Assembly (NCBI GenBank): GCA_043228905.1
Contig: JBHGNT010000005.1
Coordinates: 13,020,001-13,084,000 of the forward strand
Source of the DNA: Azolla caroliniana
Taxonomy: Eukaryota; Plantae; Polypodiophyta
DNA: 64,000 nucleotides
Reading direction: 5' to 3'
The stretch's first letter is position 1. Every line of letters begins with the position of its first letter. This document shows positions 1 to 64,000 of the stretch, in pieces. Position numbers and translations under genes: made by a program. Below the pieces are notes generated by a model that searched no databases, was not told the DNA's origin, and saw only the letters and a program-made list of their open reading frames with translations.

Positions 1-507
1 CGCATATGTAATAGTTACAACGTTTAATTTCCGATAGTCTACGCAAACACGAATTTTTCCATTTTTCTTTGGAACTACGATTATCGGGCTCAACCACGTA
101 GCTTCCTTGACTGGTCGAATGAATCTGGCCTTCAGAACTTTGTCAATTTCTTCTTTTATGCGAGCCACATAATTTGGATTCATTCGGTATCGACGTTACT
201 AAACAGGTTTCACGTCGGTAGGTAAATTGATCTTATGCTGATAGAATTTTGTATCCAATCCCTTCATGTCTTCGTGAGACCATGCGAACACATCTTTATA
301 TTCCTTGAGCTGAGCTAACATCACCTCTTTCTGATCCAGTAGTAAGTCTTTTGCGATGGAGAGTAATCGGGGATCCATTGTCATTCCTACGTTAACTTCT
401 TCCAACGCTGAGGCAATGACTCGTCGTGAAATTTCCATTTCTTTCTCGAACGCGGCCCGTGCTTGGTTTAATTCCATTATCGACTCTGGGTCCGGTTCAT
501 AAGCCTC

Positions 508-791
508 TGTCGAATACATGTGTATAATGGACGTATTCACACTATCCCGTTTTGGCCATTTATGTAATTAGCATAAAGGGTAGTTGCCCTAAGTCGGTCA
601 CTATATATAGTGACCTTGTAACCTTTTTGTAAGGTTGGGTGTTGTATTATTGCTTTATGGAATAAGAAGTCTTTTGTGTCTCTCTCTCTCTCTCTCTCTC
701 TGTGCAACGACCTACAATCTGTCATACGCAGGTGCAGAAAAGAATCCATTGCTTCTTGATCTTCCGCATCGACACGGCCTTGTCTCCAACA
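508..791 (+). repeat. 5' LTR of the Copia element
   Basis: Matches 5672-5953 except for one visible substitution and one CT unit. Confidence 0.95.
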
Positions 792-793
792 TC

Positions 794-805
794 TGGTATC
801 AGAGC
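794..805 (+). promoter_or_regulatory. Primer-binding site (tRNA-iMet)
   Basis: TGGTATCAGAGC 2 nt after the LTR end. Confidence 0.93.
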
Positions 806-1464
806 CTGCACAGTAGTCGGTCCTTCAATCCGCTGTCGGCCGTCGTCTCAGCATTCGGTTTCCTGCGTCATTCGAAGAAGAGAGAAGAAGAAGAAAAAAA
901 CGAGGCTTGCATCTCCTCGCGTTAGATCCTCTTCGCTTAGAGTAAGCCAGCCGGTTGTACTCCGTTCCTTGTGATCGCAACGCTCGAGGTGAAATCCCCT
1001 TGTGCAACATTGACACGATCGCGCTCCACTCGGTTAAACGGCATCCGAAAAGGTCATTAAACGCTGCTCGCCGCTCGTTGTAACCACTCGGTGCAGATCG
1101 GTCTCAAGACAACAACCCCAATTCGCGCTTCATCCGGCTGATCGACATTCGGGAGGATCAGTTGGATCTGTCTCTCTCGTCGCTGCAGCCACCCGAAGCA
1201 GAATCGGTCCAGATAATCGGTTTCAATAATCGGTATTCGGCATATATATCCGAAGCGAACCGGGCTCAGTCCGACTCGGCAACATTCGGGAAGACCAGTC
1301 GGTTCTGTCCCTCAAGTTACCGGAGTCAATTCGAGCAAGTTCCGAAGCCGAACCGACTCGGGTTCAAATCCGACTAGAACGATATCGGGTGAGCCAACCG
1401 GCTGCACTCCAACAAGGTTCGTAGTCAACTCCGAACCGAGCTTCGTCAACCGAAACCGAATTTG

Positions 1465-4400
1465 ATGGCATCAACATCCGGCTCGTCAGAAATGAGTCTA
1501 CGAAAGTTCGATGGATCGAACTTCAACTTCTGGAAGGAGCAAATGCAGGACTATCTCATAGTCAAGGGGCAAATCGATCCCATCGAAAATGAAGAACCTC
1601 CAGAAGGATACAAACCAATTGAGTGGCAGAAGCTGGACAGAATCGTCCGCGCCACGATTCGGATGCACCTATCGGAATCGGTATACTTTACGGTGCAATC
1701 GTGTACGACAGCATTCGAACTGTGGAAAACACTGTCGGACACTTACGAAAAGAAGGTCGCCGCAACGAAGATGTTTCTGATCCGGCGCCTCTACAACTTG
1801 CGGATGAAAGAATCCGATTCGGTTCAAGCACACCTCAATGAGTACGAAAGCATAAGCTCCCAAATCTCGTCACAGGGGACGGCAATCGAGGATGAACTCA
1901 GAGCAATGATACTCATGAGCAGCCTTCCCTCATCATGGGAAACTTTCGTCACAACCGTGTGCAACGCGTCAACCACGGCTGTTAAATACTCCGAAGTCAC
2001 GAGCGCAATCCTGACCGAAGCAGCTCGGAGAAAGTCTTTCGCCAAAGACTCAACAGACGACGCTTACGTAGTACAAGGTTCGACAGACCGATCGAACATA
2101 CGAGGAAGAGATTCCTCACGGCCGCCGAACAATCAGCGAAGACGGAGCCAGTCACGGGATAACCGAATCTGCAACTATTGCAAGAAACCCGGACACATCA
2201 AAGCCGACTGCCGCGCACTCAAGAACAAGAACAACAAGAAGAGTGGCCGGCATGAGGAGATCAATTACGTCAGCTTCTCAGCTGATGTGCTACCAAACGA
2301 CCCGAATATACTATCAATCGAAAATCCAGTCGGATCAGAAGTTCTGCTCACGACTGAAGAATCGAGCACATGGCTCTTAGATTCGGGCGCGTCATTTCAT
2401 GTGACTCCTCATCGATCCCAATTTCGGCAATATACGATCCGTCACTCCGACTCAGTTCGGGTCGGCAACTCACAACACTGTGATATCATCGGAATCGGCA
2501 CAGTAGAGCTTAACCTTGCCGGTGGCTCTACACTTGTACTCCACAATGTCCGACATGTACCCGAGCTCTCAAGGCCATTGATCTCAGTCGGACAACTAGA
2601 TGAAGACGGCATTCGTGCCGGTTTTTCTTCGGGAGGGTGGACACTCCACAGGGGGAACCTCCTGCTTGCTAGAGGACCCAAGATACACTCCCTGTATCCG
2701 TTACATGTTACGCTCAGAGAGGGTAACCTGTTTTTGGTGGATATTCCTATGTCATCACTATGGCACCGAAGATTAGGACACCTCAGCAAGGCCGGCATCA
2801 CGCACCTATCTAGAGCCGGATACATCCCCAAACTCTCCTTCTCGGACCATCAATTCTACGAGCATTGCCAGTATGGCAAACAAGCAGCCGCATCACACCC
2901 GACATCAGCACCAAGAGAAACGAGACCTCTTGATTTGGTCCACTCGGACGTCTGTGGCCCAATGCCGCATCAGTCTCTCGGCGGTGCCTCTTACTTCGTC
3001 ACTTTTATTGACGATTCGACTCGAAAGGTGTGGGCTTATCCAATTCGCACCAAAGATCGGGTCTTCTCGATCTTCACCGATTGGCTCGCTATGGTGGAAA
3101 ATCAAACCGACCGAAAGCTGAAATGCTTTCGGACAGACAATGGGGGAGAGTTTAAATCCGAAGAATTCGTCAAATTCTGCCGACAACGCGGCATCCGACG
3201 TGAATTTACGGCACCACACAGTCCGGAGCAAAACGGGATTGCCGAACGCATGAATCGGACAATCCAAGAACGGACAGTTTCCATGCTCCAACACTCCGGA
3301 CTGTCGGATGGCTTCTGGGCAGAGGCTCTACTCACGGCAGTACACATAATCAATATGTCGCCAAGTAGACCTCTAGGACTTCAAATTCCTCAGGAACTAT
3401 GGATCGGCAGTAAGCCGAATTACGACAAGCTGAGGATCTTCGGATGCGAGGCGTACGCCCTTATTCCGAAAGATGATCGCCGAAAACTTGCACCTCGGTC
3501 CAGGAAATGCATTTTCCTTGGATATGGATCCGACGGCGAAATGGGATACCGACTCTGGGACCCCGAACGCAGACAAATCGTTCGAAGTTCGGACGTTGTG
3601 TTCAACGAGTCGGCTATGAATCCATCAGTCGAAAAACCGATCGAAGTCCGAAGGGTAACATTTTCCGATGTGCCGACCCTTCAAGAAGGCCCCGCTCTTA
3701 ACACACGGTCAGCTTCACGGGTAGCTGAACCTTACACTACCGACTCGGACAACTCCGACTCGGCACAGCCGAATGATTCGCTTTCGGACCATCCGACCTC
3801 GATACCCGATGCGACCAGTCCAATCTTACCTCGACGATCCGAGAGACTGTCGCAACCTCCGGAGAGGTATTCTCTTGGAATTTTCTTCACCGACGCCGGC
3901 GAACCGACGTCTTACGAAGAAGCATCGACATCTGTCGATTCAGCCACCTGGCATCTGGCGATGGAGTCGGAAATGCACTCCATTCGGGCAAACAAGACTT
4001 GGGATCTGGTTGAATTACCCAGGAACCGACGTGCTCTTCCTTACAAGTGGGTTTATCGACTAAAAGAGACGTCTGATTCGACCACCCCAAAGTACAAGGC
4101 CAGATTAGTTGCGAAGGGCTTCCGACAAGAATATGGCGTCGACTTCGACGAGATTTTTTCACCAGTGGTGAAAATGACAACCCTTCGTTTCCTACTCGGC
4201 GTAGTGGCAGCCGACAACTTGGAGCTGATTCAGCTAGATGTCAAAACAGCCTTCCTCCATGGTGATCTTGACGAGGAAATTTATATGGAGCAGCCAAAAG
4301 GCTTCGTGGCGACTGGCCAAGAACATCTAGTCTGCCGACTCAGGAAGAGTCTATACGGCCTCAAACAGGCACCGCGACAATGGTACAAGAAGTTCGACGA

Positions 4401-5478
4401 CTTCATCCAATCGATCGGCTTCTCAAAAAGCGATGAGGACCATTGTCTCTTCACCAACACAGCTCAAGATGGATCACCCATCTTCCTCATCATTTACGTG
4501 GACGACATGCTAATTTCTGGACGCCACGCGGGCGACCTTGCCGATCTCATTCGGCAACTGCGGTTGAAGTTTGCCATGAAGGACCTCGGTCCGGCACGAC
4601 ACATCCTTGGCATGAAGATTAGTCGGCATCGCGATAAACGACATCTTTTTTTGTCTCAGACCGACTATACCCGACGTGTCTTAGAACGCTTCAACATGCA
4701 ATCAGCCAAATCTGCTTCAACCCCGCTCCCCATGAATCTTCGGCTCTCTCAGCGAGACTACCCGACATCCGGTCCGGAGGGGGAAGATATGAAGTCGGTA
4801 CCGTATGCACCGGCAATCGGCTCCCTTATGTACCTGATGGTCGCGACACGGCCTGATATTTCTCACGCCGTAGGAGTCGTTAGCAGATTTATGCACAATC
4901 CTGGCCGATCGCATTGGAACGCAGTCAAACATGTGTTCAGATATCTGGCTGGCACAAAAGACCACGGCATTCTTTTCGGTCCGAACCGAACCTCAGGCGT
5001 AGTCGGTTACACCGACTCGGACTTCGCCGGCTATATAGACAGTCGGAAATCTACAACCGGATACTGCTTCAAATTCGGCAATGGAGCAATCTCGTGGAAG
5101 TCGAAACTTCAGGAGTGCACAGCGACCTCAACGACCGAAGCAGAATATGTAGCTGCGTCCGACGCAGCAAAAGAAGCTTTGTGGCTCGGTCGGCTGGCGC
5201 ACACGTTTCGACAAGTCGACCATGACTCGGCTCCAGTTGTCTACAGCGACAGTCAAGGTGTTGTTGCCTTGTCGAAAAATCCGGTTCACCACAACGCCTC
5301 CAAACATATCGACGTTCGATATCACTTCGTTCGGGACTGCGTCATTTCAGGGAAAATCGGTCTAGAGAAAATATCCACAACCGACAATGTCGCAGATGGA
5401 ATGACCAAATGTCTTTCGGCAGACCGCTTTCGGTCTCTTCGGCATCAGATGGGCGTAACGACAAACCAGTCCGGTTAG
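1465..5478 (+). CDS. Copia gag-pol polyprotein (gag, CCHC knuckle, protease, integrase, RT, RNase H)
   Basis: CNYCKKPGHIKADC, WLLDSGAS, LVHSDVCGP/RTDNGGEF/QNGIAER, QLDVKTAFLHG, YVDDM, YTDSD, KHIDVRYHF; order INT-RT-RH is diagnostic of Copia. Confidence 0.96.
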   Translation: MASTSGSSEMSLRKFDGSNFNFWKEQMQDYLIVKGQIDPIENEEPPEGYKPIEWQKLDRIVRATIRMHLSESVYFTVQSCTTAFELWKTLSDTYEKKVAATKMFLIRRLYNLRMKESDSVQAHLNEYESISSQISSQGTAIEDELRAMILMSSLPSSWETFVTTVCNASTTAVKYSEVTSAILTEAARRKSFAKDSTDDAYVVQGSTDRSNIRGRDSSRPPNNQRRRSQSRDNRICNYCKKPGHIKADCRALKNKNNKKSGRHEEINYVSFSADVLPNDPNILSIENPVGSEVLLTTEESSTWLLDSGASFHVTPHRSQFRQYTIRHSDSVRVGNSQHCDIIGIGTVELNLAGGSTLVLHNVRHVPELSRPLISVGQLDEDGIRAGFSSGGWTLHRGNLLLARGPKIHSLYPLHVTLREGNLFLVDIPMSSLWHRRLGHLSKAGITHLSRAGYIPKLSFSDHQFYEHCQYGKQAAASHPTSAPRETRPLDLVHSDVCGPMPHQSLGGASYFVTFIDDSTRKVWAYPIRTKDRVFSIFTDWLAMVENQTDRKLKCFRTDNGGEFKSEEFVKFCRQRGIRREFTAPHSPEQNGIAERMNRTIQERTVSMLQHSGLSDGFWAEALLTAVHIINMSPSRPLGLQIPQELWIGSKPNYDKLRIFGCEAYALIPKDDRRKLAPRSRKCIFLGYGSDGEMGYRLWDPERRQIVRSSDVVFNESAMNPSVEKPIEVRRVTFSDVPTLQEGPALNTRSASRVAEPYTTDSDNSDSAQPNDSLSDHPTSIPDATSPILPRRSERLSQPPERYSLGIFFTDAGEPTSYEEASTSVDSATWHLAMESEMHSIRANKTWDLVELPRNRRALPYKWVYRLKETSDSTTPKYKARLVAKGFRQEYGVDFDEIFSPVVKMTTLRFLLGVVAADNLELIQLDVKTAFLHGDLDEEIYMEQPKGFVATGQEHLVCRLRKSLYGLKQAPRQWYKKFDDFIQSIGFSKSDEDHCLFTNTAQDGSPIFLIIYVDDMLISGRHAGDLADLIRQLRLKFAMKDLGPARHILGMKISRHRDKRHLFLSQTDYTRRVLERFNMQSAKSASTPLPMNLRLSQRDYPTSGPEGEDMKSVPYAPAIGSLMYLMVATRPDISHAVGVVSRFMHNPGRSHWNAVKHVFRYLAGTKDHGILFGPNRTSGVVGYTDSDFAGYIDSRKSTTGYCFKFGNGAISWKSKLQECTATSTTEAEYVAASDAAKEALWLGRLAHTFRQVDHDSAPVVYSDSQGVVALSKNPVHHNASKHIDVRYHFVRDCVISGKIGLEKISTTDNVADGMTKCLSADRFRSLRHQMGVTTNQSG

Positions 5479-5671
5479 AGCCGGACACAGAGCAGGATGG
5501 TTCCCGACAACCGACATCAGTTCCTTAATGATCGGCTTCAACTGTTCCGACCCGACCAGTTTGGTCTTCTGCCTTCGGACCCTGCCGACTCGAACAAAGC
5601 TGATATGTCCGAGAACCTAAGTCTATACCTGTAATCTTAGATAACCCATGTATACGCCCATTACGGGGGAG

Positions 5672-5953
5672 TGTCGAATACAGGTGTATAATGGACGTAT
5701 TCACACTATCCCGTTTTGGCCATTTATGTAATTAGCATAAAGGGTAGTTGCCCTAAGTCGGTCACTATATATAGTGACCTTGTAACCTTTTTGTAAGGTT
5801 GGGTGTTGTATTATTGCTTTATGGAATAAGAAGTCTTTTGTGTCTCTCTCTCTCTCTCTCTCTGTGCAACGACCTACAATCTGTCATACGCAGGTGCAGA
5901 AAAGAATCCATTGCTTCTTGATCTTCCGCATCGACACGGCCTTGTCTCCAACA
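5672..5953 (+). repeat. 3' LTR of the Copia element
   Basis: Preceded by PPT 5663-5671, followed by TSD GCCTC. Confidence 0.95.
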
Positions 5954-6334
5954 GCCTCTTCGTGAAGTGTAGTGGAAGTAGCGTAATCCACCGCGGTTTC
6001 TATTACGTCAATTTCGAATAGCGGGATGATTCACAGGTGCTCATCCAGGTATGCTTCCAGGTTTGTATCATCCACTACTTCCAGCATATTTATGTCTTCT
6101 GCGTACAATGGTGTCATTCCTTTGGGTTGCACTGTCATTTCTTTTGTGGGTACATGAACTTTGCTGCATCCTCGTCGGAAACTGATACAATTATGTTGCC
6201 AACTATGTTTGATGTTAGCCGAACAAAGCCAAGGTCTGCTAAGCAGTATTGGGTACGCTCCCGGAGCATCAAGTGTGAGGACTACCGCCGAGATGTCAAA
6301 ACAGTGACCGCCGATGACAATGCCTAGTTTCCGG

Positions 6335-7100
6335 TGTCGTGAAGATTTTCGTCCACAAGCGGAAACATTGTCTACATCGGCGGGGTGTAGCGTGTGTACG
6401 CACCTATGTACATTTAGTGTGAATATCGAGGGCGCCTTTATGGCGCCGAAGAGTAGTCAAGTCGGGATAGACGATCCCATGTAAGTCGTGATTTATCCCA
6501 CATTGTAACGCATCCCTCTCCTTGTTCTATAAAAGGAAGGGAACACCCTTTGGGAAAGGGTTGCCCATTTTGCATTAGAGGTTATACCGTTAGGTTTAGA
6601 GTTAGCTTCTTCTTCTTCTTCTTCTCCTTCGTGTTCGCTTAGGGTTTGCTGCAGCTCATCTCCTGTGCAAGACCCCGCTCAGCGCGACGAGCCTGAGAGC
6701 TCCCCGACGGCGGCTTGACAGCAGACGACTGTTGTAAGCTATCTTGGTCCGGCTCGAAGCCGGGAATGTATTCTTCATATATATACATACATATACGTTT
6801 ACGTTTGTCTGTGTATATTCGTGTCGCTGTTGGCGTCGGGTGCTTACCCTCTCCTACGTTTTCTGTACATAAGGCGCGAGTCGAGTTGAGCTGTGTGTAC
6901 GAGTGTGTGGCTGTGCGTGTGTGTGTGTGTGCGTGTGTGCGTGAGTCGGTGTTAATCTCTCTCTCTCCCTTCGGTTGCTTCCGGTGTGTTTCTGGGATGC
7001 CCCGGAAACGGTGAAGCACGACTTCCTACGCTCCATCGCTATCTAGTCCAAGACCCCCGTGGTCCCGCCTTTCTCCACGCACGCGCGTAGCAACGCGACA
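6335..7100 (+). repeat. 5' LTR (766 bp)
   Basis: Direct repeat of 10219-10976 with roughly 20 visible substitutions and a few indels. Confidence 0.92.
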
Positions 7101-7131
7101 TATTTGGTGAACCCGACGTGAAAGGCGGCAA

Positions 7132-7800
7132 TGGAGGATGGAGTCGGAAGACGACGACCTTGCGGAGACGGTGGCTGAAGTGATGTTGGAGTCGGCACGA
7201 GTGGTTATGAGGCGAGAAGCAGCGCAACAAGCGGTTGAGTGAGTGGTCGAAAGAGTCGGCCATTTCAACGGGGACAAAGTCCCATCTTACTTGGAAGCCT
7301 ACAATGCGGAAATGGAGGAGCGTGGCGTAGACGAGGCGTTGAGGCTGGAGTTCTTCTGTCGGGTTGTGGCTGTCCGGATGCATGCAGAAGTAAAGGAGCT
7401 CAGTGAGGCTCATAGTTCGTGGGAGGCCTTCGAAGAGGCGCTCCTGAAAGCATACGGAGGACGGCGGAAGAGCCGGGGACGACACGACTTCGACTAGTGG
7501 GTAGCATCGGCAAAGACCCACCGGGGTGCGACGAAGGCGTTCCGGGAGTTCGAGCGACGACTTGCTCGGCTCCCAGAGCGGGAACAAGGTTTGGTGGGGG
7601 CAGACAAAGTCCTTTTGTTCGTCAGGTCGATCGACCGAGCGGAACGGGAAGCCATCGGGATTGAGCTCGAAGACGATGATGGAGCGAATGGGCTTACGGA
7701 GGACTGGTCGAAGGTCGGAAGGGTGTGCCAAAGGCTAGACAACGAGCGAGCCGAGAAGGCTAAGACGAAGGTACGTGACGGCGTGCCATCATAGCAGGAA
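7132..7800 (+). pseudogene. Degenerate retrotransposon gag-like ORF
   Basis: VGHFNGDKVPSYLEAYNAEM..SWEAFEEALLKAY..REFERRLARL with in-frame stops, directly after the PBS. Confidence 0.65.
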
Positions 7801-10218
7801 GAGGCCGAACGGCAAAGAGAGCCGGCAAGGGTCGGCGTTGGGGCCAGGATTGCGGAGGCATACGCAGCGCTCAAAGCGAGGCTCGAGGAAGAGGGAGGAT
7901 CGAGGCTAGAAGCTGAGCCCGAGGAGACGGACTTGTCCCACGCGACGACGGAAGATCGGTACGACGGTACCACGGGAGAGGGTGCGGAACGAAACGCCCT
8001 CTCGACTTGCAGAGATAGAACGGCCAAGGACGAGGCCGAGATACCGATCGCGGAATCGGAACGTTGGGACCAACGGTTTCGGGCATGTCAGCCCGAGATC
8101 CGGGTCATTGGAGAAGCAAGCCCAGACGGGGCTTGCGCGATCGGTAAGAAAATGACCGTCGACCACGAAGAGTCGGTGGCTATAGACAAGGGCGTAAAAC
8201 GGACGGGCGATTCTTTGTGTCTTCCCACACTTGCTCCCGAGACGATGGCAGTCGGGCCCGAGTGCCCACGTGAGTCCCAAGCGGAGGAAGGCGGCGGCGA
8301 AAGGCCAAGAATCACCGGCGAGACGATATGGGGAAGGAGCGGACGAAAGCCCACGGACCCGATTCCGGAGAACTCGGCAATTTGGCCCGTATGCCCGTGT
8401 AAGACCAAGGAGATGGATGGCGGTACCGGGGAGTCGTGGCACGATGCCAACGAAGACGGATGGGAAAAGGCCTGCGAGGAGGCCGAGGATGGACACGGCA
8501 CGTGGAGATCGGCATTCCGTTACGGGTGAAGCGTGATCCGGTCGTGGGCCGTTCGATCGGGGCCGGATTCGGCATGAAGGGGCCAGTACGGAAGGGGGTG
8601 CGGGACGAGCCGCCCTCTTTTACATGGGGAGAAAGATCGACCGGGCGAAGGTCGAGATTTGGAATGAGAATGAAAGCCGGTCCTATGGGATTCCTTACAC
8701 CGATCTGGTTGCAGGCCCGAGTGCCGGCGTGAGTCCTATAAGGGAGATCGGTGGCGACAAGAGAACGGGACTCGGCAATCTGGGGAAGGACGAACGGACC
8801 CGGACGAGAACCGGGCGGAACGGACTCCCGGATAACCATTCCGGGAGGGAGGAAGAGAGCAGGCCTATGAAGAGGCCGAGGACACGGTACGTTGGTACCA
8901 TGGGAGAGGGTGCGGAGTAAAACGCCCTCTCGGCATGCGGAAAAGGACGACCCGGGACAGGGTCAGGAAGACAAATCGGCGGTCTACGGAGGATCCTTCA
9001 CACCGGTTCTAGAGACTTTGGCAGTCGGCAACGCGGTCGACGTAAGACCAAGATACTGACGGTGGCGGCGAAGGATCCTTCACACCGGTTCTAGAGACTT
9101 CGGCAGTCGGCAACGCAGTCGACGTAAGACTAAGATACTCATGGTGGCGGCGAGGTGACAAAGACAATGGGCGTAAGGAAGTCCGGTCCTACGGGATCCC
9201 CACACCGGTTCCCAAGTCTCCGGTTGTGCTGCCATCGTGGCAATGTAAGACCGAGGGAGAAGGAAGGTGGCGGCAGGAAACGGGACCTGGCTACGCGGGA
9301 GACACGAGGAGAGTCCGGGAGGGACTCAAACAAAAGACACCCGAATTCGGCAAGCATAGAGACGGAGTCTGGTCCTATGGGACCCTCACACTGATCCGGA
9401 GACTTCGGCAGTTCGGCCAATGTGGCAACGTGAGACCGAGGGAGAAGGACGGTGGCGGCAGGGAACGGGACCCGATGACACGAGGTTTCGGAAGGAGCCG
9501 ATAAGGGCAAACACGGAGAGGTTTGTCAGGCCGGAAAGACACACCTTGGACAGAACATGAGTCTCGCAAGTGGCCATCGCGGGCCGGATCGAAGCGTGAC
9601 TACGGGACGGTGCCAAACAACGGGCGAGGGTACATGGCACACGGAGGTGCCGAAGCGGGAAGGCGAGCACGGAGGACGTCGGAAAGGGATCCTCCACACC
9701 GTTCCGGAGACCATGGCGGTTCGAGCCGACGCAGCGATGTAAGACCATGGAGAAGGAAGGTGGCGGTGGAAGGATGGCGCGACGAAACACCAAGATCGAC
9801 AACATAGGCTGAGCGCGATCGGCATGAGCGGAGAGTCGTATCTAGGAAAACGAAGGAGATGCGCGGAGAGCAATGGGGTACACACCCGGAAGGGAAGCAC
9901 GGGCATCGGATACGGCGGGTCGGATGTAGTCGGTGGTTCAAGGACCCACGGTGGACGTGGCAGATCGGTTGGAGGCAACGACTCGGCGAACATCGCCGAG
10001 TGTGGCGGATCGGATGGCGCCGACGGTTCGAGACCATTCGGTGAGGATGGTGGGCCGGAAGGCGGCGGTGGTTCGTGTGAACGGGGTGGTCTTGCTCGAA
10101 GGCCGGGCGGGCCCGCGAGGACGCTAAGGACTCGGTCGGTCGTGGTGGCCGAAAATCTCGTGTTCTCTCCCCTATGTTTTGGCACATACCGGAGGATGTG
10201 CGGTTAGGTGGGGCTGGA

Positions 10219-10976
10219 TGTCGTGAAGATTTTCGTCCACAAGCGGAAACCGGGAAACATTGTCTACATCGGCGGGGTGCAGCGTGTGTACGCACCCATG
10301 TACATTTAGTGTGAATATCGAGGGCGCCTTTATGGCGCCGAAGAGTAGTCAAGTGGGGACAGACGATCCCATGTAAGTCGTGATTTATCCCACATTGTAA
10401 CGCATCCCTCTCCTTGTTCTATAAAAGGAAGGGAACACCCTTTGGGAAAGGGTTGCCCATTTTGCATTCGAGGGTATACCGTTAGGTTTAGAGTTATCTT
10501 CTTCTTCTTCTTCTTCTCCTTCGTGTTCGCTTAGGGTTTGCTGCAGCTCATCTCCTGTGCAAGACCCCGCTCAGCGCGACGAGCCCGAGAGCTCCCCAAC
10601 GGCGGCTTGACAGCAGACGACTGTTGTAAGCTATCTTGGTCTGGCTTGAAGCTGGGAATGTATTCTTCATATATATACATACATATACGTTTATGTTTGT
10701 CTGTGTATATTCGCGTCGCTGTTGGCATCGGGTGCTTACCCTCTCCTGCGTTTTCTGTACATAAGGCGCGAGTCGAGTTGAGCTGTGTGTACGAGTGTGT
10801 GGTTGTGTGTGTGTGCGTGAGTCGGTGTTAATCTCTCTCTCTCCCTTTGGTTGCTTCCGGTGTGTTTCTGGGATGCCCCGGAAACGGTGAAGCACGACTT
10901 CCTACGCTCCATCGGTCTCTAGTCCAAGACCCCCGTGGTCCCTCCTTTCTCCACGCACGCGCGTAGCAACGCGACA
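10219..10976 (+). repeat. 3' LTR
   Basis: Repeat of 6335-7100. Confidence 0.92.
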
Positions 10977-13725
10977 CCGGATTAACCGTAAGAGCCTGAC
11001 AGATCAGGTATCTGCCATGCAAAGCCAAAAGGGGCAAGCTTCCCATTTCGAAATTCCTAACTGTTCACACGTCTTTGCACTAATCACATTAACGCTAGAG
11101 CCCCCGTCGATTATACAGCCTGTTATTTCCTACCCATGTAATACTAGCCTAATGGCTGGATTGTGGTGATCCACCACTATTGGTCCAGTGCTAGGTTCGG
11201 AAAAATTTGCTGAGATGTTTATACCAGGCCTGCCTATTATGCAATCTTCTATGGCTTGCCGAAATCGTGGAACTAGTTGAAGGATTTTTTCCATGGTCAT
11301 TGTTATTTCGCAGCCTGCCAATGCTTGCCATATGGGGGTCCGGGGATATTATGTTGTCCTCTATCGGCCCAACATTGTCTGCAGACTCCTATCGCATACG
11401 CGTCGTATTGGCCGCATTTGCTTTTTCTACCCATGCTTGGGCCGCTTTGCGTACCTCATCTTGTGCAGCCTAGTCAACATTCTTTGTTTGTTGCCGTATT
11501 GTGACCTGCTGAACTTCAGCCGTAATCGTATTTACGGCTGGTCCTTTTCCCTTGCGCAATGGACATTGAGTTGCGTAATGTCTGGGCTATTGGCAGACAA
11601 AACAATGTACACTGGACTCTCCTTTCTCTGCAGCTGGCGGCAGATTCCTATCCCCAAGTGTCCCTAGCTCCTCCTGGTCTTATTGCATTCTCCTGGAATT
11701 CCAGGATGTTTGCGGTTGGTCCCTGCGTGACTCCTAGCACCGGTCATCCTCCGAACTTTCGTCGTAACGCCATTGGTCCCTATACTGACGATGTTTTCTG
11801 TGGGAGCGAGGCCAATTGAATCCACCACGCCTGTTCGTCGAACGGTGGTTGTCGTAACGACGCCCTCCTTTATTATAATAGTGGTTGCCCCGATCTTCTT
11901 TGTCCTCTGGCTCCTCTTCATCAGAATCGTTGTTATTCCGGCGATTACCGTAGTGCCGGTCATCATGTGGATTTCGATCCGTATATCGGGGTCGTTCTTC
12001 TTGGCGCCTTTGATCATTTCGGCGGGGTGGTCGTTATGGTTCCACACGTCGTACTGTGGGTGTAGATCTGTTCAGCATATTGTATTCACACTGCTCGACC
12101 GTGTGTGCCTTTGAGTGATAAATTGGGTAGTGAATTCGCATATTGCATTCCACCGCGGAATGCCCGTAATTGAGGCAAATTGTGCATTGAATAGCTTGAC
12201 GAAAGTGGTGTTCCTCGTCCTCAGGCAACGCTTGTCGTAACAAGAACAGAGAAAATCCTTCCTCCTCTTCGTCCAACTTAAGTTGTAATGCTCGCTCAAT
12301 GACCATGTCGGATGTTTCTCCTTTCACACTACGTGTGTTGAGCGTCGTACTGATAGGTCGCCGCAGGGATGCCAAAAACGTCTCCCTAGCCTCGTCATTT
12401 GTCGGGGCCCATTCTAATTTCCGTTGTATATTTTGGAAATGTAAGCTAAAGTCCACGACAGATTCTACTAGCAGCTGCTTGATTGTGTAGAACTGCCCGA
12501 TGATTTCGTGTTGAGATACCCTTCGATGAAAAAATCGCAAAAATGCTTACTACAACAAGTCGAAGGTGTTGATTACTGGTAGATCCATATGTGAATGCCA
12601 AAACGCGGCTCTACCATCCAGAGTTTAACCAAACTCTGTCATCTTTGACTGGTGCGCTTCCTCTTCTGGAAGTCGTTGCGCCATGTTGTTCGTGTTCCAA
12701 ACGTTTAGGAATAGCCGGATGTGGCTTGCGGCATCTGTTCGCCATTAAAGCATGGGTAGGAGAAGGCCATTCCAGACGCTATGGTGGGCAGGGGAAGATC
12801 ACGGTACTCGTGTCATGACAAAACTTTCTGCTTGACGTCACGGTGTTGGGTGAGCATGGAATCAACTTTGTGGTCCGGATAGATATCATTGAGGCGAGGT
12901 TTTTGCCTTGCACGCTCCTTTGTCTGGTGTGTGATGGACCTCGTGAGTGGTCAGTCTTGTCAGGTCGGTTCTCTGGGCCGTCTACAACTAGACATCCATC
13001 CCCTGTTGTTCGTCTACGAGAAATCACAGATCACTAGGCTTGTCAAACGTGTTACCGATTAGGAACATTGTCTACACCTAGTCCTTCGAGGTAGACCTCA
13101 GGGTGACCGTGTTACAAGGAATCGAACCGTCCTATGGTAAATCGTAATGGGATACCACCTCGTATCCTGGTAGTGTATAAGGGAGACGGCTACAACTGAA
13201 CTCCTCAGGAAGTGCACTAGTATACGCACTTACGCTTACACACACTTACGATTAACAGTACGCAACAGAGAACAATGGATTGTCAGATAGATAGACACAG
13301 AAATGCACAAAGATCAGAGAAGATAGGATTCTATTAGAAAACGTCCTGCACTCAAAATTACATGCTACCTCTTACAGAGGATTTCTGCCCTTTATATACA
13401 CATGGCATTTAGTCGTTCATGCTTCCCGCGTGAACCGTTACATTCGCTTCTTAACGCTTTACTATATTATAATATTTCTACGCTTCTGTCCGTCGGTTAC
13501 GATTCCGGCGAACACCAGAGGCCGCCCAAGCATACTTGAACCATGTCATCTTCGTTGAAGATTATGTTGATGGAGCCAAGCGAGTCACAAATGCTCCTGA
13601 TCTTGGTGGTGTAGTCTGACACGGACATGTGTCAGGAACAGTACTAAGACAGAGAAGTATTGTTAGGAACAATACTAAGATAGAGAAGGAATTAGCACTA
13701 AAAGATGAGGATTAGTATTAAGGGA

Positions 13726-16268
13726 ACCTGCATGGCACTTAACCATTTTTGGCTGTGGGTGTCTTCCTTCGCTTCTTCGAAGCTTTCCGGCTCCCCCTCA
13801 TCGGTCAGCAGAACATGCTCTGCATCTGGAAATCTCCAGGGTGTCCTTCTCTCTCTAAGAGGATATCTCCGTCTCTGGGCTTCAGTGACCAGTTCATCCA
13901 TCTGCTCTTCATCCGAATCCGATTCGGGGTCTGGGCCGGTTCCGGTTTCAGCTTCCTCTACTTCTTCTTCAGCCTGTTCGGTATCCTCACCGTAACCGGC
14001 TGGTTCCTCGAGTGCTAACAGGTCTCTTGTCGGTTGGGACTGCTCATCGTAGAGTTGATCCTTGCCGGTCGACTCGAAGTTCATTATCTTCTTCTCCGAC
14101 TCCCAGTCGGCGAGCGTCTTGTTCTCCATGAAGATAATATCTCGACTCTGGAATACCTTCTTGTCGACCAGGTCCCACACTCGGTAGCCGAACTCATTGT
14201 CACCGTAACCGAAGAATATGCATGGCCGGGTCTTTGGATCTAACTTTCCCCTCTGGTCCTTAGCTACATGCACGTACGCGAGACACCCGAACACCTTCAG
14301 ATGCCGGTAGGACACTTCCTTACCTGTCCACACTCTCTGTGGCGTGTCTCCGTCCAAGGGTACTAAGGGTGATCTATTTATCACATATGTCGCCATCGAC
14401 AGTGCCTCAGCCCAAAACTTCTTGGGTAGTTTTGCATGCGCTAGCATACTCCGGACCCTCTCCATTATGGTCCGATTCATCCTCTCGGCCAGTCCGTTTA
14501 GTTCCGGCGTCTTCGGCACGGTAAATTCGAGCCGGATTCCCTTCGAGCGGCAGTACTCCTCGAACTGCCCCCGGTATTCTCCTCCATTATCTGCTCGAAC
14601 CGCCTTTAGCTTCCGGCCGGTTTCTCTTTCCACTCTCGTGTGGAGCTCTTTGAAGACGGATAACACCTGATCCTTCGTCTTCAACGGTGTGGCCCACAGC
14701 TTCCGGCTGTGGTCATCTATGAACGTCACGAAGTACTGCGCTCCGGCATGTGACTTCGTGTCTACTTGACACACATCCGTATGCACCAACTCCAGTGGTG
14801 CATTATGTCTCATCGGTGGCCTTGGTCGGAAGGAGGTCCGGTTCTGCTTGTCGGCCAGACAATCAATGCACTTCTCTAAGTGCACGTTCTTCACTGGAAT
14901 GAGGTTGTCGTCTGCAAGCCTCTTCATCCCCTTCTCGCTCATATGACACAGCCTCTTGTGCCACAGCTCACCGGCAATGTCGGATGCCACGTTCACTTCT
15001 TCCGGGCATAACCGAGCATTCATCAGGTACAATGTGTTTACCTTCCGGGCCCGAGCCACAATCAGGATCCCTTTGCTGAACTTCATGACGCCGTTCCGGA
15101 TGCTACCCGTGTAGCCCTCATCATCTAGCCGACCGGCTGATATCAGGTTCAGTCGAACCTCTGGAACGTGTCGGACATCCCTCAGCAGCAACCTGCATCC
15201 GGTTGGTGTTGACAGCCACACGTCTCCTATGCTGACAATTCGGCATGTACCTTCATTCCCCATCCGGACACAGCCGTGATCACCGGCTGAGTAGGATGAG
15301 AAGCATTTCCGGTCCGGGGTAAGGTGGAACGACGCTCCGGAGTCTACCACCCAGGTCATCTCGTCGCCGACAAGCTTTATCTCACTCTCCTCAGTGATGA
15401 GCATCAACTCCTCTTCACTTGCCGCGATTGCCGTCGTTCCCTTCCGGTCCGGTCCCCTACGGTCTTTACCGTTCTGGTCCGGTGTCCGCTTCGAATCGGT
15501 GCCGTCGATTTCCTTGTCTTTACGAAAGTGCCGACAGTTCTTTTGGAAGTGTCCCAGCTTGCCGCAATAGAAGCAAGTAGGCCTCCCCCTTGACTTTGAC
15601 CGTGTCCCCGACTTCTCCCGGTTCTGGGGACTACGGTTTCTATGTCTTCCGCGTTCCGATTCGGTAAGGAGCGCTTTGGAGTCGGAGCTCGTATCCTTAT
15701 CTTTCCGACGCGCCTCCTCATCTAGCAGGCTCGACTTTACTCTTGCTAGAGATAACCGTTTTCCTTCCGGCCCGGCGTTGCCCAAAGTGACAACCAACGT
15801 CTCCCAGCTATCCGGGAGGGAACCGAGCAGGAGTAGCGCTAGTACCTCATCGGCGAGAGGTACTTCCAATGAAGTTGCCTGGTGGATCAGCCCCTGGAAG
15901 GCATTCATGTGCTCCGCCATGCTGGAGCCATCTTGGTACCGGAGTCTTACTAGCTTCCGGAATACCGAAACTTGATTAACAACATTTTTGTTCTGAAACA
16001 TTATGCCGATCTTCTCCCAGAGCTCATGAGCCTTGCTCTCTTCATTGAAGTTGTTGTACAGGCTCATGTCGATGAAGCACCGTATGTACGCCGTTGTCTT
16101 CATGTGCATCACCTCCCATATCGCAGCGTCGATTTTGTCTGGTCTCTTGTCCCCGAACTGAACCGGCAGCCAGAGGTCTTTAACCACGAGCATGTCCCTC
16201 ATCTTCGACTTCCACACTAAATAGTTGGAGCCGGGGAGCTTGAACATGCCGCCAAACGATCCGTCCAT
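13726..16268 (-). CDS. Truncated Copia gag-pol (Tnt1/Tork-like), lacking RT and RNase H
   Basis: CFYCGKLGHFQKNC, WVVDSGAS, LVHTDVC, RADNGGEY, NGLAER; the last residues of the listed ORF are read from the chromovirus LTR. Confidence 0.85.
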
Positions 16269-16589
16269 TTTCTGTGTCGTTTCGCTCTAATACCACTTGA
16301 CGGGAACTCAAGGCTCCTTATGCACAACGCTCGGCCACAACCAAGCTTAGACTCATACACAGAAGAAACAGGAAACGAAAAGACGCGACACAAAGGAGAA
16401 GAATAAAATAAAATAAAATTTGTACGCAGGATGTTTAACGTGGAAAACCCCAAACTAGGGAAAAAACCACGACAGCCCACAGGCTGCAAACTATCACTAG
16501 GTTAGTATGTACAGCAGTGAGTTCATGGAGGCAACGACCTCGTGCTCACGATCTTCGCCACAAGCGGCGGTTACAGCAGAGGCAACAAG

Positions 16590-16626
<37 letters not shown>

Positions 16627-16796
16627 CACTGTTACGCGCACTAATCTCGTGCAAAACAAGAAATGACAACAACCATAACTAAAAGTTTGCCCTAAGTCAT
16701 ATTTATACTAATATGACTTTTCGGCTATTTACAAATATAGCCTCAATGGACTCTCAGAAACATATTTACGAATATGTCTCTTCATCCGATGAGCAT

Positions 16797-17010
16797 TCCT
16801 CACCGGGTCTGCACCATCCGGCTCTCCGTAGCCGGGTACTCCTCATCCGGTCCTCACCGGGTCTGCACCATCCGGCTCTCCGTAGCTGGGTACTCCTCAT
16901 CCGGTCCTCACCGGGTCTGCACCATCCGGCTCTCCGTAGCCGGGTACTCCTAATCCGGTCCTCACCGGGTCTGCACCATCCGGCTCTCCGTAGCCGGGTG
17001 CTCCTCATAC
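16797..17010. repeat. 54-bp tandem repeat x4 inside the Copia LTR
   Basis: Unit TCCTCACCGGGTCTGCACCATCCGGCTCTCCGTAGCCGGGTACTCCTCATCCGG, repeated almost exactly. Confidence 0.93.
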
Positions 17011-19921
17011 GGTTTCGGCCTCGGCCGAGTTTGTTCATCAACACTGTTCTTCTCCCTTCCCATCCGGAGGGACCTGTCTCCCAACACTATAGAGGCTAGA
17101 CATAGGAGTTTTCTTAGGGATATCTGATGAGCTTGGGAAAAATTCCTATCCATGAAGCAAGAATTAGCTCCGGAATCTAGGAGTGCTAAGACATGTACTG
17201 GAGAGGTACTTTTAGTACTAAGTGTTACTTGGGCTAAGAACCCATTGCTAACTTTCTTAGAGGGAATGGAACCACTAATGGGCTGCACAAATCTAGGGTT
17301 GTCCAACCAAATGGCTCCTATTTTGGCTGGACTTAGTCGTTTAACTCTTCTTCTAACTGACTAAGAACATCAAATTTATTTGATAGATTTGGGCTATTAG
17401 TACTATTAGGACTATCAAATATTCCTATTGAAATAGAGTCGGTTTTAGTACAATTAGAACTAGCAACTATTTGGTTTACCTATCTTCTTGGCCTATGGGG
17501 ACAGTTCACTGCAATATGCCCTGGTCCACCGCAATAAAGACATAGTCGATTTGCTCGGTGTCGCTGCTTTTCTTCTTCCGGTAATGGTCCGCAACGACAT
17601 GTAGTGTCAATTTCCATCGGAGTTGGAGTATTCACTAGAGACGCATTATATGACTCCCTTGGAAAAGGTTTTGCTACCACTCAGGCGTAGGTGGGCTCTG
17701 ATCTTGCCCTTGCCATCTGGAACTGACATTCCGAACGTCGTTCGAAAAGATTGTTGTCGCATCTCACCGCGCGGCTGATTGCTTCTATCAATGACTTTGG
17801 TTCTTCAGGGAAGGTCAAGAGTAAATCCTTGACATCGTTATGTAGACCATAATGAAATTGCTCCATTAGTGCTTGGTCATCCCAAGCGATATCGGAGGCG
17901 AGTAGGCGGAGATCTGCAGCGTATGCGGAGGCTGGACAATCAGCTTGACGTAATCATCGGATTTTGTTGATTGTTGTTCTTATGCTGTCAGTATCTCTTC
18001 AAAATTGTTTAGTAAAGGAGATTTCTATTCTAACAATGGAGTGAACCATGCCAAAGCTAAGCCACTTAACTACATGCCTACTAAACCCACTCGTGATGCA
18101 TCGATGGGATATCGGGAAGGATGCATTTGAGTGATTAATCGTATCTGATTAAGGAATCCTCTAACATGTGATTGTGTTCCATCAAATTTCATGGGAAGGC
18201 CAATCTTGGGTTCTTTATGAATCCCTTGCATACAGGGTCCTTGTTGTTGCATCGCTAATGTGCTTGCTTCGAGCTGTTGCATGCGTAATGCTAGTTCCCC
18301 ATGTTGTTGCGTCTGATGCTTCTCTAAGGAGATTCGTTGAAGCTCTCCCAACAGTCGTTGATTTTCTTATTCCAATGCGAGAAACTTCTCTTTCAAGCAT
18401 TGCAACTCTGAGAAAACGGATTGTATTCTTGAGCGCTAAAAGTGGCCATGGTATGAAGGGAGCAAGAAGTAAGAAGATAAGGAAGAGAACGAAGGAGACA
18501 AAATCGGTTCAAACTGTCAAGAACAATACTAAGATAGAGAAGTATTGTTAGGAACAGTACTAAGATAGAGAAGGAATTAGTACTAAAAGATGAGGATTAG
18601 TATTAAGGGAGATGTAGAGCTCTCAAGAGAGGAAAGAGTGAGAGAGAGAGAGAATGATGATAACAAAAGATATATATTATGTTAAGAGAATATACAATAG
18701 TAGCTTAGGAGGCTTAAGACTGGCATTGAACCGATTTGGTTTGAAATAATTCCTTGTGCCTCCTTTTATAGTGTTCTCAGGAGTACTCCTGAAGTTTCTA
18801 GAATGTTCTAGAGAAATCTGGAATATACATCAATTTTCTATAGTAAAACTTAAAATAATATCCTTCATATTAAAACATATAGTCTAATGGTCAAGAGCTT
18901 GACCCATGTAACATAAGGTCATCGGTTTGAGTCTTGCCATATCATGACAACATTTCTTTTTGTTGAATGTTGTTCAACTCTTGTCGGAGTTAAAGCTTTT
19001 GGACAGTTATGTTGGTGGCGAACATTTTCTTTAAGTCCTCCCATGCTTCTTTAGGCGTCTTGGCATCTCGAATGTGGCTAAGCATGTGGTCATGGACACA
19101 TGTTGCCAAGCAATACATGACTCGACTCGTCGCTTGCTCCCATGTTGTGTAGTTGGCGTTCTTCAAGTCAGGTCGATTTTCTTATGCGTCATTGATGTAG
19201 CTCCAATACCCTTGGCCAACGAGGTATTGGGTCATCTTGTACTCCCAAGACGAATAATTGCTCCGGTCTAGCTTTTCACTAAGGAGTGAGCTACCCATTT
19301 TTGTGTTCATGTTGATTGTAGTGTCTTCCATTTTGCATTTCTTCCTTCGATCACGTACTCGTGCTACGTAGTAGCACTACGGTAGTGAATAGCCAGAATT
19401 TGTCGTCGGCGTTTTGAACACAAAATCACAGAGTCGGGTGGGCTTAATGGATGAGCTAAACCACATGCTCCGATACCATGCTAAGAATTAGGTAATTAAT
19501 TAAGCAAGGGTTAATTATTACCTAATTATGTGATGAAGTTAATAAGTGGAAGATTAAGTGATATGTGTGTATGTGTGTGAGAGGAAGAGAGAGAGAGAGA
19601 GATACACTTATGAACAACACAAGATGGGGGATGAGTAACTATATTAAATTAGCTTTATCATCATCAAATACAAAAATACCCACAATGAGGTATATATACA
19701 TCTTATGTGCAAAGGTGCACATGTGTGAGTAGAATATAAGTACTAAGGTATAAGTCCTATATTAAATGTACTTAGGAGTGGAGGATCTAGAATATCCAAC
19801 TAAGTACAAGGTCCTATTTAAGGCATTCTAGTCAACACTTCTAACTAGATTCTATCTTGGTAACTACGAAGTAACATGGTTGACTAAGTAACTAAACTAA
19901 GTTGAGCTTGATCTCTCAACA

Positions 19922-21961
19922 AAATGATACTACACATGCTAAATTATCTAGGACAATATTAACTGGCTCTGATTCTTCTATGATATTTCCAGAAGCAATG
20001 GGACGACCATCAATGACTACTACGGAGGCTGGGCAAGGGAGTTTTCTTAGGGATATCTTATGAGCTTGGGCAAAATTCCTATCCATGAAGCAAGAATTAG
20101 CTCCAGAATCTAGTAGTGCTAAGACATGTATTGGAGGGGTACTTTTAGTATGAACGGTTACTTTAGCTAAGAAAACATTACTAACTTGCTTAAAGGGAAT
20201 GGAACCACTAATGGGTTGCACAGATCTAGGGATGTCCAATCAAACGGATCCTATTTTGGCTGGACTTAGTTTTTTAACTCTTCTTCTAACTGACTAAGGA
20301 CATCAAATTTGTTTGATAGACTTGGGCTATTAGTACTAGTAGGACTATCAGACACTCCTACCGAAATAGACTCAGGTTTAGTACAAGAAAATATTTAATT
20401 TGCCTGTCTTCTTGGCCTATGTGGACAGTTTATTGCGATATGCCATGGTCCTGAACTGTAAAGACATAATCGATTTACTTGCATCGTTGCTTTTCTTCTT
20501 CCGACAATGTTCCACAACAACGTGTAGTGTCGATTTCCATCGGTGTTTGATTATTTGCCGGAGATGCATGATATGACTCCCTTGCAAATGATTTTGCTAC
20601 GATCGAAGCGTATGTGGGCTCCGACCTGGTCCTTGGCATTTGTAACTAGCATTCCTAACTTCGTTCGAAAAGCCGGTTATCACATTGTACCGCTCGACCG
20701 ATTGCCTCTGTGAGCAATATTGGTTCTTCGGAGAAAGTGAGGAGTAAGTCATTGACATCATTTCGCAGGCCATATCAAAATTGCTCCATCAATGCTTGGT
20801 CATCCCAGGGGATATCGGAAGCAAGTAGATAGAAATCTGCGGCGTAAGCGAAGGCTGACGATCACCTCGACGTAATCGTCAGATTTTGTTGATTGTCGTC
20901 CTTATGCTATTAGTATCTCCAAAACAGGCTTTAAACTCACTTATAAACTCTTCAAAGTTATTTAGTAAGGGAGAACTATTTTCCAACAACAAAGCGAACC
21001 ATGCCAAAGATAAGCTGCTCAATAACCTGCCTACTAGACCCACTCGTGATGCATCGGTGGGATATCGGGAAGGATGCATTTGAATGACTAATCGTACCTA
21101 ATTAAGGAATCCTCTGAACTGTGATCGCGTTCCATCGAATTTCATAGGAAGGCCGATCTTGGGCTCTTTATGAATCCCTTGAGTACTTGATCCTTGTTGT
21201 TGCAATGCTACAATAGTTGCTTCAAGTTGTTGCACGTGTAACGCTAACTCCCCATGTTGTTGTTGCAACTCCCCATGTTGTTGTTGTGCTTGCTTGCTGC
21301 TTTTCTAAAGAGATTTGTTAAAGATCCCCCAACAACCGTTCATTTTCTTGTTCCAATGCGACAAACCTTTCTTTGCAGCACTACAACTCCGAGAAAACAG
21401 ATTGGTATACTTGAGTGCTAACAATTGCCATAGTATCAGAGGAAGGAAGGATAAGAAGATTAGTATGAAGGGAAGGAGGGATACGAAGTTGAAGAGAAAA
21501 AATTGGTTCAAACTGTCAGGGATAGTACTAAAGGCAAGGAGAATTAGTACTAAAGGTAGAGGGATAGTACTATGAAGGGAAAGAGTGTGTGAGAACCAGG
21601 TGAGAGGAGAGAGACAGAGAGACAGAGAGAGAGAGAGAGAGATAATGATGACAACAAGAAGTATATTATATTATAAGAAGAAAGATACAAGAACAGCTAA
21701 GAGGCTTAAGATTGGCGTTGAACCGATTTGGTTCTTGATGATGCCATGTGCCTCTTTATATAGTGTCTTTAGAAATACTCTTGACATTTCTAGAATGTTC
21801 TAGAGAAATCTAGAATATACATGGATTGCCTAAGTGAAATAATAAATGGAAATAATATTTTTTGTATTACAACTTATAGCTTAATGATAAGGCTTCCGCC
21901 CATGTGCCACAAGATCATGGGTTCAAATCCTTTTGAAGCCATACCATGCTATATCATGACA
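19922..21961 (-). mobile_element. Tcn1-like chromovirus 5' portion (LTR 21514-21961, degenerate gag and protease)
   Basis: Paralogous to 17087-18949: HPSRYPTDASRVGLVG, ALLDSGANSCF; LTR TGTCA..TGACA. Confidence 0.85.
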
Positions 21962-24900
21962 CTACTCGGCGACCTACAACCCATGAGTACCAAGAAAGCG
22001 CAACAATATGAAGAGTTGTCACAACGGGTTCGCGAACTCGAGGCTACTATATTATCATTACGAGAACAAGCGTTGGGGGTTCAAAACTACCCCAAAGAAC
22101 CGAAGATTGGCCTCCCTGCTAAGTTTGATTGTACGTGGTCTCTATTTCGAGGCTTTTGGAATCAAGTACGTTTGGTTATTCAATTACATCCCAATCGGTA
22201 CCCAATGGAAGCTGCTCGTGTGGGATTAGTAGGAACCTTGTTAAGCGGTACAACACTAGCATGGTTTGCACCACTCCTCGAGAAGAAATCACCGTTGTTG
22301 GAGAATTTTGAGGCATTTGTTAAGGAGTTTCAAGCTAGATTCGGAGACACCGATAGCACTAGGATGGCAATAAACAAGATTTGAAGGCTTCGACACGGAG
22401 ATCATCCCGCGTCGGCTTACGCATCCGATTTCCTTCTTTTGGCATGTGATATCCCTTGGGATGAGGCGGATCTAATGGATCAATTCCGTCAACCTTTGCG
22501 TAATAATGTCAAAGATCTTCTTACCTGCCATGAAGATCTAAAGTCTCATACATAGGTAATTAGTTGAGTTGTGCGATGTGATAATCGCCTATTTGAGCGA
22601 CGTTCGGAGCGCCAACAAATGTTACGCCGCCAACCGGAACAAACGTACGCTTCTGTAGTTGCAACGCCTCTACAAGTTTCTAGACCCATCACGAGGGATT
22701 GCCCAACTCCAATGGAAATAGAGTCAATGCAACGTTGGGGACTTTTATCAGATGCTGAGAAGCAACGATGTTGAGCACACTGCTTATGTCTATATTGTGG
22801 GGGTCCATGACATATAGCCGTGAATTGTGCACATAAACCTAGACGTCAAGTATACCAAGTAAGTGCACAAGACAACCTTACTTCAAGCTCCATTATTACT
22901 TCTAATAACATAAGTAAGCCTAATAGTCCATGCCATGAGAATAGATTCGATGTCTTGAGCCAATGAGAGGATGTGTTAAACAAGTAAGTCCAGCCAAAAT
23001 AGGAGTCATTTGGTTGGACCATCTTAGATATGTAGAGTTAGTTCGTAGTTGTGGTTCCATTTCATCAAATCAAGTTAGTCGAGTTTTCTCTATACAAGTT
23101 GAGCTTCGCACATCTACACGTCATCGAGTCCTAGCCTTTGCCCTCCTAGATTTTGGAGCCAACTCTTGTTTCATGGATCGTGAGTTTGCATTGACACAAA
23201 ACATCCTCTTCAATAAGCTCCCGAACCCAGTAGCCGTAGAAGTCATCGATGGCCGTCCCATAGCATTAGGTGATACAGTCGAGGAGACCGAGCTAATTCG
23301 TGTAGTTTTTGGTGATTTGGCAAGCATAATCTCTTTCAACATTATTCGTATTCTAGAACATCCATTAGTTCTAAGTATCCCTTGGTTTGAACTACATAAC
23401 TCGAAGATTGATTGGATGAAAAGAACAATTGAGGAGTCCCAAGAAAAAAGAACTACACTCACATCCCTCAACACTCCGATATTTGATATTGGATCCCATA
23501 AGTTATCAAGCATCTCTCCATCAGTTACGTGAGGAAGGGGGGAACGAGGACATGTTCGTATTTGCGATCGTAGCAACGCCATCAAGCCTATCACCCGTCT
23601 TACCGGAGCCAGACATCCAATTACTGAAAAAATACAAAGAGATCTCACACGTCTTTGATAAGATGAAGGCAAATACACTACCAGAGCATAGGCTATATGA
23701 CTGCCCTATTGACTTACAACCAGGGAAACAACCGCCATGGGGACCAATTTATAATCTCTGACCTGTAGAGCTAGAGATTTTGCGGGAATATATCGATGAG
23801 AACCTCGCAAACGGATTCATCCGGCATTCTAAATCCCTTGTTGGTGCACCTATCTTCTTTGTTAAGAAGAAAAACAAGTCTCTTCGGTTGGTCATGAATT
23901 ATCCAGGGCTAAACAAAGTGACTGATATGGTCTACCATTGATCTCGAACCTTTTGGAACGTCTCAGTGGAGCAAAATATTTCACAAAATTGGACCTTCAC
24001 AGTGCATATAATCTAGTTTAGATTTGTCCAGGGGATGAATGGAAGACTGCTTATTGCACTTGCTATGGATATTTTGAGGATATTGTGATGCCATTCAGTC
24101 TCACAAATGCAACTACAGTTTTCCAACATATGGTGAATGATATTTTTCGACATTTTCTTGATATCTCCACTATAGTTTACCTAGACGACATTTTGATCTA
24201 CTCAAAAACTGAAGAGGAGCATGATAAATATGTTCTTCAGGTATTACATTGACTACAAGAATATGTTCTCTACGCAAAATTAGAAAAGTGTAGTTTTGGC
24301 TAGAATCAAGTGGAGTTTTTGGGGTATGATGTATCATCAGTTGGTATCTCTATGGACCCAATGAAGGTTCAAACAATTTTAGATTGGCAAATGCCCCTTT
24401 CAGTGCGTGATTTACAATGTTTTGTCGGGTTTGCAAATTTTTACCAGAAATTCATTAAAAATTATTCCAAGGTCGTGCTTCCGCTCACGCGACACACACA
24501 CAAAAATCAACCATTCGTATGGAGTTCAAAGGCAACCGAGGCATTCAAAAATTGAAAATGAGCATTTACAACAGCGCCTATTTTGGCACATGTCTATCCC
24601 AAAAAACGCTTCATCCTTGAAGCTGATGCGTCCAACTTTGCATTAGGAAGTGTTGTATTGCAGACTGGAGATGATGGACAGCTACATCCTATTGCTTTTC
24701 TTTCCCGAAAATTTGAAGCTACAGAGATTAACTACGAGATCCATGACAAAGAACTTCTAACAATTGTAGATTCTTTTCAACAATGGCGACATTTTCTGGA
24801 AGGTTCTTCTTAGCATATCATTGTCTACAATGTCACAAGAACCTGACATATTTCCAAAATGCTCGAGTCTTAAGCCGGCGACAAGCTCGTTGGGTTCAAT

Positions 24901-26737
24901 TTTTGACTCACTTTGACTTTGTAATCATATATCACCCAGGGATGCAGCAAGGAAAAGCAGATGCTCTTTCTCGATGCTCTTATATGGAACTTCGTCGAGG
25001 AGAACCAACTTTTGAGCATCAAAAACAAATCCTTTTGGGTCCTAATCGCCTACAATTAATGGCGGTTAATTCCATAACCAACCCAGGGAATCCACTATTC
25101 TTGATTCCATTCAAGATCATATGTCTATTGATGTGTTCGCGAAAGATATTTTGGATCATATAATCCTGGATCGTGCTTCTTGCTCACAATCGCAAAACCC
25201 TCGTACTGACTATAGTCAGTTCAATTGGCATGGTGGCTTTCTGTTTTGACAAAACCTACTGTATGTTCCTTATGGTCCCCCATGCTTGCAATTCTTACAA
25301 CATGGCCATGATACACCAATGGCTGGACATTTTGGAGTCACCAAAACTCTAGAATTAGTTTTCCGGCGATATTGGTGGCCTCGACTTCGTCATTTTGTAG
25401 AGGAGTATGTCCGCAGTTGTGATACATGTTGTCGATCAAAGAGTAATCGACACCGATCATATGGTTTACTACAACCACTTCCAATTCCTAAAAATCCTTG
25501 GAAGTTTATATCCTTGGATTTCATTACCGATCTCCCAGTTTCGAGGGGTTTTGATACCATTCTGACCGTGGTCGATCGACTTACCAAGATGCCACATTTC
25601 TTGCCATGTACAAAGTCTATTATTAGTCAAGAGACAATCAATCTAGTTATGCGGGAGGTATTCAAGCATCATGGTCTTCCAAAAAATATTATTAATGATC
25701 GAGGTTCACAATTCATCTCAAAGTTCTAGAAGCACATGTTAAAACTTCTCCAAGTTTCGGCTAAGCTTTCTTCCGGCTATCATCCAGAGAGTAATGACCA
25801 ACCAAACTTTGGAGCAATCTTCGTTGTTTCATCAACTATCAACAAGATGATTGGGTTGATTTTCTACAAGACTCCTAAAAAAAGTTTCATGTCGGGGATT
25901 GTATATGGCTTCCACAACACAACATCAAGACCACTAGGCCTAGTGGTAAACTAGATTACCAATGCTTTGGCCCGTATGAGATCACTGGTAAGATAAGCAA
26001 TGTTGCATTTCGTCTTGGCCTCCCTCCTCACATGCATGGTCACCCGGTGTTTCATGTCTCACTTCTCGAACCTTACACCACAAGTTCAATTCCAGGTCGT
26101 CTTACCACTCCCCCACCACCTGTGGAGTTTTTGGAAGGACTGGAATTCGACATTGTTGCAATTCTCGATTCCAAGATGGTGCGCAACAAGTTGTATTATT
26201 TGGTCGATTGGTTATGCTATACACCCAATGATTGAACTTGGAAACCTGCAGCAAATCTTTTCAACGTTGTGGACATGGTCATCGAATTTCATCGACAATG
26301 TCCTCGTAAGCTAGGTCCTAGTACAACCCATACGACCTGTGATACATGTCGTCGAAGAAGGTGGATAGTGGCATGATGACACTCACATATGATTTGGGTT
26401 TACGAGGATTAGAACCCACAACCTTCTTATATATGTGTCGTATTCTTAGCCATTGTAATGATATATTTATATGTATAAATAATTTATAAATTATATAGAA
26501 TATTATAAAGTATTCTAGACTACTCTATGTTCTAGAATGTTCTAGAATATTGTAGAGTGCTCTATGCTCTAGAATGTTCTATAATATTCTACCATACTCT
26601 TTATTCTAGGACTTTCTAGAATACTCTATTAGGACTTATAAATATGCATCTAATAATCAGGGATGAACCAATTTGGTTCAACGCCATTCTAGAGCTCCCT
26701 TGTTGTTTACTCATTGTAATCCATCTTATAGTGCAAT

Positions 26738-26786
<49 letters not shown>

Positions 26787-27213
26787 ACAAGTTGCCGCTA
26801 CTGTTCGGTCGTGGATTATTGCCACTATTTGATCCAACCGAGTTCACTCCTCCTCCACTACCGCCATTCTACACTCAATTGCCACCACTGTGCATTCCAA
26901 GCATCATCTGCCATTATTCAATCTGACAAAGTTCACTCCTCCATTGCCACCATTCTACACTCAATTGCCGCCATTGTTCGATCCGACGGATTTCACTCCT
27001 CCATTGTTGCCATTCTACACTGAGTTGTCGCCACTATTCAGTCTTGGATTTCCGTCACTGTTCAGTCCTGGATTGCCACCACTATTCGGTCCTGGATTGA
27101 AATAAATGTTTCGTCTGTTGATTATCTTGTGTATTGTTGTGTACAATCTTGTGTATTGCGGAATAATTTTGTGTATTGTTGTTGCCCATAGTCATCTTAA
27201 CTCGTTCCCGACG
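21962..27213 (+). mobile_element. Degenerate Tcn1-like chromovirus: gag-PR-RT-RH-INT-chromodomain plus 3' LTR (~26369-27213)
   Basis: [33 protein letters not shown] (~24175-24205), EADASNFALG, HDTPMAGHFG, ISLDFITDLP, chromodomain AILDSKMVRNKLYYLVDW; PPT GAAGAAGGTGGATAG. Right end of the LTR is uncertain. Confidence 0.85.
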
Positions 27214-27406
27214 GTGATTGAGTAGCTATCACTCCGCTACAACAAACATAAACTTTGCAACGGTGGGATTGCACCTATGAATAACCGATTGGCATGTGGT
27301 TTACTAACTAGCTACGTGTCTTTTCTTTGTGGAAATTTACTAATGAATATGTCAAGCCAAATGGAAGGGGAAGGAGGGTGTTTACCAATACCCCTCATGG
27401 ATCATC

Positions 27407-30400
27407 TTGATAGGGATGGCACTATCAAGACACAATAAGCGATACGAAAGTATTGGAAAGAAAAGCCACTTGTTGAAGGATACAAAAGCCACATTCACTA
27501 AAGGTAAGGATAACATTGGTTGCGATATAGGTCTGAATACCATTAAGAATCGAAGTAATGAGACTACTACCATAGAGAGAAAGGTTGTAGACTATTTCAA
27601 TGTTCAGACCAAGCACATAAGGAATGAAGACAAGAAGGTAGTACCTTATGGAATATTAAATGATCAATCGATAAAGGAGTTAGTTAATTGTGATAATTTT
27701 AATGCAAACATAACATTTGTACTAGTAAATAATTTCGTATCCATGAGCAAATAAGAAGATGATCTTGTCTTAAAAAGGTAGATTGTCTAATGATGTTACT
27801 TAATAGTGATGTTGACAATCAAGTTAACATCAGTGTGTTATCTAAGGTAATTGGTGTTAGTAGAAAAATTGTGTACAATACAATCAACTAGATAGTTTCA
27901 AGTGGTGAAGGAACTAGTTTGTTAAAGCTAACAACAAGATGTAAGCCAATGACACCCATAACATCAGAAATCCAGGATATAATCACCATATTTTGGACTA
28001 ATGAGAGTAGGGTTTCACCCAATAAGAAGGATTTATGCAGGAAATGTGTTGGAAGGAGTCAATACGAGGAGCATCCCATTCATCTTCTTGATGTACCTCA
28101 GGTATTTACATTTATCTCAACTTTAGTTTTGATTTTTAAGCTTTACTTAGTTAGCTAATTAGCTACCTCAGAATATGATCATAGCTAACTAGCTACTAGT
28201 AATAGCTAAATAGCAATTGACAATGGCTAACTTAGCTATTATCAGCTAATTAGCTACCACAATAGCTAATTAGCTATGTCAGAATATGACTGTATCTAAT
28301 TAGCTACCACAATAGCTAATTAGCTACCTCCAAATATGACCATATCTAATTAGCTACCACAACAGCTAATTAGCTACCTCAGAATATGACCATAGCTAAC
28401 TAGCTACTAGTAATAGTTAAATAGCTATTGACAATAGCTAACTTAGCTATTATCAACTAGTTAGCTACCACAATAGCTAATTAGTTGTCTCAGAATATGA
28501 CCATAGCTAATTAGCTACCACAATAGCTAATTAGCTACCTTGGAATATGACCATAGCTAATTAGCTACCTCAGAATATGACCATAGCTATCTAGCTACTG
28601 GTACTAGCTAAATAACTATTGCCAATACTAAACTTAGCTATTATCAGCTAATTAGCTACCGCAATAGCTAATTAGCTACCTCAGAATATGATCATAGCTA
28701 ACTAGCTATTGGTATTAGGTTCAGGCAATTGACAATAGCTAACTTACTTATTATCAGGTAATTAGCTACCACAATAACAAATTAGCTATCTCAGAATATG
28801 ACCATAGATAACTAGCTACTGGTAATATCAAATAGCGATTGACCAAAGCTAACTTAGTTATTATCAGCTCCTTAGCTACCACAATAGTTAATTAGCTATC
28901 TCAAAATATGACCATAGTTAATTAGCTACCACAATAGCTAATTAGCTACCTCAGAATATGACCATAGCTAACTCGCTATTGGTAATATCTAAATAGTTAT
29001 TGCCAATACTAAACTATGCTATTATCTACTAATTAGCTACCATAATAGCTAAATAGCTACCTCAAAATATGACCATACCTAACTAGCTACTAGTAATAGC
29101 TATTTAGCTATTGCCAATAGTAAATTTAGCACTTATCAGCTAATTAGCTATGTCAATAGCTAATTAGCTACTCTTAATAGCTAATTAGCTACTACGAGAG
29201 TATGGTCATGGCTAATCAGCTACCACCTATATCTAACTAGCTACATTAGGGCCCATTTTGGATACTCACTAGACTCCCTTTTTATTATGTAGGTTGATTT
29301 ATTTATTTATTACGTTCAGGCGAATGCATCCAAATATCAAAGTTCAACTACAAACATTCGAGTGTGTTAAGCCACACTTTCCAAGATGCTTAAAGGATCG
29401 ATACACATGTTGTTGCATTTACCATGTACAAATGGGTTTTCTCAAGGACCCTGTTAATCTACTACGTCACCATAGCTCCTCCCTAGAGGATGCAGTCTAC
29501 ACTTGTGAGTGCCCAATTTGTCGATCTAGCCTGCAAGAGCACTGTAAATCATTAGACAATGTTATCTCTTCCATGAGTGGTCTTTTAGATTCAGTATTGT
29601 GTCCGCGAGAATCTGAGGCTATCTTCCACAGTCGTAAATGTGTCATGGGTTTATGTCAAGATTGTGGCCCTCATAGATTTAGGTGGTGTCCAAAAGAGTT
29701 TAGTGAAATATTAATCTCTGTCAAATTATTTGAGTCTATGGACACCAATTTCGAAGGAAAGGTGTGTAAAAGAAAGGACCTAGTTAGGAAGTCACTTAAA
29801 CCAAGAGATTTGACGTCACTATTTATAGTATCTCTAGGAAAGTTCATTAAACAAAACTTCATTTATTCATGGCAGGCCCATCAATTTAAGACTTGCATAT
29901 CTGATTTTCCAAATGATGTAGTAGTCTCAGTAGTAGATTTCGTAGAGAATTATACTTTCAAGCAGTTGAATGAAATTCAATCCATGCATTGGTGTTCAGT
30001 GCAAGTAACCATTTTTGTGCACATAACATATTTTCAAGTTTCAGGTGATGTTAAGAAAGTAATTAATGTTTTTATTTTTTATGATAAGTAGCATGATACC
30101 TTGTTTGTCCAACATTGTTTTAAGTTATATTGGCAATGGTTATTATGTCAACGTTTGGAGCTTACTCAACATTGGGTCTGGTCTGACGGAGCTACGTCAC
30201 AATTCAAGGCTAGACATCCATTTTATTTTGTTGGGAGGTATCCTTCTGTAACAGGTTTGGAGATGAGATAGAATTTTTTTGGGTCTGGCCATGGTAAAGG
30301 TGAACATGATGGAGCAGGTGTAGTTATAAAGCAAGCACTTACCCATGAACAACTAAAGGCTGATGGTGCGCATATGAATGGTGCAGCACATGTAATCGAT

Positions 30401-31136
30401 TTTTTAAGAGCTAATATGTCAACAAGTGCAACTAGTGTTTATTCCTCGCAGGTCCGAGATATCAAATGTGAATTTTGGGAAGTGAAGATAGATGAAGTAA
30501 ATAGGGAGAAGACCTAGGAGTGCCAAGGAATTCCCGAATTGCGATCTCTCCATGTTGTTCGGGGTTATTTTAGGTTGGATGGTCATTGTATTGTAGTTAG
30601 AGAATTAACTTTTTTTTGCTTCCATTGTGTGCAAGGAAATTGGAGATATTGTTTAAACAAAGCATATATTCAAAATTGGGAGTACCATACATTTGAATGA
30701 TAAGGACCAAGCAGATAGAGAAACAGAAAACAATGTTGACGTCACATATCAAGGCCATGGAGATACTTTGAGTGATGTCATAAACATTGGGGATAATTTC
30801 ATTGTAAATGCAGAAGAAGACAATTCAGAGAGTGGTGATTTCTATATATTGGAGTGCACGGTTTGTAAACAATGTGCAATGCAGAATATTGTAGATGCTT
30901 GGGGAAATTTTGTATCTGTTGGGACATTCTACATTGAAGGTATTTTTTATGCAAGACTAGATTATTACGATTATGTGTATAGGCTTTTAGAAGACAAACC
31001 AGTAGCGTACATGTACTCTCATTTGGTCAGGTGCATCAACGTCCCGATGTCGCAATACAATAGCTGCTCAGGTTTATACACAGTTTGTGCTAATGTGTAT
31101 GAATGTATTTACAACAGTATGCCATGGAATTTGTAG
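27407..31136 (+). pseudogene. Intron-containing DNA transposase pseudogene, Sola-like DDD family
   Basis: Motifs VDFVENY..QSMHW, WSDGATSQFK, FFGSGHGKGEHDGAG and Cys-rich segments; GT-AG intron 28102-29292; several stops and frameshifts. Family assignment is from motif memory, not from a search. Confidence 0.6.
28150..29245. repeat. TAGCTA-based satellite in the transposase intron
   Basis: Many TAGCTAATTAGCTA palindromes plus recurring CAGAATATGACCA blocks. Confidence 0.93.
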
Positions 31137-33433
31137 CTACAAGGATATCATACCAATTTTCTTGTAACATGGACAAAGTAGTTGTATTGCAAAAAAACAA
31201 TTTAATAAAATCGTTTGGGAGTCTTTTTCTGTTCTTGCGACAATGAGAAGCTACATCCCATGGCTTTCCACTCGCGCAAATTTGACGCTGCCGAAATCAA
31301 CTACGAGATACATATTAGCAATAGTGGACTCTTTTACACAATGGAGGCATTTTTTAGAAGGATCTCCTCTTCAAGTCAGTGTATTTAGTGATCACAAGAA
31401 TCTTGCCTACTTCCAAAGTGCTTGCGTGTTAAATAGAAGACAAGCTCAGTGGGCTCAGTTCCTCACTCGTTTTGACTTCAAGATTACATATCGTCCGAGC
31501 AAGCAACAAGGGAAGGCGGGTGCATTAGCACAACGCTCGTATCTAGCTCCTTGTCATGGTGATCCAGCCTTGGACAATCAAAAGCAAGAAAACCTAGGTC
31601 CAACATGCTTCAAGCAACATCGGTTTTTGACACTCCATTGTATTCCCGCATTATCGATACCATACATGAATATTTGAAGACAGATGTTTTGTTCAAGCTA
31701 TTCTAGATCAAATCGATTCTGCTCGAGCATCTTGTTCACGGTCACAACAACCAAGTACAGATTATCGACAATTCAAATGTCATGATGGTTTACTCTTCTT
31801 TAAGAAACTTTTGTGTTTTCCTAATGATTCTTGTTGCCTTCGAATAGTACAAAATTGTCATGACACATACACAACCGGACATTTTGGTAGTACTAAAACG
31901 TTGGATTTAGTACAATGATAAATTTGGTGGCCCCATATGTGAAGATTTGTCGAAGACTATGTTCGGACATGTGATACATGTTGCAGAGCGAAGATGCCTA
32001 GACATCATCCCAATGGTTTGTTGGAGCCGTTACCGATCCCAAGCGAACCATGGCAATCTATTTCTCTAGATTTTATCACAGATCTTCCGGATTCGAAGAG
32101 GTTCTATGTGATCTTAACAGTGGTAGATTGATATACTAAGATGGCATATTTTGTGCCCTGTACTAAAGAAATCACGAGTGAAGAAACCATAGGAATTGTT
32201 ATGTGTGAAGTATTTTGGCATCATGGTCTTCCTGTCAGTATCATCAGTGATCGTGGACTTCAATTCGTCTCTAAATTTTGGAAGCATCTCTTCGAAATGC
32301 TCAAGGTCACTTGCAATCTCTCCTCCGACTATCATCCCCAAACAGATGGACAAACAGAACATATCAATCAAACGTTGGAACAGTATCTTCGATGTTTCCT
32401 AAGCTATCAACAAGATGATTGGGCAGATATTCTACACTTTGCTGAATTTCCTTATAATAATTCTATCCACTCCTCTACTAGGGTTACACCATTCTATGCT
32501 TATAGCGGCTATCATCCTCGTTGGTATGTGTTAGAAACTCCGGATTTACCCACAAATCGTAGTGTAGAGGATCATTTGGAGCAGCTACGACGAATTTAGG
32601 CTGAACTATCTATCCATCTACATCTAGCAAACACAGAAGGACTATGTGGATCGTTATCGGCTTCCATCCTCTTTTGATATTGGAGATCGAGTATGGCTAT
32701 TTCGAAGGCACATCAAGACTATTCGACTATGTGACAAACTGGATTATCGATGGTTAGGCCCTTTCCGAATTAACGGAAAAATTAATGATGTCACTTTTTG
32801 CCTTGATCTACCTCTACAACTACAGATACATCCAGTATTTCATAGTTCTCTTCTAGAACCTTATCAGGACAGCATAATCCCAGATCGTATTACACCACCT
32901 CCACCCCTGATCGAACTTAAAGATGAACTTGAGTACGAGGTTGTTGTCATCCTCGATTCCAAGATGGTTCGCAACAAGCTCTATTATTTAGTTGATTGGC
33001 TAGGATATAGTCCAAACGAGCATACTTGGGAACCAATGACGAATTTGGTGAATGCTCAAGCTTTTCTTGAAGATTTCCATCGTCAATATCCAGACAAACC
33101 AGGTCCTTAATCAAAGATGACTCGTAACACTCATCGTTTAAAGGGAAAGATAATATCATGATATGGCTCCAAAAGGATTTGGACCCATCACCTTGTGTTA
33201 CAAGGGTTGAACCCTTACCATTAAAACATGTATTGTAATACGAAAAATATTATTTTCATTTATTATTTCACTATAGGAAATTCATATATATTCTAGATTA
33301 CTCTGGAACATTCTACTAAATAGAGGCACATGGCATTATTAAGAACCAATTCGGTTCAACACCAATATTAAGCCTCCTAGTTGTTCTTGTATCTTTCTTC
33401 ATATAATATAATATACTTCTTGTTGTCATCATC

Positions 33434-33464
<31 letters not shown>

Positions 33465-33466
33465 AT

Positions 33467-36407
33467 TGTTTATTTCAAATCCAAAGGGGAAGTTATTGTC
33501 TTTGGTGACATGAATGCTCGTACAAGAAGTTTCCAACTTGATTCACAAGAATCTTTGATGCCCCATATCTCAAGGATGCAAGAGGATATGCAAATGTATA
33601 GTCGATCTTCTAGCGATGAAAAAGATCCGGACCAATTTGGGAAATTACTCCTACAAATGTGCAATAGTACCGGATTGCTCATTGCAAATGGTGTTTCCTT
33701 ATGGCCCAATACTAACGGCTTTACATGTAGAAAACACAATGGAAATAGTGTGATTGACTATATGCTACTTTCCGAAGGTATTTTGGATCGTATACATAAA
33801 TTCTCACTTGGAGAATGGACACCGGAATCCGATCATAGGACTTTATGCATTGATCTCAAATGTATGCATAGGTTTGATTGCGAGAAGGTTATTGAAGATA
33901 GCAAACAAATGCATTTGAGCATGAATCTTAAGCGAGCGCCCATGTATTCCAAGATGGTTGAGGATATGCTACAAATGACAAAGACACAACATGGTGGCAC
34001 ACTAGAATGTAAATGGGAAGCTTTTAAGAATGTCATTCTCTCTTGTACAAACAAATGTTTTTCGACCAATCGCACATCATGGAAATACACCAAGAAATGT
34101 AAGAAAAAATGGTTTGATAAAGAATGTCATGAAGCTCGAAAGTGCCTTATGGTTTTGGATGTAGTTAAGGATAAAGAAAATTATCAAAAGCATTTGCATG
34201 ACTATAAAAGGCTTATTCAAAGAAAGAGACGAATATGGGAAGTTACTCAACAACTTCTCCAAACGCAAGAGAAAGCACATGCATGTGCTAAATTTTGGGG
34301 AAATCTAAAGGGTAAACGTGTTGAGAGTTATGGTGACTTAACTCTTCATGACTTGTCTATGCATTGTAAAAATTTATATGAGTTATCTCTTGCCGGAAAG
34401 ATGATGTGTTATGGTTCTCTTTCACATATGTCTCCCTTCTTTACAATTGAAGATATATGCATAGGGCTTAAGAAATTGGCCTCTCGAAAGGCAAGTGATC
34501 TTCAATGTATAAAAGCTGAAATGCTCAAATGGACGGGAAAGGAAGCACATATATGGATATGCGATATGTTTAATGATGCATTGCAACATGGTATGCCATA
34601 TGATTGGACTACAAATTGGATTAAACCTCTTCATAAAGGCGGAGATGTAAATAATGTAAACAACTATCGAACCATCATGGTTGGCTCACTAATGGCAAAG
34701 TTATTTGGATGTATAATGGAATTAAAGATAAGTGTATGGGCAGAAAAAAATGGTAAGAGAGCTTATGGACAAGCTGGCTTTCGAAAACACCATAGCACAA
34801 TTGATCATCTTGTCACTCTTCGAGTATTAATGGAGGAAAGTCGCCTTAGAGGTAAAGGTTTATATTGTTGCTTTGTAGACTTCAAGAAAGCTTTTGATAT
34901 GGTACCTCGTGAGCATCTTTGGAGGCGAATGGAAGAACTTGAGGTGCCAAGTGAATATATGCTTGCAATTTCCCGAATATATGAGAAGGTTATATGTTGT
35001 GTGCGTATGAGAGATAGACTTTCAGATTTTTTCAATAGCACTATTGGTGTTAAGCAAGGATGCCCACTCTCACCAACATTATTTGGTCTATGCATTGATG
35101 AGTTAGAAGAAATGGTTGCCAAGTTTGTAAAGGAAGAATGTGTTGAAGAAGTTGCCATTGGGAATGTGGTGATTATGCTTTTGTTATATGCGGATGATGT
35201 AGTGCTTTTTGCAAATACTTTAGGAGATGCACAAAAGCTTATGAAGGCATTGGAAAAATTTTGCATGCATACTAAATTAAGTGTCAATAGCTCTAAAACA
35301 AAGATTATGCTTGTGAAGAGTCAAAAAAGAGATAAACCATGCATTATGTACAACAATGAGCCACTTGAATGTGTGGAAAGCTTCAAATATCTTGGCCTTG
35401 AAGTTCCTTCAAATCATAAATGGAATGAATGTGCTACACGCCGCTTAGAGGCGGGTAAGCGTGCATATTATGCATTTGAGAACACATGCAATCTTGGAGA
35501 TATTAAGTGTTGGGTCCTCAAGAAATATCTTTTCGACACTTTGGTGACCCCGGTTCTTCTCTATGGGGTGGAAATATGGGGCGGTAGCATCCCTAAATCT
35601 ACTTGGAAAGAGTTTGAAAATGTCCAAAAACATTTTCTCACAAAGTTTCTACAAGTTAAGAAACAAACGCCCTACAACCTCCTCCTCCTTGAGACGGGAT
35701 CACTTCCCATTGAGGTCATGGCCATGGAAAGGGTTGTTGAATACATGCTTAAAATTCAAAAAAGCCCCGCACATCGACTTCCTCGAATTGCATGGGAAGC
35801 AAGCAAAAAGATCCAAAAGACGCATAAAAGCAAAATTTTGTGTTCCGGTTGGATGCAAGATTTAGAAAAATGGTTTGGTAGATGGGATGCAAGACACTTG
35901 CTTCATGATGCGTCACTAGATTCCTCTGTAAATGAGGCCTTTTTGCAACGCCAATGTATCATGACATGGGAAAAATGTGGTGGCTCACGCTTCACACATT
36001 ATACCATAAATGTTGCACCTAACTACAAAACCATATTCTTCGCGGAACGGGGAAGCCGTACACATCGCTACATATTAGAGCCCATCCCAATATCTGCCAT
36101 TCGAACCATTGCTTCCATGCGACTTAGCTCGCATGCATTGAGATGTGAGACGGGGCGTTGGGGCACAAGTGATGAGAGTGACCGACTATGCACACTTTGC
36201 CCTAAACAAGTCCGAGAGTCTGAGTATCACACTTTGATACAATGCTCTGCCTTTGATCATATTCGGCCATGCTTTCCACATCTCTTTGGAGCCCAATCCT
36301 TGCACGAATTTCTCTCACAACCACGATGTGCACTCTCGATTGCAACATTCATTGGCAAAGTTCTTGAGCATCGTGAGTCGCTACTCACCTTCACACGTAT
36401 CACGTGA
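33467..36407 (+). CDS. LINE ORF2: partial apurinic endonuclease, reverse transcriptase, C-terminal CCHC finger
   Basis: GDMNAR, IDY, SDH (APE); QAGFR, VDFKKAFD, GVKQGCPLSP, LLYADD, FKYLG (RT); RLSSHALRCETGRW..CTLC..ESEYHTLIQC. The listed start at 33381 lies in LTR and (CT)n sequence. Confidence 0.9.
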
Positions 36408-36487
36408 CATGTAATATTTTTGGTCTCATAGGTCATATTTGACCTCCGAAGACGATAATATAATCTATCTATCTATCTATCTATCTA
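33467..36487 (+). mobile_element. 5'-truncated LINE (RTEX-like) with (ATCT)n tail
   Basis: Open APE-RT-zinc finger ORF, short 3' UTR, ATCT tandem tail, candidate TSD TCTCTCAT (33459-33466, 36488-36495). Confidence 0.88.
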
Positions 36488-36591
36488 TCTCTCATGATGC
36501 TCACACACTCTTTCCCTTCTTAGTACTAATCCTCATTCTTCTCCTCTATCATTAGTACTAATTCTCATTGCCTCTAGTACTATCCCTGACA

Positions 36592-39500
36592 CCATTTAAA
36601 TTTCAGCAGCCTTGCAAGGCTTAGCAAGCATGATATGGCATGCAATTTTCCTTCCATTCATGTACCATCTAATCATGTTTGTGAGGGCTACATTCTAGGA
36701 AAGATGCACAGGTTTTCATTTCCAAAAGATGCAAATGTTTTGGCAACACACAAGCTTCACCTTGTACATAGTGATGTATGCGGCCCAATGAGAACACTAT
36801 CAATTGGAGGTTATCTTTATTTTCTTACATTCACTGATGATGCTACTCGACACACTTGGGTATGCTTTGAAGGAGAAATCTAATGTCTTTTCATGCTTCA
36901 AAGAATACTTACACCTTGTTGAAAATCTTAGCAGTCACAAACTCATTACTCTTCGCACCGATAGAGGGGGTGAGTACATGTCTCAAGAGTTCAATGCTTT
37001 CTTGAAGGACAGAGGTATTATCCATCAATGCATCACTCCATACACACCACAACAAAATGGTTTGTTTGAGAGAAAGAATAGATCTCTCATGGAGATGGCA
37101 AGATGCATGCTCAACGGTAAGAAGTTACCTCATAAGTTTTGGCTAGAAGCTGTAATGTGTGCAAACTATGTTTTGAATAGATGCCCCACAAAAGCAATAA
37201 CAACTACCACTCCATATGAGGCTTGGACTGGTCACAAGCCAAATGTTGGACACATGAGAATATTTGGAAGCTTGGCTTATGCATTTGTGCCACCACAGCA
37301 ACGTCATAAGCTTCAAGACAAAGCAACAAAATGCATCTTTGTTGGCTACAGCAAAGAAAGCAAAGGTTATCGGTTGTTTCAACCCACTACTGGTAAGTTC
37401 ATCATTTGTTGGGATGTGATATTTGCTGAAAATGCAGCTCAACCATTTGTTGATTGCTCTAAAGAGCCATTTCTTGATCAACTAGATGCATTTAATACTT
37501 TGTTACCATTGCTCCGAAATGTTGTCTTTGAAGGTGAACGACTAACCCAACCTCATGGAGGTAATGTGCAGGTTTTTCCTCAGCAACAACATGCTCCAAA
37601 TAGAGATGTAGAGCAACCAAGCAATGCTCAAATTGATCTCTTGCAACAACCCAATGTGGTTGAAAATGAGCAACCAAACATTGTTGATAATAATGTTAAC
37701 TTACAGATCATTAACCCACATGATCTTGACATGGAATTGGAGGAAGAACAAGCCTCTTCTCAGCAAGCAAGAACAGTTCCTAAATGGCTGATTAACACCC
37801 TTATGGATAGCAAACTCAAGTTTCTTCTTCAAGTTGAATTGCATTATGTGTAGCATGCTCTTATCGCTGAAATTTGTGATGAGGAACCACTCTCTCTTAA
37901 GGATGCATTAGCACATGACCATTGGGTTGAAGCCATGAAATCAGAACTTGGGTCCATCTACAAGAACAACACTTGGGAGTTATGTGATCTACCTAAAGGT
38001 AGAAAGGCAATTGCCACCAAGTGGATTTACAAAGTCAAGCGTAATGTGGATGGAAAGCATTGATCGTTTTAAAGCAAGACTTGTGGAAAAAGGTATTTCC
38101 CAAAAGGAGGGGATAGACAATGTATGAAGAAACCTTCGCCCCCACTTCAAAGATGACTACAATCAAAGCTATAGTTGTTGCAGCAGCAATTAAGGGATGG
38201 AAGGTTCACCAACTAGACATTCAAACCGCCTTCTTAAATGGGAGATTTAGAAGATGTTTATGTAGCTCAACCCCCAGGTTTTGTCATTAAAGGTGCAGAA
38301 ACTAAAGTTTGCAGGTTACTTAAAGCTTTGTGCGGCTTTAAGCAAGCACCTCGAGCGTGGAATGCAAAGATTCATGCTCATCTTCTTCAACTCAGTTTTG
38401 TAAACAACCCAACTGAAAGCACTCTCTATGCCCGAAAGGATGGAGAAAAATTACTAATTTTTATGCTTTATGTTGATGATTTGCTAATCACAGGACCTGA
38501 TGAGCAAGAAACTGTAGATTTCAAAGCTGATCTTAGTAAGACATTTGAACTTACAGATCTTGGACATCTCCATTACTACCTCAACATTCAATTTATTACT
38601 ATTGAGGGGGGCATTTTTCTCAGTCAACGAAAGTACATCAAGAAGCACCTACAACGATTCAGGTTTGAAGACGACAAGCCAATCTCCACTTCTGTAGAAG
38701 CAAGATTCAAATTCTCATACCAAGATGAAGGAGAACCAACTGATGTACTCTTATACCAGCAAGTTGTAGGTTGTTTAATATTTTTGTGCAACACGCGACC
38801 TGACATTCAATATGTTGTTTCACAATTAAGTAGGTTTATCCATAGCCCTAGAACAAAGCATTGGCAAGCAGCCAAGCGAGTTTTTTGTTATCTCAAAGGC
38901 ACTATGGATTCTAGACTTTTCTATGGAGAAGGAAATTCATCTACTTTAATAGCCCTCACTGATAGTGATTGGGTTGGCTACTATGACACTCGTGTCTCAC
39001 ATAGTGGAAAGTGTCTCATGATTAGCAATTCCTTTGTTTCCTAGCTCAGCAAGAAGCAGCCAACAGTGGCAACATCAGGTTGTGAAGCTGAATATAGAGC
39101 ATCATTCAGCGCCATAGTAGAGTGTGTTTGGTAGGAGATTATTGTTTGATTTGTCACTTGAGCAACCATCTCCTACTTGTATATTTACAGATAGTCAAAT
39201 ACTTTGGCTATTGCAAGAAATCTCGTCTTCCATGCACAAACAAAACACATTGAGGTGCACTATCATTATGTGACGGAGCAATTCCATGCTAAAGAGATAA
39301 ACTTGGTCTATGTACCAACTCATGAAAATGTTGCAGACATTTTCACCAAGAACACGTTTGCGTTCATAAGTGGAAGGATCGCGCACAAATGGAAGGATAA
39401 GGAATATTCCGTCTAATTTTGGGGCTTTTTTGGCCATTTCACAAAACACCTTGATACCAGTATCACAGGTTCTCAAAAACTTGATGAAAAAGCTAAAATT

Positions 39501-41957
39501 TTCACCATTTGGTAAAATTGAAAAATGTTAAATTTTGGCCAAATACGAAAAGTAACTTTGTGTATTTTTAAGGAGAAATTACAACTAGTAGTACTTTAGA
39601 TCCTAACGAAATCATAAACGAAAGATTTCAAAACAATCAACGTTTTTATTTCATTTGATAAATTGTTGTCTAAATTTCTTACATATCGTTGCACAAACAA
39701 AATACATTTAAGAGTTATTTGCATCACTATTATCATTCCTTTCATGAGAATCACTACGATAGCTAATATACAATTGTGACTCTTCCTCCTCATTTTCAAA
39801 TGTACCCGAATTTCAAAAAATAAAAATAAAAAATTGCGAACTTGACTTGATAAAAAAACTAGATTTTTCACCATAATTCAATACAATGTACCTAGTTCAT
39901 ATTTAAAATAAATTTTAAAAAATTGTTTCAAATTTGTTTTTTTTTTTTTCTATTTATTTTGGGTCCCCTTTTTTTTTTTTTGAAGTGATGAAAAAACTAG
40001 AATTTTCATCACAAGTCGATACAAAGTATCAAATTCATGTTTAAACTTTTTTTCTTTAATTTTTTTGATTTTTGGAAAAAAAAAAAACTTTAAAATTTAG
40101 TTTTGGTTTTTTATATTTATTTTGGGTCTTTTTGGTTTTGTTTTTTTTAAAACGTTGAACTGATGAAAAAACCAGTGTTTTCATCACAAGTCAATACAAT
40201 GTATTGAATTCATGTTTAAAGTTTTTCTTTTTCAAAAAGAAATCAAAAAAAATATAAAAAAAACAAAAAAAAAAAAACAAAAAAAATTACTTTAAACATG
40301 AACTAGGTACATTGTACTGAATTGCAGTGAAAATTCTACTTTCTTCATTAGTTTTGGTTTTTTCTATTTATTTTGGGTCTTTTTGGTTTTGTTTTTTTAA
40401 AAACGTTGAACTGATGAAAAAACCAATGTTTTCATCACAAGTCGATACAATGTATTGAATTCATGTTAAAAGTTTTTCTTTTTCAAAAAAAATCAAAAAA
40501 ATTATAAAAAAAAGAAAAGAAAGAAAAGAAAAATTACTTTAAACATGAACTAGGTACATTGTACTGAATTGCAGTGAAATTTCTAATTTTTTCATTAGTT
40601 TTGGTTTTATTTTTATTTTATTTTTAATTCGAGAAAAAAAACTTTGAACATGAATTTGATACGTTGTATGGAATTGTGATGAAAACTCTGTTTTTTACAT
40701 CAACTCAATACAATGTATAGAGTTCATGTTTAGAAATCTTTTTTTTCAAATAAAAGAGGTTTAAGGTTTTTACATGAACTTAAATTGTACTAAAATCTAT
40801 GTTTTGACAAGACTAAAAGAAGTATGTTGCACAACAAAATACCTTATGGTGAACATGTGCTTCCTTGATTAACAAAAAACCATTAATAATTGTGTTGATA
40901 GTAATTGAACCTTGCAAATGCCATTTACTTCACAAATTTTGTAGGGGAGCTCTCAAAATGAAGAAGAGGAGAGCATTGTGGATACCTTGATAAGTATGTG
41001 ATATGTTCGAATTGCTATATTAATGTTTACATCTAAGTTTGGCAGTTTTGACAGTTTATGAATATAATCTACATTTTAAGAGTTATGGATTTATCGAAAT
41101 TGTTAATATTGTATACATTTCTTGAGTTGTGAGTTTATGGATGTTAATGAGCACTAAATTTATAGATGGTGGCATTAAGGATTACAATGTTACCTCTTAT
41201 ACTTAAAACATTTTCAAGTCTAACAATAGATGTAACATCCACTTCTGGAACCTACATCTTCTCAAGATGGTGAAACCATTAATCTTAACTTGTGCCTTAA
41301 GTTAACCATTGTGATTTTCTTTAAGTTAACTACATTTCATATTTGCAAACCATCAACGTTTAAACATTTATTGAAAAACTATTCAATTTTAGAAATTATC
41401 ATTTTGAAACTTGTTAAATCTCAAAAAATTAACAAATTTTACATCCTATTTAAAACATGTGATACTAGTGTATCAAGTTTCTGAAAATCGCCTAAAATCG
41501 CAAGATTATAAAAGGAATCTATAAGTAGAATGCGCGATCCTTCCACTTGTGAACGCAAACGTGTTCAAGGCTCTACCAAGAGAAAAGTTTGAATATTTTC
41601 GCACGGAATTGGGCATTCTTCCAACACCTGGATAGTGACCACATTCAAGTCCACACCATTCACTTTAGGGGGGGTTGTTACACTTAATGTGTATCCTATG
41701 AAAGCTTTGGTGTGAACCTAGTTAAGTAATTGTTGGGTGTGAACATACTTAGAATAGTATGAACCTAATGAAGTAGTTGTTAGGTGGGAATATAGTTATA
41801 ATGTGTGAACCTAATAAAGTGATTGTTGGGTTTTCCACCTACCTATAGAAACTAGTTATATAAACCATTCTACATCTTTGTAATCAATGCTCGTTTTCCC
41901 TAATCTATTGATATTTCCTTAAGTCTTCTAAGTGATCTTGATGTGTGAGCTTGGCCT
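36592..41957 (+). mobile_element. Degenerate Copia (integrase-RT-RNase H, PPT, partial 3' LTR from ~41676) interrupted by a TIR element
   Basis: LVHSDVCGP, RTDRGGEY, YVDDLL, TKHIEVHYHY; ..ADIFTK (39350) resumes as ALPREKFE (41570); PPT TTTAGGGGGGG. Confidence 0.85.
39351..41565. mobile_element. Non-autonomous DNA transposon with ~35-bp TIRs
   Basis: AACACGTTTGCGTTCATAAGTGGAAGGATCGCGCA (39351-39385) is inverted at 41531-41565 with one mismatch; CAAG on both flanks; AT-rich non-coding interior. Confidence 0.9.
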
Positions 41958-42551
41958 TGAGAAGATCTCCACAACCGACAACATATCAGACAGGATGACC
42001 AAGTGTCTCACAGTTGACCGATTCCAGTCACTTCGGCACCAGGTGGGCTTAAGGAGAAATTAGTTCGATCAAGTCGGACAACAGAGATAGCTTTGAAAAA
42101 TCGACCTCGACAATCACCTAGCCTCCACTCTCGAACCAACCAATTCGACCTCTACTTATTTCAGCCATTACCGATTCGGAAGTAAGTCGATCCATCCTAC
42201 CATCTCCTTGTATATCCTATATCTCTTGTTCTATATTACATGTCTCTCCTTAGTGTATATGCGCATTACAAGAGAGTGTCGAATGCAGGTGATTAATGGC
42301 TACCCACTCAGAATGACCAGGTTTAGGACAATTATGTAAATATGTTGAAGGGTAGTTGCACTAGCCCAGTTGATACATAACTAGCTTTGTAACCTAGTGT
42401 ATGATTATGTTAGTTGTTGCCACTTTGAATAATACAGTTTGTACGTTTGTGCTTCCTTGTCTCTCTCACTCTCTATCGTTTATCCTGATTCAAGCTTGAG
42501 TTGTTTTGTTTTTCTTCGTATTGAATCTATTCATATTCTACTATCGTCAAC
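41958..42551 (+). mobile_element. 3' remnant (RNase H end plus LTR ~42277-42551) of an older relative of the 508-5953 Copia
   Basis: EKISTTDNISDRMTKCL..RFQSLRHQ parallels the end of ORF 1465-5478; LTR starts TGTCGAATGCAGGTG. Confidence 0.8.
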
Positions 42552-42577
42552 TTGGTGTCCTTCATTACCCATAGGAG

Positions 42578-42899
42578 TGTACAAGGTGGTCTAAGGGTGG
42601 AACACGATAATGTGGTTGATGTGTATGTGTAATGTATATGAGTGTGTGAGGATGACTACGTGTATGAACACATGCACATTTATGTGCATGTGTAACAGTC
42701 TTATTTGTAAGGGTCATATTATGTAACTGTTACATTTTGATGTACTATATAAACCCCTTATGGGGCATGTAATGAAATATACATTTTTCCCTCACACATT
42801 TTGTGTCATTACATTTTTCCCTCTTTCTCTCTCTCTCTCTCACGTAACCCCCTTGGGAGGGGGTGGAGCCATGCTTGGCTTCACCCACCACCCATAACA
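42578..42899 (+). repeat. LTR-like direct repeat, copy 1
   Basis: TGTACAAGG..CATAACA, ~320 bp, TATAAA inside; closely similar to 44835-45154. Confidence 0.85.
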
Positions 42900-43086
42900 T
42901 TGGCATGCATGAACGGCCTACCCTCCCTTGAGAGGAAGTCTCTCTCTATCCCTCTTTGTTGCGTCTCCATGTCTGCATTTGCATGTATGCCTTGCATGGG
43001 TATAACCTAAAGCCAAGCAACTTCGTCCATGGCCATGGTGCTTGAAGCTCCCAACCCCCACCCTTAGATCAATGAAATGGTGATAA

Positions 43087-43260
43087 TGGAAAGGGTTGAT
43101 TGTGAAGACTTGTCGTCCTTCTTCTTGCAAGAGCTCCCAAAGGATGTATTAGCGCATCTTTCCGCTTCTTTGGTGCCCAAGGATCTCTGCAACCTCGGCC
43201 TCACCTGCAAGAAGCTTCACAATATTTGCATGTCAAACAAGCTATGGTGACTTCAATGCA
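43087..43260 (+). pseudogene. F-box domain fragment
   Basis: FLQELPKDVLAHLSASLVPKDLCNLGLTCKKLHNICMSNKLW followed by a stop. Confidence 0.7.
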
Positions 43261-43589
43261 ACATATCTAGGCAAATCAACAATCTCTCTTCTTCTTCTTC
43301 TTCTTCTTCTTCTTCGTCTTCTTATGACCCACCTTACACAACTCCCTCAGAAACTAGAAAACAACAGCACGAGCTTTTCTTCGTCAAAAGACCTCCCTTC
43401 CCCTCCAATCACAATGGTGGGATTCTATCTACCATAGCAACCGACAAAACAAAGTTTTCTAAAAGTAGAGATTGTACCCTTGAGAAAGATGAAGACGAAG
43501 GAAGAAAAAACACCTCTTCAACATGATGATCTTGACGGTGATAATGATCATGGATGCTTCACTCTGTAGAGACTTGGAAAAGAGCTTGG

Positions 43590-44240
43590 CAATGGAAGGT
43601 TGGATGAAGCCATGGCAGAGCTCAAAGGACATTCAAGAGTTGAGTTCTACATCGATGCAAGCACATATTCTATGCTTCTAAAGCAATGTGGCAAGGTGAA
43701 GTCTCTAGTCTATGGGAAGCAAGTGCATAACCACATGATGAAGTATGATCTCGATCACCAAACATTTCTGGGAAATCATTTTATAGATATGCATCAACAT
43801 TGTGGAGACCTTGATTCCACCATTTTGGTATTTGATGGTCTGTATAATAAGAATGTGCTCTCCTGGACTATTATGATATCCTCTTATACATAGCAAGGTT
43901 ACCCTAAGAAAACTCTTCAACTTTTTAAGCAAATGCAAGATGAGAATGTGAAACCTGATAAGGTCACGATTAGTACTATTGTCGGTGCTTGCTCTACCAT
44001 TTGTGCACTAGAAGAAGGTAGACAGATTCATCTAAAGATCAAAGATGGTGTATTAGAATCAGATATTTTTGTGGAGAGCATTGTTGTCAATATGTATGCT
44101 AAATGTGGATGCGTGGCTAAAGCATGAACAATCTTTGAAAGCATGAGGTTGAGAAATGTAGTGGCATGGACAATCATGATCACATCTTATGCACAACATG
44201 ATAAAGGAGAGGAGGCTTTGATCCTTTTTAGAAGAATGGT
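43590..44240 (+). pseudogene. PLS-class pentatricopeptide repeat gene fragment
   Basis: TYSMLLKQCG..GKQVH, NVLSWTIMISSY, KPDKVTISTIVGACS..LEEGRQIH, VNMYAKCG, NVVAWTIMITSYAQH; two in-frame stops. Confidence 0.88.
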
Positions 44241-44834
44241 CTCAAGAACTTCCATGTTAGATGTCAATACAATGCAACGGCGGCCAACAGCCGATAGACA
44301 GAGCTAGATAGCCAACAAGCTAGGGGACACAACCGACGGACGACAAGAGCAAACAAACGTTAACGTTCGACAAAGTCGAACAAAAATGGACAAAATACAA
44401 AGGGCGAAGGAGAATTTCGAAAAGTTAAGGGCAAAAAAGAGAATTTAAAAAACCGAAAGGAAAAAAATACAATTTTATAACCTTGAGGTTAAAACTAAAA
44501 AAATTTCAAAGACCAAATGGTGCAAAAACATAAAATTCACTTCACATGATGAAACCAAAGAACACACATACAAACAACTCGATTTCACAACCCATTCCAT
44601 TATGAACGAATCAATTGGTGTGTGACCCAATCGAGAGATATGTTGACCGAACAAGAAGGTTCAAGTTAAGCAAAACTCTGATCAAAGTTATCGATTGTAG
44701 AGTTATGATCCGATCAAGGGATTTCCGATCGTTGAAACGACCGATAAAGTTCCGATCAAGAAGAGTTATCATGGCGAATGGGTTCACCATGCGATGCACT
44801 GTCGCACAAGCATGCCATGTATTACCTGTAAGAG

Positions 44835-45154
44835 TGTACAAGGCGGTCTAAGGGTGGAACACGATAATGTGGTTGATGTATATGTGTAATGTACATGAAT
44901 GTCTGAGGATGAGTATGTGTATGAACACGCACATTTATGTGCATGTATAACAGTCTTATTTGTAACGATCATATTATGTTACCATTACATTTTGATGTAC
45001 TATACATATAAACCCCTTATGGGGCATGCAATGAAATATACAGTTTTCCCCCTCACATTTTGTCATTACATTTTTCCCTCTTTCTTTCTCTCTCATGTAA
45101 CTGCCTTGGGAGGGGGGTGGAGCCATTCTTAGCTTCACCCCCAACCCATAAACA
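44835..45154 (+). repeat. LTR-like direct repeat, copy 2
   Basis: Repeat of 42578-42899. Confidence 0.85.
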
Positions 45155-45618
45155 TCCTTCAACACATACATGATTTTTTTGCTTCTGCCTTGACATCCTC
45201 ATCTCCAATGCGAACTCCACCTACAAAGTCGCCAAATCCGGCCCCGCTAACCATTGGCGAGTGTGGTTCACAGTCCACGTGCGGAGTTATGGACACAAGT
45301 GCTCCCCCGCGTCATCATTACCGGGAAAGATGGAAGATCATTCAAAAAAAAGGATTCATACTTGCCAAGCATACATAATATGATGCCAATGACGCAAGCT
45401 CTAACTCCTAAATATATTAATCTATATTGGGGGATTCCAGAGTTCCTATCAACTAGTAAAGGAACTCCCCGAGGTTACCTATAAACTTTAGAATTATACA
45501 ATGGTTTCCTAGTGAAGGTTGACAAGGAATTTAGAACAGTTTTAGAATTGAGTACAAAAGGGAGGATGCCACTAGAGTTTGTGCATCAGCACTTTGGGCT
45601 CCCACACACAGTATGCTG

Positions 45619-48600
45619 TTAGGGAGATACTTCGATTGGAGGTACAGTTGTGGCTACAATTGGCAAACTTGTTACGCTTTGCAATGTTCGAATTAGAGAC
45701 CAAGCATCAGCATTTGAGCATCCCTCTGACATCTCTATAACAACTGGGAATTCAGAACTATCATCTTTCCTCATAAGTAAGATACCCTGCATTACATTAA
45801 TACCATTAACGAATTTCTGTCCACTTGTAGGTAAGTAGTGTGCGGGAGTTCATACCTCAAACCTTGTCAGAAACATTTGAAATCGGATCATGTTTTCTCT
45901 CATCTTGGTGACTTCTTCTGGACTTGAGCTTGTTAGACCTTCTGATATCTTGCTAGGAGAGAAACCAATGAGCCTCTCTACAATCTGCAAAACAAGATAG
46001 GGTAAAAAGAGACTGAATCTTATATAATATAATAATATAATGGGTGTATGAAAAAATAAAGATAGTTTACATGATGATCAATCCTCACTACGCTGATTTC
46101 ACTACCATCGTCAATGTATGCAAAAAGCTTGAAATGGCTGAGATTTTTGTATTGGAAGTCCTTAACTCCAGTCAGAACACACTGTAAAATAAGGTCAAAA
46201 AAGTCCAACATTACTTTCCGACAATTTAGTACAGTAAAATGTGTCATAATTGAGTCAAAGCAAAGTATGTTTTAAACGAACTTAAGGTTACAAGTAAAGA
46301 TGGAACATATCTAATGCAATAAATATATCAAATTGAACTCCATCTAAAAGCATTTCTCAATGTGAACAACCCTGTATTAGACAATTAGATATAGTGGCTG
46401 TATATAGTGGTGGGTCACTATAACCAATCATCCAATACAATAAGAAAGAAAGAGCTACAAAGGCTGGTGGCTGAGAAGGGAATCTCATCTTTTTTCCAAT
46501 ATTCTGAGAAGTCATCCATTAGCATGTTAGGATACATATCAAATACACCTACGTTTGCATGTCATAATGTTGGATGGGGATCAAAGACTGTTGCCAATGG
46601 TTTGAGCAGGACAAAGTCAGGATCCAATACTGTTATGGCATGAAGGGATTTGAGTCTGGACCAAGTATTCTTTGGAAAGGAAGGAGTTTGAGCCTGAACA
46701 GCAATTATAAGAACGCCTTCTTTCTCTTTTTTAATCTCCAAGCCACTAACTTCCCGCACAACCGAGACTAATCTTGCTCCCTTGCAGAGTATCTCTTCTG
46801 TTACATACATATACCCCCTTTTTCTGAATTTTTATAATATCTCTATGAAATCTATATACATCAGAGTTTATTTCAGAGAAGATAGTAAGATCTTACAATG
46901 ATTTCAATGTTTGGAAGGTTAAAAAGAGGAGAGAAACCTAGGGTGTCTGTTTTCCTCATTTTTTTGAGTGGTTAATGTCTTTCTTGGGTCATCAGATCCA
47001 CCTCTTTTATAAGCCGGTTTCAATTCTATCTGTGAATATTCAGTCTCTAAATTCAACTGAATGCTAAAAATGTCTTCATCCAGCTGCTAAATGAGTTCTG
47101 TATATTTATTAACACATTCTATTTGTTCTATGTTTCGAAGAGCAAATTTTTGAATAAAAATTCAATTTTGCTCTATATTCACATGGCATGATATTCGTTC
47201 TTGATTTGGAACAAAGCAAGGCTATTTTTACCCCTCTAGATAAGCTACAAATATAGGTCAAAGTCATAATAATCCTATATTAAATCTAGGAGGGGATCAT
47301 GGTTCTATGGATTAGGTATTTACAAATCTATTCATTTATTCATCTAGGTTCTCACACATGTAGTGATTAACCCACGTCAGTCAGGTAGCTGGAGAGCTTC
47401 ATATGGATAACTAATGGGCCTCACGTTTGATCCAAAGTGCAAAGAGTCTTTCTACAGGACAGTTAAGAGGACATGTAGGCACTGTCAATGCAATTTATTC
47501 GCATCACCTCTTTCTCGCACCTACATTCTGATGTAAACTAAAGAAAACTTTTTCATGCTGCTCTCCAACAAATATTTGGCTAGATATTGTTTACAAGATT
47601 TTCACGATTTTCATTTGTTAAAATAAACTTAAAGGCAACACCTTTATCCTGCCTGTCATGTTTGATTCACTGCAACAATTTGAACTCCAGCTTTTCTTCA
47701 AAAGTGATGAATAGGTCAATGTTGAATTCTCCAACTCTGGTCTGGGAGAATCTTCACGGTGTGAGCCAACAAAATGCAACACACTATCCAAATTTGAAGC
47801 AACAGGGCCTACAAAAGAAGCTCAAACAGAAACTTCAAAGGAAGATATTCAAGCATGATACACTTACAGCATGTTAAAAATCCACATATAACTATTTCTG
47901 TTGTAAATAATTTCACAAAACCGAACTCTTCTCATTTAAATTGATTGTACAACCCTCTTCTTACTCTTTTTCTTTTAATCTACATTTCATGGTTTCCATA
48001 TTGGAATCTACTATGAAAAATTAGACACATCATTCGTGACGGGAAATTTTGAATTGCATTGCTTCCGGATCCTTCAGGTAGCATCTTTTCAACATCCTCT
48101 TAAAATCTGAGAAGTAGAATTGAGACCAGTTCATCTCTTGACTTTTATTAGGTTCTCGAACAAAATTTCATACCGGAGGCTAGATTTCTTGAAGATTGAG
48201 GAGCTTGCTCAGTGTGCACTGATGGTCCTGCTGCACCTCCAATCGGAGTGGTTGTATCTTCAATCTGGAATGTAGCCTGTGCTGCAATAGATGCAGTCTC
48301 AGCAAGACTTTGAGTTGACCCAGTAATATTCCTGATCCACAAAAAATCATCACTATTTCATGGAAACTTGTTACAGAGCATCTATCTCAATCTAGACTTT
48401 AGCAAAGCTCATCATAAATTTAACCCTCCTGGATAACAAAATGAGGATGAAACTTATAAGTTATTCATCACGATGGGAAATAACAACCTTCCACTTATCC
48501 TACCTTTCTCATACTCAAACGTAACATCAATGGCAGGTAGAGTATGAGATCAAAATGAAACAACAATAATAAGCTGCAAAAAGAGGATGAGGCATAGAAG

Positions 48601-59580: not shown

Positions 59581-61420
59581 GCAGGAGACGACAAACCCCT
59601 CCAACTACGTCGGACCTCTCGAAGTGAAAAAGAAAGCCAGATGGTGGTAGACTATCACGTACGGCTTTGCCTTCCCCGCCAACCACGTGTCAATGTGCCT
59701 CTACGGATATGAGATTGTACCCCCAACACTTTGTGCCCCTATGTTTTAGAGATTTGGTAGCGGTATTTAAGATAAGGACCTCAACACTTTGGCGAGTTAC
59801 CTTCCATTTGTTAAAGTATAAAGTATGTATCTAAGATTTCTTTCCTGGCCTTGCTCGCATTTGCATATTAGGGGTGCAACCTGACTGCCCTCTCTGGTGC
59901 GCTCCATACCATCGTTTTCTATAGCTTAGACAAGTGGTCGATCCCCAACTCTCTGTCTTTGATCGGTATATTTATAGTGTTTGCCAAGCATTGACTATAT
60001 TTGTGGAAGGGTTTCCAAAGCCTAGACTTATGCCTGGCTGCCGAAATACATAGTTGACTCGGATAAATAATATCTGCGAGAGAATGATAACGAGAAAAGC
60101 CCATAATGACGTAGTTGTAATACTATATGATTTAGCCATGGCTGTTACCCTTTAGTTTCGTTACAGATTTGGGTTTTCGCCCCCCTTATGACGGCATGTG
60201 TATTTTGTATGGTCTGTTGATTACTCTATCTACAAAAGCTTTCATGTAGACGGACGCAATTCTTGGTTTTCATATAATAGAGCTAATTGTTTGCCCGGAG
60301 CCCCGCTCGATACGAGTTCCCTTCAGGCTAATGGTTGTTCCCAGAAATGAGGTTTCTTCGCTGCACAGGTGAGTAATTTTTGTTTTTCCCTTCCATTCTG
60401 GGCGCTCTCTCAGGAGTTCTACCATCTCTGCTTCCGGCTACTTTGCCTTTGATAGTAGAGTGGTTACTCCGATGATAGGATTGTCTACGTGACGAACATG
60501 TTTTAGTCATCGGAAGTCCTTGTCCTTCATTACCGTAGCGGGTGTCTGTTTTTGTCAACTTTCTAATTCTGCTACTTGTTAAGCTTGTCCTTTTTTCTGA
60601 GCGTACCTTAGCTTGAAGGTGATTTTCATCCACTTGCTATTTTTTTCCAAAAAACACTTCGCGTTTCCTATTCTACAGGCCTTTCTCTGCCACAGTTAAA
60701 TTTCCGGATTTTTCTATCACCTGTCAATCGAGCTCGTTATGGTAGATACTTGCCAGTATCGAGGATATGTTATTCCCCATCTCTTTTTTTGCGAACAAAG
60801 CGGGCAACCTTTCGGGCTACCTTCGGGGCCCTAGCCAACAAGCCCCGCCTTTGTGGTGTTGAATCCGCATTTGCCCGCGCGTAGTGTTCTTCAGATAAGT
60901 CTCATCGATTTATTGTCTCCGATCCTTCTCCCTATGATTTCGGAGAAACGAGGTCATAGTCGAGCGGCAGGCCCGCCCTGCGTACTTCTCAACTCTTGAA
61001 TAAGGAGCTCGACTCTACTGATCCGAGCATTCGCTCGTATTTTGAAAGAAGCAAGCAAGCAAGAATGTGCCAGGATAGGCGCCCCGGAAACAACACTTAA
61101 ACAGTCCAGGGTCCCACCACCAAAAGGTCTTGTTCCCATTGTCCTCATTGCTTTATCTCGTATTCCAGAACCACCTTGTTCTTAGGGAATCTCTCTCGTA
61201 GCTACAAGCTAGCTCATTGACCCCGTAACGACTGATTCGAAAGATGAGAGCATGATTGTTAATGCGAACACGCCGGTTCTCACTCCCTTCGGCCGAATCC
61301 ATCTCGAACCAAAGATTGGTTCTCCGGCCATATGCACTAGTGTATCGAGAGCTGCTGCTTTTCAGCGAAGAAAAAAACTAAACTTTAGACGAGCTTCGTG
61401 ATGGTCTAACAGAACTTCTA
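59581..61420. other. Probable organelle-derived (mitochondrial) insertion with group II intron and maturase remnants
   Basis: Domain V-like hairpin AAGCCAGATGGTGGTAGACTATCACGTACGGCTT (~59634-59668); minus-strand II*YYNYVIMGFSRYHSLAD..AARHKS..FHKYS resembles maturase domain X; domain VI-like end ..GCACCCCTAAT (~59865-59900, minus). Confidence 0.45.
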
Positions 61421-62240
61421 GGTTATGGTGACAATATAGTTACAACTGAAACTCTAGTTACTTTTGAAGAATTATGTTCTAAACCACATGTACCAGAAAG
61501 AATTGTCGATGTTAAAACAAAAAAAATACGTACTAAAGAAATCCGAGAATTTAAAATAAAATGGATGGATAAATCAATAAAAGATGCCACATGGGAACGT
61601 GAAAATACTCTTAGAACTAACTTCCATAACTTTCCATTGCAAGAGTGCAATGTTTTAAAGAGGGGGCATATGTTACGGGCATGACCATTTAATATCCCGT
61701 GGTTAGAATTTACCATAGTATTTTATACATGTGGATAAGAGTGAGGGTTAAACAAGAGTGTAAAGAAGGGGAGGATTACTTTTAATCCTCAGGATTGAGA
61801 CAACCCATCAGGCCAAGTGTGTACATGGCTGGTTGCCACTTGTGGTGGGATTCGGGTCTTGTTCTAGATCTATCTTAAGTGTATACTTTCGGAATACCGA
61901 TGTTATTTCGTGCCGCTTTTTTGGCCTTCTTGAAGCCTATCCGATTTTCTTTATCGTGAGCACGGGGAGTGAGCCAACTCCCTTCCCTTGGGCGACATTC
62001 GTTCGAGACATCAATCATTTCGGCGATCTAAACCTAGTTGTTAAAGCGAGATTGGCAAGTGGTTGGGGGCATAAATTCTTTGTTCCGCATAAAGAAATTC
62101 CAAGGACAGATCAAATGCCAGGAAACAAATCTTGAGTTTGCTTGCTTGCTTGCTTGCTTGTGGGGAAATCACAAAGAAGTTCTGGGACACAGGCGGCAAA
62201 AACCTAGAGACCCTGCAAGCAACACTGCTCGCCCGTAGCA
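61421..62240 (+). mobile_element. 3' end of a chromodomain Gypsy element with LTR 61670-62240
   Basis: PERIVDVKTKKIRTKEIREFKIKWMDKSIKDATWE (chromodomain), PPT AAGAGGGGGCA, LTR TGTTACGGGC..GCCCGTAGCA. Confidence 0.82.
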
Positions 62241-62324
62241 ATGCTCGCCTTAGCCATTATCGCCTGCCGAATTACACTTTTCAAAACTCGCTCTAGCCAT
62301 TTCTCTTATGCTTTCCGGCATTGC

Positions 62325-64000
62325 TGTTATTGCTAGGGCCGGACAACAACCTAACACAAGGTGTCCCCTTAAGACACGTCACCAAAGGGTGGTACGACAG
62401 AATGACTTACGACACAATGCTTAATTAGACCTTAATCGATTTCTTAGCCATCCGTAATTAACACGCGTAAGATATGACAATAATCACAGAACGGTAATCA
62501 ACACTTGAAGATTAAGACCATAAGCTTTATTAATTATCCGCTACTGATTACATTGTAACCGAGCCTTTATATAGGTCTCCGGTGCGAAATACAAAACGGT
62601 GCCAAACGGCACCTTTACGGAATCGTTCCGAATCCGGATCGGCATACCGATTCCGGTCCGTCCGTCCACATCTTCTTATATAATAATATGTATATATTAA
62701 GACTACTAATTCCAACAGTTCCCGAATAACTATTCATTTCTCACTCTGGTTTGGAGTTTGGACCTCCTTTAGCCTTCTTTGCCGGCCGGTAACACATGGC
62801 ACGCCCATGGGACAGTACCTTGTATGTCGAACCCACTATCCGGCCCTTTTACGCTTCATCCAAAATGTCCAGAATGCTTTGCTCCAAAATTTCCAATGGC
62901 TCGTCGGGAATCTGTTGTTGTTGTTGTGGCTGTGGTTGTGGCTGCTGCTCCGTTTGTGGCTCTGGCACCGGTGTTTCCGTCGTTGGTTCCTTCGTCGGAG
63001 TTGTTTGTGGATGACTGACCCCGGCATGTTCCCCCTCCGGTCTTTGCACCGGCGATGGTTCCTCATCACTAAGGTTGACCGTTGCCGTCTTCCGCGCTTT
63101 TTCTTCCCGGAGCCGGGACCGCTCATAACTTTCGAACTGGATTTGAGCCTCCAGCCGATCATCGTCTAGTTGAGCTACAAGCTGCCGGACCTGCACCAAT
63201 TGTTCATCCGCTAGGGCTGTGAAATCTTCCACCATACCGGTCACAGTCATAAGCGTTTCTTCGATCACCGTACCGGACATCTTGTGCGGGCCGGTAACGC
63301 TCCTCTCGCCGCCAACGCTCTTCTTCCTCCTCCTAGTTGCTTCATGGTTCGATTTGCCGGACTGGTGGTGCTTGCCGATTCAGCAAGTTATACTCGCACC
63401 AATCCATTGTGTGGCTTCTGGAATGGCAAAGCAGGCATTGAGAACGCATGGTGCACTCCAGCGCTGAATGTCCGGCATTTAGGCAAGTCGTACATTGAAC
63501 TGCTTGTCGAAAGCGGAGGTCTTCATCAATCGGTAACATTCGTTGGAGTGCCCCCATTGTCAGCCACGAGTTGGAGTTTTCCATTTCCTAGACTCGTTCT
63601 ATGACCTAGTCGATGGAACTCGTGCGTAAATCAATGGCTGTGCACACCGTTTGTAGGGGTTCCCGGAGTGTTGCTAGGAATATCGCCTTAGTCTCTTCCT
63701 CCGGTGGCGCCCGACTGAGCTGGCTGTGCATTCTCTGGAATTGGATTACAAATTGTTGCATGTTCTCTGTGGGCTCCTGCCTGATGGTATAGAATAGGCC
63801 AACCATTTCTCGCTGATCCACTTCTTTGTGAAAAAAATGTAAGAATTTAGATTTCAAGGCGTCAAACGTCGTGATGGTACTTGGATCTTGCGTCAGGCAC
63901 CATCTAGGGGCGGGCCCCTCCAGGGTCCTGCCAAACTCCGCCATCTTTGAGCATTCTGCTTCGACCGCGGTTAAGCAATGTGAAACATGATTTGTTTCCC
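62325..64000 (-). mobile_element. Gypsy derivative related to the element at 1-13514: gag, short extra ORF, 3' LTR ~62325-62794, no pol
   Basis: FRQAVQCTTCLNAGHSALEC..CEYNLLNR parallels 12034-12540; runs off the right edge. The left LTR boundary is uncertain. Confidence 0.7.

Follow-up and report, generated by a model that had tools for sequence, protein, structure and literature searches.

Antisense tRNA-like A- and B-box modules at the U3 edge of LTRs in a self-priming Azolla chromovirus family, with a possible role as TFIIIC sites

Why should an LTR with a predicted Pol II promoter of its own carry, just inside its outer end and facing away from the element, the two internal promoter boxes of a tRNA gene? 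The question arises in a 64,000-nt stretch of Azolla caroliniana DNA (here, the window). An earlier note on this DNA had reported eight A- and B-box motifs in four LTRs, and all eight were found at the positions and on the strands reported. All the repeats in question are LTRs of a single self-priming (Tf1/Tcn1-like) chromovirus family. As the note had described, the boxes stand at tRNA spacing (43-44 nt), antisense to the element in all four LTRs and just inside the LTR 5' terminus, with 15, 31, 37 and 21 nt between the end of the B box and the LTR 5' end in LTR1, LTR2, LTR3 and LTR4, respectively. The features are as follows.

18515..18949, minus strand: LTR1, the 5' LTR of a chromovirus copy of lineage S1b, with a self-priming primer-binding site (PBS) after it
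18880..18890, plus strand: A box of LTR1, covering tRNA positions 8-19, without mismatch and in antisense to the element
18916..18920, plus strand: tRNA variable-loop-like stretch of LTR1 (positions 44-48; 44-47 are invariant across all eight lineages)
18924..18934, plus strand: B box of LTR1 (positions 52-62), altered at position 56, a change that is rare in the family
18826..18879, no strand: AT-rich spacer of LTR1 (16-21% GC), upstream of the A box, between module and HSE; predicted TFIIIB landing region
18791..18808, minus strand: HSE-like array of LTR1, GAA/TTC units in alternation
18763..18770, minus strand: TATA box of LTR1, part of the predicted Pol II promoter
18721..18741, minus strand: start of the R region of LTR1, the self-primer, complementary to the PBS
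18501..18514, minus strand: self-priming PBS, immediately after LTR1
21514..21961, minus strand: LTR2, the 5' LTR of an element of lineage S2b, with a self-priming PBS after it
21874..21936, plus strand: tRNA-like module of LTR2, aligned to positions 5-66 of the Rfam tRNA model (17.6 bits; gathering threshold 29)
21877-21887, 21920-21930 and 21931-21934, plus strand: A box, B box and T4 run of LTR2
21794..26368, plus strand: decayed gag-pol body of the LTR3 element, with Ty3 capsid-like and integrase Pfam matches and many stops and shifts
26369..~26785, plus strand: LTR3, the 3' LTR of an element of the divergent lineage G3b, with a purine tract before it; its 3' end is truncated at a CT run
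26406..26460, minus strand: module of LTR3, with a half-degenerate A box (26460-26450) and a B box (26416-26406)
32628..33110, plus strand: integrase C-terminal ORF piece, with a Tf2-1-like SH3 domain and a chromodomain that has aromatic-cage residues; it immediately precedes the LTR4 purine tract
33154-33464 and ~36488-36591 (span 33154..36591), plus strand: LTR4, the 3' LTR of an element of lineage S2a, preceded by a purine tract and interrupted by a LINE
33175..33228, minus strand: module of LTR4, with A box (33228-33218) and B box (33185-33175)

Remnants of gag, RNase H, integrase, SH3 and chromodomain adjoin the LTRs, and the PR-RT-RH-IN order, the C-terminal chromodomain, the LTRs and the purine tract identify the element as a chromovirus (Ty3/gypsy). 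A full Pol relative of 1158 aa was 76% identical over the matched region, and the nearest named protein relatives were fungal (48-49%). The element is Tcn1-like: its chromodomain is of class I with an aromatic cage (Tyr, Trp and Tyr at the cage positions of the window ORF, read by eye in an alignment), and its self-priming PBS is complementary to the start of R. This complementarity was seen at 10 loci (one of them a duplicate) in addition to LTR1 and LTR2, and in most of these loci PBS and R covary. Since the element primes itself a tRNA primer is unnecessary, and a reading of the module as a relic of a tRNA primer-binding site was rejected for this reason and because its location is wrong. 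The HSE, TATA box and self-primer that the earlier note had placed beside the module were all located, and a perfect three-unit HSE-like site, scored as alternating GAA/TTC units, was present in 45 of 55 family LTRs. Tcn1-clade elements of mosses and club-mosses share the class I chromodomain with its aromatic cage, self-priming without a tRNA PBS, TG...CA LTRs of ~440 bp and fungal proteins as nearest named relatives (PMC6317226, PMC2864245, PMC3350952). For the SM-Tcn1 LTRs, the available parts of these papers describe TATA and CAAT boxes and no tRNA-like or Pol III element, and the term 'polymerase III' does not occur in the text available for PMC2864245.

Boxes so short and degenerate could resemble a Pol III promoter by chance. 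Scored against the textbook A- and B-box consensus sequences, LTR1 to LTR4 showed 2, 1, 3 and 2 mismatches over both boxes, and 0, 0, 0 and 1 of 400 dinucleotide shuffles of the same LTR matched as well on the better of their two strands; in all eight LTRs tested, 0-1 of 400 shuffles equalled the box match. Once the tRNA-Asp array was set aside, the window held six A/B pairs with at most three mismatches, of which four were the LTR modules. We then surveyed 55 family LTRs chosen without reference to the module. At most three mismatches were found on the antisense strand in 49 of the 55 and on the sense strand in none; the orientation was antisense in every scored copy, and the spacing was 43-44 nt in 51 of 52, unlike the distance from the B box to the LTR end, which varied from 10 to 37 nt. 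Each of the eight lineages sampled had the module, and it was present both in 5' LTRs, which have a PBS behind them, and in 3' LTRs, which have a purine tract in front. A search with a model of the module gave 17 matches in 59 sources, each inside a family LTR. In a prokaryote genome collection, 12 loci carried distant chromovirus-like pieces (34-50% identity), none of which matched the model, and the 10 with downstream DNA, where LTR limits are not defined, had no A/B pair with three or fewer mismatches. The viral collection yielded no protein relatives and one unrelated pattern match, and blastn of the module against phages gave chance matches only. Although ARAGORN called no tRNA in the module and local similarity to the tRNA-Asp genes of the window exceeded all 200 shuffles in just four of nine LTRs, the shuffle results, the strand specificity, the tRNA spacing, a variable-loop stretch in register and an alignment of the Rfam tRNA model in two copies largely refute a chance resemblance. 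The origin that the earlier note had proposed, a tRNA or the head of a SINE, is supported, as are the antisense orientation and the presence throughout the family. Compared with the layout of a SINE, the module is a head-sized piece only.

The module is nevertheless not a tRNA: the cloverleaf is gone and a rod hairpin stands in its place. ARAGORN gave no hit, and the Rfam tRNA scores obtained, 17.6 bits in LTR2 and 24.0 bits in a second copy (alignments over positions 5/6-65/66), lie below the gathering threshold of 29. No Rfam tRNA match was obtained for LTR1, for locus L093, for 10 of 11 loci in one scan or in another over 21 kb. Cloverleaf pairing was possible in 51.4% of cells (27.2% in the anticodon stem, 43.5% in the acceptor stem), versus 84.4% for the rod. 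Relaxed ARAGORN runs on the module gave mixed isotype calls; it may bear a likeness to tRNA-Thr(UGU). The part of PMC13437025 available places the CAA motif of tRNA genes at positions -10 to -3, and we did not adopt this reading for the CAA conserved here, which lies only 5-7 nt before the A box, within the old acceptor strand.

The rod hairpin did not figure in the earlier note. Its one clear compensatory pair is 26-59, where 23 of 50 copies have C-G and another 20 have U-A, and its covariation score was reached by none of 500 shuffles, the structure having been drawn from the same sequences. RNAalifold found no consensus structure among the module copies, and fold z-scores were alike on both strands (median -2.1; 27/50 and 26/50 below -2); the element strand folds the hairpin about equally well. 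Each lineage group has a well-paired stem of its own.

How far the boxes have been preserved depends on the scale of comparison. The earlier note held that they persist in the divergent LTR at 26.4 kb (LTR3). Between this lineage and the main group, the B box was 80% and positions 14-19 were 97.5% identical, which upholds the claim, but A-box positions 8-13 were only 26% identical; the 3' half alone is kept, and the A box is half-degenerate in 6/6 G3 copies. The 40 nt adjoining the A box were at shuffle level in this comparison (0.38 vs 0.42), and the pol DNA of the two window elements was 65-68% identical. Across eight lineages (49 of 50 aligned copies), core B-box positions had changed in 0/6 cases versus 18/33 inter-box positions (Fisher p=0.017), and invariant box positions in 2/11 versus 25/44 others (p=0.023), values that overstate independence because the lineages share ancestry; moreover, the A/G and C/T substitutions that the boxes tolerate are the most frequent kind of mutation in any case. 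Between lineages, the B box differed only at R57, N59 and 62, position 57 being A or G only and position 59 any of three bases. That the boxes are more conserved than their flanks thus stands when single positions are scored and when the divergent lineage is compared, but not for region averages within the main group, where net divergence was 0.089 for the A box, 0.088 for the B box, 0.094 for the AT-rich spacer and 0.044 for the HSE; there the boxes are no more conserved than the spacer and other U3 parts and less so than the HSE, and the position test was not significant (1/11 vs 42/138, p=0.12). The non-box positions 41, 43-47, 50 and 51 were also invariant, and therefore other constraints act in the module. 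Taken over deeply separated lineages, the sequences support selection on the B box. The B box of the S1 lineages includes a CpG, methylation of which could silence it.

We propose that the module is a tRNA-derived TFIIIC site, kept by selection and acting in cis beside the HSE-TATA promoter, a reading to which we would give a probability of roughly 45%. The remnant of a tRNA gene, or of a tRNA-derived SINE head, would have become fixed facing backward at the U3 edge in a single capture by an ancestral LTR, and reverse transcription would have copied it to both LTRs. As the promoter boxes are intact and the tRNA fold is lost, a TFIIIC docking site is likely. The B box is predicted to bind TFIIIC, and where the A box is intact TFIIIC could load TFIIIB onto the AT-rich spacer, in head-to-head orientation to the HSE, which lies ~70-90 nt away. 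TFIIIC may then form a boundary and position nucleosomes beside the predicted heat-shock/TATA promoter. Class I chromodomains are thought to direct integration into heterochromatin, and for this reason a TFIIIC site that the element itself carries on the outer side of its 5' LTR would hold back silencing and read-through from the flank and leave the HSE accessible. Short outward Pol III transcripts would probably be a by-product. The sections available of PMC4228148 report that TFIIIC-bound B boxes at yeast tDNA/ETC sites block Pol II read-through and alter adjacent Pol II promoters, which is the mode of action proposed here, although those sites are chromosomal rather than element-borne and the effect was experimental there and is inferred here. 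Against this reading stand the region averages within the main group and the loss of the A-box 5' half in one lineage, and the rod hairpin with its compensatory pair, superfluous for a DNA-only barrier, points to a role as RNA or single strand. A wider version is doubtful: a lineage of autonomous plant chromoviruses that target heterochromatin would have taken over a tRNA gene as a mobile TFIIIC/Pol III unit, which would insulate the heat-shock promoter wherever a copy lands, produce a short hairpin RNA directed outward and have spread very many TFIIIC sites through the host genome. If it holds, sites seeded by the family could shape host chromatin organisation.

Other explanations put the selected function in an RNA or cDNA. 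The module might be retained because it still works as a Pol III gene, whose product, a short antisense hairpin RNA (~70 nt in S2), would regulate the element. The intact A box in most main-group copies, the fixed spacing, and the better pairing of the rod with its covarying pair would suit such a gene, as would a T4 run straight after the B box in 17/18 S2 copies and the precedent of Pol III miRNA cassettes in the U3 of foamy viruses (PMC3993851, in the text available). We consider it unlikely: T4 follows the B box in 0/25 S1 and 1/6 G3 copies (18/49 in total), leaving 25/25 and 5/6 without an LTR-internal terminator, and was found within 25 nt outside the LTR in 2/11 3' LTRs. Because the terminators are lineage-specific, a fixed RNA product is not conserved. 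The folding results also weigh against it, with no common RNAalifold structure, equal z-scores on both strands and covariation that may reflect one or two inherited events in the very sequences from which the structure was drawn. Slightly less probable is a tRNA remnant kept only as a hairpin in the element RNA or cDNA, where, lying 10-37 nt past the purine tract on its downstream side, it would aid plus-strand priming, packaging or end processing, and where the boxes would survive because they make up one arm of the stem. The folding of the element strand, the stem particular to each lineage group and, in 3' LTRs, the position beside the purine tract and the integrase end are consistent with this. 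But C56 in S2a/S2b and G52 in G3a/G3b are kept though their hairpin partners are unpaired, so that the hairpin alone does not account for the boxes; moreover, position 59, which is free to vary, no longer pairs in G3b, A14-G19 are kept outside the stem in G3, and the boxes keep a constant spacing at a variable distance from the purine tract.

We give little credence to a neutral relic of a tRNA or SINE insertion that hitchhikes in the LTR and owes its palindromic look to template switches made at a quasi-palindrome by the reverse transcriptase. It would fit main-group conservation no higher than in the rest of U3 and the short trailer duplications complementary to the A-box region, which look like templated mutations. 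It would also fit deletions through a box in 4/55 copies (L013, L035, L042, L095) and between the boxes in L108, but deletions in single, probably dead copies tell little about selection on active masters, and survival of the module across lineages with unalignable adjacent U3 and 65-68% identical pol, with changes that follow the shape of the boxes, speaks against neutrality. The architecture, with A and B boxes intact within the LTR, would also allow a landing pad for Pol III-targeting retrotransposons or for the family's own integrase. This is very improbable, since foreign junctions upstream of the A box among 63 LTRs, a low-power set on short contigs, lay at 46, 99 and 111 nt (L079, L075 and L106) with no single distance. 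ARAGORN found 0 tRNA genes at the 60/60 family loci scanned, and therefore there is no sign that the family targets them.

The earlier note had likened the LTRs to Cassandra and did not recognise their architecture as described. The latter was overstated, as a nearer precedent exists in the Helenus TRIMs (TRIMp3), which are defined by tRNA-derived A and B boxes in their LTRs (Kojima 2024, PMC10886601; statements here follow the parts available). As in the Azolla family, each of the two LTRs holds tRNA-derived sequence whose conservation centres on boxes A and B and which probably does not work as a tRNA. One family occurs in a non-seed plant (Selaginella), and insertion of a SINE into an LTR was proposed as the origin. 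That paper mentions 'not a few' Repbase LTRs with tRNA-like sequence and analyses only TRIMs. Helenus elements, however, are non-autonomous, 311-1263 bp long and tRNA-primed, and carry the tRNA part in sense (in consensus entries including Helenus-1_SMo), where it was proposed as the element promoter. In the Azolla family it is antisense and at the extreme U3 edge of a gag-pol-encoding, self-priming element that has kept an HSE-like/TATA Pol II promoter, and an antisense module beside the element's own Pol II promoter cannot transcribe the element. Cassandra and Ajax likewise captured an internal Pol III promoter in the LTR, but they are non-autonomous TRIMs with 5S type-1 boxes, and the Cassandra promoter makes the element's own RNA (PMC10886601, same parts). 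Foamy viruses resemble the family in that they are autonomous LTR retroelements whose U3 holds stem-loops and A/B-box units next to a Pol II promoter; they differ as vertebrate retroviruses with proven, terminated transcripts that the text available does not call tRNA remnants (PMC3993851), whereas the chromovirus terminators are lineage-specific and a Pol III transcript is at most predicted. In the open-access literature searched, no description of an antisense tRNA-derived module in such chromovirus LTRs was found.

With this family, tRNA-derived LTR promoters are no longer confined to non-autonomous TRIMs but occur in an autonomous element as well, turned so that they cannot transcribe it, and the family may show how TRIMp3-type LTRs arise. 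It bears on the question of how elements that integrate into heterochromatin remain inducible. To our knowledge, a boundary role of TFIIIC has been little tested in plants, and the family offers a defined, lineage-conserved site of 55 nt in which mutation can separate box from hairpin function. High-copy tRNA-like pieces of LTRs such as these can also inflate counts of pseudo-tRNAs.

Self-comparison, open reading frames and Pfam identified the four motif-bearing repeats of the window as LTRs of one Ty3/gypsy chromovirus family, sitting inside a nest of retroelements:

18515-18949: LTR1, 5' LTR of a minus-strand copy, gag remnants on its left
21514-21961: LTR2, 5' LTR of a minus-strand copy, gag remnants on its left
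26369-~26785: LTR3, 3' LTR of a plus-strand copy, preceded by an integrase-chromodomain end and a purine tract
33154-33464 and ~36488-36591: LTR4, 3' LTR of a plus-strand copy, split by a LINE, preceded by an integrase-chromodomain end and a purine tract

All eight A- and B-box motifs of the earlier note were found again at exactly their positions, and in 4/4 LTRs the boxes lay at the U3 edge and pointed away from the element. Scored against the textbook A-box and B-box consensus, LTR1 to LTR4 showed 2, 1, 3 and 2 mismatches, and dinucleotide shuffles matched as well in 0, 0, 0 and 1 cases per 400. Outside a tRNA-Asp array the window held six A/B pairs of such quality, four of them being these modules. 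The array (52270-59600, minus strand) is a tandem of about 19 tRNA-Asp(GTC)-like genes in units of 280-430 bp, many decayed, with 13 genes called by ARAGORN. An isolated 96-bp fragment (13630-13725) shares 95% identity with the 3' tip of LTR1. The LINE (~33467-36487, plus strand; 1008-aa stop-to-stop frame with endonuclease and RT, (ATCT)n tail) interrupts the (CT)n run of LTR4 and is flanked by what looks like an 8-bp target duplication; microsatellite targeting is possible.

Further family LTRs were sought in metagenome contigs with an R-region motif independent of the module, which gave at least 120 metagenome loci and one viral locus. Among the matches listed, 81 of 121 were family members by motif-flank similarity; 59 of these 81 had at least 240 nt upstream, making 63 with the window LTRs. 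Removal of three duplicates (L038, L098, L096) and of five LTRs with a cut or rearranged U3 (L055, L075, L076, L079, L106; the A box is kept in two) left 55. In this set, drawn from the matches listed, the antisense A and B boxes had at most 3 mismatches together in 49 LTRs, and on the sense strand 0/55 had fewer than 4. The spacing was 43 (16 copies) or 44 (35 copies) in 51 of the 52 copies scoring 5 or better; the distance from the B-box end to the intact LTR end was variable (10-37 nt). Contigs covering the module region occurred in all seven sequencing runs examined, under six different organism labels, a coverage that shows spread and is not independent proof, since the best-matching runs may include the source of the window. 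The antisense module is real; its TFIIIC function is putative.

The module is with high probability tRNA-derived. In tRNA numbering, T8-R9-G10-Y11, A14, G18-G19, a variable-loop stretch (44-48) and the B box (52-62) stand in register, and the Rfam tRNA model aligned over the whole module in LTR2 (17.6 bits) and in the outside locus L115 (24.0 bits; gathering score 29); LTR1, L093 and the 10 loci searched together with L115 gave no match. It is not a tRNA, since 51% of cloverleaf cells and 27% of those in the anticodon stem were paired and ARAGORN called no tRNA in it. Further signs of a SINE (body, tail or free-standing copies) were not found, and the module model matched family LTRs only (17 matches in 59 sources).

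Evidence that the module is under selection was mixed and leans towards yes. The check whether boxes outlast their flanks came out negative by region within the main group (n = 48, with L030 left unassigned), whose subfamilies showed net divergences of 0.089 (A box), 0.088 (B box), 0.094 (AT-rich spacer) and 0.044 (heat-shock-element-like array, HSE). Invariant box positions changed in 1/11 cases versus 42/138 for other U3 positions in this group (p = 0.12), and across eight lineages including the divergent G3 (49 copies) the core B box came out positive, with 0/6 positions changed versus 18/33 between the boxes (p = 0.017), both p-values being indicative only because the lineages are related. 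Position 57 was A or G only and position 59 A, G or T, the degeneracy expected of a B box. Between G3 and the main group, identity was 97.5% at positions 14-19, 80% in the B box and 65-68% in pol DNA, and the 40 nt adjoining the A box were at shuffle level. The claimed persistence of the boxes in the divergent LTR at 26.4 kb (LTR3, G3b) holds for positions 14-19 and the B box and fails for A-box positions 8-13, which are lost in G3 (26% identity to the main group).

Our preferred reading, at a probability of about 0.45, is that a captured tRNA promoter has been retained as a putative TFIIIC site acting in cis. TFIIIC would bind the B box, and TFIIIB would occupy the AT-rich spacer in a head-to-head arrangement with the HSE. 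At the outer end of the 5' LTR the site would form a boundary that holds off heterochromatin and read-through from the flank. Such a boundary may be useful to this element, whose chromodomain is proposed to target heterochromatin (available part of PMC3350952); yeast offers a precedent for boundary and read-through effects of TFIIIC sites (available part of PMC4228148).

Two of the other readings involve a hairpin that the earlier note did not describe, in which positions ~22-35 pair with ~49-63 and 84% of cells are paired, as counted on the same sequences from which the structure was derived. Among 50 copies, pair 26-59 is C-G 23 times and U-A 20 times; RNAalifold detected no common fold, and folds on the two strands were similarly stable (median z -2.1). 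That the module serves as a functional antisense hairpin RNA is unlikely, though the foremost of these readings: 17/18 copies of lineage group S2 have a T4 terminator after the B box, against 0/25 of S1 and 1/6 of G3, so that no single RNA product is conserved. Slightly less probable is a hairpin required beside the purine tract, and the B box is not accounted for by the stem, as C56 in S2 and G52 in G3 are kept without a hairpin partner and in G3b the stem is broken at the free position 59. We consider a neutral relic improbable. A landing pad is very improbable, since foreign junctions upstream of the A box are scattered (46, 99 and 111 nt away) and tRNA genes occurred in 0/60 loci; chance resemblance, set beside the shuffle counts, is the most remote of all.

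Helenus elements, defined by tRNA-derived A and B boxes in their LTRs, represent the same kind of tRNA capture; however, they are non-autonomous, tRNA-primed and sense-oriented, and our family differs in all three respects (available entries of PMC10886601, where Kojima also reports further LTRs with tRNA-like parts). According to the available parts of the respective sources, foamy viruses also have Pol III units in U3 (PMC3993851), a gypsy element of Culex carries a tRNA-like insertion at the PBS (PMC3286476), and the chromoviruses of dictyostelids, instead of carrying boxes, target tRNA genes (PMC5006619). Plant tRNA flanking motifs were taken from the available parts of PMC13578239 and PMC13437025. 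The openly accessible literature searched contained no description of a tRNA-type promoter lying antisense in the LTR of an autonomous plant chromovirus.

The HSE, TATA box and self-primer described beside the module were confirmed. A perfect three-unit HSE-like site lay upstream of the TATA box in 45/55 LTRs, and in 10 loci as well as LTR1 and LTR2 the PBS complements the beginning of R, pointing to self-priming; the two co-vary in most of these loci. Self-primer (18721-18741) and PBS (18501-18514) co-vary between subfamilies, also in L010, L026, L034, L042, L044, L058, L071, L106 and L115; for self-priming of the Tf1 type in the family this is good evidence at the sequence level. Its chromodomain has an aromatic cage and its nearest named protein matches are fungal; with self-priming, these features fit the Tcn1 clade, known from mosses and club-mosses (available part of PMC6317226), as presumptive clade and host. 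The L075 and L106 LTRs break at or beside the HSE-TATA palindrome and are joined to RT-like sequence, possibly a recombination hot spot or an assembly artefact.

Elsewhere in the window, a young Copia element (508-5953, plus strand; LTRs 98.9% identical, open 1361-aa frame) had no A/B boxes found in its LTR, and an element at 6335-10976 has ~765-bp direct repeats (94% identity) around a GC-rich (60%) interior with no Pfam match in the 3 frames tested. Two further repeats, one a 50-bp AGCT-rich tandem repeat and the other AT-rich with numerous inverted arms, occupy 28150-29190 and 39800-40750; a repeat of similar look (L025:1680-1900) flanks the LTR in L025, L038 and L098. Chromovirus-like integrase and chromodomain sequences within prokaryote genome records (L122-L133) are probably eukaryotic contamination of those assemblies.
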